Assembly: GCA_022843885.1 (NCBI GenBank)
Contig: JALHMU010000002.1
Location: forward strand, 1-44,794
Source: Candidatus Peribacteraceae bacterium
GTDB taxonomy: Bacteria > Patescibacteriota > Gracilibacteria > Peribacterales > Peribacteraceae
Reading direction: 5' to 3'
DNA length: 44,794 bases
In this document: positions 1 to 44,794 of the stretch, piece after piece
Numbering within the stretch: the first letter of the stretch is position 1
Layout: every line of letters begins with the position of its first letter
Translations under genes and position numbers: made by a program
Notes under the pieces: generated by a model
What the model saw: only the letters and a program-made list of their open reading frames with translations
The model's database searches: none
Told to the model about the DNA's origin: nothing

Positions 1-40
1 TCTGGCTCGAATTAACCGCCACTAGAAGTGGTGCCGAACT

Positions 41-121
41 CAAATTGATTGACACCGAACCCAAATTAAATGACACCAGCGCAAATTAAGTGACACTAGC
101 GCAATTTAACTGACACCAGTG
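41..121. repeat. Four head-to-tail ~20-21 bp direct repeats (iteron-like), consensus CAAATTnAnnTGACACnnGnG
   Basis: Read directly: caaattgattgacaccgaac (41), caaattaaatgacaccagcg (62), caaattaagtgacactagcg (82), caatttaactgacaccagtg (102). The units are contiguous with no spacers. Confidence 0.85.
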
Positions 122-353
122 CTGGTGACCACGACAGAGTAAGGAAAACGAACGTTTCTTTGCCTTTTGCTGCACTCAGATCGCGATGTCCATAAAGTCA
201 CACTTTCAGAGTAAAGAAACTCGGTAAAGGTTTCATTTGCAAGATATACACTATATTTACAGCTTTTCTTACTTTTTAGAGACAATTCGGCAAATAAAGT
301 CTTGAAAATCTTGCCGGAACAGCGCCAAGTCCTCCCCTGCCTGAATTACAGGA

Positions 354-465
354 CATTGTCAGTTAATTTGAGTTGATTGTTACTGAAAGTGCGCTGGTGT
401 CAAATAATGTGAGTTCATTGGCAGTTAAAGTGGGTCCAGTGCACTTTATAGTGTCATTTATTGTG
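354..465. repeat. Three inverted copies of the 41-121 repeat unit
   Basis: cattgtcagttaatttg (354-370), cgctggtgtcaaataatgtg (392-411) and tatagtgtcatttattgtg (447-465) are reverse complements of the CAAATT..TGACAC unit. An AT-rich stretch (about 125-350) separates the direct and inverted sets. Confidence 0.7.
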
Positions 466-507
466 CGCTCAAATTTGCGATGATGTCACGCCTGAGCAAT
501 TACTATG

Positions 508-747
508 TCACGCCGCTACAGTTAGTAGTTCAACCGTAAATTTGTCGACCCGAAGGCCAACTAGTTCAGCAATTCTTGGTTGAGCAACACCCATTTGTTT
601 TGCCGCTTCACGTTGGCTCCAGTCTCGCTTTGAAATTTCAGCTTTAATAGCAAGGATTAGTTGAAGCCTCATGAGCAAAATCGCTGCATCCTGGTCGGCA
701 TAGCCGACCTCAGAAAGTTTCTGTTTGTAGACGTTAAGATCGTGCAC
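508..747 (-). CDS. XRE-family HTH protein (HigA/HTH_37-type antitoxin-like), possibly 3'-truncated
   Basis: 79 aa. WSQREAAKQMGVAQPRIAELVGLRVDKFTVELL is the classic XRE helix-turn-helix followed by the QPRI..L..G....F pattern. The ORF stops soon after the HTH, shorter than typical members. No partner toxin ORF is seen. Confidence 0.6.
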   Translation of the reverse strand: MHDLNVYKQKLSEVGYADQDAAILLMRLQLILAIKAEISKRDWSQREAAKQMGVAQPRIAELVGLRVDKFTVELLTVAA

Positions 748-793
748 TGAGCGCCCTTTGAGAGTTTGTGATTAAGCTGTGCTCTATACGTAA

Positions 794-2038
794 TTACGTA
801 TCAGCTGGAGGGGATCGTTCTGAACTTGAACCGATGTTTCGTCTAGGTCTCTTTAGCTTTTTGGGCTCGCAGCTCGCGAGTGCCTGAGGCGCAATTAGAT
901 TTGGAAATAGGGACAACTGAGTATCGGTGGCAAGGGTTTCTGAACAAGGCTGTAAATCTGATTGGTTAATGCCTGAGACAACTTCTTTCAGAACGGAAAT
1001 CGCCAAGTCTGGATAACTGTTGCAATCGCTGGTGATTACTTCGGTGCTGGTTTCTCCAGCAGTCTCAAGTGGCCGAATACTCTCTGCTGAATCGATAGAA
1101 GTATCGACTTCAGCTTCGACAACTGAGAGACACTCTGTTGCGACAGAAGTGTCTATATCGTCATGAGATATTTGTTCGACAAGGGCATCATCCGAAAACC
1201 AAACTAGTTCTGTTTCTTGATGCTCTGCATAATCAATTAATTGGGTAACTTCGAGCGCTTGATCACACTCATTGCTTGGTACTTCAACCGCTAACAACGA
1301 ACTGATTGGCTCGTTTGCAGCGTTATCTAAAGCAACCGATTCCAAGAGGTAGTTGTTGCTGATTAAGCAATCTGGTAGCTCAAAGCTAGTCACTGTTTCA
1401 AGATTTTTGTTCACCATGCAGTCGGTTTCTGCTTGTGCAATTGCTTCAGCTGATTGAGCTACCTGCTCAAAGTTCACAGCCGAGCGACTCAGGTCAGAAA
1501 GGAATAGTGACAGAGCCGAATCGAGGGTGATGTCATCGCGGCATAGTTTCACTTGCAGTTGTTCATTCAACCAAGCAAATCCTTTCTGCAGTGGCAAAAC
1601 GAGTGCAGTTTCGGAGGGATGAATAATCAGCGTGGTCAGTCCAATTTCAAAACCAAAATGATCAAGCAGATTACTCAGCAACTTATTTACGACGTCCGAA
1701 TTCACTTTCTCGGTGAAAGAAAGATATATATGGATGTCCTCGGAACCAGAGGCCCTGTAGGGTTTTGGGGCAAGCTTATGCTGCGTAAGCATGTCGATCA
1801 ATCGAGTTGCCTGATCGCTATCCGAATATACAGAAGTAGCCGGTATTGATATAACAGCAACGTTAGTAGTGTCATCAATCATGCAGGCTCTAAGATGTTG
1901 AGCACCGTCAGCAACAGATGCTGTTATTTCGTCGTCACTCAAATAATAGAAGTGACTCATCTGCCGCCATGTATCACTGTCGGCGCGCTTGAATAAGCTG
2001 CTTAAGCGAAGCGGAAATAGCTGCATAAATGCCTGCAA
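794..2038 (-). CDS. Degenerate paralogue of the prim-pol-like proteins at 23911-25539 and 33035-34642, with an acidic low-complexity C-terminal half
   Basis: Blocks FMQLFP, YLSDDEI, DIHIYLSF and LVLPLQKGFAWLN align with FLSLFP, HLTDDTI, GWHIYLAF and LRLPLQRGFAWLD of the 33035 paralogue. The DxD position reads ISIPATS and the RLPL Arg is Val. Confidence 0.5.
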   Translation of the reverse strand: MQAFMQLFPLRLSSLFKRADSDTWRQMSHFYYLSDDEITASVADGAQHLRACMIDDTTNVAVISIPATSVYSDSDQATRLIDMLTQHKLAPKPYRASGSEDIHIYLSFTEKVNSDVVNKLLSNLLDHFGFEIGLTTLIIHPSETALVLPLQKGFAWLNEQLQVKLCRDDITLDSALSLFLSDLSRSAVNFEQVAQSAEAIAQAETDCMVNKNLETVTSFELPDCLISNNYLLESVALDNAANEPISSLLAVEVPSNECDQALEVTQLIDYAEHQETELVWFSDDALVEQISHDDIDTSVATECLSVVEAEVDTSIDSAESIRPLETAGETSTEVITSDCNSYPDLAISVLKEVVSGINQSDLQPCSETLATDTQLSLFPNLIAPQALASCEPKKLKRPRRNIGSSSERSPPADT

Positions 2039-2535
2039 CTGGGCGGCTTCTGCACCAATAGTCGCAACAAGAGCACTGCCTTGCGCACCATATATGGAAC
2101 TAGTAATAATCTCGGGCTCGTTTCTAGTAGAAGTGGGATGGTCAGAAAAGTCAGCAAATTTGGACTTCGAATTCCTTATCCTCAGTTTTTTGTGCCGCTT
2201 TTTCCTTTTTACGGCACCACCTCTGGTGGTCTCGTGCAGCGATCCTAGGGCAAGTGAGCTGATTGATCAAGCCCTTTAAAGTGCAACCTGTGAGGTTTTT
2301 CGAACTTTGCTTAAGCTGAATATACAACAGATGGTTAATCAGCGCAACCAAATACTCCTAAAAAATATCATTCTGGTTGAGCAGTTTCAACTGTTTAATC
2401 AAATTCCCGAGAAAGAAACCCCTTGCGGCATTAAAGAGATGGCACCACAATTATTATCTGACACCACTGGCGAGGCACCAATTTTGCTTACGCTGACTAT
2501 GCAAAACTGTTTATCCGACGTTAAATATTCTGATT

Positions 2536-2720
2536 TTGATCAATCAGATCAAGCAAACCTGGCAATACTCACCGATACGATAGCCCCAGCATAGCCACCG
2601 TATATACAACCATAGGTGGTGCCTGATCAATCAACTAGTGTATGATCAAGCAAACTTCCTTATAATGATTTGGTCGTAGTAGAGAAAGGTTGGACTCAAA
2701 ATGGTTGATCAAGCAAACCT
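2536..2720. promoter_or_regulatory. Cluster of GATC-containing repeats: GATCAAGCAAAC(C/T)T x3 plus TGATCAATCA x2
   Basis: gatcaagcaaacct occurs at 2547-2560 and 2707-2720, and gatcaagcaaactt at 2644-2657. tgatcaatca occurs near 2537 and 2624. The last copy overlaps the start codon region of the 2701 gene. Confidence 0.6.
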
Positions 2721-3348
2721 GAATATGCAGGAGCTTTTCCAAAAGGATGGTTTGGGCGAACTGCCAAATACATCCACACCAGTAGGTGAGTGGATGTCGG
2801 TCCAGGACGCCTCAAACGCTACTCGCATGTCGATGGCAACACTTCGCCGCTACATGAAGGCCAAAAAGCTTAGACACCGAAAGCTTGGACGAAGTGTCAA
2901 CGCCAAAGTCGAAGTCTTCATCACTCCAGATTTCCTGCCTGATGAATCAGGAAACAGCGAAGCCCTCAATTTAGAAGATGTGGTCGACAACGCCGTCGAC
3001 GCGGAACAAATCGATGGCTATTTCGGCTTTGACGATAATGATCAAGCTGATCAAGCATCCGAATCAACCATTGCTTGGTTCAGACAAAAACTTGACGAAA
3101 AGGATGACCTAATCCGAGAGAAGGATGCCAAGATAGAGCAACTCTTAAAAGAGCTTGCCGGCGCCAGCCACCGCAACGGCTATCTTGAATCAGAAAAAGA
3201 GCACTTCACACAGCGCCTGCTGCTCCTGGAAGACCGCCAAAGTAAGGAAACCGTCCAACCAGTCGAAGCGCCCCCAATTGAACCAATCAAGCCCGAGCCA
3301 AAGGGCGGCTGGTCAAAGGTGGCTAGCTGGTTTGGCGGAAATAGCTGA
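2701..3348 (+). CDS. HTH (excisionase/MerR-like) + coiled-coil protein, module partner of the prim-pol-like gene
   Basis: 215 aa. WMSVQDASNATRMSMATLRRYMKAKKL looks like an HTH_17-type DNA-binding helix-turn-helix, followed by an acidic linker and then a heptad-like KLDEKDDLIREKDAKIEQLLKEL. It has the same architecture and local similarity as 35707..36525 (FRQKLDEKDDLI vs FMEKLEKKDQLI, with a Trp-containing C-terminal tail). It is divergently oriented from 794..2038. Confidence 0.6.
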   Translation: MVDQANLNMQELFQKDGLGELPNTSTPVGEWMSVQDASNATRMSMATLRRYMKAKKLRHRKLGRSVNAKVEVFITPDFLPDESGNSEALNLEDVVDNAVDAEQIDGYFGFDDNDQADQASESTIAWFRQKLDEKDDLIREKDAKIEQLLKELAGASHRNGYLESEKEHFTQRLLLLEDRQSKETVQPVEAPPIEPIKPEPKGGWSKVASWFGGNS

Positions 3349-3401
3349 GTGCTCAAATCAATCACTCTTCACTGTTAGCAGGAGGAGTCTGATATGAGCT
3401 T

Positions 3402-4328
3402 TTATGTGTCGTCTATTCCAATATCCAAATACGGATAACTAAGAATAAGGTCGATTACAGCCTGAATTGGTTGGACTACTGCTAAACCGGAATTTTCCAT
3501 TGTGTATATTAGTTCGCCCAAATTTGCGTCCTCTGTCAGTGTTCCGTTCTTTGTTTGATAAAGTGAAATAGGATCGCCAGCAAAGGAAATTTTAGACAGC
3601 TGATTCAAATGCGGTCGGTAAGCGGATACGAGGCCAATTAGCAACGGCTCTATCTGAGCGGGTATCCCCTCAACAGAAACCATTTCAGGTTTCACAACTA
3701 CTGGTCCGCCACTATTACCAGGAAAATTTGCTGTATCAATCAAAAATGTTGTGCTTTTAGTCTCGAAATAATCTCGAAGACGGGCAACAATTCCAGCACG
3801 TACGATTGGATAATGCACTCCCTTTGAATCATTTTCTGCGGTCGTAAGACCCAATGGATAACCCATCACAAAAACCGAATCACCTTCTGACAACTGAAGG
3901 TCCTTCAATTTAACAAAATTTGCGGCATCTTCGTCAGCTCGAAAGCAACTAAAGTTAATTGCTTGGCGAGCAAGGCGTTCCCAGCGAATGGGGGCAACCG
4001 CCACATCCACTGATGATTTTACTGGGTCGGCATCCCCTTCTAGATGGTAGTGAACTATATTTCTTCCCTTGTCGATCAGTGGGCATAGCAAATTGATTCC
4101 CGTTGTTCCGCTTTCTGGGTTAAACCCAAGAACCACTTCTGCTAGTCCACTCAAAACATGCCGGTTACTTACCAACCAAAGTTGATACGTCTTCGCACCA
4201 GATTCTGAATTCGTGCCACCATCGGGATAACCAAACAAAAAACCGCTACCATTCCACTGTACATCGGTATTTGCGGGAATACCCACAGCTACCACACAGT
4301 TGAAATATCGAGGAGGAATTAGAGCCAT
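3402..4328 (-). CDS. Trypsin-like (S1/chymotrypsin-fold, Trypsin_2-type) serine protease, apparently cytoplasmic
   Basis: 308 aa. Triad motifs appear in canonical order: LVSNRHVL (His), VDVAVAPI (Asp), FPGNSGGPVVV (Ser). No N-terminal signal peptide or TM segment is visible. Confidence 0.8.
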   Translation of the reverse strand: MALIPPRYFNCVVAVGIPANTDVQWNGSGFLFGYPDGGTNSESGAKTYQLWLVSNRHVLSGLAEVVLGFNPESGTTGINLLCPLIDKGRNIVHYHLEGDADPVKSSVDVAVAPIRWERLARQAINFSCFRADEDAANFVKLKDLQLSEGDSVFVMGYPLGLTTAENDSKGVHYPIVRAGIVARLRDYFETKSTTFLIDTANFPGNSGGPVVVKPEMVSVEGIPAQIEPLLIGLVSAYRPHLNQLSKISFAGDPISLYQTKNGTLTEDANLGELIYTMENSGLAVVQPIQAVIDLILSYPYLDIGIDDT

Positions 4329-4458
4329 GACTTACGCATTTTCCGCTAATCTCACAAGAGCCAGCTTATTCTTCAGCTACCAAACATCACAGGTAGTGCC
4401 CGATCTAAATTGTGTAACACCTAAAACGCGTGTTAGCAGTCCACAATGACTTGCGACA

Positions 4459-5601
4459 CTACCGGAAGCTAGATACATCAATGCCTTCCTGTTTCAATTG
4501 TCGCATTATAGCCTTTCTAACAGCCTTTGGGTCGTGCGTACCATAGCTTGCAGCAAGTTTGAGCGCCTGCTGGACCATGTGTTCGAAACCCGCATTAATG
4601 TATTCCTTATTGGTGTTAAGTGTCAGTTGGTCAGCATGTTCAATGGCTGAATCAACATGAATATTTGCTACGACATTCAACTTTTGTAATCGCTTTTCCA
4701 GCAACATTTGTAAGTGGACGTTAGTTTCAGCTTCCCAGCTAACAAAGTCATTTGAGACAGCAGGTAAACTTGCCCTCTCTTCACTAGCTTCGCCAGTCGT
4801 AGTGCAAACACTATATAAAGCAGATTCGATTTTCCTATTGATTGAGGAGAACCGCCCACTTATAGCAACGATTCCACCATATAAAATAAATTCCCAATAG
4901 ATAGAATTGTCTTCGCTTTGAATGAGCGCAACATGATGATCAAGTGCATCAAAAGCTTTTTCAACTACACTATTTTCCAGCCAGCCTATCGGCCCGTAGC
5001 TCCCCCCTTTCATAACAAAATCTCTGGCATCTAACAATAGGTCGCCAAGGCGATCATCGTTGTCGAAAGCGATTAGAGCAAGGTATTCTAAAGCTGTTTT
5101 GCAACCTGAGCGAAATGCGACTTCATTATTCAGTAAGAGCTCAAATTTTATTGGGGCCGCTGTGGTTTGTTGGTGAGTTACTGTAATTTTGGGATCAGAA
5201 ACACCGTTTTTTTTAGCCAAATTTTCGGCGATGGAGTGTGCCATCTCCAGGTGAGAAACATCACCTTTCCATGTACTGGGACCAATAGAAGTAAACGGTA
5301 CTACTGGTCTTCCACCAGGTTTTAGATGCCAAGTTTCCCCACGGGAATCAACTACATTTGCAAGGGTTGCTGCGGATTTACGCCGACTTGGAGGATTTAC
5401 TAAACTTGTTACCCATTCAAGACTTTCTGCAAATTCTTGGTCGATGGTTCTGCCCAAATAATTATTACAGTCGGCGCATATCAACGTAGTGGAAGTCTTC
5501 TTTCCACCGAAAGCTTTCTGGACTATGTCCTCCCTCGAAGTCTTATCAGTATTTGTACGATGGTACAAACAGACAAATGCCCGACCATTTGGTTTAGTCA
5601 T
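4459..5601 (-). CDS. HNH_5-like (Abi-type) protein with degenerate HNH motif
   Basis: 380 aa. SREDIVQKAFGGKKTSTTLICADCNNYLGRTIDQEFAESL follows the HNH_5 layout (EHIIP..LGG....C..CN..LG..iD). The His is Asp here and the first CxxC reads CLYH. It is a distant paralogue of 16557..17759. Confidence 0.45.
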   Translation of the reverse strand: MTKPNGRAFVCLYHRTNTDKTSREDIVQKAFGGKKTSTTLICADCNNYLGRTIDQEFAESLEWVTSLVNPPSRRKSAATLANVVDSRGETWHLKPGGRPVVPFTSIGPSTWKGDVSHLEMAHSIAENLAKKNGVSDPKITVTHQQTTAAPIKFELLLNNEVAFRSGCKTALEYLALIAFDNDDRLGDLLLDARDFVMKGGSYGPIGWLENSVVEKAFDALDHHVALIQSEDNSIYWEFILYGGIVAISGRFSSINRKIESALYSVCTTTGEASEERASLPAVSNDFVSWEAETNVHLQMLLEKRLQKLNVVANIHVDSAIEHADQLTLNTNKEYINAGFEHMVQQALKLAASYGTHDPKAVRKAIMRQLKQEGIDVSSFR

Positions 5602-5680
5602 CTAGAATTTTCCTTTTCGCTAACACATGACTCTAAGCTAGCCGATTCGCCCGGACAACTTTACATCCCAGAAAGGGAGT

Positions 5681-5702
5681 AAACAAAATAGGTATTTTGT
5701 TT
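5681..5702. promoter_or_regulatory. Perfect 10-bp inverted repeat AAACAAAATA-gg-TATTTTGTTT in a divergent intergenic region
   Basis: Read directly. It lies between the 4459..5601 (-) and 5846..6349 (+) genes. It could be an operator or a weak bidirectional hairpin. Confidence 0.4.
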
Positions 5703-5845
5703 ATAAAGCTATCGCCCTGCACCTTTTGACTCAGGGTTATACCTTAACTATCAATTTAACAAACTCCAAAAGATTTTCTTCAAAGGGGTAAGAATCTTGC
5801 CGCTCATGTCTCAAATAGGCAAATACACCATTTGAGGAAAACCGA

Positions 5846-6349
5846 ATGAACACTTTTATGACCCAATTTGAGCAGTCCGACAAACCTGACCATTCTTCAA
5901 GTGCGATCGTGAAGAAAACAGTTTATCTGTCATATCTTGCACTAGCTCTAACTATCGGCTGGATCGGTCTTCTGAAATTTACAGCTGCTGAAGCAGAAGG
6001 AATCGCACCGTTTGTGTCAAATAGCCCTTTTGTTGGATGGACATATGCCGTAATGAGTCATCAAGCGCTATCTAATATTCTTGGCTCGGTTGAGATAGTA
6101 GTTGCCTCTCTCATCACTATGCGTTTTGTAAGTCCCAAGCTATCAGCTCTCGGTGGTTTGCTGGCTACCGGCATGTTTTTAACGACACTCTCGTTCATAT
6201 TTTCCACGCCCGGTGCAATAAGCGGTGTCATATTCGGTGTCGTTCCGGAATTGTCTGTTCCAGGTCAGTTTTTGCTCAAAGACACAGTATTACTGGGTGT
6301 AGCGCTTCAAATACTGACCGAATCAATCGCCGCTATCAGAAACAAGTAG
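5846..6349 (+). CDS. DUF417 / YkgB(RclC)-like inner-membrane protein
   Basis: 167 aa with about 4 hydrophobic segments. IGLLKFTAAEAEGIAPFVSNSPFVGW matches the DUF417 signature as I recall it (GllKFt.yEa.gI.p.v..SP). Confidence 0.55.
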   Translation: MNTFMTQFEQSDKPDHSSSAIVKKTVYLSYLALALTIGWIGLLKFTAAEAEGIAPFVSNSPFVGWTYAVMSHQALSNILGSVEIVVASLITMRFVSPKLSALGGLLATGMFLTTLSFIFSTPGAISGVIFGVVPELSVPGQFLLKDTVLLGVALQILTESIAAIRNK

Positions 6350-6376
6350 ACAACCTCGCATTGAAAATAGACTTTT

Positions 6377-7750
6377 ATGGATACAGAAATGCAAACTAAC
6401 AGTAAACCAAAAATCCTCATATTAGGCGGGGGCTTCGGGGGACTTTATGCCGCGCTTGAATTTGAAAAGCACCTTAAAGACCACGACGATATTGAAGTAA
6501 CGATAGTCAATCGAGACAACTATTTCCTTTTTACCCCGATGCTGCATGAGGTTGCAGCCAGCGATCTGGATTTGACTAATATTGTAATTCCCGGTCGCAA
6601 GCTGCTTAAGAAGGTGCAGTATTTTACGGGTGACGTCGTCAAAATTGATTGCGATAGAAGAACGGTTCTTGTATCACACGGCTTTGCTGACCATGCTCAC
6701 GAAATGTCATATGACCATCTGGTTCTGGCATTGGGCTCCATCACCAATTTCTTTAACTTGCCGGGATTGCAGGAAAGAGCTTTGACTATGAAAACATTGG
6801 GTGATGCGATAAAGCTTCGCAACCTAGTTATTCAGCATTTGGAGGAAGCAGCGAATGAATGCGCCGAGTTTGAGAGGGAGCCATTGCTTACATTCGTTGT
6901 AGCAGGGGCCGGCTTTGCAGGCGTTGAGACTGTTGCTGGCATAAACGATTTCCTCAGAGACGCTTTGCCTTTCTATCCGACCTTGAACGAAAACATGCTT
7001 CGCGTGGTGCTTGTTCATCCGGGCGACTACATACTGCCCGAACTAGGACCGGAACTCGGTCAATATGCAGGCGATAAATTGCGCGATCGCAAAGTTGAAA
7101 TAAAGCCTGGTTGCCGCGTTGATTCGGTGGAAAATACTCGTATATGTATCTCTGACGGGACTGAGATCAACTGCAATACCTTGATTTGGACTGCTGGATC
7201 ATCTCCTGATCCTACAATTGATTTTATACCTGCTGGTAAGGAGCGGGGACTGGTTAAGGTGAATGAGTTTCTCGAGGTATCTGATTGCAATGGTATTTGG
7301 GCTCTCGGTGACTGTGCTGCCGTGCCTGACCTCACAACAGGGAAACTATGCCCACCGACCGCACAACATGCCTCAAGACAGGGCACTGTCTTGGCTAAAA
7401 ACATAATAGCGACGATTCAAAAGAAACAAAAGACTGCTTTCAAGTTTGCGACTATAGGTCTCCTTGCAGCAATCGGCAAAAGAACTGGAGTCGCACAGAT
7501 TATGGGTTTCAAATTCTCCGGATTCATAGCATGGTTCATGTGGCGAAGTATTTACTTGCTTAAACTGCCCACTATACAGAAGAAGGTGAGAGTCGCTTGG
7601 GACTGGACACTTAACCTCATTTTTGAAAAAGACTTTGTGCAGTATTCACTGCAACGTTCCCCAGTTATATCGAATCATTCCTTTGAGTTTGACAAAGTCA
7701 TTCGCGACAACTGCTCAAATGACCTGCCGGAGGTGCAAAGTGAGACTTGA
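6377..7750 (+). CDS. ndh: Type II NADH:quinone oxidoreductase (NDH-2), FAD-dependent pyridine nucleotide-disulfide oxidoreductase
   Basis: 457 aa. It has the Rossmann motifs KILILGGGFGGLYAA and TFVVAGAGFAGVE, IWALGDCAAV near the C-terminal third, and an amphipathic C-terminus. Confidence 0.85.
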   Translation: MDTEMQTNSKPKILILGGGFGGLYAALEFEKHLKDHDDIEVTIVNRDNYFLFTPMLHEVAASDLDLTNIVIPGRKLLKKVQYFTGDVVKIDCDRRTVLVSHGFADHAHEMSYDHLVLALGSITNFFNLPGLQERALTMKTLGDAIKLRNLVIQHLEEAANECAEFEREPLLTFVVAGAGFAGVETVAGINDFLRDALPFYPTLNENMLRVVLVHPGDYILPELGPELGQYAGDKLRDRKVEIKPGCRVDSVENTRICISDGTEINCNTLIWTAGSSPDPTIDFIPAGKERGLVKVNEFLEVSDCNGIWALGDCAAVPDLTTGKLCPPTAQHASRQGTVLAKNIIATIQKKQKTAFKFATIGLLAAIGKRTGVAQIMGFKFSGFIAWFMWRSIYLLKLPTIQKKVRVAWDWTLNLIFEKDFVQYSLQRSPVISNHSFEFDKVIRDNCSNDLPEVQSET

Positions 7751-7960
7751 AAAAACATCGGATTTTGCGCATGGGCACAATCAACGCTTGAAAAGTTGTG
7801 AGGACTTTTGGAATCGTTCGTCGTGTCTAGTAGAAAAAGACCCATACATTCTTCATCCGCGCCATGTATTCTATTTACGGCATTTCAAGAAATGTCACCG
7901 TTGCCGCGAAGGATTCAGGTTTCTTGGCATAATCTTGAAATCTACTGGAGGCTGACCGTT

Positions 7961-9241
<1,281 letters not shown>

Positions 9242-9529
9242 TCAGGGATCGCAATCCCGCCATCAGTGGAATGATTGTATGGACACCTGGTTTCACTTGA
9301 CATGCGTTCCCCGGCTAATGGCTAATCGCGCCCACACAGTGTACAGACTGCTCCATTTTCTTACATACCTACGCGACACGGAAGTCGCTCATGCATTGCT
9401 CGGCTGTTCGGAACATTCAACAAGAACAAGCCGATAATTGTATCGGATGAGCAATGGTTATGAGAAAGCCCATGAACGATTGGTTCGTTTGCTAACATCC
9501 TATCGTGTGGTTTCTGCTCTTTTGGCAGC

Positions 9530-10447
9530 GTGAGAGCGTATGATACGGGGAAATCTGCTGGATTCTGGCATGCTAGCATCCTGTATACGCTGAACTTTGC
9601 TGAAAGTCGGCAGCTGCCATTGATCTCGCCCAGTCCCCAGAGTTTAATGTATCGTAAAGTATCAAACCTACCTTCTCTAAGCGAATCAATCATAGACAGG
9701 ATCTTTGTGGTTCGATTGTGCCCTGAATGTGCTCGTAATCAGGGTTTTGCCCGCAGCTTACTGCACGATCCAGCGATCCAGGATTGGATGCTTGTCGACT
9801 TCTTTAAGGTTTGCGATCTTTACATTTTGTCCGACAGTCCGGGGTCCACGCTGGCGTCCGTCGCCGCGGCTGTCCGATGTCGCGAGGAAAACTGTCACTG
9901 CGGTACCTGGCGCCTCCTAGGGGAAGACGCTATCCTCAATCTGTTACGAGCTGTGATCGACTACAAGTTCATTGCCGTTCCAGAGGTGAAGCGTTCTGTG
10001 AGCCGGTTGCCGCGAAACCGCGCTCTCGGGCTAGACCTGCTGCTGAGCTTTGCTTTGCGCACCGCGGCAACCGGCGCCTACCGCAGGACAGACGTTGAAG
10101 ATATTCTAAAGAATTTTAGAGACCTAGAACACCGAACAATCGTGTTGGAAGCATTTGAGAATATCCTTGAGCAATTTGAACCGCTGCTCAGACTGCAGGT
10201 CGAGAAGCATTCAAGGAACACCCGGGAGGGTGCTCTAGAGAGCGTGCATGAATTTGGCAGAGAGCTTATCATGCGGATCCTCGAGCCCGCGTTCCACGTC
10301 CCGGCAAACCAAGGTAGTTCGTTGTTGGTTCGCGAGCAAATGGACTATGTGATGAGGATCTTTTCATCTCGTGAGCAAAGCGGAGAAAAGGTAAAAACAC
10401 GAAAGGTGCGGTTTCTAACAGCCGAGAACAAGGTGACACAGGGCTGA
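9530..10447 (+). CDS. Hypothetical protein (uncertain gene model)
   Basis: 305-aa ORF in a GC-rich stretch with several overlapping alternative ORFs. I recognise no motif, and the start is uncertain. Confidence 0.3.
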   Translation: MRAYDTGKSAGFWHASILYTLNFAESRQLPLISPSPQSLMYRKVSNLPSLSESIIDRIFVVRLCPECARNQGFARSLLHDPAIQDWMLVDFFKVCDLYILSDSPGSTLASVAAAVRCREENCHCGTWRLLGEDAILNLLRAVIDYKFIAVPEVKRSVSRLPRNRALGLDLLLSFALRTAATGAYRRTDVEDILKNFRDLEHRTIVLEAFENILEQFEPLLRLQVEKHSRNTREGALESVHEFGRELIMRILEPAFHVPANQGSSLLVREQMDYVMRIFSSREQSGEKVKTRKVRFLTAENKVTQG

Positions 10448-10531
10448 TTGGGCGCGAAGAATTGAATCTTCCACTAGTGATATACTCCAATTCAGACGAA
10501 TATGCGGCATTAGTAGGACAGGGAGTTTGGC

Positions 10532-11842
10532 ATGGTGTTATACCTTTATATAAGTAGCAATGATTCGTCGGAGGACACAAATCGTATTCTTCGGTACTCG
10601 TGCGATAAAAATGGGATCTTGTCATTGAGTGACGGCGGCTCTATCAGGAGCGGCGGAGAAGGGATAAACAACAACACGCATGGCAAACTTGGGCCAAATG
10701 ACAATGACACGCCTCTCGTCATAGACCGAGCACGCAAACTGCTATTTTCTGTAAATGGACATTCCGACACTATTGCTGTTCTGAAAATCGACGAAGATGG
10801 TGCGCTCTCACATGTTGAGGGCTCTCCTTTTCATAGTCACGGCGTAATGCCCAATAGTCTTTCGATTGCGGGAGACACGCTCCTCGCCTCTAATCGGAAT
10901 GAGGACTATCACAGACCGGAACTTCTTAGGGATGAGAATGGCGCATCCTATGTTTCATTCAAGGTCGATAAAAACGGGCATCTCAATCATGTTGAAAAAA
11001 TATTAATAGGTGGTGGTCACAAACCTACCCAAATACATTTTGCTCAATCCACCGGATCGATCGCATTCGGGAACGACTTTCAGGTAGATGCGGATTTTGA
11101 TGGAGATGGGACTCGATCTCTTCTAGCAGGAGCAGCAACGAGCGTGCAGGGGCAACTTCATTCATTTGTTGTATCGGAAAAGAGCGAGCTGACTGAAATT
11201 GAGAGGATCGCCGTCCCCGAGACGAATGGTGAATATTCCTACCTGGGAATGGACGGTGTCCCCAGCTTGCCCCTGGGGTTGTGGACCCACCCGACTCAAA
11301 ATATTCTGTATGTTGGTTTTGTCACCCGGAATGAAGTAGGGGTGTTCGAATTCGTTGACGGAGCGAAACTGAAGTTCGTTGGTTCAGTGAAAAATAGTGG
11401 ACAAGACATCTGCTGGCTGTTGACCAACAGGGCTGGAACGAGGCTGTACACAATCAACAATCTCCCCCGTAAAGAGTACGGGGACAGCGGCTCAAGTGTG
11501 ACCACGTATGATATTACGGGCGACAAGGCGCGCTTGCCAGTCGAGATACACCGTATCGTTCTGCCGAGCGAAGCTGCGGCATTCCGTAATAATCGAAATC
11601 TGATGCAGCCTGGGAGTACGGCGTTTCAGTGCTGTCTGTCGCCCAGCGAGGAGTTCCTGTTTGTGATCGCACAGCGTATCAATCAGACGGAAGAAAACAC
11701 CTCTACAAGCGGCAACGGGGTTTTTACGCTTCTGATAGACGAAAATGGTGTGCCGAGCGCTATTTCTGATTACAGGGATCTGCTCTCTGATGGGGTAGCC
11801 GCCCGCTGCAGACCGCAAGGACTGGCATGCCTAGAATTGTAG
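10532..11842 (+). CDS. Beta-propeller protein, lactonase (7-bladed, PF10282-like) family candidate
   Basis: 436 aa. ATG 10532 is preceded by GGGAG. Repeated blade-like segments (LYLYISSNDS..ILRYSCDKNGILSL; LLFSVNGHSDTIAVLKIDEDGALSHVEG; ILYVGFVTRNEVGVFEF) resemble the 6-phosphogluconolactonase/muconate-cycloisomerase-type propeller. Confidence 0.45.
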   Translation: MVLYLYISSNDSSEDTNRILRYSCDKNGILSLSDGGSIRSGGEGINNNTHGKLGPNDNDTPLVIDRARKLLFSVNGHSDTIAVLKIDEDGALSHVEGSPFHSHGVMPNSLSIAGDTLLASNRNEDYHRPELLRDENGASYVSFKVDKNGHLNHVEKILIGGGHKPTQIHFAQSTGSIAFGNDFQVDADFDGDGTRSLLAGAATSVQGQLHSFVVSEKSELTEIERIAVPETNGEYSYLGMDGVPSLPLGLWTHPTQNILYVGFVTRNEVGVFEFVDGAKLKFVGSVKNSGQDICWLLTNRAGTRLYTINNLPRKEYGDSGSSVTTYDITGDKARLPVEIHRIVLPSEAAAFRNNRNLMQPGSTAFQCCLSPSEEFLFVIAQRINQTEENTSTSGNGVFTLLIDENGVPSAISDYRDLLSDGVAARCRPQGLACLEL

Positions 11843-11904
11843 GAGCCTGTAAAACAATAGTGTCGAAGGTCTGATGTTTCAGAGATCAAAGAGAAAGTTT
11901 AACA

Positions 11905-13320
11905 TTGGCGGTAATTCCAGCTAGAAATTTCGGAAAGAGCGGAGCAGGCTTCGTCAGACTATTTGCTTCGGTCAAATTGACTGTAGCCCTGATGTCGCTT
12001 ACTGCCTTTACTGTCTTGCTTGGGGCCTGGTGCCCGCAAGAATCTCAGCAAGGCCGGGCCAAAGTGGTTGAGCAATTCGGCGAGCAAGTGTCCTCCAATC
12101 TTATCGCCTGGGGAATCGCAGACATATACCACAGCCCCTGGTTTCTCTTTTTGATAGCCATGCTGACGGTGAACATCGTCGTTGGCAGTTTCAAAAAGGT
12201 TTTTCCGAAGCTGCGCACTCTCAATGTTCCATTGCCGTTCTTGACCAATAGGCAAATAAACGAGTTGCCGGCACATTTTCAGGTCGTTCTGGTCGCTGAC
12301 AGTCGGTCCGTTCTGAGCGCTGTCAGCAAGAATCTCAAGTCCGCAGGCTATCGTGTGGAGCAGAGGAGCGATGCCCTGACTGGGGAATCCGGTAAGCTGG
12401 GTCGGCTGGCCCCAACGGTTACACATATCGGACTACTCGCACTGCTTCTTGGCGTCACAGTCACTTCATGGACCGGGTTTAGTGGGTTCCAGCCGGTCGC
12501 TCTCGGAGAAGATTTGAGTTTTACCAATTCGGAACACTCTAAACTCTGGATTGGCAAACTGCCGACCTGGCATCTGCATGTTGACGCAACAAGACGCGAG
12601 AACTATGAAAGCGGCGACGCTAAGCAGTGGTATAGCGACTTGACGGCCATTGACAACAAGGGGGCTAAGCTCAAGTCTGGCGAAATCTCGGTCAATAACC
12701 CATTCACCTGTGAGGGAGTCGATGTGTACCAATCCAGTTGGGGATTGGATCATATACTCGTCTCTTTTAATGATCGTTGGGCGCGCCTTAATCTCAGTCC
12801 GATGGGAGGTACCTATGCAGCGTTCATGGCGCTGGATGAAGCGACTGTCTTGATCTTTTCTGTCCGGAGCGCCGTTGCCCCAGTCAAGGTCTTTGCCAAA
12901 ACAGCCCATTGGCCCGAGCCACGCATTTTGACTATGCTGGTTCAGGGCAAGCCAGTGGACATTGGCTCGGTAAAGGTGGAGCTGCGCAAAGTGGTTCCGG
13001 TCACAGGGTTACAATACAAATGCGATCCCGGATTGCCCATCACCTTCTGCGCTTTTGCCTTTATCATAGCCGGCGTGCTTTTAGCGGCTGTACCTCATCA
13101 CCAGGTCTTTGTTAAGTGCACGCAACTGGGGGGCGGTTTAACAGCTCTTCAGGTGGGAGGATTCTCACGTAAAGCTAAACGCGCTTTTGAACAAATCTTA
13201 CGGCGAATCTTAGTCAAATCTTGCGCCGGATTTGATACTGCGCCAACATCTGGCGGCGACGCCGAAGGTATTGAAGTTGCTACAACCTCAGGCGGGGAAA
13301 CATGTCCGACCTCCAATTAG
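11905..13320 (+). CDS. resB: Cytochrome c biogenesis protein ResB/Ccs1 (System II)
   Basis: 471 aa. The N-terminus is FASVKLTVALMSLTAFTVLLGAW, followed by TM segments, a large soluble domain and a C-terminal TM. The gene overlaps the start of the ccsA-like gene (13302). Confidence 0.75.
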   Translation: MAVIPARNFGKSGAGFVRLFASVKLTVALMSLTAFTVLLGAWCPQESQQGRAKVVEQFGEQVSSNLIAWGIADIYHSPWFLFLIAMLTVNIVVGSFKKVFPKLRTLNVPLPFLTNRQINELPAHFQVVLVADSRSVLSAVSKNLKSAGYRVEQRSDALTGESGKLGRLAPTVTHIGLLALLLGVTVTSWTGFSGFQPVALGEDLSFTNSEHSKLWIGKLPTWHLHVDATRRENYESGDAKQWYSDLTAIDNKGAKLKSGEISVNNPFTCEGVDVYQSSWGLDHILVSFNDRWARLNLSPMGGTYAAFMALDEATVLIFSVRSAVAPVKVFAKTAHWPEPRILTMLVQGKPVDIGSVKVELRKVVPVTGLQYKCDPGLPITFCAFAFIIAGVLLAAVPHHQVFVKCTQLGGGLTALQVGGFSRKAKRAFEQILRRILVKSCAGFDTAPTSGGDAEGIEVATTSGGETCPTSN

Positions 13321-14399
13321 TTTTGACAAACACCGCCGGGATCTCTTCTGTGATGTCCTTCTGGGCCTTTGTCAGCTCCAGTGCTAGCAAAAGATGGCAG
13401 AGTTTATTGCTCAAGGTGGCTCTTGCGATCATGGTCGCTTGCTTTGCGGCGCTCACCGCAGTCATAGTGGCCCGAGGCGTTGAAGCCGGGCGCTTTCCTT
13501 TGTCCAATTTGTACGAATCCCTTCTATGGTCTGCCTGGGGGGTTATCGGAGGCTACTTGCTTTTGGGACGTACTTACGATATCAGACACCTGGGCTGGAT
13601 GGCCAGTCTTACTGCTGCCACATTTTTTCTCTACGGAAGCTGGTTGCCGGCTGGGCAACACGAGATTAAACCGTTGGTTCCGGCCCTGGTCAGTTACTGG
13701 AGGCAAATTCACGTGCCTCCTCTGATTGTCTCTTACTCCATGTTCTTCATTTCTGGGCTAGCAGCCTTTATGCACCTCTGGCAGTCGAACTGCCGACGGT
13801 CGGTTGCCTACGCAGCTCTTGCCCTGTCGGCGGCGCTTGCTGCCATCGGGCTTGGTACTTTCATGGATGTGAACGTTTTTGTGTTACAGGGACTATTTGT
13901 CGGTGGCAGCTTGATTGGGCTTGGTAGTGCATGGATCGCTTTGCCCAAGAGCGAAACTGCGGCGGAGGACGACAAAGCCAAACTCTACGACGAAGTCGGA
14001 CACCGTAGCATCATGGTTGGATTTCCACTTCTGACTATTGGTGTCATCACGGGCGGTTTGTGGGCCAATCATACCTGGGGTACCTATTGGTCCTGGGACC
14101 CCAAAGAATCAATGGCGCTGGTTACCTGGCTTGGCTACGCCACTTACATTCATTTACGTGTGCATCATGAGATGGGCGACCGTAAACTTTCTCTGGTAGC
14201 AATTGCCGGCATGCTTTTAACATTATTGACCTATCTGGGATTCAATTCTCTTGGTTTTGGTGGGCTTCATAGTTACGGAAAATTCAAAAGCGAAGTGACT
14301 TTGCCTGCCGTGTATCACCACAAATCGCTCCTGCAGTGTCTGGCCAGCGATGGAGCAATCTGTGTAGAATGCTTCTTGGTGTCAGAGGTGAGTGTTTGA
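13302..14399 (+). CDS. ccsA: Cytochrome c-type biogenesis protein CcsA/ResC (heme handling, System II)
   Basis: 365 aa and polytopic. It carries the Trp-rich heme-handling motif GGLWANHTWGTYWSWDPKESMALVTWL, with conserved His after it (YIHLRVHH) and GLHSYG near the end. Confidence 0.9.
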   Translation: MSDLQLVLTNTAGISSVMSFWAFVSSSASKRWQSLLLKVALAIMVACFAALTAVIVARGVEAGRFPLSNLYESLLWSAWGVIGGYLLLGRTYDIRHLGWMASLTAATFFLYGSWLPAGQHEIKPLVPALVSYWRQIHVPPLIVSYSMFFISGLAAFMHLWQSNCRRSVAYAALALSAALAAIGLGTFMDVNVFVLQGLFVGGSLIGLGSAWIALPKSETAAEDDKAKLYDEVGHRSIMVGFPLLTIGVITGGLWANHTWGTYWSWDPKESMALVTWLGYATYIHLRVHHEMGDRKLSLVAIAGMLLTLLTYLGFNSLGFGGLHSYGKFKSEVTLPAVYHHKSLLQCLASDGAICVECFLVSEVSV

Positions 14400-14461
14400 T
14401 AGTCCGCAAAGCTTTAAGGGATAAATAAGTAAAGAAGCAGGCGTCTGCAATTAACCGGGGG

Positions 14462-15154
14462 ATGTTAGGGATGAAGATCAAGAAAGGTATTACTCGAAAA
14501 GGAAGGTTGCTGGGACTTGGCACCATCGGCGTGCTACTGATCGGTGGTGGACTGCTGGCGAACAAGCCCGAATCAGCCGCTGCCGAGAAAGGACCTCAAG
14601 CAAAATACGATGTTGAAGTTGCTCCAAAATGGACCGATGCAGGCGAACTAATGCTTCCTGGCAACTTTCGAGAAGATTGGGTATTTATCGGGTCACCCAT
14701 TACGCCAGACGGGCTCAATGGTGGTCATGCCAATTTTCCAGAATTTCATAATGTTTACGTACAGCGAGAGGCGTTCATAAAGTACCGGAAAACCAACAAA
14801 TGGCCAGAAGGAACAATGATGCTGAAGGAGTTGCAGCGCACGAGCCCGGGGGACGGGCCCAATGGCTCAAAGACTGAACCCTCTGGAACAGGCTACTTTC
14901 CGGGTGGCCCGAACGGTGTAGACATCTCAGTGAAGGATTCGACTAAGTTTCCAAAATCCAAAAACTGGGGTTTTTTCAACTTTGGACATCATAAGCCACC
15001 ATATGCTGCATCGGCAAAAGAACAGCCTCTTGCCAAGTGTGCGGGTTGTCACATAGCGAATGCTCCTGAAGATATGGTTTACGTGGATTTCTATAAACCT
15101 ATCCTGGATCCGCTCCCCGCACCCACGAATACAGACGCAGGCAATGATAAATGA
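14462..15154 (+). CDS. Cytochrome P460 family protein (periplasmic mono-heme)
   Basis: 230 aa with a signal/anchor LLGLGTIGVLLIGGGLLA. GELMLPGNFREDWVFIGS, SGTGYFPGGPNGVDISVKDSTKF..NWGFFNF and KCAGCHIANAPEDMVYVDFYKPIL parallel the Nitrosomonas cytochrome P460 blocks (GELLLPKNYREW, GNGYF..ASVKDS..NWAFY, CAACH....DMVF.QFYPVL) as I recall them. Confidence 0.8.
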   Translation: MLGMKIKKGITRKGRLLGLGTIGVLLIGGGLLANKPESAAAEKGPQAKYDVEVAPKWTDAGELMLPGNFREDWVFIGSPITPDGLNGGHANFPEFHNVYVQREAFIKYRKTNKWPEGTMMLKELQRTSPGDGPNGSKTEPSGTGYFPGGPNGVDISVKDSTKFPKSKNWGFFNFGHHKPPYAASAKEQPLAKCAGCHIANAPEDMVYVDFYKPILDPLPAPTNTDAGNDK

Positions 15155-16086
15155 GCATAAACTGGAGAATTGCGTCGCTGGTTTGCGTTATTGCTCTGTC
15201 TGTCATGTCGATGCGGCCCGTAAAATCGCTAGACAAGACTGCTCCTATCGCCGAAAACTTAGGCGGTCTGGTGGGCGGGAAGGGGGAACTCCTCTTGCCG
15301 AGAGACTTTGCGCTGCGATGGTCTCACTTGGGTAGCGTTTTTGTGAATGATGAGTTTCACAACACATACATCAAACCAGATGATTTGGCGTATTATCGTG
15401 CCAACTCGAAGTTTAAAGATAAAACTGTCTTGGTGAAAGAAATACGCTCATCAAACTCGGGACGTCTCACGACAGGCGACGCTCATTGGGGCAGCGGCGT
15501 AAAGATCTGGTTTGTGATGATGAAAGACGAGAAGGGACGCTTCAAAGACAATCCACTGTGGGGGAATGGATGGGCTTGGGCTCTATATAAAGGGGACGCT
15601 CCAGACAAACAAGTAGCGACGGATTACAAGAAGGACTGCTTGTCCTGCCATGTGCCCGCGCAAAAGACCGATTGGGTCTACATCGACAAATACCCGGCAC
15701 TCACAGCAGAGGCACCGGTGCCTGTTGGCAACTCTTCGAAGGCGCCTGTATCTGGCAACTCTTCGGAGGCGCCAGATACAGGGCGAGGCAAGTCGCTTTT
15801 CGCTACTTCCTGCCAAGGGTGCCACAGCGACCAAAAGGGGGAAAACGGGGTTGGTCCGACCCTGTTTGGAGTCTATGAGAGAAAGTCAGGCTCGGTTGCG
15901 GGATACGATTACTCTGATGCAATGAAAGCAGCGAGTGTGGTCTGGGAGGATGTCGCTCTCAATAAACACTTGGCAAGCCCGAAGGGATTTATTCCTGGCA
16001 ATTACATGGGCGACTCTTTCCCGTCAGGAGTGGCCAGCCAATCAGATCGCAGCGCCCTAATAGACTATCTGAAAACGCTCAAATAA
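15151..16086 (+). CDS. Cytochrome P460-like domain fused to a C-terminal class I cytochrome c domain
   Basis: 311 aa with a signal peptide. The P460-like blocks are GELLLPRDFALRW, NGWAWALY and DCLSCHVPAQKTDWVYIDKYPAL. A repeat linker (GNSSKAPVS/GNSSEAPDT) follows, then CQGCHSDQKGENGVGPTLFGVYERKSG...PGNYM, which is mitochondrial/c2-type cytochrome c. The start overlaps the upstream stop (ATGA-type). Confidence 0.75.
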   Translation: MSINWRIASLVCVIALSVMSMRPVKSLDKTAPIAENLGGLVGGKGELLLPRDFALRWSHLGSVFVNDEFHNTYIKPDDLAYYRANSKFKDKTVLVKEIRSSNSGRLTTGDAHWGSGVKIWFVMMKDEKGRFKDNPLWGNGWAWALYKGDAPDKQVATDYKKDCLSCHVPAQKTDWVYIDKYPALTAEAPVPVGNSSKAPVSGNSSEAPDTGRGKSLFATSCQGCHSDQKGENGVGPTLFGVYERKSGSVAGYDYSDAMKAASVVWEDVALNKHLASPKGFIPGNYMGDSFPSGVASQSDRSALIDYLKTLK

Positions 16087-16203
16087 GACCGACCTTGAGG
16101 ACAAAGGAATGGAGTTCCCCCCGCTAGCTTGACTCTCGCGTAACTACGGAACTCCTACACCGCCAGCGGAGACCATAAAAAAGTGGGCGGTCTGACCACC
16201 GGG

Positions 16204-16479
16204 TTAGGATTTCGGCCGCTCTGGCGCTGAGACATATCGGTAAAGAGTGGACCGGGAAATTCTCAAAGCTTTGCTGACTTCGGTGACGGTTGTGGTCTTT
16301 TCCTTCAGAAGCTGTTCGAAAATCGCGATTTTATTCTCATCAAGTTTGAAAGGTCGACCACCTTTTCGTCCTCTGGCTCGCGCTGCTACAAGGCCAACAT
16401 TGGTGCGCTCTCTGATGACTTCGGCTTCGAATTGAGCGAGTGCACCAAACACATGGAAAACAAGTTTGCCGAGATTTTC
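16204..16479 (-). pseudogene. 3' fragment of a serine recombinase (resolvase/invertase); catalytic N-terminal domain missing
   Basis: ENLGKLVFHVFGALAQFEAEVIRERTNVGLVAARARGRKGGRP....TVTEVSKALRISRSTLYRYV is the E-helix plus C-terminal HTH of resolvases. Compare GKLMLNMLAAISEFENDLLRERIKSGIAHARSKG of the intact copy at 36577. An in-frame TGA lies at 16480-16482 and there is no upstream catalytic Ser region. Confidence 0.8.
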
Positions 16480-16556
16480 TCAAATGTTGTATTTTAGCAT
16501 TGTCTAGGCGGCCTCTTCTTGTTTGATTCCATCAACGAATTTGAGGTTCGTAAAAG

Positions 16557-17759
16557 TTGAATCAAAGCCAAACACTTGATCTACCGATAAAAAAACCAGA
16601 ATCTCTTTCTGGATTGCATCATTTGATGCAAGCAATTCAGGCTTGGTGGTCGAATAAAGGTTCTGAAATATCGCTTATAGACGAAGTGCATTTTGACCAA
16701 CAGTCTGGCACTGGCAACATTAGAATCAGGCTTTCGCTAAACCTTGCGGAAAAGTGTCAGCTCCAAATTCCTGGAGATGATGATTTTCTTCGGTCCTTAA
16801 ATGATGATTGGATTGTTCGCTGCACAATCAACGGTGCCGAATCGCAGCTAGAGCAGTTGTTTTCAAGACATGTATATCGAGACAGGTACGAAATTCTCGC
16901 AAATTATTATTTCATAGACAACAAACGTGTTTATTTGCCGACATCATCACCTAGCAACTGTCGCTTCTGCAGCAGAAGCAGTCCTGATGTCACTTTTATC
17001 CATAAAGCCCATGCAGTCCCAGTGTGTCTTGGCAATAAAACTTTGTTTTCCAAGAACGAATGTGATTCTTGCAATGCATTTTTTGGCGACACCATAGAAA
17101 GTCACCTTGGCAATGTAACACTCAATTCACGAGTGTTGGGAGGGGTGCCCAATCGAAAAGGCTTGCCTTCTCATCACGGAGATGGATGGTCCTCGAAGAT
17201 AGAGAATGGCGTAATCGTCATCGAAGAAGGCAGTAAAGATTTAAATGTACGAGTTAGTGCCGACCAGAAGAAAGTGAACTTCACGGCTTCGACTCGGAGC
17301 TATATTCCTGTGGCGATTTTCAAAGCTTTTGTAAAAATGGCCATTTCACTTATGCCGGACAATGAAGTAGCGAATTTTGATAGTGCAAGAGAATGGTTAT
17401 TAGAACGAGATTATTGTGTTAGACCAACAAATACTAGTCATTTTTTTGATTGCTATCGATCTTTCTTTTCAGGGTGTACCGTTCCAGGACACGCTTTGCT
17501 ATTCAGACGAACTGTGGAAGATCGAAGCATGCCATATATGACTCTAGTAGTGGAATTTGGAAGCTTCTCTTATCAAATTGCCGTGACAGTCGGGAGCCAA
17601 TTTCAAAACCCGATGCCCGTTATGCACAGCCACAGCGCTGGATACAGAAGCAATGCTCCAATAGATATACAGATCATCGATTTGTCTAGCGCTCATGTGG
17701 TAACCACAGAAGCCGAAACCTACACACTTGAAGGGCACCGAATCTTCTCCACAGGCTAG
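16557..17759 (+). CDS. HNH_5-like (Abi-type) putative nuclease
   Basis: 400 aa with a TTG start; the true start could be internal. CRFCSRSSPDVTFIHKAHAVPVCLGNKTLFSKNECDSCNAFFGDTIESHLGN fits the HNH_5 layout (CxxC...H..P..LG.....C..CN..fG). The C-terminal ~250 aa has the same general pattern as 4459..5601. Confidence 0.5.
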   Translation: MNQSQTLDLPIKKPESLSGLHHLMQAIQAWWSNKGSEISLIDEVHFDQQSGTGNIRIRLSLNLAEKCQLQIPGDDDFLRSLNDDWIVRCTINGAESQLEQLFSRHVYRDRYEILANYYFIDNKRVYLPTSSPSNCRFCSRSSPDVTFIHKAHAVPVCLGNKTLFSKNECDSCNAFFGDTIESHLGNVTLNSRVLGGVPNRKGLPSHHGDGWSSKIENGVIVIEEGSKDLNVRVSADQKKVNFTASTRSYIPVAIFKAFVKMAISLMPDNEVANFDSAREWLLERDYCVRPTNTSHFFDCYRSFFSGCTVPGHALLFRRTVEDRSMPYMTLVVEFGSFSYQIAVTVGSQFQNPMPVMHSHSAGYRSNAPIDIQIIDLSSAHVVTTEAETYTLEGHRIFSTG

Positions 17760-17781
17760 TTACTAAAATCTGGAAAAAAGA

Positions 17782-17952
17782 ATCACCGTAGCGTCCTGTA
17801 AGCCTGATTTAGTTGCAGGCACTTCTAGCAATGAAATCGACATTGCCGAAAAGTGCCTAGAAAGTGGCATGGATGCTTATCTAAATAGAGATTGTACAAC
17901 CGGGCAATGTCACGCTGCAGTAGCTAAGTGGACAACCGCAGCTGGTGTATAG
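17782..17952 (+). pseudogene. 3' remnant of a response-regulator receiver domain
   Basis: Hand translation gives ITVASCKPDLVAGTSSNEIDIAEKCLESGMDAYLNRDCTTGQCHAAVAKWTTAAGV*. This parallels FSSDSDRDIRERCLAAGMDEFIPKDCSQNKLLETLKRWAGEP of the intact receiver at 37488..37919. The frame is closed by a TAA at 17764 and no N-terminal half is present. Confidence 0.45.
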
Positions 17953-17984
17953 TGGAAGTACTGACTCTTAGCTGAGCCCTGAAG

Positions 17985-18034
17985 CAAAAGCCTTGTAAAG
18001 CAATCTCTAACTTGCTCTTGAGGCTTTTGTTTTG
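17985..18034 (+). terminator. Rho-independent terminator-like hairpin
   Basis: caaaagcct (17985-17993) pairs with aggcttttg (18021-18029) and is followed by a T-run (tttgtttt). It lies just after the receiver remnant stop. Confidence 0.55.
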
Positions 18035-18153
18035 AGACTTTGCCAAAGCCTAACCTAACTAACTAGTTCATCTAGCTAATGACGATTATCAAATCTATTG
18101 GCCCAATATTCGTAACTCACAAATACAACTGGCGATGTAAATTGGGTGACCAG

Positions 18154-18519
18154 CTACATTGCTATTTGCGGCTCGACAAAGTAGTAAGCTCCTTTGCCGC
18201 AATTACTGCATTCATTTGTCCAGGCAAAAGATGCTTCCTTCATTCGTGCTTGCTCGTCACCTTCGGTCGGCGCACAGTCAAGACAGTAAAACTTAGAATT
18301 GGCCAAGTGAGTGCCGAAATACTTCGCGAGCATCGTCAACGCCGTTTCCATTTCAGTTTTTGCACTGGCGGCAATATTTGTGATTGCGGCTTCACCTAGG
18401 GCATCTTTGGTTTCCTGATGCAACCGGAGAGTGTCCTTGCACTTAAATGCATGAGTGATCAAGGCCCGCGAAACAAGGTCCAGTTCTTGCTTATCAGTAA
18501 TTTTCAATTCGAGCATCAC
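18154..18519 (-). CDS. Small C4 zinc-ribbon protein, copy 1 (paralogue of 26502..26858)
   Basis: 121 aa. It is collinear with, and roughly 60% identical by eye to, the 118-aa ORF at 26502. It has two Cys pairs, CLDC and CSNC, in FYCLDCAP.EG....EC..CG.GAYYFVEP. It is the last gene of the toxin/immunity operon. Confidence 0.65.
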   Translation of the reverse strand: MMLELKITDKQELDLVSRALITHAFKCKDTLRLHQETKDALGEAAITNIAASAKTEMETALTMLAKYFGTHLANSKFYCLDCAPTEGDEQARMKEASFAWTNECSNCGKGAYYFVEPQIAM

Positions 18520-18540
18520 TCGTATCCTTTGACTACAACC

Positions 18541-19011
18541 CTATTGTAGCTTGTCTTGCGACTCGATCTGGGCTGCTAGTAAATAGTCTAAAGTCTCAGA
18601 AAAGTGGTCATCTTTTCTTATCGGCTCCTTGGTATTATCCCGATAAAGAAAAACAGGTGGGTCATCACCATCAGTGGTGTCAAAGAAAAGGAAATAACCA
18701 CTTTCGCTAAGCCAAAAAACAAAAGCTGTAGACGGTAGCCTGTAGTCGGTGTCGGCATGGTCTAACAAGTCTTGGGCGCCTTGCGTGAGCGTCAAAAGCT
18801 CTGGGTAAAGACGATCGTCATCACGGCAAAAGCCAGCCATACCACGACCCATTTTCAATAAAAACGAGCGATAGATCGGAGGTAGTTTGACCTGAAGTTT
18901 GGCTTCAATTTCTGCTACTTCCGCTTCTGAACAACCAACAAGAGGAGCGCCACTAGCAAGGTTACTGGCAACGACTCGTTTTGAAAAGTTTTCGATGAAT
19001 TGGTTAGTCAT
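18541..19011 (-). CDS. SMI1/KNR4 (SUKH-1) family immunity protein
   Basis: 156 aa. CSEAEVAEIEAKLQVKLPPIYRSFLLKMGRG is the SMI1_KNR4 signature. The start abuts the stop of the toxin gene (19011/19012). Confidence 0.8.
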   Translation of the reverse strand: MTNQFIENFSKRVVASNLASGAPLVGCSEAEVAEIEAKLQVKLPPIYRSFLLKMGRGMAGFCRDDDRLYPELLTLTQGAQDLLDHADTDYRLPSTAFVFWLSESGYFLFFDTTDGDDPPVFLYRDNTKEPIRKDDHFSETLDYLLAAQIESQDKLQ

Positions 19012-20700
19012 TTAATTCCTTTTAGCAAGTCCGAATTCAACGATAAGGGTAATTCTACCCTTAAAAGCCTCGCGAAATTGCTCAATAACACCTTCACAAG
19101 AATCGCACGGTTGGCGCTCTGTATAGAGCTTTATCGTACCCTTTGTTGATTCAGTAATTTTTTCGGCGATGCTTTCCAAAATTTTCTTTTCCGAATGTTC
19201 GACATTCTTCATGAAGCCTCTTGGCTTAGCATCGAACCTGGGGTTTGCCGGCATTGCGACAGTGCCTTCCGGTGAAACCTCCCCGCTAACGCCTACAAGC
19301 GTTCCTTCTTGTCCAGCGATGTCTACATCGGCATAGGCGATGTTTCTATCATTGGCGACGCCATGCTTGACTCTGAGTTCGTCGACTCTATCAAGGCCGT
19401 CTAAGTTTTTGATGAAGTCGTGGGGCTTCTCCTTCATCATGAGAATGTTGTCGTTGGCCGGTCTCAGCTGTTCGACATAACGTGAAGGCACGCCAGCGTA
19501 TTGCAGTTCTTTAGGAGAGATCCCAAGACCTTGCATATAATCCCGCACTATTTGGCGGCTCTGAGCGGCAAGCTCAGGCGTGACCTGGGCTATATTGTCG
19601 GCCGCTTGCATTGCTTTGGTAATACCGTCAACGACCGTTTTATCAACATGCGTAGCCAATCGGTCGGCGGCTTTTAGAGCCAAGTTGCCAGCTTCGGTAC
19701 TCCCTTCTGGATTGAAAAAGAAGAACATAGCTTTGCCGTCCTGGACACCTCTATCATGGGCCGACATTTTGCTGTACTTGTCACTTGCGACCTCAAGTTC
19801 ACGTCCCAAAACGAGCAGCACATTATTAACGGCATTAGGATCACGCTTCATCACGTCCAGACAGGTGCCGATTGTTTTAAAAAGAGGCTCATTTATTGCG
19901 TTTGGAGTTGCCATAAATTTAGCTACGCTATCATCGCAGACCGCAGTCCAGGCCTTTGCGGCTGCCTTCCTCAAGGCATCTTTGGCTTCGTCTTTTGCAA
20001 TACTCAGCCCTTCACCTACACCTGATATTTCATCAAGCATGCCCTGAAAGTATGCCTGCCGTTCTTTTGGTTCGAGCAATCGAGCTTGTGCAGACTTCGC
20101 AAAATCGGCGAGCTTTTGACTTAGGGGAACTTGCATATCGTTGTAGTCCAGACCGGTTCTAAGGAGCCTGTGTGTGGAATCCACAGGCTTAAGAGTGATT
20201 TTGTCATGGTCTGTGTCTGGTAAAGCCGCATTCGGCACCGCAAGTGGTTGCTTGGATTTAGTGTCAGCAAATTGACCACTGTTATAGGTTTTATCGGCGA
20301 GCTGCTGCACTCCATCACATTCAGAACTAACTTGCATCTCAGTCGCACATCCAAAGTCTTCTACGAGGGCCCTAGGCTCTTTATCTGCCATGACCAAGGG
20401 GTCTCGGACACCGATAATGCGTTCGGCCGGCTCGCATGCGCCAAGATCGCCTTCACTGAGCCGACTTTGCCTCGATGCGATGCGGCCGCCGACACCCATA
20501 ATTTGGATGCTTTCTTCTTGCTCGGCGATGAACTTGGCTCGGTCTCGCAGCGAACCATCGCTAGCGTTAGTTCTCAGTCCTTCCGTCACAGCGATACTTT
20601 GCCCATTGGCGTTTCGGGCATGCTGGACTTCCGCTGACTCGAGCTTTGGCTGCTCGGGCGCGACTTGCTTATCCGGAGCGTCGTTGCCGTCTTTAGACAT
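19012..20700 (-). CDS. Polymorphic-toxin-like protein with C-terminal nucleic-acid deaminase domain (HxE...PCxxC)
   Basis: 562 aa. The C-terminus is NVEHSEKKILESIAEKITESTKGTIKLYTERQPCDSCEGVIEQFREAF, with HSE and PCDSC spaced 29 residues apart as in CDA-fold toxin deaminases. A SUKH gene lies immediately downstream. The N-terminal ~440 aa has no signal peptide or recognisable trafficking domain. Confidence 0.7.
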   Translation of the reverse strand: MSKDGNDAPDKQVAPEQPKLESAEVQHARNANGQSIAVTEGLRTNASDGSLRDRAKFIAEQEESIQIMGVGGRIASRQSRLSEGDLGACEPAERIIGVRDPLVMADKEPRALVEDFGCATEMQVSSECDGVQQLADKTYNSGQFADTKSKQPLAVPNAALPDTDHDKITLKPVDSTHRLLRTGLDYNDMQVPLSQKLADFAKSAQARLLEPKERQAYFQGMLDEISGVGEGLSIAKDEAKDALRKAAAKAWTAVCDDSVAKFMATPNAINEPLFKTIGTCLDVMKRDPNAVNNVLLVLGRELEVASDKYSKMSAHDRGVQDGKAMFFFFNPEGSTEAGNLALKAADRLATHVDKTVVDGITKAMQAADNIAQVTPELAAQSRQIVRDYMQGLGISPKELQYAGVPSRYVEQLRPANDNILMMKEKPHDFIKNLDGLDRVDELRVKHGVANDRNIAYADVDIAGQEGTLVGVSGEVSPEGTVAMPANPRFDAKPRGFMKNVEHSEKKILESIAEKITESTKGTIKLYTERQPCDSCEGVIEQFREAFKGRITLIVEFGLAKRN

Positions 20701-21157
20701 CGCTAAACCCTTGCTCGGTAGTTTTCAATATACCCACGGACAAGAGAAAGGCCCACCTCACAATTGCCCAAGCTAACTTTCGACTAATTCGACCATTGCA
20801 ACTAGATGATCCATTGTGATCAGCCGTGGAAAGGAGAATCAGTATGACCAGTAAAGTCATGCTATTTAACTCTGAAACTTACAAATACCGACCGATGTTC
20901 CTCGCGCCGTGTAGTCGCCTCACTGCAACTACCTCGTGTACAGCCAGACGGACCTAAAGGGGCAATAGGTCGCTCATAGTCATCGACTTAAACGGGCATC
21001 AGGTAAAAATAGCTGACGTTGCTGGAGATTTGCAGGAGTGGAGAAGCGCTGAGTCTCCACACGCTGCTTCCTCAGCTGATCTACTTACAATTAAAGCCAT
21101 TCGCTGACAGAGTTTCCCAATTTACAGCGAAGGTCAGCGACACATCCAAAGTCATTT

Positions 21158-21721
21158 CTATTTTGTCGATAAAGCCGCTTTCCTTAAAGAGCGAGCATCA
21201 GAGGCATCCATTCCTAGCTCCACGCCAAGTCTAAAAAATTCCGTTGCGGCCGTATGAGTGTCCAAATTAAAGCGTCGCACACACGTCCGAGCAAATGTAC
21301 AATACTCGTTGAGCAACATCCCAGATGTCCCTCTGTCCTCTTTCAAAATTTGATAGAGTCCTGATATAGCGGCCTCGGGCAGCTTCGGTCCATTAATAAA
21401 ATAATTTAGAAACTTCACAAAATTACCATGACGAACAATGCCGCGTTCATCATGTCCCTTCGCTTCAAAAGTCTCCTTTATCGAGCAATTGCCTTTCTCA
21501 GCGTACTCAGGATCGCAAAAAACACGCAATCTGGCTTCTGGAATAGCCTTTCGCTTTTGCAATGAGACCATCAAGGCCTCCATAGAATCACCTCTGACAG
21601 TATTCTCCGCTGGCGACTGCGTAATTTCCTTGATGTTTTTGAACAATCGTGCTTCTTTTTCTGTCAACTCTATCGGACAGGGTGGTGTACTCGGCAATCC
21701 GCATAATGTTTGGCGTGTCAT
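21158..21721 (-). CDS. Hypothetical protein upstream of the toxin gene
   Basis: 187-aa ORF on the same strand as the toxin operon, with a 457-bp gap to the toxin start. I recognise no motif. Confidence 0.45.
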   Translation of the reverse strand: MTRQTLCGLPSTPPCPIELTEKEARLFKNIKEITQSPAENTVRGDSMEALMVSLQKRKAIPEARLRVFCDPEYAEKGNCSIKETFEAKGHDERGIVRHGNFVKFLNYFINGPKLPEAAISGLYQILKEDRGTSGMLLNEYCTFARTCVRRFNLDTHTAATEFFRLGVELGMDASDARSLRKAALSTK

Positions 21722-21850
21722 GTATTAAACTCCATGAGATTGAGCCACTGCCCAATAGAGACTTGGACAGGACACGTGAAATCTGTAGCACTAAATGTGA
21801 TATCACTCTAGAGCAAGATATTTTCAAAATATTTCAATGAGCGAGTTGTG

Positions 21851-22274
21851 TCAACCACTTTCTTTAGCTCCAGTTGTAGTGTCACCAGGAATGCGCCTCA
21901 AGTATATCCAAAAGCAATACAGCCAGGGGAGCTGTAAATTATTTCCACACAGGTGAGTAGGAGTCTTAACAGTGACGAATTTCTGGACGGAGGTAACGTC
22001 GAAATAGTCCCACCACTCGACAATCTTGTCGACTTCGAGTTCGATGATACCCATGATCATCACGCGTCCGATTTCGCTGCCATCGGCGCGCTCGAACCAG
22101 GTCGAGTCTTTCAGTGAGAACGCGATTGCCGCAGACGGAAATCGCGAGTATGTCTATATGGACCGTAGACATGTCCATCGATTTTTTCAACAAGTCGAAC
22201 ATGGCGATGGCACAGCGGTGGTGCAGAGACGGGACAATGGGCGACCAGCGCGGCAGCCAACCAACCAATTTCAC
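21851..22274 (-). pseudogene. Frameshifted SnoaL/limonene-1,2-epoxide-hydrolase-like gene
   Basis: Two overlapping minus-strand ORFs are involved. One frame gives ...CGNRVLTERLD. The other gives FERADGSEIGRVMIMGIIELEVDKIVEWWDYFD, the LEH-type C-terminal GKI..WRDYFD block. The frame switch lies around 22070-22095. Confidence 0.5.
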
Positions 22275-22396
22275 AAAGTGGGAAATTGCTTAAGGTGCGA
22301 ATATTTCATGGCAAAAGAATGGAAAATATCAAAAATTACTCTGCCAGAATCAATCAAATTGAAAACCTGGCCTAATCGACGGAAGCCCCCAAAAGT

Positions 22397-22960
22397 ATGA
22401 CAACTTCAAGCAAAACAGTGCGCTGGGCAAATTTGAACAATCAGGAAAAGGTCAAACAGTTTAGTGAGCGGGGGCATGGGCGAGTTGCCAGAAATGAAAT
22501 GCGCTCTACTTGCGAAATTTGTGACCAGGCAATAAATGGTGGTGACAACTATTTCGATATTAACGGTGCCAAGTTTGCCCACAGAGCTTGCATTGTCACA
22601 ACTCCGAGCAACTTGGCCAAGCACGGAAAAATAGTTACTCACAAAATGATGGAAGCTTTGTCATCGAAGAAAAGCAAATCATCTGTCGGCATAAAAAATT
22701 CAGCACAAACAAAGAAACCAAAGGCGGCAGCGTTAAGGATTGCATCCAAAACGGAAACAAGAGCGACACTCTCGGAACAGAAGCCATCAAAACGTGGACG
22801 AAAACCAAAGGTTCAAACCAAGACATCAACAGAATCAGCGTCAGCGCCTGCAATTAAAGTGAGTGAAGTTAGAGAAGCCCTGCCTGGCGCGATAGTCACT
22901 CTAACCATTACGGGAACTGTCGAAGCAGTACAGAGGGCACTAGACAAACTTCAAAACTAA
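22397..22960 (+). CDS. Hypothetical protein with Cys/His N-domain and Lys-rich, AT-hook-like (KRGRKPK) tail
   Basis: 187 aa. It contains CEICDQ...FAHRAC, then KKSKSS...KKPKAAALR...SKRGRKPKVQTK. A hairpin follows (ccctcttttgct...agcaaaagaggg, about 22990-23035). Confidence 0.5.
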   Translation: MTTSSKTVRWANLNNQEKVKQFSERGHGRVARNEMRSTCEICDQAINGGDNYFDINGAKFAHRACIVTTPSNLAKHGKIVTHKMMEALSSKKSKSSVGIKNSAQTKKPKAAALRIASKTETRATLSEQKPSKRGRKPKVQTKTSTESASAPAIKVSEVREALPGAIVTLTITGTVEAVQRALDKLQN

Positions 22961-23078
22961 CCGCGATCACGATTTTTCAATGCAATCTCCCTCTTTTGCT
23001 TGAGCACTTGAAAGTCATGCATGAGCAAAAGAGGGAATAAGGAGCTAGAACAAATCTGACCCTTATTGGAAAACGCAG

Positions 23079-23828
23079 ATGAGCGAACCAGAAATATCAA
23101 TAATCACACCAGTGAAAGGTACTCATCAATCTCCACTACACCTGCAAAAGCAGCAAGCGATCCAAGCTTCATTAGGCAAACCTATCCTCAAATACCGAGA
23201 TCCACTTATTGGAAGGTTTGTTCTCGGCAATGAAGAAACACACACACATGCTCAATTTGCTGTCGAAAACGGCAAAACGGATGATCTCGAATTCGCAGGT
23301 CACTCAGCGAAACTAGTAGCAATCCATTTTCATAGCCCTAGCGAGCATTGGATTGACGGTAAGAGATTTGAAACCGAGTTTCACTTTGTACACAACATTG
23401 TTGACTACCCAAACGCTGCAACCACACTTGTGGAGCCATCATCGAAATTGGTTATTGGTATTTTCGCCACAGCGAAGAACTCCTTAGCTCCTTGTGAAGG
23501 TAACGATTCCACCAAACCACGTGCATTTGCTACACGCTTGAACCAATTCCTAAAGGCTCAAAAAGAAGGAAAGACAGATGATGAATGTGGGGAGCTTGAC
23601 CTTCCGGAGAACTTACCGCAGCAAGTGATGGACGCCTGCCATGAATTCTTCTATTACCGTGGTTCCCTCACTAGCTTTGCCTACGATGAAACCGTCACGT
23701 GGCTTGTGCCAACCTCTGTAATCGAAACAGAGAAATCATTTCTCAAGGCAGTCCAAGACACTAAGCAGGCGACAAGATCTATTCAATTGTTGAACCGACG
23801 AATAATTCTCTTGTCAAAAGAGGAGTAG
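23079..23828 (+). CDS. Alpha-class carbonic anhydrase-like protein without signal peptide
   Basis: 249 aa. It has HQSPLHL (QSPI-type), IHFHSPSEHWIDGKRFETEFHFVHN (the three Zn His of the alpha-CA HFH...H.VH pattern) and YYRGSLTSFAYDETVTWLV (GSLTTPP..E.V.W). Confidence 0.7.
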   Translation: MSEPEISIITPVKGTHQSPLHLQKQQAIQASLGKPILKYRDPLIGRFVLGNEETHTHAQFAVENGKTDDLEFAGHSAKLVAIHFHSPSEHWIDGKRFETEFHFVHNIVDYPNAATTLVEPSSKLVIGIFATAKNSLAPCEGNDSTKPRAFATRLNQFLKAQKEGKTDDECGELDLPENLPQQVMDACHEFFYYRGSLTSFAYDETVTWLVPTSVIETEKSFLKAVQDTKQATRSIQLLNRRIILLSKEE

Positions 23829-23910
23829 CCCTTGGATCGATTGGTAATTACTGCAAACGAAAACGCCACGACGTAGAACTGAAGAACATTGCCACTTCAA
23901 GAGACGATTC

Positions 23911-25539
23911 CTATGCCGTATCAACCTCGCCTAGATAAAGTTGAACGGGCTTACCTTCAGAAAGAATCTTCTCTTTCAACAAAGAAATCTTCGAAGAAAG
24001 CCAAACCCAATCTCTCCGAGTAGGAGCTGTGAGCAATTCTTCGGCTAACAAATTGATCTGAACCAGCAGAGCACCCTCAGTGGTCCTAGAACCGCTGTAG
24101 CGAAGGGCAACCTCAACTCTACCCCGCCAGTTGTCAGAAGACGGCTTTACGAACGTCAGAGGAGAAGTCTTATTTGAACTCGAAAGAGAAGAACTCAATA
24201 ACGACAATTCTGATGAATCACGCTGAACCGACTTGTCAAAGGTTCGAGAAAAAACAAATCCAGCTCGAACAACATCCTCAGGCAAACAACCCGAACAATT
24301 TTCAAACTTCACAGCGTTATAAACGTGTAAAGCAGTTTCCAAGCACCCGCTGCGAAGGTCTTCCATAGCTTGTTTCCACAGTTCCGGATATTTAGCGATC
24401 GTTCGCGAGCTGACGCCGCTCTTGAGCGAGAGGTCCCTGGTGCTGAATTGCATGTCTGCTTCGCGGAAGTCTTCAACAGCGGCAGCAATTTTCCTCTGTG
24501 CTAAAGAAGCTCGGTTGGCGTTGTTTCTAATCCAAGAAATAGGGACAACTGGTTCATGCTTTCGCCACTCAGTTCCGCGCCGATGTGGTGGCACCCAATT
24601 AGTGGCGCGTCCAATATGATTAAAAGCGTCTCCGCGTCCGGCCGCAATGTCTTTACTTTGACCGTTGTGCTTGTTCTTGATTAGTGAGTCGATGAGGCAT
24701 TGTCGCTCATCTTCAAAGCCATAACCCATGGCAGGGACTTGGTGGCCGGAATCGCCATAGAACAGATAATGCGAAAGGGCAAAAATAGCGTCCGCTCTTT
24801 GGGAAGGACCGGTCAGTCCCTGGATATAATACTCTCGCCCTTTGACCCACGTGTCCGCTTTTATCCCGCGCGGAATTTTACGAAATGCCTTTTTTACTAT
24901 TTGGAGAGCCTCTTCTGATCCTTCTCCATCTACATTTTTTCGAATCGAAATAACGTCCGCTAGTCTCGCACCGACTTTTTCTTCGCCCGAACTCTGAGCT
25001 TTGGAGGAAGCTAGGTTTTCGACAAACGCACGTAGCTTGTGGAAGTGCGCATATGGATTGGCCGAGCATTCGATATCTTTTGCGAATACCAGAAGTGCTT
25101 CGGTAGGACTCAGTTCATCACGTTCTTCGCGCACAATTTGGTTGTGGTGATTTAGCCAGGCAAATCCCGGCTGTAGTGGCAAGCGAAGTCCTTGCCCAAC
25201 GGAATTGCGTCCTTCTCCTGGATTCGGGAAAATCTCGAGAGTTCCTTTGGCCACTTCGAATTCGTTCAAGGTAAGCAAGTTATGGAACTGCCGATACAGG
25301 TCGCGAGTGCTCACTGGAGCATCGAAGAAGATGTAGATATGCCAGCCGCCTGAGTGCGACGAACGGTACAAGTTGAAGCCTTCGATGCCCGCTTGTTCTA
25401 AAAGGGTCGCTATTTTTGAGAATCCTTCTTCGTTGTGATATTTGCTGCCGGCATCAATATCGAGCACTACGAATTTGCTGACCTTGCCGCACCTTGCTCC
25501 AATGAAATACTTTGGATGGACGCAAGCAGCAGCTTTCAA
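23911..25539 (-). CDS. AEP/prim-pol-like replicase-type protein with C-terminal HTH (paralogue B); true 5' end probably upstream of 25539
   Basis: 542 aa from a TTG. The motifs are VVLDIDAG (DxD), SHSGGWHIYIFF (sGxH) and GLRLPLQPGFAWLN. The C-terminal HTH is FSTRDLSLKSGVSSRTIAKY. Homology to paralogue C continues in frame upstream to about 25650, and the frame stays open to a TAA at 25792-25794. Confidence 0.6.
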   Translation of the reverse strand: MKAAACVHPKYFIGARCGKVSKFVVLDIDAGSKYHNEEGFSKIATLLEQAGIEGFNLYRSSHSGGWHIYIFFDAPVSTRDLYRQFHNLLTLNEFEVAKGTLEIFPNPGEGRNSVGQGLRLPLQPGFAWLNHHNQIVREERDELSPTEALLVFAKDIECSANPYAHFHKLRAFVENLASSKAQSSGEEKVGARLADVISIRKNVDGEGSEEALQIVKKAFRKIPRGIKADTWVKGREYYIQGLTGPSQRADAIFALSHYLFYGDSGHQVPAMGYGFEDERQCLIDSLIKNKHNGQSKDIAAGRGDAFNHIGRATNWVPPHRRGTEWRKHEPVVPISWIRNNANRASLAQRKIAAAVEDFREADMQFSTRDLSLKSGVSSRTIAKYPELWKQAMEDLRSGCLETALHVYNAVKFENCSGCLPEDVVRAGFVFSRTFDKSVQRDSSELSLLSSSLSSSNKTSPLTFVKPSSDNWRGRVEVALRYSGSRTTEGALLVQINLLAEELLTAPTRRDWVWLSSKISLLKEKILSEGKPVQLYLGEVDTA

Positions 25540-25870
25540 AATCTCGGTGTCAGTTAGCGCCCAGTCGTCGTTAGCGGACAGCCAGCCACCGCCTTCTAGC
25601 GGGCGATATATAAAAGCATATCGATGGAATAGACCAACGAATTCTACTATCGCCTCGCTTGCACGAGACGAATAATATTTTGCGCGTGAAAATCTAACTG
25701 GCTGGCCATCAGTGGCCGCCAGCGCTGTTAATCCGGTCGTAAGCGTTCCTCTTTCTAATGAAGGACGAGTTGACCTAACCGGATCAGTGCTTTATGCTTG
25801 CTTTATTCCAGGCAGTCGTCAAACACCTGAATAAAACCGCATAACTGATCCGTTAAGTGATCTCTTCAAA

Positions 25871-25897
25871 CACCGCCTGCAAGCGGTGTTTTTTGTT
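25871..25897 (+). terminator. Hairpin + T-run (caccgc ctgcaa gcggtg ttttttg), conserved with 34803-34830
   Basis: Read directly. It sits in the leader region upstream of the paralogue B gene. An ~18-nt identical core, caagcggtgttttttgtt, is shared with the paralogue C leader. Confidence 0.55.
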
Positions 25898-26036
25898 ATC
25901 CGTTTTTTTTGAGCCCTCCTATTTTTTGGCCTTGAATGGCCAGTAGCATGTGTAAACCCTTTAGCTGACTTTCAAAGTCACTTCTTTCTTAAGCGAGCTC
26001 AGGTACTTGGTTAGCCACTGCCCATGGGGCAGCAAC

Positions 26037-26081
26037 CAGAAAAAGTCCCAAGGCAAAGCCTTGGGGGAGCCTTACGGCTCC
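26037..26081 (-). terminator. Double hairpin + T-run terminator of the 26072..26290 gene
   Basis: On the minus strand, ggagcc-gtaa-ggctcc (with the stop codon in the loop) is followed by cccaagg-ctttg-ccttggg and then acttttt. Confidence 0.6.
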
Positions 26082-26290
26082 CAGGCTCCCGAGTCTCGCA
26101 TTTGGTCGCAATAGACTTCGTACATGTCGCGCTCTGCCATGTCTTTGATGAACTGAGAGCGCATTGCATCAACTTTGTTGGCACTTGCTGTATCTGCAAA
26201 ACGTGCGCCCATGCCTCGCGAGATTGAGATCACCGTGTTTGCTGGCACATTTACGTCGAACAAAACTGAAAGCATTGCGTGATATCTCAT
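26072..26290 (-). CDS. Small hypothetical protein (72 aa)
   Basis: The ORF ends in a strong terminator structure and is the last gene of the minus-strand block. I recognise no motif. Confidence 0.45.
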   Translation of the reverse strand: MRYHAMLSVLFDVNVPANTVISISRGMGARFADTASANKVDAMRSQFIKDMAERDMYEVYCDQMRDSGAWEP

Positions 26291-26501
26291 TGTCTAATCC
26301 TCTTTGGTCCGGCGCCTTCACCGGCTTCTTAGGGAATACCGCCAAAAATTTTGCTGTCAGGACTGGCGCAGCCACCCGCTAGGGCTTGGTCTTGATAGCA
26401 AAAATTTTGGTGGTACCTTCAAGAAAGCCGGGGAGGTGCTTCGACAATCTAGTGCAGTCCGGCAACGCCGGACGGAGCGGTGTAGGCGATGTTCAAGGGC
26501 T

Positions 26502-26858
26502 CTATAACTTCGGTTCTACGAAGTAGTAAGCGCCATTGCCGCATTTAGAACACTCGCTCCATCTTGCAAATTCGGCTTCGGTCATGCGGTCGTGTTCGGC
26601 GCCCTCGCTAGGTGCGCAGTCGAGGCAGTAAAATTTTGAATTGCTCAAATGGACGCCAAAGTATTTGGCGATCATCGTCAAAGCTTCGTGCATCTCGTTC
26701 TTTGCTTTCTCAGCAGTCATAGTAATCGCGTTTTCTTTTAGCGCGTCTTTCGTTTCGTTATGCAAATTGATGATGCCCTTGCATTTGAAGACGTGGCTAA
26801 TGAGCGCACTTAGCACTAACAAGCGTTCGTTATCGTCAGTAATTTTTAAGTCCGGCAT
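26502..26858 (-). CDS. Small C4 zinc-ribbon protein, copy 2 (paralogue of 18154..18519)
   Basis: 118 aa, collinear with the 18154 copy. The start overlaps the NADAR stop by 1 nt (TGATG at 26858), implying translational coupling. Confidence 0.7.
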   Translation of the reverse strand: MPDLKITDDNERLLVLSALISHVFKCKGIINLHNETKDALKENAITMTAEKAKNEMHEALTMIAKYFGVHLSNSKFYCLDCAPSEGAEHDRMTEAEFARWSECSKCGNGAYYFVEPKL

Positions 26859-27442
26859 CAGGCTATCACCTCCAATAAATCACGTACTTCCATAAGGGCG
26901 AATCCCAGCAGATTCCTGCCTTTCCATAGCCTTGGGTCGCGGGCGCCAGGCGCACTAGCCACCATGCCGATGCCCCATATTTTGTCCCACATACTCGCTT
27001 CAACGAGAATTTTTGGCGTGGTAGCGGCAAGAAAGTCAATCATTTTCGGGTGCGCCGAAAACTTAGCCAGGTTTGCTTTTACGACAATTTGAAAACAATG
27101 GTTTTGCCATTTTTCGCCGTCAAAATTCTGCACTTTTCGACCAAAAGCTTTTGCCTCTTTCGGTGTTTTGCATTCCAGAATATTTTTTAGCATCACCGCA
27201 TCGTCAAACAGACGCGCCTTTTCAGCCATCATGAAATGCTCAGCGGTCAAGTATTTAGTACCATCAATCTCAAACTCGGCAGAAAACCACTGACTAAGGC
27301 AAGCAGCGGTGATACTACCGTCGGTGCTCGACTTGTGACCGTAGAACAAGAGGTAATCAACCTCCTGCCCGTGTTCTAGTTGCTCGATCAGTTTTTCTCT
27401 TGAATATTTCAACGCGGTTCCATAAATTACGGTGCTGTCCAC
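26858..27442 (-). CDS. NADAR (YbiA/DUF1768) family protein
   Basis: 194 aa. YLLFYGHK...LSQWFSAEFEIDGTKYLTAEHFMMAEKARLFDD...PKEAKAFGRKVQNFDGEKW...KANLAKFSAHP...LVEAS.WDKIWGIG follows the NADAR/YbiA consensus throughout. Confidence 0.8.
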   Translation of the reverse strand: MDSTVIYGTALKYSREKLIEQLEHGQEVDYLLFYGHKSSTDGSITAACLSQWFSAEFEIDGTKYLTAEHFMMAEKARLFDDAVMLKNILECKTPKEAKAFGRKVQNFDGEKWQNHCFQIVVKANLAKFSAHPKMIDFLAATTPKILVEASMWDKIWGIGMVASAPGARDPRLWKGRNLLGFALMEVRDLLEVIA

Positions 27443-27849
27443 GGATCGATAACAGGCACGCCAAGGGCTTGAAACGGCGCCACATCGCGCGTAGCGACAC
27501 TGAAATTATGCACGCTGGCGATAGCGCCAATTTGTCCATCAGGCATCGAGACGGCTTTACCTTGGGCGCGCGCGGCGCTCAGTAACTGGCTGTAAGCCAT
27601 GGCAGCAGCATGATCGAATGGCAGGATTCTTGTATCGAACAAGCGAGAAATGAGCAAATCGAGGGCTGCACTGATTGTAGATTTCCGCTTGCCATCAGGC
27701 ATTACAGCGATACCGATCAGAAGTTCTGCCAGGCTGGTGGACGCAAGATACAGCGTCTCGGCTGATTGCTGGTCAAGCCAGGCGATAACTGCCGGGTCTC
27801 TGCCTGGCTTGAGCGCTTCGGACACCACATTTGTATCGAGAACAATCAT
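27427..27849 (-). CDS. vapC: PIN-domain toxin VapC/FitB-like
   Basis: 140 aa. It begins MIVLDTNVVSE, has acidic residues spaced as in PIN domains, and overlaps the upstream antitoxin by 4 nt. Confidence 0.85.
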   Translation of the reverse strand: MIVLDTNVVSEALKPGRDPAVIAWLDQQSAETLYLASTSLAELLIGIAVMPDGKRKSTISAALDLLISRLFDTRILPFDHAAAMAYSQLLSAARAQGKAVSMPDGQIGAIASVHNFSVATRDVAPFQALGVPVIDPWTAP

Positions 27850-28085
27850 TCAAAACTCGCTATGCGTGGGGGTTCCTGTTCGCGCTCTACTTTTAGATCG
27901 TCTAATTTGTATTTGTCGCCGAATGCTGCAAGCTCTGAGCCTACCTTGATCCGCTCTTTGGGTCTTACTGCCGCTTCTAGAATTTCGCGCACTTCCGCTT
28001 CGGTGCTGCGCCCGTTCTGGGCAGCTCTAACACGTAAAGCGCGGTGGGTTTCTTCAGGCAGATTTCTAACTGTAATTGATGCCAT
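27846..28085 (-). CDS. vapB: VapB/FitA-type (Arc/RHH-like, plasmid-stability) antitoxin
   Basis: MASITVRNLPEETHRALRVRAAQNGRSTEAEVREILE is the FitA/StbC-type N-terminus. ATG 28085 is preceded by AAGAGGTG. The longer ORF to 28118 lacks an RBS. Confidence 0.75.
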   Translation of the reverse strand: MASITVRNLPEETHRALRVRAAQNGRSTEAEVREILEAAVRPKERIKVGSELAAFGDKYKLDDLKVEREQEPPRIASFE

Positions 28086-28229
28086 GATTTCACCTCTTAA
28101 ATATCGATTGCACTGCAAGCAATGATATCACATTTCTAATAATGACAGCAAGGCGAAACATGGCGCCGGTTTGTTTCTTCGCCTAAGGCATGGCGGGGCA
28201 CCTGAGTTGGCACCCCGCTATGCCTGCCT

Positions 28230-28697
28230 TTATGGCCACAGGTGGGGCCGGGTCTCTCTGAGGCTGCATGAGCCGTTAGAGCTAACGATCAAGTGATCGA
28301 TAACCGAGACGCCTAGCAGCTTGCCCGCTTTTATCAAGGTTTCAGTGGTTTCCAGGTCTTCCGGGCTCGGACTGAGCGATCCGGCTGGGTGGTTGTGGGC
28401 AACGATTATTGCATACGAATTAGCAAGCAAAGCAGCTTTGAAAACCTCCCGCGGATGCACAAGAGACGCGCTAACAGTGCCATGAGAGACGATGTGATAG
28501 CCGATTACTTGATTCTTTGCGTCCAGGTGAAAAGCTACAAAATGCTCTTCTGAGTAGTGTTTAAGCGGTTCCACAAATCGCTCCAGGTCGTCAGGGCAAC
28601 CAATCGGAACGGGCTTAGCGCCCGGCTCTTTGATAAGTGCAAGGCGCATTTCAGGCACGATGTATTTTAGGTGTTTTTTCAGGGTCCGGCTGTTCAT
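28230..28697 (-). CDS. radC: RadC-like JAB/MPN domain protein
   Basis: IIVAHNHPAGSLSPSPEDLETTETLIKAGKLLGVSVIDHLIV is the JAMM/RadC motif. ATG 28697 is preceded by GGAGGAAA. Confidence 0.85.
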   Translation of the reverse strand: MNSRTLKKHLKYIVPEMRLALIKEPGAKPVPIGCPDDLERFVEPLKHYSEEHFVAFHLDAKNQVIGYHIVSHGTVSASLVHPREVFKAALLANSYAIIVAHNHPAGSLSPSPEDLETTETLIKAGKLLGVSVIDHLIVSSNGSCSLRETRPHLWP

Positions 28698-29096
28698 GCT
28701 GTTTTCCTCCAGTCTAGCTAGGTGCAGGGCTGCGCAGCGCACCCCATGCAGCACATGCCGGTCAGCCCCCAGGCACGGGATCCGGTGTCAATGCCTCCGA
28801 CCGCAGGGAGGACCGAAGGCTTGGGCATTGACACTGGGTGACGGGGGCTAGGCTTATGTGCCGGGCATGGAAGGAAGCGAGCAAGCCCGTGTATCCCGCC
28901 AGGTCTGGATTAAATATGGCTGCGGGGCAGTCTTCGCCAGTGATTTAGGTTTTGCAGTGGCGTAAGAAGTCCTAAAAAACGGGCAAAAAACAACCAGGGA
29001 ATTCCACCTTTCCTAAACGAGCATCTTTGTCCAATGATGTTGTAAGGAATTCCAATCAATCACCCCGCCGTCTGTTTCAGTCTTCGAGGTTCATTT

Positions 29097-29372
29097 ATGA
29101 AAAAAGCAAGTCGCCGCAAGCAAACACAAATGATCGACCGCGAAGCGGTTGAAAATGCCATGCTCGATACGATGCGATTGAGAGCGGCATTGCTTCTTGC
29201 CTGCACCGAGCTGTGCAACGGCGACCCCCTGGAAGGCTGGGGACTGGCGGAAGAGTTTTATGACCAGGCGCCGGCCCTCATCGCAGGTTTAACCGACACG
29301 GGCAAAACCCAATTGCCTTGCGGTCCGGCGCAAGTGCTACAATTTCCGACCAAACCAGATTCAAAGCCTTAG
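29097..29372 (+). CDS. Small hypothetical protein (91 aa)
   Basis: The ATG is preceded by GAGG, and a strong terminator follows at 29399. I recognise no motif. Confidence 0.4.
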   Translation: MKKASRRKQTQMIDREAVENAMLDTMRLRAALLLACTELCNGDPLEGWGLAEEFYDQAPALIAGLTDTGKTQLPCGPAQVLQFPTKPDSKP

Positions 29373-29398
29373 TGGACGAGGATTAGGATAAGGAATTA

Positions 29399-29430
29399 GG
29401 CGGGGGCAAGCCCCCGCCTTTGTTTTTGTT
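29399..29430 (+). terminator. Rho-independent terminator GGCGGGGG-caag-CCCCCGCC + T-run
   Basis: A perfect 8-bp GC stem at 29399-29418 is followed by tttgtttttgtt. It lies between the convergent 29097 (+) and ssb (-) genes. Confidence 0.8.
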
Positions 29431-29815
29431 ATGCGGCTGCCTTACTCTTACGAGCGGACTTCGCTTCGCTCGACTTTTCAGATTCAGGCTTTTTGCCACA
29501 GAGGTGGAATCCCGAGAGCTTCACCACCGGACGTTTCATCTCGACCTTAACGCCGTTGATTTCCTTCATGTATTTGGAGATTGAGAGCCTGCCAGCAATT
29601 GCAACTTCGCGTCCTTCAGTTATGTATTTCATAACCCGGTCAGCAAGCCCGTTCCAGGACTCGACATCAATCCACATAGGCTCCGGATTGTCGGTTTTGG
29701 ATGAGTAGTCGGCCACGGCTAGAGAGAACTTAGCCAGTTTGTTGTCCGTGTCAGTGAAGGTTGTTGAGGTGGGATTTTGACCGACGCGACCGATGAAGTT
29801 GACTTGGTTGTTCAT
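29429..29815 (-). CDS. ssb: Single-stranded DNA-binding protein (OB fold) with basic rather than acidic C-terminal tail
   Basis: MNNQVNFIGRVGQNPTSTTF....AKFSLAV......W..VESWNGLADRVMKYITEGREVAIAGRL is a typical SSB OB fold. ATG 29815 is preceded by GGAGG. The tail ends KSARKSKAAA. Confidence 0.8.
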   Translation of the reverse strand: MNNQVNFIGRVGQNPTSTTFTDTDNKLAKFSLAVADYSSKTDNPEPMWIDVESWNGLADRVMKYITEGREVAIAGRLSISKYMKEINGVKVEMKRPVVKLSGFHLCGKKPESEKSSEAKSARKSKAAA

Positions 29816-30231
29816 AAGATGGCACCTCCAGTGCTGTGTTTGAGTGCCAAAAGACACGCAACTGTTTTCGTGAGTGCAAGGACGCCGAGGCGCGGAACGC
29901 AGTGGAGTTTATCCTTGCACGGTAGAAAACCGGTGCCAGAGTTAGGCACTTTCTTACACAGCCCTGGGGTAGCCAGATATGCACAACCAACGAACATCAA
30001 GGCGCAGAGGTCTTCTCGCCTTAAGAACCATCAAAACGGACAATAAAAACGTGAGTTCTCTAAAGCCTGAAGACACTCATCACAGGACAATCCGAGACCA
30101 AACTTGATGTCGAAGAAAAGGACTAGTTGACCGAGCCAGAGATAACCGAAGACGCGTACAAACTAGACAAGCTCTCACTCTCCACAAAGGAATAAACGGC
30201 GTTAGAGATGAAACGCCAGGGCTCTCAAAGA

Positions 30232-31026
30232 TTACGGCAAACAAAAAGCGCAAGTCTGACATGGGCGAAGCGAGTCTTTCTGAGCCTTTAGAGCAAGGTT
30301 GCCCATAGCAGCAGGGCAGAGGGTGAGCAGGTCATGTCGCACAGGCTCTACATGTCGCCCACCTCGGTGATAAGGAAAACTAACGATGTCTGTTTCAGAA
30401 TCCATCACCTCGAAAGATCGAATAACTCCCGAATCCAGGTCGCTGTCCTGCAAGAGAGCTAGCTTCCAAACTGCTGCAGGCGTTTTGCACAATGCCAAAA
30501 TCGCTTGTTCATAGTTCTCAGAATCAACCGAAAGCCAGCCCTGGCAGTTGGGTAGAGCCGCTAATTCAGTCAACGCATCGAACACAAGTCCGGGAGCAAA
30601 ACTTCTGGTGTAAAACCAGAACTTGCACCCAGTGTACTTTTGAGCGGTTAGCATCCAAGCACGAACGTAATCGACGGAGAAAAAATCTCCCACATCGTGG
30701 ATACGCAAAGTCCAAGGGATTGTAGTTTGCACACCAGCAATCCTGGCAGTGAGCCAATCGCGTGGGCGTGCTTGATCAACAAGCATCGAAAGATTTTCAG
30801 CCAGTAGCTCCGGGCCGCCCTCGTCAAGGAGGAATTGCAAAGTCCGCAAATTACGAGCCCGCTTTGCTTTCTGACCTTGACTTTGATAGCGGATTCCGTT
30901 GCCATAGCATAGTCGTTTGCAAAGTGTAGTCGCATTGATGCATGTCTCAGTCCGTGGAAGACTGAATGCCCATCCTACTTTGCTGTTATTGGTCAGCTCC
31001 AAACCATAATCAAGAGTTATTGCCAT
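30232..31026 (-). CDS. GP88-like (phage/plasmid gene product 88 family) Cys-rich protein
   Basis: FSLPRTETCINATTLCKRLCYGNG at the N-terminus and CPAAMG....CQTCAFC at the C-terminus match my recollection of PF17338-type proteins. ATG 31026 is preceded by GGAGA. The 5' extension to 31218 looks non-coding. Confidence 0.5.
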   Translation of the reverse strand: MAITLDYGLELTNNSKVGWAFSLPRTETCINATTLCKRLCYGNGIRYQSQGQKAKRARNLRTLQFLLDEGGPELLAENLSMLVDQARPRDWLTARIAGVQTTIPWTLRIHDVGDFFSVDYVRAWMLTAQKYTGCKFWFYTRSFAPGLVFDALTELAALPNCQGWLSVDSENYEQAILALCKTPAAVWKLALLQDSDLDSGVIRSFEVMDSETDIVSFPYHRGGRHVEPVRHDLLTLCPAAMGNLALKAQKDSLRPCQTCAFCLP

Positions 31027-31310
31027 CGTCCATTTCTCCATGAGCCTAAACTGGCAGCACGCGCTGCTGTGGCTCGCCCCCCGGCTTGGCTCCGGAGCGA
31101 CTACGTCAGTAAAAAATTCAGGAGAAAAAGAGACAAGGCGGTCGCGCCGGTGGTGCAAAGTCGGGAGAATGGGCGAACCAGCGCGGCGAGAGCAGGAACA
31201 ACCTGGTCTTGGGGGCAACCAATAAGACTCAGGAAATTTTCAAAAATCGTTGCCATAATCCAGCCAAAAGTTCTCGCTAAAGTAATTTCAGTGAGCAAGG
31301 CGGGCGGATT

Positions 31311-32702
31311 ATGGCAAGACTAGAAGACCTTCAAAACCGCGAAACACAAGGTATTGAGTCACGAAATGCCGCCTTTCTTTCGCAATCTGTACAAGATTTG
31401 TTTGAGACAAAGTTTGGTCCAGGTATTCAAAATGCTTTGCCGGAACTATTAGATTTTGGGGCAGGGCCGGACTTATACCTGTCGGCCGCTTATACTGATG
31501 ACAGCCGATCTTCAGCGGGTGTTTTCATGGCGGACGAGTCAGACAACAAACCAGAGGTGCCTAAAGTACAGTCCCCGTGGGACGCTCTACGTCGTCCTGA
31601 TGCCATCCGGACGAAGGAAGACGAGGCGATTTGGGCCAAGATGCAGGAGCCCCATAAGCTCGGAAAGGATGAGTCTGCCACGCATATCGGGCTTACGCCA
31701 GAGGTGGTCGCTGATATGCAGAAGAAAGGACAGGCGTCTAAACTGGTCTTTTTTGACAGCGCAGCCGAAGGCGCTCTGTCTGCACTCCAAGAAACGGCCA
31801 AGGAAAAGCCGACTTTGTTGGCGAATGTTCCTGAAGCCCAAGATGTCGTTTCCGACATGACCAGGGGCGGCCTGCCGATGCCGGGGACGTTGCTTCCAGA
31901 GCCATGGATGCTCAAGGCCGGTGCTGATCTGTTTCCTACTTTCTGCAAGATCGCTTTGAACGCAACATCGGCCAAATTCCAAGAAACGTTTGATGCTGTG
32001 AAGAAAGCCGTAGTCAATCCTATCGAGCATCCTTTCCGAGGACATGAAGAAGCGACGCTAGCCCTTGTTCCACAGGCTAGTTGGAGCGAAGCATACAAGG
32101 CTTTCCCTGACCTGAAGAAGATTGGTGGATTGTCAGAAGAGCAGTCCACCAGACTAATGAAAGCGATTGTGGGCAATGAATTGACCTTTTACGGACCTGA
32201 AGACAAAGCGCAGGATGCAATTTGCGTGGCCGGACAAGGAAGATTCATAATGGGCAAAACGGTAGGATTCGCACAGATAGCCCCTGAAGGAGTGCGCAAA
32301 GTCTCTGCTGAATTCGATGAAGAAGTTAAGAAGGGCAGTCGGGCGATGAATCCGCTTGCGAAGCTAGCAGCACTTAGCGACGACGAACTAGCAAAAGCGA
32401 TGCTGAAGCCAGAGAATGTGCCGGTCTTAGTCGCGGCAAACATCGCACACAATCTAAAAATGTTTGCCAACCATGCAAGCGAAGTGGAGATAAACCCACT
32501 GACACTGGGCTATCAGTTCAATCCGGACTGCGTTTATGCAAAAACAGACACAAAACACTCGAAAATATTGAGCACGAAAGAAGCTCGCAAAATGGGTCTT
32601 GGTGACGATGATACGGTTACAGCGTTGCCGTCAAAAAACGTTCTGGCAAAATCGGAACACGCGCACAACATTGAAAAATGGCTCAAGAAGCTGGGCGGCT
32701 AA
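31311..32702 (+). CDS. Large hypothetical protein (463 aa)
   Basis: A long ORF divergent from the GP88-like gene. There is a possible lytic-transglycosylase-like stretch (GNELTFYGPED...GKTVGFAQIAPEGV), but this is weak. Confidence 0.5.
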   Translation: MARLEDLQNRETQGIESRNAAFLSQSVQDLFETKFGPGIQNALPELLDFGAGPDLYLSAAYTDDSRSSAGVFMADESDNKPEVPKVQSPWDALRRPDAIRTKEDEAIWAKMQEPHKLGKDESATHIGLTPEVVADMQKKGQASKLVFFDSAAEGALSALQETAKEKPTLLANVPEAQDVVSDMTRGGLPMPGTLLPEPWMLKAGADLFPTFCKIALNATSAKFQETFDAVKKAVVNPIEHPFRGHEEATLALVPQASWSEAYKAFPDLKKIGGLSEEQSTRLMKAIVGNELTFYGPEDKAQDAICVAGQGRFIMGKTVGFAQIAPEGVRKVSAEFDEEVKKGSRAMNPLAKLAALSDDELAKAMLKPENVPVLVAANIAHNLKMFANHASEVEINPLTLGYQFNPDCVYAKTDTKHSKILSTKEARKMGLGDDDTVTALPSKNVLAKSEHAHNIEKWLKKLGG

Positions 32703-32989
32703 GATTTTTTCGTGACGATTTTGATTATTTCGTAAACGCCAAGGCCTAATGCTCCAGAAGCAAAGCCGCATGCAGCCCCTATCACAAGTGCAAACTTTAG
32801 CGATTCGGTTTCGTCACCGGGTTGTTTTATTTCCCAACCGGCGAACCGAGCTCGTGCTCGGTGCATGTCTTTAAGACCATAGTCATACCAGTGCCAGACG
32901 GAAAGTCCGCCAATAATAAAAAACGGTAGCAGAAAGGCAATTAACCGCCCTTTGGAAAGGAATTTTTTTCGCCCTGGTTGATCGTCCAT
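32699..32989 (-). CDS. Small membrane protein (two predicted TM helices)
   Basis: 96 aa with hydrophobic segments LIAFLLPFFIIGGLSVW and FALVIGAACGFASGALGLGVY. It converges with and overlaps the 31311 gene by 4 nt. Confidence 0.45.
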   Translation of the reverse strand: MDDQPGRKKFLSKGRLIAFLLPFFIIGGLSVWHWYDYGLKDMHRARARFAGWEIKQPGDETESLKFALVIGAACGFASGALGLGVYEIIKIVTKKS

Positions 32990-33034
32990 CGTTCAAGTAT
33001 AAAACTCTCGCGTTAGCATGCCAGGCTTCAAACT

Positions 33035-34642
33035 TTAGAAAGCGGGCGGCCCCCTGGTCTTTGGGAGACTTTCGTGTACGACGGACCGCCCAGTAATAAC
33101 AAAACACAGATCCGAGCCACTGGACTGCTGATAATTAGAAGACACGTAAAGAATTGAAGAAGCCAAAGAACTGACCTGTTCAGGCGGCGCGGACGTTACT
33201 TCAGGAACAACTAAATTGTCTTCTTGAAGAAGGTCAGGAGCTTCCTGAACGAGATCAGGAACGATTGAAATGAACAGGGCCGGGCGCTCCGGCGGCCTAA
33301 GATCGCCTCCCCCGTTTGACAACCGGAATATTCCCCAGATATCTACATGGCGCCGGATCGTCTTTCGGTCGCAGCCGGTGACGCGTTCCAATGCCCGCAC
33401 ACTGACCCGCTTGCCATTTTCCAGCAGTAGCAGTACTCCACTGCGAATTTGTTCGCGCGCGCCTTCTTCCCTTCCGACATTGCCTTTTCTGAAATCGTCG
33501 GGGCACCAGACTCGTCCAGTTTGTTTTGTCAGTCGTATTAGGCGATCGATTGCGCGATCGCTAAGGTTGGAATAACTGGGCTGGCTTTGGTGAGAGCGCT
33601 CAGCGCCTTCAGAAGGCGTCCAATTGCAAGCGGACTGTATATCCCGTCCTATTTGGCCCCAATCGCCTTTCAAAACCGATTTTGAGAAGCCGTTGTGTTT
33701 TTCTCGCAGCCAGGCTTCGATTACTTGGGCCCTTTGCTCAGCACGAGCCACCCCTGGTAATGCCCTGACACCTTCGGCTACGTCGCCATACCAGAGGTAG
33801 TGCCCAATAGATAAAACCGCCTGGTGGCGTTGAGAAGGCGCGGTCAGCCCGTTTAACCAGAATTCGCGACCGGCGTTATAAACGTCCGGTAGCATGCCGG
33901 CGAAAGTGAAGAAGTCGGAAAAGCCGTCATCTGGCGGATCTTGCTCCGGCGTCGCCGGCGGAACGATATCGGTCGCGGCGGCGGATTCAATGGCTTCTAG
34001 CCTGCGTTTTATACAATCCTGGACGTAGTACCAATCATGACTGTTTGCGTCCAGGTCCTCGACAAAGGTAGTTATTGCCTGATCAGTGGAGATGTCTTCT
34101 CTTGTAAATCTAGTTTCCCCTTGGTCATCCAGCCAGGCAAAGCCGCGTTGTAGGGGCAAGCGGAGCCCATTGTTTGACGGGAAGAGTTCAAGCTGACCTT
34201 TTCTGACTTCAATTCCTTCAGCCAGTAGCCATCGTTTGAAAAGGTCGTGACTTTCTCTGCTATCAACTAATTGGTCAAAAGCCAAGTAAATATGCCAGCC
34301 TTCGCTTTCACTAGATTGATACAAGAGCGGATTCAGTAGCCCGACCGACGAAAGCAGGTGTTTGAGACGGGCAAGACCAATTTCGTTGTGATACTGGCTT
34401 TCTATATCAACATCAAAAACAGAAACCTGTGACTGCTTGTCCCAACGACATCCCCAAAAGCATTTTTCCTTCAATGCAATTGCAGACAAAATAGTGTCAT
34501 CTGTGAGATGTCCGTGGCGGCTGACAGTGACCCAATCGCGGTGCGGCCATTTCAATATGCTTCTTTGCCTGTTCGGAAACAGCGACAAAAATCTTTGTCG
34601 CACGTCCTCAAAAGCAACTTTAGTTTGCGCGCTCAAATCCAC
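33035..34642 (-). CDS. AEP/prim-pol-like replicase-type protein with C-terminal HTH (paralogue C)
   Basis: 535 aa. The motifs are VSVFDVDIES (DxD), SESEGWHIYLAF (sxH) and GLRLPLQRGFAWLD. The middle block GLTAPSQRHQAVLSIGHYLWYGD is shared with paralogue B. The C-terminal HTH is VSVRALERVTGCDRKTIRRHV. Confidence 0.6.
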   Translation of the reverse strand: MDLSAQTKVAFEDVRQRFLSLFPNRQRSILKWPHRDWVTVSRHGHLTDDTILSAIALKEKCFWGCRWDKQSQVSVFDVDIESQYHNEIGLARLKHLLSSVGLLNPLLYQSSESEGWHIYLAFDQLVDSRESHDLFKRWLLAEGIEVRKGQLELFPSNNGLRLPLQRGFAWLDDQGETRFTREDISTDQAITTFVEDLDANSHDWYYVQDCIKRRLEAIESAAATDIVPPATPEQDPPDDGFSDFFTFAGMLPDVYNAGREFWLNGLTAPSQRHQAVLSIGHYLWYGDVAEGVRALPGVARAEQRAQVIEAWLREKHNGFSKSVLKGDWGQIGRDIQSACNWTPSEGAERSHQSQPSYSNLSDRAIDRLIRLTKQTGRVWCPDDFRKGNVGREEGAREQIRSGVLLLLENGKRVSVRALERVTGCDRKTIRRHVDIWGIFRLSNGGGDLRPPERPALFISIVPDLVQEAPDLLQEDNLVVPEVTSAPPEQVSSLASSILYVSSNYQQSSGSDLCFVITGRSVVHESLPKTRGPPAF

Positions 34643-34802
34643 TGAGCGCGCCGAAGCATGTCCGGTAATTGTTTGTCACCCGTAATTTTTGACGAGTTGA
34701 CCTATCCGGACCGTTGGTTTATTCTGGTGTCACTTCGGAAAAATAGCCAAAAATCCGACGACAACTGAATATCTTGAGGTCCGCAAAAGATCTCTCAAAA
34801 AA

Positions 34803-34830
34803 CATCGCCCCCAAGCGGTGTTTTTTGTTT
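34803..34830. terminator. Hairpin flanked by an A-run and a T-run (aaaaaa catcgc ccccaa gcggtg tttttt), homologous to 25871-25897
   Basis: Read directly. It has bidirectional terminator-like geometry and lies in the leader of the paralogue C gene. Confidence 0.55.
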
Positions 34831-35020
34831 AGTTGATTGTTTGAGTCAGCGGTTCTGCTTTCTAGGGAGCCGGGCTCCAGATGTCTAACGGATATGCATT
34901 GGTTTTCTTTGCCAAGTGCCACCAGCCACTATATAAGGTGCCTGGAAATCGATCAACACTTTGGATCTCTCAGAAGCGGATCGCCGGGCAGTTCAACCCA
35001 TGCAGAATTGAGCCTGAAAT

Positions 35021-35592
35021 GCACTTCGTGGTGCTAAACCGTGTGCATAAGCCAATTGCCAAAAGGCAGAATAGGGATACCCGAAACAAAGACGAAACGA
35101 CCGCGAAGTTTTTCGGACTATCGCGAAGCGCCACGAAGAACCCCGAAGAGTCACACAAAGAAATAGACCAATGCACCACGAAGCACGCAGAAACGCCCAA
35201 TCATCAAACAGGTTGGGACCTTCCGGGTTTCAGCAAATTCCACCAAAACCACTTCGTCCTCTCACTTCGGGGTAGCGCGAAGAGCACCACGAAAACCTTC
35301 GGGGCGTTCCGAAACACTTCTGGATATACCACCGAAATGATTTCGCAGTTAGTTCGCGATGACTTCCGCATGTTCGGGTTGAACTGTAAAAGCCAACAAC
35401 GGCAAGGGTTAAGGGAAATTCTGTCTAGTTCGGGGCATTCGGAACGAACGCGAAAAACCAAAAGGCGCTATATCACCGAAAATTTTTTATCGCGAAGAGA
35501 TCCACCGGCGGCGGTTTTGCGAACTAGGTCGTTTCAGGGTCTACCTCGAAACGATTTCTTGCTAATTCTTCGCCCGCATGGATGGCGAAGAG
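35021..35592. repeat. Repeat-dense non-coding spacer: many copies of a CGAAG-core motif in both orientations
   Basis: GC(A/G)CCACGAA(G/A) occurs at 35021-35034 (inverted), 35129-35138, 35173-35183 and 35284-35294. CGCGAAG occurs at 35102, 35122, 35276 and 35491. CCCCGAAG occurs at 35141 (+), 35265 (-) and 35298 (-). CGAAGAG occurs at 35144, 35278, 35493 and 35586. Confidence 0.7.
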
Positions 35593-35706
35593 TTTGAATT
35601 AAGCGGTGATTTTTGGTAGTTGTAAAATAGCTGAAAGGCTCTATAATACAGGTGTTCAGGCATTCAATATATCCAAATGATGCGCCACTAGATATGGAGC
35701 CATGGT

Positions 35707-36525
35707 GTGAAAACTATATCGGTCAGAGAAGTCGCAGAAGCTTTAGGAATTTCTACGAGGGGGGTTTTGTACCGCCGAGAGAAAGGACACCTTAAAGGCA
35801 TTCTTGTAAAAAACGAACGCGGCGTCGATGAATATCGGATCTACCCGACGAAGGAAATTATTGAAGGTCTAAAAAAGATCAATTCGCCCCTCGTAGCATC
35901 ACCAGACGCAATCGAGGGGTTTGATGTGGTCGATGCTCAGACTGTTACCGAAGAGGACACAATCTACGACTCGACTTTCGGCCCTGATGATGTTGTCGAA
36001 CCAACTCAGACAACGTCACAAAGATCTGAATGGTCGGACAATGCGAGGACCGCAGCCAATGGCATGGCAGATGAGCTATGGAATAACGTTATCAGCCGTT
36101 TCATGGAAAAGCTGGAGAAAAAAGACCAGTTAATTGGTGAGATGCGCGTTGAGATACAGGAAAAAGACAGGCAACTAAAGTTGCTACCGGATTTTCAAAA
36201 ACAAGCAGAAGATAAACGAAAAGAAGCCGAGTTGAAGGAGCTTGAGGCTGTAGCTTTGCGCAAACAAGTGGACGCACAAAAGGAAGCAAAAGAGACCGAG
36301 ATAGCGCAATTAAATTCAGATCTTGAAACAGCACGAATGGAAAGAGAAGCCAAAGAAGAAGCAGCAAAACTGTTGGAGCAGGAAAACGAGCTACTGAGAA
36401 AACGAGCTGAGGAAGCTGCTCTAAGCGCAGCGAAGCTTGAGCTGTTGGAAAATGAAATTTTACTGTTGAAGAAGCCCAAACCGTCCTGGTTTCAAAAACT
36501 TTTTATGCCTGCAGACGGACAGTAG
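35707..36525 (+). CDS. HTH + long coiled-coil protein, module partner of paralogue C
   Basis: 272 aa. The GTG start is preceded by GGAG (35696-35699). ISVREVAEALGISTRGVLYRREKGHL is the HTH, followed by an acidic linker and then a ~130-aa Glu/Lys-rich coiled coil. The architecture matches 2701..3348. Confidence 0.65.
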   Translation: MKTISVREVAEALGISTRGVLYRREKGHLKGILVKNERGVDEYRIYPTKEIIEGLKKINSPLVASPDAIEGFDVVDAQTVTEEDTIYDSTFGPDDVVEPTQTTSQRSEWSDNARTAANGMADELWNNVISRFMEKLEKKDQLIGEMRVEIQEKDRQLKLLPDFQKQAEDKRKEAELKELEAVALRKQVDAQKEAKETEIAQLNSDLETARMEREAKEEAAKLLEQENELLRKRAEEAALSAAKLELLENEILLLKKPKPSWFQKLFMPADGQ

Positions 36526-36576
36526 CTGGCGGAAAAGGAATAAACGAAAAACAATGCCAACAGTCAGATAAGTTGC

Positions 36577-37170
36577 TCAGTTGCGAAGCTCGGTTTTCAC
36601 TTTCATTACTGTTGTCTTGCTAATCCCCAATTCATTGGCAATGTCACGCACCGATCTTCCCTCGGCTATCAGCCTTTGTACACGCTCGGAACGATCAAAG
36701 CCTGGTCTTCCGATAGCCTTTCCACTTTTAGTGCCTTTAGAACGGGCGTGAGCTATCCCAGATTTGATTCGTTCACGCAGCAAATCGTTTTCGAATTCCG
36801 AAATGGCAGCCAACATATTCAACATCAATTTGCCCTGGGCAGTGGAAATGTCGAGGTCCGGTCCATTGAGGGCACGAAGAGCAACATTGCGGTCCGATAG
36901 CTCCTGAACAGTGGAGCGCAGGTCGGGTGTGCTCCGGCCCCAGCGAGACAACTCCGAAACGAGGACCAAATCAATTTGTCCTGCTCTGGCAAGTTCCAGG
37001 ACCTTTTTGCGTTCCACGCGATCATTTTTGGCGCCACTACCGATTTCTTTAAAAATGGCGACGATATTTAAAGTGCCGACGGCTGCATAAGCTGTTAATT
37101 CGGCTACCTGGCGTTCGCAAGACTGATCACTTGTGCTGACCCTGGCATAAATTGCTGTTCGCTGTACCAT
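36577..37170 (-). CDS. Serine recombinase (resolvase/invertase family), intact
   Basis: MVQRTAIYARVSTSDQ carries the catalytic Ser motif. It also has VLVSELSRWGRS, the E-helix GKLMLNMLAAISEFENDLLRERIKSG and a C-terminal HTH RSVRDIANELGISKTTV. ATG 37170 is preceded by AGAGGG. Confidence 0.85.
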   Translation of the reverse strand: MVQRTAIYARVSTSDQSCERQVAELTAYAAVGTLNIVAIFKEIGSGAKNDRVERKKVLELARAGQIDLVLVSELSRWGRSTPDLRSTVQELSDRNVALRALNGPDLDISTAQGKLMLNMLAAISEFENDLLRERIKSGIAHARSKGTKSGKAIGRPGFDRSERVQRLIAEGRSVRDIANELGISKTTVMKVKTELRN

Positions 37171-37487
37171 AAACCCTCTTGGCAAAATGCCCATATTAGT
37201 CCGGACTGGTTGGGCGTTTCAGGCGAAGTAATTACCGTACCACAAAGGTAATAGTTTCTGGCACAGCAATCAGCAGTTGTCGTTAGGGGTAATTCGAGGC
37301 CCATCATTACGGGTGCAGGTCTCAACTCGCCAAGCTGTGGGTGTTACTGGACGACATCTGTAGAATTCAGCGCCAACGGAAAAATAGATTGTTCGAGGTT
37401 GGGAAGTGCGTTGAACGATTTTGATTTCAAGATCGGGATCGAGCCTTCCTTCAAAAAAATCACTGATGGCCTCGAGCTGTCCAAAGG

Positions 37488-37919
37488 CTAGAACTGCGAG
37501 CGATTCGGCGAAGTGGCACTGAAATTACCTTTCTCTTGAACTGCATCAGGTTCACCGGCCCATCTTTTGAGTGTTTCCAAAAGTTTGTTTTGACTACAGT
37601 CTTTTGGGATGAATTCATCCATTCCTGCTGCCAGACATCGTTCTCGAATATCTCTATCACTATCAGAGCTAAAGCCAATTATAGGAACATGGCTCCCATC
37701 CTGAGTTTGATACATCCTCATCTGCCGAGTGCATTCAAAGCCATCCATTCTTGGCATACTGCAATCCATGATGATTGCAGCATATTGCCGAGTTCTACAG
37801 AGTTCAATTGCGTCCTGGCCGCTTGTTGCTTTATCAACTGAAAAACCGAAAGATTCGACCGACAGTGCGGTTCCTTCCAGCACTATAGGCGTGTCATCGA
37901 CGATTAAAATCGTAGGCAT
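37488..37919 (-). CDS. Single-domain response regulator (CheY-like receiver)
   Basis: ILIVDDTPIV, AAIIMDCSMPRMDGFE and CLAAGMDEFIPKD are canonical receiver motifs. Confidence 0.8.
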   Translation of the reverse strand: MPTILIVDDTPIVLEGTALSVESFGFSVDKATSGQDAIELCRTRQYAAIIMDCSMPRMDGFECTRQMRMYQTQDGSHVPIIGFSSDSDRDIRERCLAAGMDEFIPKDCSQNKLLETLKRWAGEPDAVQEKGNFSATSPNRSQF

Positions 37920-38206
37920 TATCTAAGTTTCGCCCGCTCAAATAAGCCCCAACCGGAAATGAGGATCACGCGAATTCTCTGCCACGTGTCACTTGCCTCT
38001 TCTTCGCGTCCTTGAGCTTCATACAGGTCGTGGAGTCCGAGCAAGACAGAACCGGCCAAAGGACTGTAATAGCCTTCGCAGACTTCGGCTTGCTGCAATG
38101 CGTGCTTGTACAGGCGTTCCGATTCAGCAAAATCGCCTCTCGCAAGCGCAGCACCTGCAAACTCAGAACGAGCCTCTATGACACGAATTTGCAATAACCG
38201 ACACAT
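37919..38206 (-). CDS. Small TPR-like helical protein
   Basis: 95 aa. ARGDFAESERLYKHALQQAE and LHDLYEAQGREEEA look like TPR-type repeats. The stop overlaps the start of the receiver gene. Confidence 0.4.
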   Translation of the reverse strand: MCRLLQIRVIEARSEFAGAALARGDFAESERLYKHALQQAEVCEGYYSPLAGSVLLGLHDLYEAQGREEEASDTWQRIRVILISGWGLFERAKLR

Positions 38207-38327
38207 ATTAGCTCCCTCATCTTTCTATAGAACTTATTCCCGCAAAGCAGGCACCTATGACTATTTACCTGTGTTAATAACGGTAGTCTATTTGTCCGCT
38301 CGACCCTGTAGGGCGGACATTTTGCAC

Positions 38328-38567
38328 GTGAAAACCGGAAATAAAACAGTCAGGCAATTTGGAAAGCGTGTGCGCGAGCTGCGGCTTTCGAGACGTTGGA
38401 GTCAACAGCATTTAGCTTCGCTCCTGGACGTAGAGCAGGCTTACGTTAGCAGCATTGAACGGGGTGAGTATGGCCCGTCGCTTCGCCGTGCAGCTCTTAT
38501 TTCAGAAGCTTTTGGACTTTCTCTCTCCGAGTTGTTTTCCGGTATTGGACCGTGCCTGCACGGTTAG
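38328..38567 (+). CDS. XRE-family HTH transcriptional regulator
   Basis: FGKRVRELRLSRRWSQQHLASLLDVEQAYVSSIERGEYGPSL is a Cro/C1-type HTH. I chose the GTG start at 38328; the upstream part of the 153-aa ORF looks non-coding. Confidence 0.6.
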   Translation: MKTGNKTVRQFGKRVRELRLSRRWSQQHLASLLDVEQAYVSSIERGEYGPSLRRAALISEAFGLSLSELFSGIGPCLHG

Positions 38568-38763
38568 TGATTTCTCCTGTATGACTTTGCGGGTAGCCAA
38601 GTGCATTGTGGCTCAACTTTACTCTCTTTGCTAACAACCGTTCGAATGATTTTTTTTATTAAATTTTGAAGCCTCGCTTTTGTGATTAGTGGAGGGCTAA
38701 AGATCGCAATGACCGATTATATTAGGTCGCCAATCGTCGCCTAGTTCTAGGACAGTTGCGTCC

Positions 38764-39006
38764 ATGAACCAAGAGAGGCGCATAGTTAAGACACTCGGCA
38801 GGCAAGTCAAAAAGCAGCGCCAAGCTCTGGGCTGGTCGCAGATGTTTTTAGCAGCAGAAGCCGGACTGGATAAAGGTTACATCGGCAGCATAGAGCGAGC
38901 CGAAGTTAATCCGTCGATCAAAAAAATAGCAAGAATCGCTGACGCTCTCCAAGTGCGGGTGATCGACCTTTTGGACGACGGACGTAATTCTCAAGGACGG
39001 TTCTAG
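38764..39006 (+). CDS. XRE-family HTH transcriptional regulator
   Basis: LGRQVKKQRQALGWSQMFLAAEAGLDKGYIGSIERAEVNPSIKKIARIADAL. Confidence 0.7.
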   Translation: MNQERRIVKTLGRQVKKQRQALGWSQMFLAAEAGLDKGYIGSIERAEVNPSIKKIARIADALQVRVIDLLDDGRNSQGRF

Positions 39007-39053
39007 GCAAACTGGCCTGTCTGTTTCATGATGGAAACAGGCAGGTGATTCTA

Positions 39054-39344
39054 ATGACGTATTCAGACAAAACGATAGTTTGCCGCGATTGCGAAAAGGG
39101 CTTTGTGTTCACAGCCGGAGAGCAGGAATTTTATGCGCTCCGGCAGCTTTCGAATGAACCTAAACGTTGTCCAAACTGCCGTATGGCTTCCCGAATCAAA
39201 CGGGACGGCGGTGATCCAGAAAGGCAAATAACCGAAACCCCATGCCACGAATGCGGTACCCTAACGCGGGTTCCATTTAGACCAACAGGCGCCAAACCCG
39301 TATATTGCTCAAGTTGTTTCCGAAAGCAAAAGTTGCAGAAATGA
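39054..39344 (+). CDS. Zinc-ribbon protein of the CxxC-x17-CxxC type
   Basis: CRDCEKGFVFTAGEQEFYALRQLSNEPKRCPNCR plus CHECGTLTRVPFRPTGAKPVYCSSCF match the motif as I recall it from cold-shock/DEAD-box-associated small proteins. Confidence 0.6.
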   Translation: MTYSDKTIVCRDCEKGFVFTAGEQEFYALRQLSNEPKRCPNCRMASRIKRDGGDPERQITETPCHECGTLTRVPFRPTGAKPVYCSSCFRKQKLQK

Positions 39345-39766
39345 GATTAAACATTCTCGTTGTGATGGATATCAAGCCAGACAGGCTGACGATTACCGGT
39401 CTGAGACTTTTGAATGAGGCTATACACTCTTTTGGCTACAACCCAGTCGTGGCCCGCGATTCTGATGACGCTTTACGCATCCTAAATGAAGGCAACATCA
39501 GTGCTGTGCTTTGTACCGTGGGACTCTATAACGGAACGGCTTTCGATCTACTGCTTGCTGCAAAAGCCCAAGACCTGGTAAGCATGCCATTTATCGTTGT
39601 GACGGTATCCCAAACCCCTACTCAAGATCAGATCTTGACGATAGGTTGCGAATCAACAGGCGCAATTTACTTCAATATGGGCAACTACGATTCAAGAGAA
39701 GAAATGCGGCAGGAATTGAAAAAGCTCTTGCTTAAGTTCGATGAGCAAGGTTGTTCTGCGTTTTAG
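39341..39766 (+). CDS. Receiver-like domain lacking the phospho-acceptor Asp (pseudo-receiver)
   Basis: The receiver fold pattern is present: ILVVMD..., ISAVLCTVGLYNGTAFDLL and PFIVVTVS. The DD pair reads MD and the acceptor position reads C/T. The start overlaps the upstream stop (ATGA). Confidence 0.5.
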   Translation: MRLNILVVMDIKPDRLTITGLRLLNEAIHSFGYNPVVARDSDDALRILNEGNISAVLCTVGLYNGTAFDLLLAAKAQDLVSMPFIVVTVSQTPTQDQILTIGCESTGAIYFNMGNYDSREEMRQELKKLLLKFDEQGCSAF

Positions 39767-39903
39767 TAGGAACCATGCGGATCTTGTTATTTTGCCGAGG
39801 AATCGCGGCATAGCTTATTGACAACCAAAGTCATTTATGGGAAGTTGATAACAGAATCCACGAAGAGGCTGATTGGGAGCCGCCTTACACAAGTCAAACG
39901 ATC

Positions 39904-41070
39904 ATGAAAAAACAGAAAAAGCCCGTGAATAAAGCGAAGGCATCGCAGTCCTTCAGCAAGCAACCTGCGAAAACGTCTCACAGAGGGCTTTCCTGGATTG
40001 TTTCGGGAGTTCTTCTGACGGTAATCGTCCTTGGACTTGGCTTCGCTGATGCTGCAAATGCGAGAAATGCATTACTCCAAGAAGCGGCTATCAGAGCGGC
40101 CTCCAGACGAATGTCGAATGGCGCAGGCAACTATCAATCAGGGGAATCATATCGCCTTCCGGCAAACGCCAAAGCAGCAAACCGCGAAGAATCAAAGTTA
40201 CTTTTGGCTCAGGGAAGTGGCTCAGAGAGCCAAATTACTTACGATCCTTTTGGTCGCCTGGTCAAGATTGTTGATCCAGAAAGTACTGTTAGGCAATTTG
40301 TTTGGCTAGGGGATCGCATAGCAGAAGAGCGCGATGGAAGCGGTTCCGTGACGAAGCAGTTTTTCGATTGGGGCGAAATCATCGGCGGTACAAAATACTT
40401 TTACACGCGCGATCACTTAGGTTCAGTGCGGGAGATGACCGATCAGAGCGGAAGCGTTGTTGCACAATATAGCTACGATCCGTTCGGCAACGTCACCAAG
40501 ATCAAAGGCTCTGGCGCTGATTCTGACTTCCTTTTCGCTGGTTATTTCTATCATCGTCCCAGTGGTTTATATATCACTGCGCACCGGCTCTACAGTCCAA
40601 AACTTGGACGGTGGCTGAGTCGCGACCCACTTAACGAGCCTGAATTCAACATGATGCCTACGAATCCCGATCCCGATGTGCCTCAAGCCATGCTTGTCTC
40701 GCAGCTCGATCCGATGAGTGATGCTGTTGCAATGCAAAACGATCCCCGGCTCGCCGCCTTTGCTCCGCTGGCACGTACAGCGGGAAATAATCCTGAGATG
40801 CAACGTCACATCGCTAGCATGATTCCACGCATGCCGGGGCTTCATCAGCCCAAAATGCCAAGCAACGGCAATTTATACGCGTATGTGAACAACAATCCCG
40901 TGAGCTTTCGCGACCCGTCGGGACTGGATGGAGATTGGGCTTGGTGCTCTGAATTCTGTTCGCGCAACACGAAGAGCGCCCTCGGTTGGCTAATTTGTAT
41001 GATGTGGTGTATGGACAACACCCATCAACCAAAATGTCCGCCCGCATCACCGCCTTGGGGACAATTCTAG
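39904..41070 (+). CDS. Minimal RHS/YD-repeat core protein with N-terminal membrane anchor and a 47-aa Cys/Trp-rich C-terminal tip
   Basis: YDPFGRLV and YSYDPFGN are YD repeats. AHRLYSPKLGRWLSRDPL ... NLYAYVNNNPVSFRDPSGL is the RHS repeat-associated core ending in the DPxGL cleavage motif. The N-terminal anchor is LSWIVSGVLLTVIVLGLGF. Confidence 0.8.
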   Translation: MKKQKKPVNKAKASQSFSKQPAKTSHRGLSWIVSGVLLTVIVLGLGFADAANARNALLQEAAIRAASRRMSNGAGNYQSGESYRLPANAKAANREESKLLLAQGSGSESQITYDPFGRLVKIVDPESTVRQFVWLGDRIAEERDGSGSVTKQFFDWGEIIGGTKYFYTRDHLGSVREMTDQSGSVVAQYSYDPFGNVTKIKGSGADSDFLFAGYFYHRPSGLYITAHRLYSPKLGRWLSRDPLNEPEFNMMPTNPDPDVPQAMLVSQLDPMSDAVAMQNDPRLAAFAPLARTAGNNPEMQRHIASMIPRMPGLHQPKMPSNGNLYAYVNNNPVSFRDPSGLDGDWAWCSEFCSRNTKSALGWLICMMWCMDNTHQPKCPPASPPWGQF

Positions 41071-41342
41071 TGAGCTTTCAACAAGCCGACGAACTGAAAC
41101 AAGAAATCAGCAAATGGCAAAATAGGGCACAAGCTGCTCACAGACAAGGTGATCGCGATCTTGTCCGTAGTGCCTTAAAAGAAAAACGTCGCTATAAACG
41201 ACTCTTAAATGAGCTACCAAGCGATGATCCGCCGTTTACCGCGTTAGTCCCGAAGCGTCAGCCACCCGGCTCCGGAGCAACCGAAATTGCTCTGCCTTTG
41301 CCGAAGTCCGAGGACGAAAACAACGGGTCTGAAAATGAATGA
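41070..41342 (+). CDS. Small helical protein in the immunity position downstream of the RHS gene (speculative gene model)
   Basis: The GTG at 41070 overlaps the RHS stop (TAGTG). It is 90 aa and predicted helical (ELKQEISKWQNRAQAAHRQGDRDLVRSALKEKRRYKRLL). Confidence 0.35.
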   Translation: MSFQQADELKQEISKWQNRAQAAHRQGDRDLVRSALKEKRRYKRLLNELPSDDPPFTALVPKRQPPGSGATEIALPLPKSEDENNGSENE

Positions 41343-41483
41343 TGTTTCATGGCTTCTCATTCAATGCTTGAAACTGCCACTGCGCGCCACGTTCAAGGAT
41401 TGAATTCCAATGCTTCCCAAGAGGCAAAACAGCCAAAATTATTTTTGGGGTAGTCAAAAACCAGCGAACGAGGCGATCAACCT

Positions 41484-41879
41484 TCATTTTTTTTGGAGCA
41501 GGGCCGGTGTTGAATTTTCTACGAGATTTCGTAGCCCTTCGAGCAACATCGGCTTTTCGTAATAGCCATTCATGCCCGCCTTGAGACATTTTTCTTTAGT
41601 TGAACCGCCACCGGAGACGGCAACGATAGAAGCAGGTTTGCGGTCCTCTGATTCTTCAAAGCTCCTGATCGCGGCTGTGGCTTCCAGACCGCCCATAATA
41701 GGCATTTGCACGTCCATCAAAATCAAATCGTATTCAGCATCATGAACGCGGCGCACTGCTTCTGCCCCGTTTGCGGCTGAGTCCGCCTTAATTCCGAGGG
41801 CATGCAGTTGCATGACCAGGGCGTGCCTCAAATGCACGTTGTCTTCCACCACCAGCACCGGAACGCTTTCATCAGCCAT
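41484..41879 (-). CDS. Single-domain response regulator (CheY-like receiver)
   Basis: VLVVEDNVHLR, DLILMDVQMPIMGGLE and CLKAGMNGYYEKP. ATG 41879 was chosen over the longer ORF. Confidence 0.8.
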   Translation of the reverse strand: MADESVPVLVVEDNVHLRHALVMQLHALGIKADSAANGAEAVRRVHDAEYDLILMDVQMPIMGGLEATAAIRSFEESEDRKPASIVAVSGGGSTKEKCLKAGMNGYYEKPMLLEGLRNLVENSTPALLQKK

Positions 41880-41976
41880 TTGACACCTTAAAAACTGAGA
41901 ACCCAGAGAAGGACGGGCATTAATCTTCTCCGCTCCCGACAACTATAATTAAGCGTCCCTTCCAGCAGGCAAAAAA

Positions 41977-42327
41977 ATGCGAAGAAAGCTGCCTTTTATT
42001 TTGTCACTGTGCATTATTAGCACGGTGATTGCGGCTTCGGCCGAAGAACAGAAAAATCAATCAACTCAAATCATAAACAGCTCACTGGGAACTATTGGCC
42101 AATGCGTGGTGGTTACTGTTTCATCGCCAGGCGCTAAGACACAGGAATATCACGCAAAGATTCCTAACGATATGTATTCTCCCGCTGGTGACAACACTGC
42201 GCTCGGGCTGATCGAAATTGGCAAACGTGTCACCGACGGCATCAACAAAGCCAAAAGACTAGAAGGTTCAACGACTGTCACTATTCAGATCGAGACGAAA
42301 GTACCAAAATCTTCTGCAAGACCTTGA
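41977..42327 (+). CDS. Small secreted hypothetical protein
   Basis: 116 aa with a signal-peptide-like N-terminus, MRRKLPFILSLCIISTVIAASA. Confidence 0.5.
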   Translation: MRRKLPFILSLCIISTVIAASAEEQKNQSTQIINSSLGTIGQCVVVTVSSPGAKTQEYHAKIPNDMYSPAGDNTALGLIEIGKRVTDGINKAKRLEGSTTVTIQIETKVPKSSARP

Positions 42328-42436
42328 TACAAAATTGCTAGCAGGTTTCAGAAATTGAAGCCTGCTGACAAGTGCTATAACGGGGATGGAGACTCGCGAT
42401 TATGGCTTCGCAGTCATAATCGCACAGATGAAATCA

Positions 42437-42472
42437 AAAGCCTTGGCAGTGTTCGGCCAAGGCTTTGCTTTA
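42437..42472. terminator. Bidirectional terminator hairpin (11-bp stem aaagccttggc / gccaaggcttt)
   Basis: Read directly. It lies between the convergent 41977 (+) and 42511 (-) genes. Confidence 0.65.
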
Positions 42473-42510
42473 TCGAATGATTTTGCGCAACATGAGTTTG
42501 GTGCGGCAGT

Positions 42511-43080
42511 TCAATGACTTGATTTTTCAGCAGAGGAAATCACGCTATCCGCACACGAGCAGGTTTCGGCATGTCCAGCCGCTTTATCCAATTTTATTGA
42601 ATGATGCAGTTTCTGTGTAGGTCGCTCGCGACTGGATTCGACATCAGACGTATTCAACAGTAAAGCCTCGCGCTCACTTTCGATCATTATTTTTTGGAGA
42701 TACGGCAGGACCTGACGCTCATCCCAACGAACGTGATCTTCAATAACAACTGCAACTGCATCAAAATCTTTGGCTTGAAGACTGGGATCTTTACTTGAGG
42801 TTAGCGTTCTAATCGCTACGTTGATTTTTTGATGTTGTTCTGCAATTTCTGCGGAAAGAAGATCGCTAAACTTCACCTTCGAAAGGGCAGCTTGCTCATC
42901 GGCTAGATACTGCTCAACTAATGCTGCGTGATGTTTCCTAAGCTCTGTCGCCAAAGAAATGCGATCTTGTTCTGTGCCCGAAGCGGCTTTGTAAAGCCTT
43001 TGAACCAGCACCAACAAGACACCGTGGTCGCGTGACAATGGCTGTAGAGCAGCCTCACGCTCTAGTTTTTGATTTAACAT
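42511..43080 (-). CDS. Hemerythrin (HHE cation-binding) domain protein
   Basis: LSRDHGVLLVLVQRL and IEDHVRWDERQVLPYLQ are hemerythrin-like H/E motifs. ATG 43080 is preceded by AAGAGGAAA. Confidence 0.6.
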   Translation of the reverse strand: MLNQKLEREAALQPLSRDHGVLLVLVQRLYKAASGTEQDRISLATELRKHHAALVEQYLADEQAALSKVKFSDLLSAEIAEQHQKINVAIRTLTSSKDPSLQAKDFDAVAVVIEDHVRWDERQVLPYLQKIMIESEREALLLNTSDVESSRERPTQKLHHSIKLDKAAGHAETCSCADSVISSAEKSSH

Positions 43081-43126
43081 GGCCTTTTTCCTCTTTTTGT
43101 GGTCAGTAATTATTTCAGGGCGTACT

Positions 43127-43855
43127 TTATTTGCAACGAAGAGCCAATGCGTCTTCCGCCTCAATTGCTTTCGGAAAGAGAATTGAATTCTCTTTGTGTA
43201 TGTGGATTCGCAGGTCTTCATCGAGGTGAGCGAGACCGCCCAGCAATGCCCGCCAACTTGTGCAGGCGTGACCTGGAGGTGTGTATTGGTCGGTCAGTTC
43301 TCGCAACTGCATTAGCGCCTCACCGGCGTCATTGTGTTCGGACTCCATGCACCGGACTGGGTTGGCAACCGTACCAAAAGGAGCTTTAGGTAATTCAACA
43401 CCCCGATCAAGCTTGCGTATGAATGGAAAAAGAACCATTTCTTCTTTTGTTGTGTGCTGTTCGATTTCCTGCCTCATAGCCGAGAAAATCGCGGCTACCT
43501 GAACGAGACGTGGTTCTTTAATTCCATGAACTCGGGCCACTTTGTCAGCCAGTTCTTGCAAGCGTGGTAGCTCGACTTTTAAAAAGGCATGATGTGTTTG
43601 TTGAATATGATCGGCTAGCTCAGTCAATGTCGCATCAAGCCAGGTCTTGGTGTTTGTGTCTACAACTGCGTTGGCGTCGCTTTCTTCCAGATCGACTAGA
43701 ACTGCCTGTGGATCTATTGAGGCTTTGACGCAAGCGTCCTCAAGCGTTTGCTTACCACCACAGCAAAAATCGATGCCGTAGCGGTCAAAGACCACTGCGC
43801 GGAGAGGTTGTTCGGCAACAAGAGTGCCAACCGGTTGGTGTTTAAAATCCTTCAT
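43127..43855 (-). CDS. ric: Iron-sulfur cluster repair di-iron protein (RIC; YtfE/ScdA family)
   Basis: The ScdA_N motif is YGIDFCCGGKQTLEDAC, followed by hemerythrin-like repeats (HH..EE..LFP, H...EN..LFP). ATG 43855 is preceded by AGGGAG. Confidence 0.85.
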   Translation of the reverse strand: MKDFKHQPVGTLVAEQPLRAVVFDRYGIDFCCGGKQTLEDACVKASIDPQAVLVDLEESDANAVVDTNTKTWLDATLTELADHIQQTHHAFLKVELPRLQELADKVARVHGIKEPRLVQVAAIFSAMRQEIEQHTTKEEMVLFPFIRKLDRGVELPKAPFGTVANPVRCMESEHNDAGEALMQLRELTDQYTPPGHACTSWRALLGGLAHLDEDLRIHIHKENSILFPKAIEAEDALALRCK

Positions 43856-43879
43856 TTCAATTACTCCCTTCAAATGGGC

Positions 43880-44101
43880 TTAGGCAGCCCCAATGCGATT
43901 GATAGTCGGCGCTATCTGAGTGGCCTCGAACAACGGCAGACTGACGCAGGAACAACTCTGGAAATATTCCTTTTTCGCTCCGCATTCTGGACAGCTCCAG
44001 TCTTCCGGCAATTGTTCGAACTCAATGGCAGGCTTGCCGTTCGCGGGCAGCCCCTGTCCTTCGTCGACAATGTAATTACAGAGTGTGCAAATGAATTTCA
44101 T
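43880..44101 (-). CDS. Rubredoxin-like protein with C-terminal extension
   Basis: CTLCNYIVDE....LPEDWSCPECGAKKEYF has the two CxxC knuckles. ATG 44101 is preceded by GGAGG. Confidence 0.8.
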   Translation of the reverse strand: MKFICTLCNYIVDEGQGLPANGKPAIEFEQLPEDWSCPECGAKKEYFQSCSCVSLPLFEATQIAPTINRIGAA

Positions 44102-44123
44102 GACTTTATCCTCCACCTATTCA

Positions 44124-44143
44124 ATACAAATGTACCTTTGTAT
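44124..44143. promoter_or_regulatory. Inverted repeat ATACAAA-tgtacc-TTTGTAT, candidate Rrf2 operator
   Basis: Read directly. It lies in the divergent intergenic region between the rubredoxin/RIC operon and the Rrf2 regulator gene. Confidence 0.4.
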
Positions 44144-44241
44144 CCATAATAACACTTTAACGCACCTCGTCAAGACCGCTAACGCCCGCTGCGTGGTATT
44201 CTGTATATAAAGGTATAAAAGTTCACAAAGGGAGGTTAGCC

Positions 44242-44691
44242 ATGATTTCTCAAACAGCCGAATACGCTTTGCGGGCTATGGTTTTTTTGGCTATGAGAGA
44301 TTCGGCTGCGACCGGACAAGAGATAGCTGAAACCACCAAAGTGCCACCCGGCTACCTGAGCAAAATTATGCAGCAGCTTGTCAAAGGCAAGCTGGTAAAT
44401 TCACAACGCGGTATTGGTGGCGGTTTCACCCTATCAAAGCGACCTGTTGAAATATCCATTCTGGATGTGATCAACGCTGTTGATCCAATTGACAGAATTA
44501 CTTCATGCCCTCTTGGTATTCAGTCGCACGGTTTCAATCTTTGCCCTTTACACAAGCGGCTATCGGAAGCAACATCCAATGTAGAATCCGCTTTTGCCGC
44601 ATCGAATCTCAGCGAACTTGTTGAAGAATCGAAGAGCCCTTTGTGCGCAAGTGTTCCATTGACGCCGAGCGAAACGCTGCCTCAATGCTAG
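44242..44691 (+). CDS. Rrf2-family transcriptional regulator (NsrR/IscR-like)
   Basis: MISQTAEYALRAMVFLA...GYLSKIMQQLVKGKLVNSQRGIGGGFTL is the Rrf2 wHTH signature. There are Cys residues in SCPLGIQSHGFNLCPLH. It is divergent from a RIC/hemerythrin operon. Confidence 0.85.
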   Translation: MISQTAEYALRAMVFLAMRDSAATGQEIAETTKVPPGYLSKIMQQLVKGKLVNSQRGIGGGFTLSKRPVEISILDVINAVDPIDRITSCPLGIQSHGFNLCPLHKRLSEATSNVESAFAASNLSELVEESKSPLCASVPLTPSETLPQC

Positions 44692-44794
44692 TTTTAAACT
44701 CAAGTCAGAGTATGAGCTGGTGAGTGTTCTGCAATTTCTGAAAATGCAAGAACATGTCCATCAAGATCCAAGCAATATGCTACGCACATTCCCC

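Follow-up and report, generated by a model that had tools for sequence, protein, structure and literature searches.

Deaminases of the BURPS668_1122 clade (Pfam PF14424) form the tips of toxins whose immunity is of the SUKH, Imm2 or Imm3 type; in other phyla they are exported through T5SS, T6SS or T7SS, they frequently end after helix 3, and they carry the signature RxxDxExK in helix 2 (Iyer 2011, PMC3239186). Members of PF14424 deaminated cytidine in single-stranded DNA (ssDNA), with C-to-T changes in a Cas9 base-editor reporter (bioRxiv 10.1101/2023.05.21.541555). For this clade, neither a solved structure nor a defined in vitro substrate was found in the literature examined. DddA/DddI (BaDTF1, SCP1.201), SsdA/SsdAI (BaDTF2, DYW-like) and DddB (BaDTF3, Pput_2613-like) resemble the locus described here in outline only: they also are polymorphic toxins with a C-terminal zinc cytosine deaminase tip and a downstream cognate immunity gene, but they belong to other clades, and are T6SS-delivered or located on very large proteins. 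Their toxicity and mutagenicity are due to C-to-U conversion, which for the present toxin is a prediction.

A second comparison, of organisation and not of homology, is with colicins and S-type pyocins (T-R-C), to which the toxin is similar in having a disordered N-terminus with short conserved epitopes, a helical centre, a C-terminal toxin that targets nucleic acids, a tightly linked immunity gene and no signal peptide. Both are stand-alone cassettes, often on mobile elements, whose three modules are shuffled independently. Deaminases are not known among the classical toxin types of bacteriocins. In nuclease bacteriocins, a translocation region, N-terminal and disordered, precedes a helical receptor domain and a C-terminal toxin, and the immunity protein is co-expressed; those surveyed were mapped only in gamma-proteobacteria, in Enterobacteriaceae and Pseudomonadaceae (PMC5536347).

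The features of the locus are reported in Table 1, with positions referring to the window, i.e. the whole stretch of 44,794 nucleotides analyzed. The locus is probably (about 70%) a two-gene polymorphic toxin-immunity cassette, carried as cargo of a mobile element of an Obscuribacterales (Melainabacteria) bacterium and composed of a deaminase toxin with an N-terminal trafficking part and a SUKH immunity protein.

Table 1. Features of the toxin locus and position of the related Zn-ribbon paralogue, in window coordinates.
Feature	Position	Strand	Description
Zn-ribbon gene	18154..18519	(-)	adjacent, outside the toxin system; paralogue of a mobile-element backbone gene
SUKH-1 (SMI1/KNR4) immunity gene	18541..19011	(-)	156 aa; PF09346; start abuts the toxin stop
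Polymorphic toxin gene	19012..20700	(-)	ORF, 562 aa: leader, linker, helical module, deaminase
Predicted C-terminal zinc deaminase toxin domain, residues 434-562	19012..19401	(-)	PF14424, BURPS668_1122 clade
Deaminase motif PCDSC, residues 531-535	19096-19110
Deaminase motif HSE, residues 502-504	19189-19197
Predicted all-alpha module 'type A', residues ~191-420	19441..20130	(-)	conserved; matches no known family
Variable linker, residues 91-190	20131..20430	(-)	low confidence or disordered
N-terminal hydrophilic leader, residues 1-90	20431..20700	(-)	conserved short motifs, low pLDDT
Leader motif ASRQSRLSE	20452-20478
Leader motif QEESIQI	20500-20520
Leader motif RTNASDGSL	20548-20574
Zn-ribbon paralogue	26502-26858		66% identical to the Zn-ribbon gene

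The deaminase domain

An HxE...PCxxC signature of the CDA fold had been pointed out at the C-terminus in the earlier note, with a histidine-to-PC spacing of 29 residues; the same offset is found, from H to P, on the translated ORF. Searching the C-terminus against deaminase family profiles, as had been proposed there, produced a match to PF14424 of 53.2 bits, well over the cut-off of 29.6, in which only profile positions 88-136 of 146 are aligned; in a close relative (P0044) the alignment extends over positions 11-136, with 57.6 bits. The structure prediction, also proposed, was performed by AlphaFold2, and the domain was modelled with a pLDDT of about 85 over residues 434-556. The predicted topology is H1-b1-b2-insert-H2-b3-H3-b4, with helices at 434-446, 503-514 and 533-545, strands at 454-461, 464-471, 521-527 and 550-556, and a loop of about 30 residues, at 472-502, as the insert. 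The three-layer alpha/beta core b1-b2-a2-b3-a3-b4 of the CDA fold is present in the model, and the chain ends 6 residues past strand 4, strand 5 being missing. When the model was compared by Foldseek with the PDB, the best 50 matches were all APOBEC-family deaminases, with a probability of about 1.0. Because of the PF14424 score, the confident model and the exclusively APOBEC fold matches, the signature is not a chance occurrence, and the toxin C-terminus is predicted to be a compact cytosine deaminase that depends on zinc and belongs to the BURPS668_1122/PF14424 clade. The deaminase is indeed C-terminal, as proposed, but the domain spans about 125-130 aa rather than the last ~110 aa, and its motifs lie within the last ~65 aa.

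The clade, which the earlier note had held not to be tellable from sequence, could thus be assigned. The likeness suggested there to the DddA/SCP1.201, MafB19 and YwqJ clades was rejected, as PF14424 passes its cut-off instead; PF14428 (SCP1.201) was not matched at E<0.1, and neither were DYW and Pput_2613. Over residues ~453-548, the domain is 33-41% identical to the C-terminal tips of CdiA/FhaB proteins of Ralstonia, Klebsiella and Pseudomonas and to a Bacillus mycoides deaminase, all of the same Pfam family. In both the clade and the present locus the immunity gene lies directly downstream; SUKH is a known type for the clade, and Imm3 directly follows the Bacillus gene. The nearest solved folds are those of the AID/APOBEC ssDNA cytidine deaminases, and marginal profile matches to them align the H-x-E...PCxxC core. 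Identity to these enzymes is only 11-16%, and APOBECs have five strands and extra helices, as opposed to about 125 aa and four strands in the toxin domain.

Zinc is predicted to be bound by H502, C532 and C535, and E504 to act as proton shuttle. All four residues are intact, and the HxE-type and PCxxC motifs are kept in all the deaminase-bearing relatives. Within helix 2, the motif reads N-x-x-H-x-E-x-K against the RxxDxExK of the clade: E and K are kept, whereas His takes the place of Asp at a metal-ligand position and Asn that of the conserved Arg. The exact RxxDxExK is found in two family members (P0048 and P0210), in Klebsiella and in Bacillus, and RxxHxExK in two others (P0002 and P0044).

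The non-canonical helix-2 motif, with Asn in place of Arg, and the stop after strand 4, which leaves four strands only, would be expected if the domain were a degenerate, catalytically dead remnant in a decaying gene. This is very improbable, considering that the four predicted zinc and catalytic residues are preserved, that truncation past helix 3/strand 4 is normal for the clade (Iyer 2011, PMC3239186), and that the intact and tightly coupled immunity gene is kept at a pN/pS of 0.09. Compared with the 96% identical copy of locus L008, the toxin gene shows a pN/pS of 0.31, and every module is under purifying selection; the highest value within the gene, 0.53, is that of the linker, and the lowest, 0.16, that of the deaminase domain, again contrary to decay.

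The deaminase would convert cytosine to uracil in a nucleic acid, thereby killing or mutagenising the recipient cell, and its likeliest substrate would be ssDNA. A lethal substrate other than ssDNA cytosine, i.e. double-stranded DNA (dsDNA), RNA/tRNA or free nucleotides, appears rather unlikely. It would be compatible with the His at the position usually occupied by Asp in the clade, with the lack, in the literature examined, of a clade member of solved structure or defined in vitro substrate, and with the divergence of toxin clades having similar cores, as DddA and DddB act on dsDNA and SsdA on ssDNA. The ssDNA C-to-T editing obtained with PF14424 members in the Cas9 reporter (bioRxiv 10.1101/2023.05.21.541555) argues against it, as does the fact that the closest folds, like the marginal profile matches, are all ssDNA-acting APOBEC3 enzymes.

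The immunity gene and the adjoining Zn-ribbon gene

The gene proposed to encode a SUKH-1 immunity partner does abut the toxin stop, the junction reading AAT TAA ATG, and its product matches PF09346 with 54.4 bits (cut-off 25.4) over profile positions 1-124 of 125. The assignment as immunity partner is sustained by its conservation behind deaminase versions of the toxin: a SUKH gene is kept at the deaminase-bearing relatives L005, L006, L007 and L008, with identities behind deaminase versions of 45% and 33%. With respect to L008, the gene is under purifying selection. Being co-translated with the toxin, the SUKH-1 protein would bind the deaminase domain and block it within the producer cell.

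The third gene, described in the earlier note as an extra Zn-ribbon gene, is real: it encodes 121 aa from a GTG, or 120 aa from an ATG at 18516 preceded by an AAAGGA ribosome-binding site, shows a pN/pS of 0.05 against L008, indicative of purifying selection, and has 24 clusters of homologues (61-86% identity), in which the CxxC...CxxC cysteines C78, C81, C103 and C106 are kept in at least 96% of the clusters. It is not, however, part of the toxin system, and was rejected as a member: a paralogue lies elsewhere in the window (Table 1), homologues elsewhere follow an SSB-RadC-RHH/PIN-NADAR series with no adjoining toxin gene, and the gene is missing behind the 62% identical toxin-SUKH cassette of L007. 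The gene belongs instead to the backbone of the mobile element, where it has been duplicated; the cassette is located in the same element, next to PIN, RadC, SSB, NADAR and AEP-primase genes.

The N-terminal region and its family

The earlier note had found no signal peptide and no LXG, PAAR, RHS or MafB domain in the N-terminal ~440 aa; no delivery domain was revealed by the profile libraries, nor among the ~135 family members scanned. The profile search for trafficking domains that it had proposed gave no match, and residues 1-432 match no family in Pfam, NCBIfam, PHROG or PADLOC. Since the highest hydropathy over 19 residues is 0.67, the toxin has neither a signal peptide nor a transmembrane segment. 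The absence of any known delivery domain therefore stands, but the region is not featureless, as it contains a leader and a helical module specific to the family. In this the toxin differs from the known toxins of its deaminase clade, being built on a leader and helical scaffold of about 430 aa and not on T5SS, T6SS or T7SS delivery domains.

The leader is hydrophilic (mean hydropathy -0.79, with 1 aromatic among 90 residues) and was modelled by AlphaFold2 at pLDDT 33-55; the linker gave 30-47, and most of residues 1-190 had values below 50. The hydrophilic, probably disordered start of ~60 aa previously described is thus in agreement with these data, except that it carries strongly conserved motifs, extending over about 90 aa. 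The family consensus is RTNxSxGSL ... (D/E)SIxI ... ASRxxxLTE; in a comparison of 49 homologues, the first motif was found in 29 and the QEESIQI-type motif in 28. The linker, by contrast, differs in sequence and length among family members. Ten columns of the helical module are invariant in an alignment of 45 sequences (A268, N270, P272, D287, Y309, G318, G322, F326, N330 and G333, full-length numbering), with the consensus ...PNAINEPLF...DPNAVN...NPEGSTE. Its helices span residues 193-401 in the AlphaFold2 model, at a pLDDT of only 54-77, so that the predicted all-alpha fold is not firm. No match to the module was found in Pfam, NCBIfam, PHROG, PADLOC, PDB sequences or by Foldseek.

The small family sharing the N-terminal region comprises about 45 close members (49 homologues compared) and 278 distant representative clusters, nearly all from Obscuribacterales (Melainabacteria) and mostly from metagenome-assembled genomes. 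Their C-terminal toxins include an EC869-like nuclease, the deaminase, C39-like and C70 peptidases, DUF6932 and RelA_SpoT, and the downstream genes vary with the toxin type. Among pairs of loci with similar immunity genes, 13 of 13 also have similar toxin tips, and no pair is similar in the immunity gene only. A conserved N-terminal region, swapped C-terminal toxins and co-varying immunity genes are features of polymorphic toxins in the Zhang/Aravind sense, and all are found here, which bears out the polymorphic-toxin reading of the earlier note. A further feature of such toxins, a recognised trafficking domain or signal, was found neither in the query nor, apart from the rare Sec signals mentioned below, in the family members scanned.

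Shuffling also affects the front part. The leader also precedes a second, unrelated middle module, and the helical module also follows other leaders; each of the three members with an unrelated middle module (P0044, P0048 and P0049) has the first leader motif, and P0049 carries all three motifs. Recombination affects leader, middle module and toxin independently of one another. Residues 1 to ~420 form a previously undescribed front end, which probably acts as the trafficking part of the toxin, and the helical module is proposed to serve in trafficking, receptor binding or translocation. A Sec signal was found in only 2 of 186 members; one of these, P0210, has a signal peptide, a portion of the helical module and a deaminase of the same kind, an architecture which suggests that the module works outside the cytoplasm.

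The toxin might also never be exported, and be a toxin-antitoxin, abortive-infection or addiction module that stabilises the mobile element, its N-terminus having a sensor or regulatory role. Neither an export signal nor an apparatus was found, and the surroundings of the cassette, inside a mobile element by PIN, RadC, SSB, NADAR and AEP-primase genes, are in line with this possibility. We nevertheless judge it improbable: a long conserved N-terminus, swapped tips and SUKH are hallmarks of exported polymorphic toxins (Iyer 2011, PMC3239186), no PADLOC defence model was matched, the swapped tips include the EC869 CDI nuclease, an AvrRpt2-like C70 peptidase and RelA_SpoT, two members bear Sec signals, and other members of the family, beyond those in mobile elements, lie in ordinary chromosomal contexts.

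Possible routes of delivery

In order to look for a route of export, the neighbourhood of family loci was considered. No secretion genes were found beside the toxin at 17 loci, nor apparatus or adaptor genes at 24 loci with flanks of up to 10 kb, where there were also no conserved neighbours other than immunity genes. PAAR, VgrG, RHS, LXG, MIX and TPS domains were absent from the ~135 members scanned, and neither the query nor the family gave Pfam matches for the LXG domain, TPS/FHA repeats or pre-toxin VENN/PT. No member of the family was found in 2.9 million viral contigs or among 50,697 records of phages.

These results bear on the possibility that the toxin is a cargo effector of a T6SS, an eCIS or another secretion machine whose genes lie elsewhere in the genome. 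The leader would then serve as a signal for loading or packaging, and the helical module would bind an adaptor or be chaperoned. Orphan pairs of T6SS effector and immunity genes are frequent, the toxin has no signal peptide, and a hydrophilic leader common to proteins with differing modules and toxins is what would be expected of a shared export tag. The same clade is T5SS-, T6SS- or T7SS-delivered in other phyla (Iyer 2011, PMC3239186). This route is nonetheless considered unlikely. Genes for vgrG, hcp, PAAR, adaptor, sheath, tube or baseplate components were found at 0 of 24 loci (flanks of 10 kb at most), T6SS/eCIS marker domains in none of ~135 members and a MIX-type motif nowhere in the toxin, while two members have a Sec signal instead. 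Cargo of eCIS is, besides, usually encoded beside the particle operon.

Preferred to it, tentatively, is a diffusible, colicin/pyocin-like protein toxin. The toxin would be released as a complex with its immunity protein, the helical module would bind a surface receptor of the target, and the disordered leader would engage the import machinery of the target cell. The conserved (D/E)-S-I-x-I strand motif of the leader is TonB-box-like, a pattern for which about 0.4 chance occurrences are expected in a protein of such length. The toxin differs from colicins and pyocins in lacking T/R domain homology (no Pfam match, e.g. to PF03515 Cloacin or PF06958 Pyocin_S), a DPY motif, as searched by regular expression, and a recognisable lysis gene among its neighbours; no colicin/pyocin fold match was obtained.

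With considerable doubt, we put forward the possibility that the leader and the interchangeable helical modules constitute a new delivery pathway in non-photosynthetic Cyanobacteria (Obscuribacterales), either a colicin-like class or a loading signal. If the former were true, contact-independent colicin-like bacteriocins would have evolved there apart from the proteobacterial ones, armed with deaminase, nuclease, peptidase and (p)ppApp-type warheads; if the latter, the leader would be a novel signal for export by, or loading onto, a machine not recognised so far. In either form, the warhead would be a very compact His-variant, of about 125 aa, of a clade with no solved structure.

A known toxin and immunity type is here joined to a new, putative delivery scaffold. 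The deaminase is a reasonable small candidate for base-editor screening, because it is small, ends at strand 4, is a His variant, and comes from a clade for which ssDNA editing has been reported but no solved structure was found; the SUKH protein is its candidate inhibitor. Warhead and antidote are ordinary for interbacterial toxins, and it is the front end that is unusual: about 280 clusters, from an uncultured lineage that has been little studied, have in common a scaffold unmatched in Pfam, NCBIfam, PHROGs, PADLOC and the PDB. Knowing how the toxin exits its producer and enters its target would lead to a new bacteriocin class outside Proteobacteria or to a new secretion signal, and would also shed light on competition by the Obscuribacterales, a group common in wastewater and soil.

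Gene layout and genomic setting

Positions 18154-20700 are filled, upon ORF calling, by three consecutive ORFs on the minus strand, at the coordinates proposed in the earlier note: toxin, SUKH and Zn-ribbon genes. The stop codon of the toxin abuts the start of the SUKH gene (AAT TAA ATG), and 21 nt separate the latter from the third ORF. A scan for promoters and terminators gave nothing informative. Selection was measured against L008, in which the region recurs at 96% identity. The pN/pS ratio is 0.31 for the toxin overall (leader 0.25, linker 0.53, helical module 0.35, deaminase 0.16), 0.09 for the SUKH gene and 0.05 for the Zn-ribbon gene; on these values, all three are real, constrained genes.

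Features of the cassette, of the surrounding element and of the rest of the window
Feature	Position	Strand	Size	Remarks
HNH_5 endonuclease-domain protein	4459-5601	-	380 aa	
ResB/CcsA pair and two P460 genes	11905-16086	+		
Truncated resolvase fragment	16204-16452			one bound of the element
HNH_5 endonuclease-domain protein	16557-17759	+	400 aa	phrog_26663, E=1e-29; flanks the toxin cassette; conserved in L008
Zn-ribbon ORF	18154-18519	-	121 or 120 aa	121 aa from GTG; 120 aa from the next-codon ATG, preceded by AAAGGA
SUKH ORF	18541-19011	-	156 aa	
Toxin ORF	19012-20700	-	562 aa	
Upstream ORF	21158-21721		187 aa	
Eukaryotic-type alpha-carbonic anhydrase	23079-23828			unusual cargo of the element
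AEP primase-like gene	23911-25539			weak TOTE-AEP match
Zn-ribbon paralogue	26502-26858	-		66% identical
Intact resolvase	36577-37194			other bound of the element
Small RHS protein	39904-41070	+	388 aa	signal-anchored

The immunity partner is a SUKH-1 protein, as had been proposed: PF09346 matches it over the entire profile (54.4 bits vs 25.4). SUKH proteins are also found behind deaminase-bearing relatives of the toxin, with 45% identity in locus L007 and 33% in L005/L006.

The Zn-ribbon gene, listed in the earlier note as an extra gene beside the toxin and SUKH, is a real gene but not part of the toxin system. It is missing behind the 62%-identical toxin-SUKH pair of L007, it has a paralogue within the window, and its relatives elsewhere lie directly after SSB-RadC-(RHH/PIN)-NADAR or beside HigB/HTH genes, both of which are mobile-element establishment or backbone clusters. 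Its 24 homologue clusters, at 61-86% identity, contain only proteins of 118-133 aa, mostly 118-122 aa, and conserve the four ribbon cysteines together with H22, C26, H33 and H70. No Pfam family describes this Cys/His-rich family of about 120 aa, which looks like an undescribed 'leading-region' or establishment gene of mobile elements. The label 'ribosomal protein S26', given to one homologue by one source, is probably a mis-annotation.

The cassette lies within an apparent mobile element (about 16.2-37.2 kb; 16200-37200), which carries genes for HNH_5, carbonic anhydrase, the AEP primase-like protein, the Zn-ribbon paralogue, NADAR, RHH/PIN, RadC, SSB and GP88. Two further public contigs (L027 and L028) match positions 20502-32858 at 99.99% identity. 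The window is a contig in its entirety, 44,794 bp long, and its RadC clusters at 90% identity or more with Candidatus Melainabacteria proteins.

Outside the element, two cytochrome P460 genes stand in tandem behind a ResB/CcsA cytochrome c maturation pair, and the second of them includes a fused c-type cytochrome domain. P460 is usually discussed for N-oxide or hydroxylamine chemistry, which makes these genes notable for a Melainabacteria contig. The small RHS protein contains a few RHS repeats and ends, behind a DPSGL-type motif, in a short C-terminal tip rich in Cys. It may be a toxin of the RHS type, miniature or orphan; an immunity gene for it could not be recognised.

Clade, fold and substrate of the deaminase tip

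The zinc-binding signature reported earlier is present, with HSE at residues 502-504, PCDSC at 531-535 and the H-to-P offset of 29. When the C-terminus was compared with Pfam, PF14424 (Toxin-deaminase, BURPS668_1122 family) matched with 53.2 bits, above its cut-off of 29.6; the XOO_2897, NAD1, SNAD4, MafB19, dCMP_cyt_deam_1 and APOBEC models gave weaker matches below threshold, and the SCP1.201/DddA model none. The clade left undecided in the earlier note can thus be assigned as BURPS668_1122/PF14424, as judged from the profile match. It differs from those of the characterised toxin deaminases DddA (SCP1.201, BaDTF1), SsdA (DYW-like, BaDTF2) and DddB (Pput_2613-like, BaDTF3).

The fold was predicted by AlphaFold2 from a 43-sequence family alignment. 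Residues 434-556 were modelled confidently (pLDDT about 85), in the order helix1-strand1-strand2-(30-residue insert)-helix2[HSE]-strand3-helix3[PCDSC]-strand4, where the domain ends. The top 50 Foldseek matches in the PDB are exclusively APOBEC3, APOBEC2 or AID, with a probability of about 1.0; their E-values are weak because the query was the entire 562-residue model. When PDB sequences were searched with the deaminase domain, phmmer returned only noise, and a 9-sequence deaminase profile only marginal APOBEC3 matches; the clade appears to be without any solved structure.

In an alignment of nine relatives, the signature reads [R]-x-x-[D/H]-[S/T]-E-x-K-I-L and E-x-x-x-C-x-S-C, and the toxin of the window has His in place of the classical Asp and Asn in place of Arg. 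By tblastn against annotated plasmids, the same domain, at 33-41% identity, was found at the C-terminal tips of CdiA/FhaB in Ralstonia and Klebsiella, as well as in a 'deaminase domain-containing protein' of Bacillus mycoides, followed by an Imm3 gene. The 137-aa domain used alone as a query gave 0 matches, though the 93%-identical full-length homologue P0001 is in the database, so that relatives of such short queries can be missed.

The BURPS668_1122 clade has been tied to Imm2, Imm3 and SUKH (Iyer et al. 2011, PMC3239186). The deaminase-SUKH pairing is textbook, PF14424 with SUKH having been described already in 2011, and the tip and its partner are new members of known families. The only functional data that we found for PF14424 come from a statement (bioRxiv 10.1101/2023.05.21.541555) that members deaminated cytidine in ssDNA when placed in a base-editor reporter built on Cas9; we infer that the substrate is cytosine in ssDNA.

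A common scaffold with exchangeable tips

The earlier note saw no delivery domain in the N-terminal region. This stands in so far as the window toxin has no known domain, signal peptide or TM segment there, but the N-terminal 430 residues form a conserved scaffold with leader motifs. The full-length toxin retrieved 49 homologues, most of which have residues ~1-420 or ~160-422 in common and divergent C-termini. The leader, of about 90 aa, is hydrophilic, has a mean hydropathy of -0.79, a single aromatic residue and a pLDDT of 33-55, and carries three strongly conserved motifs: RTN[A/Q]S[D/S]GSL at residue 43, [Q][E/G][E/D]S[I/V]x[I] at residue 61 and ASR[K/Q]xxL[T/S]E at residue 75. A variable linker leads to an all-helical module of about 230 residues, in which ten columns are invariant among 45 sequences (A268, N270, P272, D287, Y309, G318, G322, F326, N330 and G333, in full-length numbering).

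Modelled alone by AlphaFold2, the module reached a mean pLDDT of 54, too poor for use, and Foldseek gave only meaningless coiled-coil matches (E>2), so that no fold was assigned. Neither the query nor the family found a family for the N-terminal region in Pfam, NCBIfam, PHROG or PADLOC, and the family profile found no relative among PDB sequences. PAAR, VgrG, Hcp, RHS, LXG, WXG, MIX, TPS and MuF domains are missing from every member scanned, and searches of the window toxin for LXG, MIX, DPY and TolB-box motifs were negative. The region would be a delivery scaffold without counterpart in the libraries queried.

The tips of about 135 members were examined by Pfam. They include EC869-like CDI nuclease, Toxin-deaminase, C39-like and C70 cysteine peptidases, DUF6932, RelA_SpoT and DUF6883, and many others have no Pfam assignment. 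Downstream genes vary with the tip: all 13 locus pairs similar in immunity gene are similar in toxin tip as well. Varied tips on a shared scaffold, with immunity genes that co-vary, are what defines polymorphic toxin systems. Eight proteins (P0044, P0048, P0049, P0153, P0177, P0190, P0196 and P0207) have the same leader before different, mutually related middle modules (type B), unrelated to type A and without a Pfam family, with deaminase or EC869-like nuclease tips; this implies that the leader is the functional unit shared by at least two toxin scaffolds. Conversely, in about twenty proteins the type-A module stands behind unrelated hydrophilic N-termini. Leader, middle module and tip recombine independently.

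When 1.84 billion representative proteins were searched exhaustively with the profile, only 278 relatives came up at E<=1e-3, 111 of them at E<=1e-30. Among complete or near-complete Obscuribacterales genomes, members of the family are carried by, for example, MOYA01, JAHBVO01 and the closed 6.69-Mb contig ctg12654 of ERZ25074310. In species-representative genomes 16 loci were found, 12 in MAGs of Obscuribacterales, Melainabacteria or Cyanobacteriota; the remaining four (two in one Bryobacterales MAG, one in a Chthonomonadales and one in a 'Rhodoferax' MAG) may reflect horizontal transfer or mis-binning. Two members lie near each other in L018 (6601-8166 and 9590-11287), and L014 and L023 are about 20 kb apart on the same 706-kb Bryobacterales contig, an arrangement that would fit toxin arsenals or arrays of displaced tips. 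The homologue P0141 (743 aa) joins an N-terminal AEP-TOTE-like primase region, like that encoded in the element, to a helical toxin module at 540-731, and is either a real fusion or a chimera of assembly or gene calling.

Candidate delivery routes

In 24 loci with flanks of up to 10 kb, immunity genes are the only recurrent neighbours; none of these loci has a linked lysis gene, adaptor or secretion apparatus. The toxin could be the cargo of a contractile or other apparatus encoded away from the cassette, a speculative reading that ranks second and is rather doubtful. The upstream ORF was rejected as an adaptor or chaperone, since L007 lacks it and all its recurrences are in copies of the element that are nearly identical. 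The family was found neither in phage records (tblastn) nor in 2.9 million viral contigs, and phage-borne or phage-lysis-linked delivery was dropped as a leading idea for this reason. A double-glycine leader for a C39 ABC transporter was discarded: the GG pattern is not in the window toxin nor conserved across the family, whose proteins far exceed such substrates in size. The small RHS protein gave no clue to the route, and no useful reports on secretion systems or polymorphic toxins in Obscuribacter/Melainabacteria were found in the literature.

The favoured, speculative reading, to which we assign a probability of about 35%, is that the toxin may be released and diffusible, its leader engaging the import machinery of the target. 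It is preferred because the organisation mirrors that of nuclease bacteriocins of the colicin/S-pyocin type (features as summarised in PMC5536347) and the leader contains a TonB-box-like motif. The likeness comprises a disordered N-terminus with short conserved epitopes, a helical centre, a C-terminal toxin that targets nucleic acid and co-expressed immunity, in stand-alone cassettes often on mobile elements, with three freely shuffled modules and Sec signals in occasional members. Such a signal occurs in only 2 of 186 family members, one of which consists of a signal peptide, part of the helical module and the same deaminase. Resemblance to a TonB box is seen in the conserved strand motif (D/E)-S-I-x-I; the pattern has one occurrence in the toxin, at that motif, where ~0.4 are expected by chance.

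Family knowledge suggests that the deaminase would turn C to U in the recipient's nucleic acid, and that SUKH would block it in the producer. An intracellular role in addiction or defence, likewise speculative, ranks third and is improbable.

The scaffold is new and characterises a lineage-restricted polymorphic toxin family, for which the delivery route is a tractable question. Its tip in this window, a compact His-variant deaminase from a structurally unsolved clade, is relevant to base editing.

Follow-up and report, generated by a model that had tools for sequence, protein, structure and literature searches.

The window, the whole stretch of 44,794 nt that was analysed, raises the question of what a small protein does whose gene is present twice, once beside a gene for a NADAR protein and once beside a SUKH immunity gene. 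ZR is the name used here for the small zinc-ribbon family founded on these two copies:

26502..26858, minus strand: ZR copy A (ZR-A), 118 aa, predicted helical hairpin and C4 zinc ribbon (ORF list, AF2, alignment)
18154..18519, minus strand: ZR copy B (ZR-B), 120/121 aa, probable ATG at 18516 (ORF list, BLASTP against copy A)

Both ORFs, and all sequence blocks that the first-pass annotation had quoted for them, were found; the two proteins are collinear, and their identity of 78 in 118 positions without gaps (66%; BLASTP, E = 3e-57) is slightly above the roughly 60% estimated there by eye. For ZR-B, the ATG at 18516 is the most likely start, giving the 120 aa called in public assemblies. The likeness at the DNA level ends at the ORF borders and the synonymous sites are saturated (pN = 0.22, pS = 0.86), which rules out a recent segmental duplication and agrees with the earlier view that no larger duplication is involved. 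Judged from their sequences, ZR-A and ZR-B are anciently diverged copies of one unannotated gene, and both are under purifying selection. An identical ZR-A protein is encoded on at least 23 public contigs and an identical ZR-B protein on 20. The neighbours were also described correctly, namely NADAR beside ZR-A and SUKH-1 with a deaminase-ended toxin beside ZR-B, all on the minus strand, but the claim that each copy is the terminal gene of its operon may not hold for ZR-A: a 72-aa ORF (26072..26290), called 3' of ZR-A in related contigs, lies downstream and is followed by a terminator-like hairpin (26047..26065). In many related plasmids, co-directional genes come after ZR.

Conserved and under selection, the ZR protein is predicted to fold into a helical hairpin and a C4 zinc ribbon. 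A profile search of 1.84 billion representative proteins yielded about 74 clusters with every match at least 66% identical, and among these proteins neither remote homologues nor fusions, including NADAR-ZR or SUKH-ZR, were detected. No relative was found in Pfam, NCBIfam, PHROG, PADLOC or PDB sequence profiles, tblastn was negative for PLSDB (72,556 curated plasmids) and for phage genomes, and Foldseek comparison of the model with the PDB and BFVD returned only generic helical-hairpin or rubredoxin-knuckle noise, with none of the 213 PDB matches at E <= 0.001; sequence, profile and structure searches thus bear out the impression that the protein matches no described family. Across 37 aligned homologues, the cysteines C78/C81/C103/C106, which form two CxxC pairs spaced CxxC-x21-CxxC, are invariant, as is a fifth cysteine, C26. 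The AF2 model (pLDDT 87) shows two long helices and a three-stranded ribbon bearing the CxxC pairs (strands 75-77, 92-94 and 112-114; pLDDT about 90), and in this model the two CxxC knuckles on a three-stranded sheet correspond to a generic C4 zinc ribbon with a predicted zinc site. With a median pI of 5.9 and a net charge of -3, the protein is mildly acidic; the family-wide dN/dS is about 0.08. In conservation it ranks with RadC, SSB and T4CP, ahead of Rep, relaxase and accessory protein. ZR divergence follows relaxase divergence best (mirror-tree, Pearson r = 0.82), a correlation that carries little weight, given the phylogenetic non-independence of the sequences.

The presence of two copies is explained by the composition of the window, a mosaic assembled from at least two backbone units that each start with a Rep gene and close with a diverged ZR of their own. 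Three Rep paralogues are present, and the following features define the units:

23911..25539, minus strand: Rep paralogue 2, AEP/primase-like (weak PF22548; clusters with plasmid Rep genes), heading the unit that ends in ZR-B
33035..34642, minus strand: Rep paralogue 3, AEP/primase-like (tblastn to plasmid Rep, E down to 1e-92), heading the unit that ends in ZR-A
28230..28754, minus strand: RadC-like JAB gene, a backbone gene preceding ZR in large plasmids
29429..29857, minus strand: SSB gene, a backbone gene preceding ZR in large plasmids
26009..34965: block of backbone sequence with 91-98% identity to plasmid contig L013 (blastn)

Rep paralogues 3 and 2 are 29% identical. The order SSB-RadC-...-ZR recurs across large plasmids. 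Homology to L013 breaks at 26009, a mosaic junction, and L013 itself runs on from the backbone block to a relaxase and a T4CP.

Such transfer genes recur around ZR in the ZR-centred loci (labelled L001 etc.). Small plasmids contain an accessory-ZR-relaxase operon (8 distinct ZR sequences, about 19 loci), in which the accessory gene and ZR overlap by 8 nt and the ZR stop abuts the relaxase start; one of them, L021, is a complete circular plasmid of 10,137 bp with about 10 genes. In larger plasmids, ZR lies 2-7 kb upstream of the relaxase operon, in a co-directional run of Rep/GP88-SSB-RadC-TA-ZR-small ORFs-oriT-like element-relaxase. A co-directional relaxase was found 0.37-4.3 kb downstream in 12 distinct ZR sequences and upstream in none. 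The candidate oriT-like element consists of an inverted repeat and a conserved 12-mer, GTAAGGCAAGAT, which is present in 41 of 83 ZR loci, on the ZR strand in 40 of these 41, at a distance of 0.6-7 kb from ZR and about 140 nt 5' of the accessory gene. It occurs at most once per transfer module, and L015 and L016, which carry two transfer modules, have it twice, on opposite strands. ZR precedes the 12-mer in large plasmids, whereas in small ones it comes after it. An RP4/Ti-like ATCCTG, considered as a nic site, occurs only in a subset of small plasmids and was superseded by the 12-mer. With the nearest curated relaxases (DUF3363-type), identity reaches only about 36% and covers the N-terminal 130 aa, a distance that leaves no annotated model plasmid for comparison.

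ZR is an uncharacterised backbone gene and not a new kind of system. We give a roughly even chance to the reading that this backbone gene is confined to a single family of Melainabacteria plasmids, mobilisable and conjugative (Vampirovibrionia/Obscuribacterales-type MAGs), and has a role in the transfer module. The more specific proposal of a relaxosome or mobilisation accessory is the leading candidate, though somewhat short of probable. A position inside the relaxase operon by the oriT-like element was found in small plasmids and not in the larger ones. Following this proposal, ZR would be a mildly acidic, zinc-stabilised, protein-binding and possibly ssDNA-binding accessory of a DNA-processing and transfer module, co-produced with the relaxase and its RHH accessory protein; its target during transfer and establishment would be either the relaxosome or the strand being transferred. 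More tentatively, ZR might be a zinc-ribbon component of the transfer machinery of a new plasmid/MOB lineage, that of Melainabacteria, which is unrepresented in PLSDB, or might act on the incoming single strand together with a YbiA-type NADAR that clears ADP-ribose lesions; such cooperation would explain why NADAR always lands beside ZR.

Several observations weigh against a relaxosome accessory. ZR has no biochemical or structural similarity to known relaxosome proteins, and its mildly acidic character is atypical, as known accessory proteins are usually basic DNA binders. Moreover, ZR is intact in L023, L056 and L063, where the relaxase beside it has been replaced, and no relaxase lies near ZR in L001 (a 265-kb contig) or in the window, where T4CP, accessory gene and 12-mer are likewise absent from all 44,794 nt. 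In L001, L039 and L004, ZR has its own upstream region and can thus be an independent transcription unit. Finally, a pure cargo hot spot explains the constant adjacency of NADAR and ZR only loosely.

It is rather unlikely, although worth weighing, that ZR is instead an establishment or anti-defence factor, which would be expressed early in the recipient from the oriT-adjacent region along with SSB, RadC, TA modules and NADAR, and would inhibit a host defence or stress response by binding a host protein. In its favour, ZR of large plasmids stands near the oriT-like element in a co-directional run with SSB, RadC and TA genes, and leading-region islands are recognised by SSB, TA and anti-defence genes that cluster beside oriT and point the same way (PMC11541004); ZR is also small, mildly acidic and an orphan, like many anti-defence proteins, and the neighbouring NADAR would be a plausible counter to defences that ADP-ribosylate ssDNA or DNA. 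However, in small plasmids ZR lies within the relaxase operon, across the oriT-like element from its place in large plasmids, and owing to this flip it cannot be leading in both plasmid types, a leading-region gene being one on the first-entering side of oriT with the T-strand as template (in the sense of PMC11541004). Neither PADLOC nor other anti-defence homology was detected for ZR. Furthermore, ZR is near-universal in these plasmids and under strong purifying selection, whereas anti-defence genes are usually rapidly varying and patchy.

The genes directly upstream of ZR vary widely (RHH accessory, BrnA-like, PIN, DUF5615, NADAR, SUKH, integrase, RadC). Among the 33 distinct ZR sequences with context, the commonest upstream genes encode an RHH (ribbon-helix-helix) relaxase accessory (8), a BrnA-like RHH protein (7) or a PIN-type toxin (5), rather than NADAR (2, with downstream NADAR in 2 more) or SUKH (1); 29 have no adjacent NADAR and 28 neither NADAR nor SUKH. 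Both ZR flanks are cargo-exchange sites, occupied by TA modules, toxin-immunity pairs, NADAR and integrases. The toxins near ZR differ (deaminase, DddA-like, Ntox44, EC869-like) or are absent, while ZR stays at least 66% identical, and an obligate type II toxin-antitoxin pairing was not found for ZR, as its partners vary and it can stand alone. L001 carries an Ntox44 gene two genes 3' of ZR.

The upstream genes also bear on the possibility, an unlikely one, that ZR, perhaps acting jointly with the RHH protein encoded upstream, is a transcriptional regulator or autoregulator of the mob/establishment region. RHH proteins account for 15 of the 29 known upstream neighbours and are translationally coupled to ZR (spacing -8 to +6 nt; 33 nt in one BrnA-like case), and loci in which ZR lies apart from the upstream gene have in common a partly palindromic element, GCTGCAAnTATTTyGC, which adjoins a TATAAT box in two cases. 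Yet the element is restricted to two ZR clades, and ZR itself is acidic overall and lacks any motif recognisable as DNA-binding. Beyond the RHH fold, no specific relationship links the RHH accessory to the BrnA-like protein; a common origin for them was abandoned, as hhalign matched the RHH motif alone (E = 0.056). The BrnA-like protein was also considered as an ADP-ribosyltransferase on a weak DRAT match (E = 0.0045) in one of two members scanned; this was dropped, since its alignment shows an RHH domain and a C-terminal helical one. No ART domain was found in ZR neighbours in the loci scanned.

A dedicated zinc-dependent adaptor or regulator working with the antidote-type enzymes NADAR and the SUKH immunity protein, as raised in the first-pass annotation, is improbable. 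The relevant features beside ZR-A are as follows:

26858..27442, minus strand: NADAR gene, YbiA-type (PF08719, E = 2e-47; TIGR02464, 158 bits)
26864..27423: NADAR-bearing segment, roughly 560 bp, absent from sister plasmids L019/L050 (blastn break points)
26915..27413: inner 499 bp of the NADAR segment, deleted in L013, L015-L018, L048 and L049 (blastn)
27427..27849, minus strand: PIN toxin (PF01850, E = 9e-12)
27846..28118, minus strand: FitA-like RHH antitoxin (PF22513, E = 4e-22)

The TGA of NADAR and the ATG of ZR-A have one base in common (junction GCCTGATGCC). NADAR proteins are hydrolases that remove ADP-ribose from guanine in DNA and antagonise DarT1-type toxins, and YbiA is an N-glycosidase (PMC11543638; PMC11125620), in agreement with the roles given in the first-pass annotation. 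An association with DarT was reported as exclusive to BC4488 NADARs. The NADAR beside ZR-A scores 37.6 bits on the anti-phage NADAR model against a cut-off of 240 bits and, by its profile matches, is of the YbiA type, not of the BC4488 type that pairs with DarT1. A partnership would be supported by the finding that NADAR occurs in four distinct architectures (window; L046/L047; L038; L029), in each of which it shares the strand of ZR and lies no more than 50 nt away, before ZR in some and after it in others, with no further occurrence in the roughly 740 kb of loci, and that its identities between loci (73-81%) run parallel to those of ZR. Contrarily, the sister lineage (L019/L050) has PIN followed directly by ZR without NADAR, and plasmids in which NADAR is largely deleted still carry a 100% identical 118-aa ZR-A protein. 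The break points show NADAR as a clean insertion between PIN and ZR-A, later partly deleted in sibling plasmids.

A comparable picture was obtained for copy B and its surroundings:

18541..19011, minus strand: SUKH-1 immunity gene, upstream of ZR-B (domain search)
19012..20700, minus strand: polymorphic toxin, 562 aa, with BURPS668_1122 deaminase C-terminus (domain search)
16557..17759, plus strand: HNH_5 gene, convergent on ZR-B and conserved in all copy-B contigs
18520..18556, minus strand: ZR-B 5' flank with hairpin CTACAA-N5-TTGTAG, holding the last SUKH codons (LQ*)

SUKH precedes ZR-B wherever upstream DNA is present on the 20 contigs, and the two stay joined in L034 and L035, where a resolvase fragment replaces the toxin gene, which again would favour a partnership. 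Over residues 168-422, the toxin shows 39% identity to the L038 toxin, whose C-terminus is different. The ZR-B 5' flank, which occurs once in the window, is also present before ZR in L046, although there NADAR is the ORF upstream. The toxin-SUKH module of copy B fills the slot that NADAR holds in copy B's closest relative, and since SUKH and NADAR can replace each other in front of an unchanged ZR 5' flank, an exchange of cassettes at a hot spot is indicated. The hairpin was rejected as a repeated recombination site around ZR cassettes, being found only upstream of copy B and in L046. With NADAR adjoining 4 and SUKH 1 of the 33 distinct ZR sequences, and fusions of ZR to either lacking in the protein search, the pairing seen here mostly reflects cargo swapping and not a dedicated partnership, and the idea of a small partner shared by two unrelated antidotes is mostly accounted for by cargo exchange. 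ZR was not upheld as an immunity factor either, since it has no Pfam immunity match and does not co-vary with the toxin C-terminal domain.

Two further readings fare worse. That ZR binds the secondary channel of RNA polymerase in the manner of DksA/TraR is very improbable: ZR is encoded in a transfer region and shares the gross architecture, in which a C4 zinc site comes after a helical hairpin, but none of 37 ZR members matched PF01258 at E <= 10, no DksA, TraR or Gre chain was among the best 50 of 213 Foldseek PDB matches, and ZR has a spacing of x21 and no DxxDxA-like acidic tip. A toxin of a YbiA-YarT-like toxin-antitoxin pair, which the order and sizes of YbiA (156 aa) and YarT (114 aa) and the 1-nt overlap of NADAR and ZR in the window would mimic, is scarcely credible, being contradicted by the predicted fold of two long helices and a zinc ribbon instead of an ART and by a distribution mostly without NADAR and sometimes as a solitary unit, which would be intolerable for a toxin.

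If the transfer-module reading is true, ZR would represent a new, structurally distinct accessory among relaxosome and establishment factors, and a marker gene for a plasmid family of non-photosynthetic cyanobacterial relatives that has no representative among 72,556 curated plasmids. The strict ZR-NADAR adjacency is a lead on how mobile DNA might handle DNA ADP-ribosylation. ZR plasmids are also rich in polymorphic toxins and TA modules, in addition to the YbiA-type NADAR.

Compared with known systems, the ZR locus resembles the YbiA-YarT and DarT1-NADAR pairs (PMC11125620; PMC11543638) in that a YbiA-type NADAR lies directly 5' of a gene for about 115 aa with coupled translation. However, YarT, which follows YbiA in its pair, adopts an ART fold built on a six-stranded beta core and carries an H-Y-[E/D/Q] motif (PMC11125620), whereas ZR has no ART fold, its NADAR is facultative and on either side, and no ART gene is present in the loci. 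Like genes of leading-region islands (PMC11541004), ZR is found in one orientation with SSB, TA and small uncharacterised genes by the putative transfer origin; unlike them, it changes sides of the oriT-like element with plasmid type and is strongly conserved instead of patchy. With toxin-immunity cassettes (SUKH, Imm1) it shares the position at the 3' end of a toxin-immunity module, directly in the window and with a 108-aa ORF and NADAR in between in L046, but it is not homologous to immunity families, remains constant while the modules vary and mostly has no adjacent toxin. DksA/TraR proteins combine a coiled-coil hairpin and a C4 zinc finger (CxxC-x17-CxxC) with an acidic tip, and TraR is encoded in the F tra operon; the predicted hairpin and four-cysteine zinc site of ZR and its plasmid transfer context are similar, while profile and structural matches, the cysteine spacing and the acidic tip are not shared. 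MobB/MobC (RSF1010-type) and TraH/TraJ/TraK (RP4-type) are small third genes of relaxase (mob) operons. Unlike these, ZR has a zinc ribbon, is acidic and shows no sequence or fold similarity to them, lies 2-7 kb from the relaxase operon in larger plasmids and persists without a relaxase; it may be likened to them in that, in about 19 loci, it is a small ORF translationally coupled to an RHH oriT-accessory gene on one side and to the relaxase on the other, just 3' of an inverted repeat and a 12-mer that resembles a MOBQ-style oriT core (GGTAAG...).

Both open reading frames that the first-pass annotation had claimed for the small zinc-ribbon protein (ZR) exist in the window, namely ZR-A next to NADAR and ZR-B next to SUKH, and they are collinear end to end without gaps. 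Protein alignment gave 66% identity (78/118; E = 3e-57), the DNA likeness spans start codon to stop codon only, and the flanks are unrelated. Between the copies, pN was 0.22 and pS 0.86 (saturated), and the median dN/dS for ZR was about 0.08 (19 distinct coding sequences). ZR-A and ZR-B are therefore old, functional paralogues, and a recent duplication is excluded. The neighbours were also described accurately: the gene upstream of ZR-A is a NADAR gene (PF08719, E = 2e-47), the A of its TGA being the A of the ZR-A ATG, and a SUKH-1 immunity gene lies beside ZR-B, following the gene for a 562-aa toxin whose C-terminus is a BURPS668_1122 deaminase.

Among 5.8 billion proteins, a word-indexed search picked out 74 ZR clusters, all at least 66% identical; their lengths are 117-129 aa, except for two truncated entries of 109 and 64 aa, and no cluster has a Pfam domain or an informative name. 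A profile search of all 1.84 billion 50%-identity representatives yielded one full-length ZR cluster and a few fragments, with no distant relatives or fusion proteins, and there were no matches in Pfam, NCBIfam, PHROGs or PADLOC, among PDB sequences, or in PLSDB plasmids and phage genomes. The hosts, where genome records name them, are MAGs of Melainabacteria/Obscuribacterales plus one from Oculatellaceae; a few further contigs are probably mis-binned. The AlphaFold2 model (37 input sequences, pLDDT 87) predicts a hairpin of helices 9-43 and 46-67 followed by a three-stranded zinc ribbon, on which C78/C81 and C103/C106, invariant in the 37 sequences, are located; Foldseek searches of this model against PDB and BFVD gave a best E of 0.6. 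ZR is mildly acidic (median pI 5.9). It is an unannotated, taxon-restricted family with a distinctive domain combination on plasmids missing from curated collections. Outside the C4 ribbon, C26 is a fifth invariant cysteine and H22, H33 and H70 are near-invariant; these residues might serve as a second metal site or as a dimer interface:
26649..26795, minus strand, ZR-A codons for H22, C26, H33 and H70

Gene contexts were compared at 83 loci (33 distinct ZR sequences with context) by ORF calling, clustering of neighbours and labelling of clusters by Pfam. Upstream of ZR were found an RHH relaxase-accessory gene (8 distinct ZR sequences), a BrnA-like RHH gene (7), DUF5615 (PIN-like; 3), PIN (2), NADAR (2), SUKH, integrase and RadC (1 each), orphan genes (5) or the contig end (4); NADAR lies downstream in 2 further sequences. 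Two architectures dominate. Small plasmids, type (i), have the order HTH - Rep (~740 aa) - oriT-like region - RHH accessory - ZR - relaxase - RHH - toxin - immunity, where the accessory stop and ZR start overlap by 8 nt and the relaxase start abuts the ZR stop. Larger plasmids, type (ii), have Rep/GP88 - SSB - RadC - (TA module) - ZR - several small ORFs - oriT-like region - RHH accessory - relaxase - T4CP, all on one strand. One type (i) contig, L021 (10,137 bp, ~10 genes), has a 127-bp terminal repeat and is therefore a complete circle. In conservation ZR equals RadC, SSB and T4CP and surpasses Rep, the relaxase and its accessory protein; the divergence of ZR tracks that of the relaxase best (r = 0.82), which is weak evidence. 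Where ZR stands apart from its upstream gene, it is preceded by GCTGCAAnTATTTyGC, followed in L001 and L039 by a TATAAT box; this region may be a promoter or operator:
L001:4190-4246
L039:6430-6487
L004:5945-6000

The 12-mer GTAAGGCAAGAT, with an inverted repeat just before it, was found in 41 of the 83 loci:
L021:3640-3675, inverted repeat and 12-mer (equivalent position in 40 other loci)
No transfer module has more than one copy; L015 and L016, with two modules each, have two copies on opposite strands. The 12-mer precedes the RHH accessory gene by ~140 nt and, with the exception of one locus, shares the strand of ZR. This element is likely the oriT core of the plasmid family; its resemblance to MOBQ GGTAAG cores is a lead only. 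The nearest curated relaxases (DUF3363-type) share ~36% identity over 130 aa only. In type (i) plasmids ZR lies 0.6 kb downstream of the 12-mer; in type (ii) plasmids it lies 1.8-7 kb upstream of it. ZR is shown to be a selected backbone gene with a zinc ribbon, positionally tied to the oriT/relaxase module. A leading-region role, argued by analogy as in PMC11541004, would suit type (ii) plasmids but not type (i). We propose that ZR would act via protein binding, DNA binding being less likely, either within the relaxosome or upon the strand that is transferred.

The window itself holds three AEP-type (AEP/primase-like) Rep paralogues, 29-32% identical pairwise:
794..2038, minus strand, Rep paralogue
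23911..25539, minus strand, Rep paralogue (Rep2)
33035..34642, minus strand, Rep paralogue (Rep3)
Relaxase, T4CP, accessory gene and 12-mer are absent from its 44.8 kb. Over 26009..34965 the window shares 91-98% identity with plasmid contig L013, and this homology breaks off at 26009, which makes the window a mosaic; the contig resembles a co-integrate, or a mosaic built from several plasmid backbones. On the minus strand the order is Rep3 ... SSB - RadC - FitA - PIN - NADAR - ZR-A, then Rep2 ... toxin - SUKH - ZR-B, each ZR occupying the usual distal place of a Rep-led unit. Further features are a segment directly downstream of ZR-A that occurs twice in L013-type plasmids (94-98% identity), and apparent cargo, comprising a cytochrome P460 / ResB / CcsA cytochrome-c maturation cluster, a carbonic anhydrase gene and an RHS-repeat fragment:
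36577..37194, resolvase
16204..16452, resolvase fragment
26299..26492, 194-bp segment
L013:10466-10659 and 10869-11062, its copies
10532..16086, 23079..23828 and 39904..41070, apparent cargo regions

Polymorphic toxins are also carried by ZR plasmids:
window 19012..20700
L038:9262-10932
L029
L021:6649-8568
L046:1-438
L001:4939-5736
In one family the middle region is conserved (residues 168-422, 39% identity) and the C-termini vary, the window member ending in a deaminase. The remaining toxins comprise a 639-aa protein that ends in a CDI EC869-like nuclease, a DddA-like deaminase accompanied by Imm1, and an Ntox44 protein.

The first-pass observation is correct, and its interpretation, a small partner common to two antidote-type proteins, is only partly supported. 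NADAR and SUKH are shown to be facultative neighbours. Compared with L019/L050 (85% DNA identity), NADAR is a clean ~560-bp insertion that separates the stop of PIN from the start of ZR, and 499 bp of it (window 26915..27413 vs L013:9944/9945; surroundings 98% identical) are deleted again in L013, L015-L018, L048 and L049, where both ORF ends are kept and ZR is still 100% identical. The closest relative of ZR-B (L046, 86% identical) has the order DddA-like toxin - Imm1 - 108 aa - NADAR - ZR, and shares with the window ~37 nt directly upstream of ZR (L046:1786-1822; window 18520..18556), holding the hairpin CTACAA-N5-TTGTAG. SUKH in the window and NADAR in L046, unrelated ORFs, both end in this leader with the same Leu-Gln-stop codons, and upstream cassettes have thus been swapped at a constant junction. 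Four architectures include NADAR, which precedes ZR in two (window, L046) and follows it in two (L038, L029); in ~740 kb of loci its distance from ZR stays within 50 nt. This closeness exceeds random placement at 10-20 genes per locus, but the inference is weakened because the ZR flanks are the main cargo-exchange points.

The window NADAR is YbiA-type (TIGR02464, 158 bits). In published work, DarT1 is linked only to BC4488-type NADARs, and a YbiA-type enzyme is paired with the small ART toxin YarT (PMC11125620); unlike YarT, ZR is not ART-like in its AlphaFold2 model. Rather than being a new system, ZR belongs with a known kind, the small accessory genes of plasmid transfer/establishment regions.

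Follow-up and report, generated by a model that had tools for sequence, protein, structure and literature searches.

The window, i.e. the whole stretch of 44,794 nt that was analyzed, contains the three open reading frames proposed by a first-pass annotation of this DNA, at 33035-34642 (535 aa), 35707-36525 (272 aa), and 36577-37194 (205 aa), with a spacer of 1064 bp between the first two. Two independent assemblies, GCA_001464165.1 and JGI 3300002461, reproduce the arrangement of this block and are 99.98-100% identical to window positions 30537-39474. The following features were identified:

794-2038, minus strand: paralogue 2 of the 535-aa protein, a catalytically dead AEP (26% identity)
2701-3348, plus strand: HTH-coiled-coil partner of paralogue 2 (HTH_17, E 4.4e-5; cluster 1 member)
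23911-25539, minus strand: paralogue 3, whose AEP active site is intact and which has no HTH partner (33% identity)
25805-25901, plus strand: second antisense RNA copy, upstream of paralogue 3 (covariance model, 72.8 bits, E 1e-11)
26502-32989, no strand assigned: plasmid-type backbone beside the replicon, with c16, NADAR, PIN, RadC, SSB, GP88, and two further proteins, one of 463 aa and the other a membrane protein of 96 aa (Pfam)
33035-34642, minus strand: rep candidate, ORF of 535 aa (AF2 model, Foldseek, profile match), comprising an AEP prim-pol domain (residues ~1-225, with D77, D79, H117, and E152), a helical domain without structural match (residues ~240-343), a putative, weakly supported winged helix (residues ~362-440), and a disordered tail (residues 444-535)
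34697-34725, plus strand: antisense RNA promoter, TTGACC-17-TATTCT (consensus scan)
34732-34833, plus strand: predicted ~100-nt antisense RNA (countertranscript) within the rep leader, with three stem-loops (covariance model, covariation)
34796-34827, plus strand: hairpin of the intrinsic terminator, followed by a U-run; this is the last stem-loop of the antisense RNA
34928-34956, minus strand: predicted rep promoter, TTGATC-17-TATAGT (consensus scan)
34966-35619, no strand assigned: variable spacer region rich in motifs, containing 13 degenerate CNCGAAG/CTTCG sites (shuffle enrichment)
35620-35647, plus strand: predicted HTH-coiled-coil gene promoter, TTGTAA-16-TATAAT (consensus scan only)
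35707-36525, plus strand: predicted DNA-binding protein of 272 aa with a Xis/BldC/MerR-like HTH and a ~130-aa coiled coil (cluster 1, HTH profile)
36577-37194, minus strand: small serine recombinase of the resolvase/invertase type, 205 aa (Pfam Resolvase, HTH_7)

The 535-aa protein had been called AEP/prim-pol-like from its motifs, and the HMM and structure searches proposed at that time bear this out. Residues 10-225 of the AF2 model show pLDDT values above 90, and Foldseek ranks the CAPP Prim-Pol first (E 8e-9, TM 0.66-0.68), followed by LigD-Pol, S-2L PrimPol, RepB', and pRN1, with NrS-1 also retrieved; all significant matches belong to the AEP superfamily, with E values from 8e-9 to 5e-2. 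The family profile also matches PDB 7nqd/7nqf, aligning at both the DxD and the H motif (E 0.003). The motifs FDVDIES, SEGWHIY, and LRLPLQRGFAWL are present as described, their residues being invariant or nearly so in 40 homologues, and motif I (D77/D79), motif II (S113/H117, SxH), and motif III (E152) are kept in these homologues and align to CAPP. The assignment of motif III is the part to be revised, E152 in LELFPS being more likely than LRLPLQ. An intact DxD, H, and E set is found in 84 of the 103 family genes, including the 535-aa gene. As modeled, the N-terminal part is a member of the AEP superfamily of the prim-pol type, with a complete active site and predicted primase and/or polymerase activity. 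The C-terminal HTH that had also been proposed survives as the putative winged helix, with weak support, and the C-terminal half shows neither a significant fold match nor a helicase-like fold in the structure search.

The 535-aa protein matches no curated Pfam or NCBIfam model. Membership of AEP-TOTE (PF22548) was rejected, as the protein has no match and paralogue 3 scores 23.8 bits against a gathering cut-off of 27; Pfam scans of the neighboring ORFs detected no TOTE partner domains. The NCBIfam model of a CRISPR-associated Prim-Pol, PrimPol_Msp, matches only paralogue 3, at 17.6 bits against an equivalog cut-off of 200, and no cas families were found in Pfam scans of the window ORFs. A primase-helicase Rep of the pRN1 ORF904, CyRepA, or CyRepX types was likewise rejected, given that the 535-aa protein has no SF3/DEXDc helicase or DUF3854 match in Pfam.

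The pairing of an AEP gene with a Xis-like HTH-coiled-coil gene is almost always observed. It recurs, as the first-pass annotation had noticed, at the 535-aa gene and at paralogue 2, and HTH-coiled-coil cluster 1 is represented in 77 of 87 AEP loci by 83 genes; it does not extend to paralogue 3. The two HTH-coiled-coil genes of the window show weak direct similarity (E 0.002) and fall into this one cluster via transitive homology. Pfam HTH_17 is matched by 38 of 50 members (best 3e-10), the copy at 35707-36525 giving E 0.068 and that at 2701-3348 giving 24.1 bits against a cut-off of 27. In the PDB, the family best matches BldC (6amk/6ama) and Xis gp37. Identity with KfrA was rejected, as neither window copy matches KfrA_N; a separate KfrA_N protein is present at some other family loci.

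Both paralogues of the 535-aa protein were confirmed, with 26% (794-2038) and 33% (23911-25539) identity to it. They are not, however, diverged copies of one module, as had been suggested, and the window instead contains three different architectures. In paralogue 2, ISIPAT replaces DxD and the acidic residue of motif III is lost, the H of motif II being kept; elsewhere, members of its subfamily stand first in a distinct tandem architecture, ahead of an HTH_37 gene and a 600-aa AEP that is active. Paralogue 3 has no HTH partner. The N-terminally homologous codons that precede its TTG start contain no canonical start codon, and none lies upstream of this segment.

The earlier reading of the spacer missed its most conserved element, the antisense RNA gene together with the rep promoter. 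This newly recognized ~100-nt antisense RNA has no Rfam match, and its covariance model retrieves 49 copies in 82 sources, all of them upstream of and antisense to an AEP gene. In its stems, 95.4% of the cells are paired (32-52% in slid controls), compensatory changes affect 15 of 17 pairs, and G-U cells number 65 on the antisense RNA strand versus 12 on the opposite strand; the three-hairpin shape is common to single-sequence folds. Even where the proteins of two loci share only 31-38% identity, the DNA of this element retains 68-81%. Among 42 aligned loci, TTGAC and TAT..T of the antisense RNA promoter are invariant or nearly so, and many loci have the same rep promoter hexamers at a distance of 85-97 nt, upstream of the antisense RNA 3' end. 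Counted from the rep promoter, itself a consensus prediction, the rep leader would measure ~280 nt and cover the entire antisense RNA gene, which ends 90 nt short of the rep start codon. With a predicted promoter and terminator of its own, a position antisense to the rep leader, and conserved stem-loops, the predicted RNA at 34732-34833 is probably a copy-control countertranscript.

What stands of the earlier "1-kb repeat spacer" is the length of ~1 kb and an enrichment in short motifs, but no long repeats were found in the 1064 bp. The 13 CNCGAAG/CTTCG sites lie in a 654-bp variable core (p = 0.002 vs. shuffles), and this signal is weak in the window copy, reaching significance as a 5-mer but not as a 7-mer. 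Significant motif arrays are present in 18 of the 29 long spacers examined across the family, e.g. CTCCGGA (17-19 copies) or GTCTAGA (10-14 copies). An iteron-type origin, with tandem direct repeats of ~17-22 bp, was rejected: TRF detected none in 34643-35706, and the motifs are short, degenerate, and irregularly spaced. A 20-bp array of 3.9 units is found at 41-119, near paralogue 2. In a 91%-identical relative (L088), the variable core is swapped for unrelated sequence with TTGCGTC repeats, and contigs of 91%-identical relatives diverge or break at 34939-34965.

The recombinase combines a Resolvase catalytic domain (132 bits, 1.9e-38; cut-off 23.3) with a C-terminal HTH_7 (28.1 bits; cut-off 23.8) in ~200 aa, which makes it a small serine recombinase; a large serine integrase, with more than 400 aa and Recombinase and zinc-ribbon C-terminal domains, was rejected at just 205 aa. 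The XisF and Ccr models cover only its N-terminal 145-160 residues and score far under their cut-offs. An intact copy exists, as first reported, only beside the 535-aa gene, the sole other trace in the window being an 82-aa remnant at 16204-16452. An identical gene is present in GCA_001464165.1, and recombinases occur sporadically beside other family replicons. It is not a conserved part of the module: because the syntenic relatives (L003, L004, and L007) lack it, the recombinase is an accessory gene of the resolvase type outside the core.

Members of the AEP family come mainly from Obscuribacterales/Melainabacteria MAGs, in which a single genome has many copies, and family contigs are also scattered across MAGs of unrelated phyla; no phage relatives of the family were found. 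Eight family contigs of 6.1-12.1 kb have terminal k-mer overlaps and are therefore taken as circular, on the basis of assembler overlaps only. All eight have the AEP and HTH-coiled-coil genes, in most cases together with RHH and MobA/VirD2 (MOB) relaxase genes and sometimes with a T4CP; scans of 10 further ORFs on five of these contigs recognized no other known Rep family. Within this scope, the relatives of the AEP and HTH-coiled-coil genes are the only recognizable replication functions on small circular mobilizable plasmids, the circles being deduced from overlaps. In relatives, too, the AEP gene is followed by the backbone genes of 26502-32989; the 463-aa family (c4) occurs on two of the circular plasmids (L021 and L034). 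A full-length family homologue (hhalign probability 99.7%, E 6e-27) is found on Synechocystis pSYSG, ~1.8 kb from the ParA/ParB genes of that plasmid, with one 187-aa ORF between.

The idea of a self-replicating element therefore holds at the family level, given the circular plasmid contigs and relaxases. Insertion of an element at 33.0-37.3 kb is not supported, since in relatives the block occupies the same locus and the flanks to its left and right are conserved. Of the checks proposed with that idea, the search for att-type junctions revealed no att-like flanking repeats, and the window contig is not circular. Its 45 kb are linear and include cytochrome c biogenesis, P460, NDH-2, sigma-factor, and other cargo genes, and both flanks of the block are syntenic in relatives at 69% protein identity; for these reasons the window copy could be a chromosomal resident or an inactive relic, and the window as a whole may be part of a chromosome or a plasmid with several replicons.

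We propose, with a probability of roughly 70%, that 33035-36525 is a replication module of the plasmid type, from an undescribed family typical of Obscuribacterales (Melainabacteria, non-photosynthetic relatives of cyanobacteria). As its relatives lie on circular relaxase-bearing contigs where no other Rep is recognized, the 535-aa AEP protein is most likely a plasmid replication initiator.

The linear contig, its cargo, and the shared flanking genes would also fit a plasmid or integrative mobilizable element integrated in the chromosome, where the adjoining recombinase would act as integrase and the AEP protein would serve in replication or repair only after excision; tyrosine integrases near other family copies point the same way. 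We consider this unlikely, as the resolvase-type recombinase has no large serine integrase C-terminal domain and is missing from syntenic relatives, the att-like repeats are absent, and eight relatives are free circles according to assembler overlaps. In addition, ~650 kb of DNA flanking 44 loci contains no genuine tRNA gene. The single tRNA-like ARAGORN call (locus L027), with an undetermined four-base anticodon, is dubious.

The conserved 170-nt element could instead be a DNA origin, with its hairpins acting as primase-recognized single-strand initiation sites similar to ssiA/ssiB of RSF1010. This is improbable: conservation peaks at a correctly spaced -35/-10 pair and at the U-run that follows the last hairpin, features that share one strand, and the 65:12 asymmetry of G-U vs. 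A-C fits a transcript of the antisense RNA strand, even if the element lies directly upstream of the primase gene, covarying hairpins would form in single-stranded DNA too, and no other origin candidate was found. Roles as DNA origin and RNA gene are compatible with each other. It is very improbable that the AEP protein is an effector or sensor of a conflict (defense) system akin to TOTE or CRISPR-associated Prim-Pols rather than an initiator. The sole Pfam/NCBIfam hints, both from paralogue 3, are the AEP-TOTE and PrimPol_Msp scores below their curated cut-offs, and the resemblance to CAPP and the toxin, TA pair, RHS, and HNH genes of the neighborhood are not accompanied by adjacent cas, TPR-effector, or other TOTE partner genes; moreover, the gene resides on small circular mobilizable plasmids with no other recognized initiator, and an antisense RNA with promoter and terminator, placed in the leader, typifies rep control.

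In the plasmid replication module that we favor, the 535-aa protein would be the Rep, its C-terminal helical and winged-helix part would recognize the origin, and Rep itself would make the primer from which the host replisome carries on, as for ColE2 Rep, RSF1010 RepB', and pRN1 ORF904. Pairing of the antisense RNA with the rep mRNA leader would lower Rep synthesis and thereby set copy number and incompatibility. The HTH-coiled-coil protein, bound to the spacer motif array, may provide autoregulation, partition, or handcuffing, and the serine recombinase would be an add-on, most likely a multimer resolvase.

In ColE2-type plasmids, the initiator Rep is a primase acting at the plasmid origin, its synthesis is controlled by the antisense RNAI (~100 nt) directed against the rep mRNA leader, and no helicase is plasmid-encoded. 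The module resembles them in its predicted primase initiator, its ~100-nt antisense RNA against the rep leader, and its lack of a plasmid helicase, but no sequence or profile similarity was detected, and the HTH-coiled-coil gene and motif arrays have no ColE2 counterpart. The AEP fold is shared with RSF1010 RepB' (PDB 3h20) and pRN1 ORF904 (1rni, 3m1m; Foldseek E 2e-3 to 5e-2), in which plasmid replication is likewise started by an AEP domain with a helical domain after it, the role proposed here. RepB' works with a separate RepA helicase and RepC initiator, and ORF904 has a fused helicase; the AEP family has neither helicase arrangement, and the helical domain of the 535-aa protein matches no solved structure. 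Among solved structures, the Marinitoga CAPP (7nqd, 7p9j) comes closest, and in the PDB it alone gives a sequence-profile match, with DxD and H aligned; nevertheless, identity is 16-17%, and the 535-aa family has no CRISPR or cas context.

BldC and Xis proteins bind arrays of adjacent repeats, and KfrA is a plasmid protein with an HTH and a coiled coil. The partner protein has an N-terminal HTH with matches to HTH_17, BldC, and Xis, whereas its long coiled coil and its conserved C-terminal tryptophan-rich motif are missing from both BldC and Xis; it differs from KfrA in having no KfrA_N match.

Like the AEP family, CyRepA1/A2 and CyRepX1/X2 occur in Cyanobacteriota, where several Reps per replicon are common, and asRNA1 of pSYSA is likewise a three-stem-loop antisense RNA just upstream of a Rep gene (PMC9978351, PMC10079941, PMC10899382). 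CyRepA consists of DUF3854 (Toprim-like) and a DEXDc helicase and CyRepX is helicase-like, whereas the 535-aa protein is an AEP without helicase that matches none of their domains. The same reports list the Rep of pSYSG as unknown (PMC9978351, PMC10079941, PMC10899382), and the candidate for this unidentified replication gene falls into the same large, unannotated AEP family.

All three open reading frames that the first-pass annotation had placed in the block were recovered by ORF calling. They are listed here with the other features discussed in the text.

508-747, minus strand: HTH_37 gene, following 794-2038 as expected for architecture C
25805-25901, plus strand: predicted antisense RNA copy upstream of paralogue 3 (covariance model)
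33035-34642, minus strand: AEP gene (candidate rep), 535 aa (ORF call)
34697-34725, plus strand: antisense promoter (consensus scan, in agreement with the alignment)
34732-34833, plus strand: predicted antisense RNA copy in the rep leader (covariance model)
34796-34827, plus strand: antisense terminator (consensus scan)
34956-34928, rep strand: predicted rep-sense promoter, TTGATC-17-TATAGT (consensus scan)
35707-36525, plus strand: HTH-coiled-coil (HTHcc) gene, 272 aa (ORF call)
36577-37194, minus strand: serine recombinase gene, 205 aa (ORF call)

Scans of the 535-aa protein against Pfam and NCBIfam gave no match, and the 152 homologues retrieved in a database search are all hypothetical proteins, the named ones coming from Candidatus Obscuribacterales or "Cyanobacteria bacterium" MAGs. 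An exhaustive profile search yielded 326 representatives (at 50% identity) with E <= 1e-30 and 950 with E <= 1e-10. In a 40-sequence alignment, D77, D79, S111, S113, H117, E152, and a PLQxGFxWL block are invariant or nearly so. Among PDB sequences the profile matches only the CRISPR-associated Prim-Pol of Marinitoga, in its Prim-Pol domain (7nqd/7nqf, E 0.003); the DxD, the histidine of GWH/GYH, and the glutamate of "eiFP" line up in this match. The AlphaFold2 model has pLDDT values above 90 at residues 10-225 and 250-340 and a tail disordered from residue 444; in Foldseek, the top 12 matches are AEPs throughout, with CAPP best (E 8e-9, TM 0.66-0.68), then the LigD polymerase domain, HP0184, and S-2L PrimPol, and RepB', pRN1, and NrS-1 lower down. 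Because profile match, predicted structure, and fold search all agree, the AEP/prim-pol identity proposed earlier from motifs is secure, although motif III is not the LRLPLQ block named at that time but E152 in LELFPS. The C-terminal half, modelled separately (mean pLDDT 84.5), gave no significant structural match in a fold search, with local winged-helix resemblances at the last ~55 residues only, so that a PriCT or helicase identity is unsupported. A 21-bp tandem repeat at 33220-33260, lies within the disordered tail, where the window and GCA_001464165.1 differ in length by 39 bp.

Scanning a single genome from each species retrieved 155 family relatives, nearly all from Obscuribacterales/Melainabacteria MAGs, with five or more copies per MAG in many cases. 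We called and clustered the ORFs of 91 loci. The AEP cluster comprises 103 genes in 87 loci, and in 77 of these 87 the AEP gene is accompanied by a member of a single HTHcc cluster, located upstream in divergent or co-directional orientation; both HTHcc copies of the window belong to this cluster. Three architectures recur. In architecture A, to which the block belongs, a divergent HTHcc gene is followed by the AEP gene and genes for a 96-aa membrane protein, a 463-aa protein, GP88, SSB, and RadC. Architecture B consists of co-directional HTHcc, AEP, RHH, MobA/VirD2 relaxase, and RHH genes, sometimes with a type IV coupling protein (Pfam assignments), and in architecture C a divergent HTHcc gene precedes a short AEP gene, an HTH_37 gene, and a 600-aa AEP gene.

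In eight contigs of 6.1-12.1 kb the two ends are identical over an assembler k-mer length (55, 77, 127, 141 or 149 nt), as is characteristic of circular molecules. The AEP and HTHcc genes are present on each of the eight; the remaining ORFs have a match to YfdX, TPR, or cupin families or no match, and none of the 10 scanned, from five circular contigs, matches a known Rep family. The AEP is therefore best read as the replication initiator of a plasmid family. Phage origin was ruled out by the lack of relatives in IMG/VR and GenBank phage records. The flanks of 44 loci (~650 kb) contain no genuine tRNA, with one dubious ARAGORN call at locus L027. A megablast of window 30-40 kb against PLSDB gave no match. 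Family contigs were also found in MAGs of unrelated phyla (loci L008, L018-L020, L025, L033, L049, L051, L062, L063, and L073), labelled Hyphomicrobiales, Chloroflexota, Sphingobacterium, Simkania, Nitrososphaera, Rhodoferax, Flavobacterium, and others; these are probably mis-binned plasmid contigs.

Directly upstream of the AEP start, BLAST and nhmmer detected a ~170-nt element in more than 60 loci, always in one orientation, with DNA 68-81% identical between loci whose proteins are only 31-38% identical. Aligning the loci revealed, on the strand antisense to rep, an invariant TTGAC, a 17-nt spacer, and TATnCT, and ~100 nt further on a GC-rich hairpin with a nearly invariant GTTTTTTGTTT after it. 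In many loci a rep-sense promoter of this kind again lies 85-97 nt past the terminator, so the antisense gene should fall entirely within the rep leader of ~280 nt. When 42 versions were folded one by one, three stem-loops were common to them. A covariance model, started from six sequences and put through one iteration, found 49 copies in 82 sources, every one antisense to and upstream of an AEP gene. On the resulting alignment, whose fitting to the model favours the structure, 95.4% of paired cells can pair (32-52% with slid partners), 15 of 17 pairs show double changes, and the covariation score is 0.469 (0.04-0.13 for slid controls). RNAalifold on a plain MAFFT alignment recovered the terminator alone, the other two stems needing covariance-model realignment. 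The antisense strand has 65 G-U pairs compared with 12 would-be G-U pairs on the rep strand, which indicates the antisense transcript as the folded molecule. Scanning the window with Rfam gave no match, antisense RNA included. The predicted RNA, the most informative new element of the replicon, has the anatomy of a plasmid countertranscript; as it ends 90 nt before the rep start codon, it may act by blocking translation at a distance or by attenuation. The 238-aa ORF at 34881-35597 has no Pfam match, and 90 loci contain no homologue of it. It overlaps the rep promoter and contains the point where a 91%-identical relative diverges; we took it as non-coding.

The contigs of 87-91%-identical relatives all stop or diverge at 34939-34965, which divides the spacer into a conserved rep-proximal and a variable distal part. 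Spacers between divergent HTHcc and AEP genes are bimodal (250-440 bp or 570-1500 bp, median 820, n=50), so the 1064 bp found here are ordinary for the family. A short, often palindromic heptamer is repeated far above shuffles in 18 of 29 distinct long spacers, e.g. CTCCGGA (17-19 copies), TCCGGAA (15), GTCTAGA (10-14), and GACGCAA (11). The array of the window is weaker: 13 CNCGAAG/CTTCG sites in 654 bp, significant as 5-mers (p = 0.002) and not as 7-mers. At the variable position, the 91%-identical relative L088 carries unrelated sequence with TTGCGTC repeats, and in syntenic relatives of 69% identity the HTHcc gene is another one and the spacer measures 370 bp; the HTHcc gene and its array are therefore swapped together, as one segment, at the rep promoter. 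The HTHcc N-terminus is HTH_17/Xis-like (HTH_17 matched in 38 of 50 members), with PDB profile matches to BldC (6amk/6ama) and Xis gp37, and we infer that the protein binds the spacer arrays.

The recombinase is clearly a small serine recombinase of resolvase type (Pfam Resolvase, 1.9e-38, and HTH_7). It had been counted as part of the module, yet it is missing from relatives L003, L004, and L007, which are otherwise syntenic with the window (RHS, HTH_3, TPR, and response regulator on one side; GP88, SSB, and RadC on the other). Comparable genes, as well as small tyrosine recombinases, are found here and there next to other replicons of the family, and a search around the gene for res or att sites returned weak, chance-level repeats only. 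It is most simply read as an accessory gene for multimer resolution or inversion rather than as an integrase. Independent assemblies (GCA_001464165.1 contig LNEX01000029.1 and JGI 3300002461) match 30537-39474 at 99.98-100% identity and 7882-24399 at 100%; since they reproduce the arrangement, recombinase included, it is no assembly artefact. Elsewhere, 16204-16452 (minus strand) encodes an 82-aa HTH_7 remnant of a serine recombinase. Near 16544 the window and other assemblies of this population part ways, the latter having a Transposase_mut gene with an integrase or resolvase, indicating a rearrangement hot spot.

Both proposed paralogues are real, the products of 794-2038 (minus strand) and 23911-25539 being 26% and 33% identical to the 535-aa protein. 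In the former, the DxD and the acidic residue of motif III are gone and the motif II histidine is kept; all 17 first-of-tandem architecture C genes among the 103 family genes likewise have neither, and in other loci a gene of this dead-AEP subfamily is followed in every case by an HTH_37 gene and one for an active 600-aa AEP. Such conservation points to a putative pseudo-enzyme subunit or regulator. After the HTH_37 gene lies an iteron-like 20-bp x3.9 array at 41-119 (four direct repeats, GGTGTCAnTTAATTTGCG; inverted copies at ~370-500), with no antisense RNA there, and the window ends just beyond. Paralogue 3 has an intact active site and its own antisense RNA, and no HTHcc partner. Upstream of its TTG start, ~60 in-frame homologous N-terminal codons (25540-25720, minus strand) contain no ATG, GTG, or TTG, consistent with either a rare start codon or an N-terminal truncation. 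Its sub-threshold matches are AEP-TOTE (23.8 bits, cut-off 27) and PrimPol_Msp (17.6, cut-off 200).

Evidence on the nature of the whole window is divided. A large multi-replicon plasmid would account for three replicon modules within 45 kb, for cargo genes (TA, RadC, SSB, GP88, toxin), and for the absence of tRNA and rRNA from the window, where the tRNA scan returned nothing; plasmids with several Reps are frequent among cyanobacteria (PMC10899382). A chromosomal or stably inherited location is favoured by the synteny kept on both sides in diverged relatives and by the respiratory genes. The first-pass annotation had set against its own reading a block kept at the same locus without polymorphism or plasmid context; because polymorphism lies inside the block and plasmid context is established for the family, this is not the case here. 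The block itself is a plasmid-type replicon, real and well delimited, whose family has no annotation.

Several neighbouring genes deserve mention. The NADAR gene (26858-27442) is missing from the 91%-identical relative L086 as a clean ~500-bp indel. Two 69%-identity relatives, and not the window, carry a group II intron reverse transcriptase between SSB and RadC (L003, 16272-17522; L004, 9874-11124). The 463-aa protein (31311-32702, plus strand) has no Pfam match and a GFAQI/GYAQIT motif, which we take to recall lytic transglycosylases; its family also occurs on small circular plasmids L021 and L034. Conflict-type cargo at 18541-20700, 39904-41070, 4459-5601, and 16557-17759 comprises a toxin deaminase with SUKH immunity gene, an RHS-repeat protein, and two HNH_5 endonuclease genes.

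Searching PLSDB by tblastn gave weak N-terminal matches on Synechocystis pSYSG and a Pseudanabaena plasmid. By profile comparison (hhalign: probability 99.7%, E 6e-27, 358 columns), WP_223211249.1 of pSYSG is a full-length family homologue; its gene (L001, NC_005231.1 13695-15104), annotated as hypothetical protein, lies ~1.8 kb from ParA/ParB with one 187-aa ORF between. This protein is a candidate for the pSYSG Rep, which is listed as unknown in the literature (PMC10899382, PMC10079941). The antisense RNA covariance model has no match in pSYSG, and the AEP/HTHcc pairing cannot be carried over to this plasmid because the downstream 187-aa HTH protein matches the partner-family profile in the HTH only (probability 33%).

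We give a probability of roughly 0.45, somewhat short of even, to the full reading: a founding Melainabacteria plasmid replicon family that would also supply the missing pSYSG Rep, with a helicase-less AEP initiator, a new origin-recognition domain, a new three-hairpin antisense RNA family, and in some elements a dead-AEP paralogue as regulator or origin-binding subunit. The literature searched yielded no account of plasmids from non-photosynthetic cyanobacterial lineages, and we know of no genetic tools for these uncultured lineages; the minimal replicon defined here (rep promoter, antisense RNA, AEP gene, and HTH partner) is a starting point for vectors. The work also offers an RNA family fit for Rfam submission, a marker for plasmid contigs now wrongly binned with MAGs from many phyla, and, for the model plasmid pSYSG, a replication gene candidate that can be tested. 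The tandem of a dead and a live AEP is an oddity that could show how primase-type initiators are regulated.

Among known systems, the cyanobacterial Reps CyRepA (DUF3854 + DEXDc) and CyRepX (helicase-like) (PMC10899382, PMC10079941) belong to different families from the AEP Rep candidate, and pSYSA asRNA1 is an analogue of the antisense RNA within the same phylum (PMC9978351). ColE2-like systems are alike in kind, combining a primase-Rep with antisense control, whereas the replicon of the window differs from them in protein family, domain make-up, partner protein, and motif arrays.
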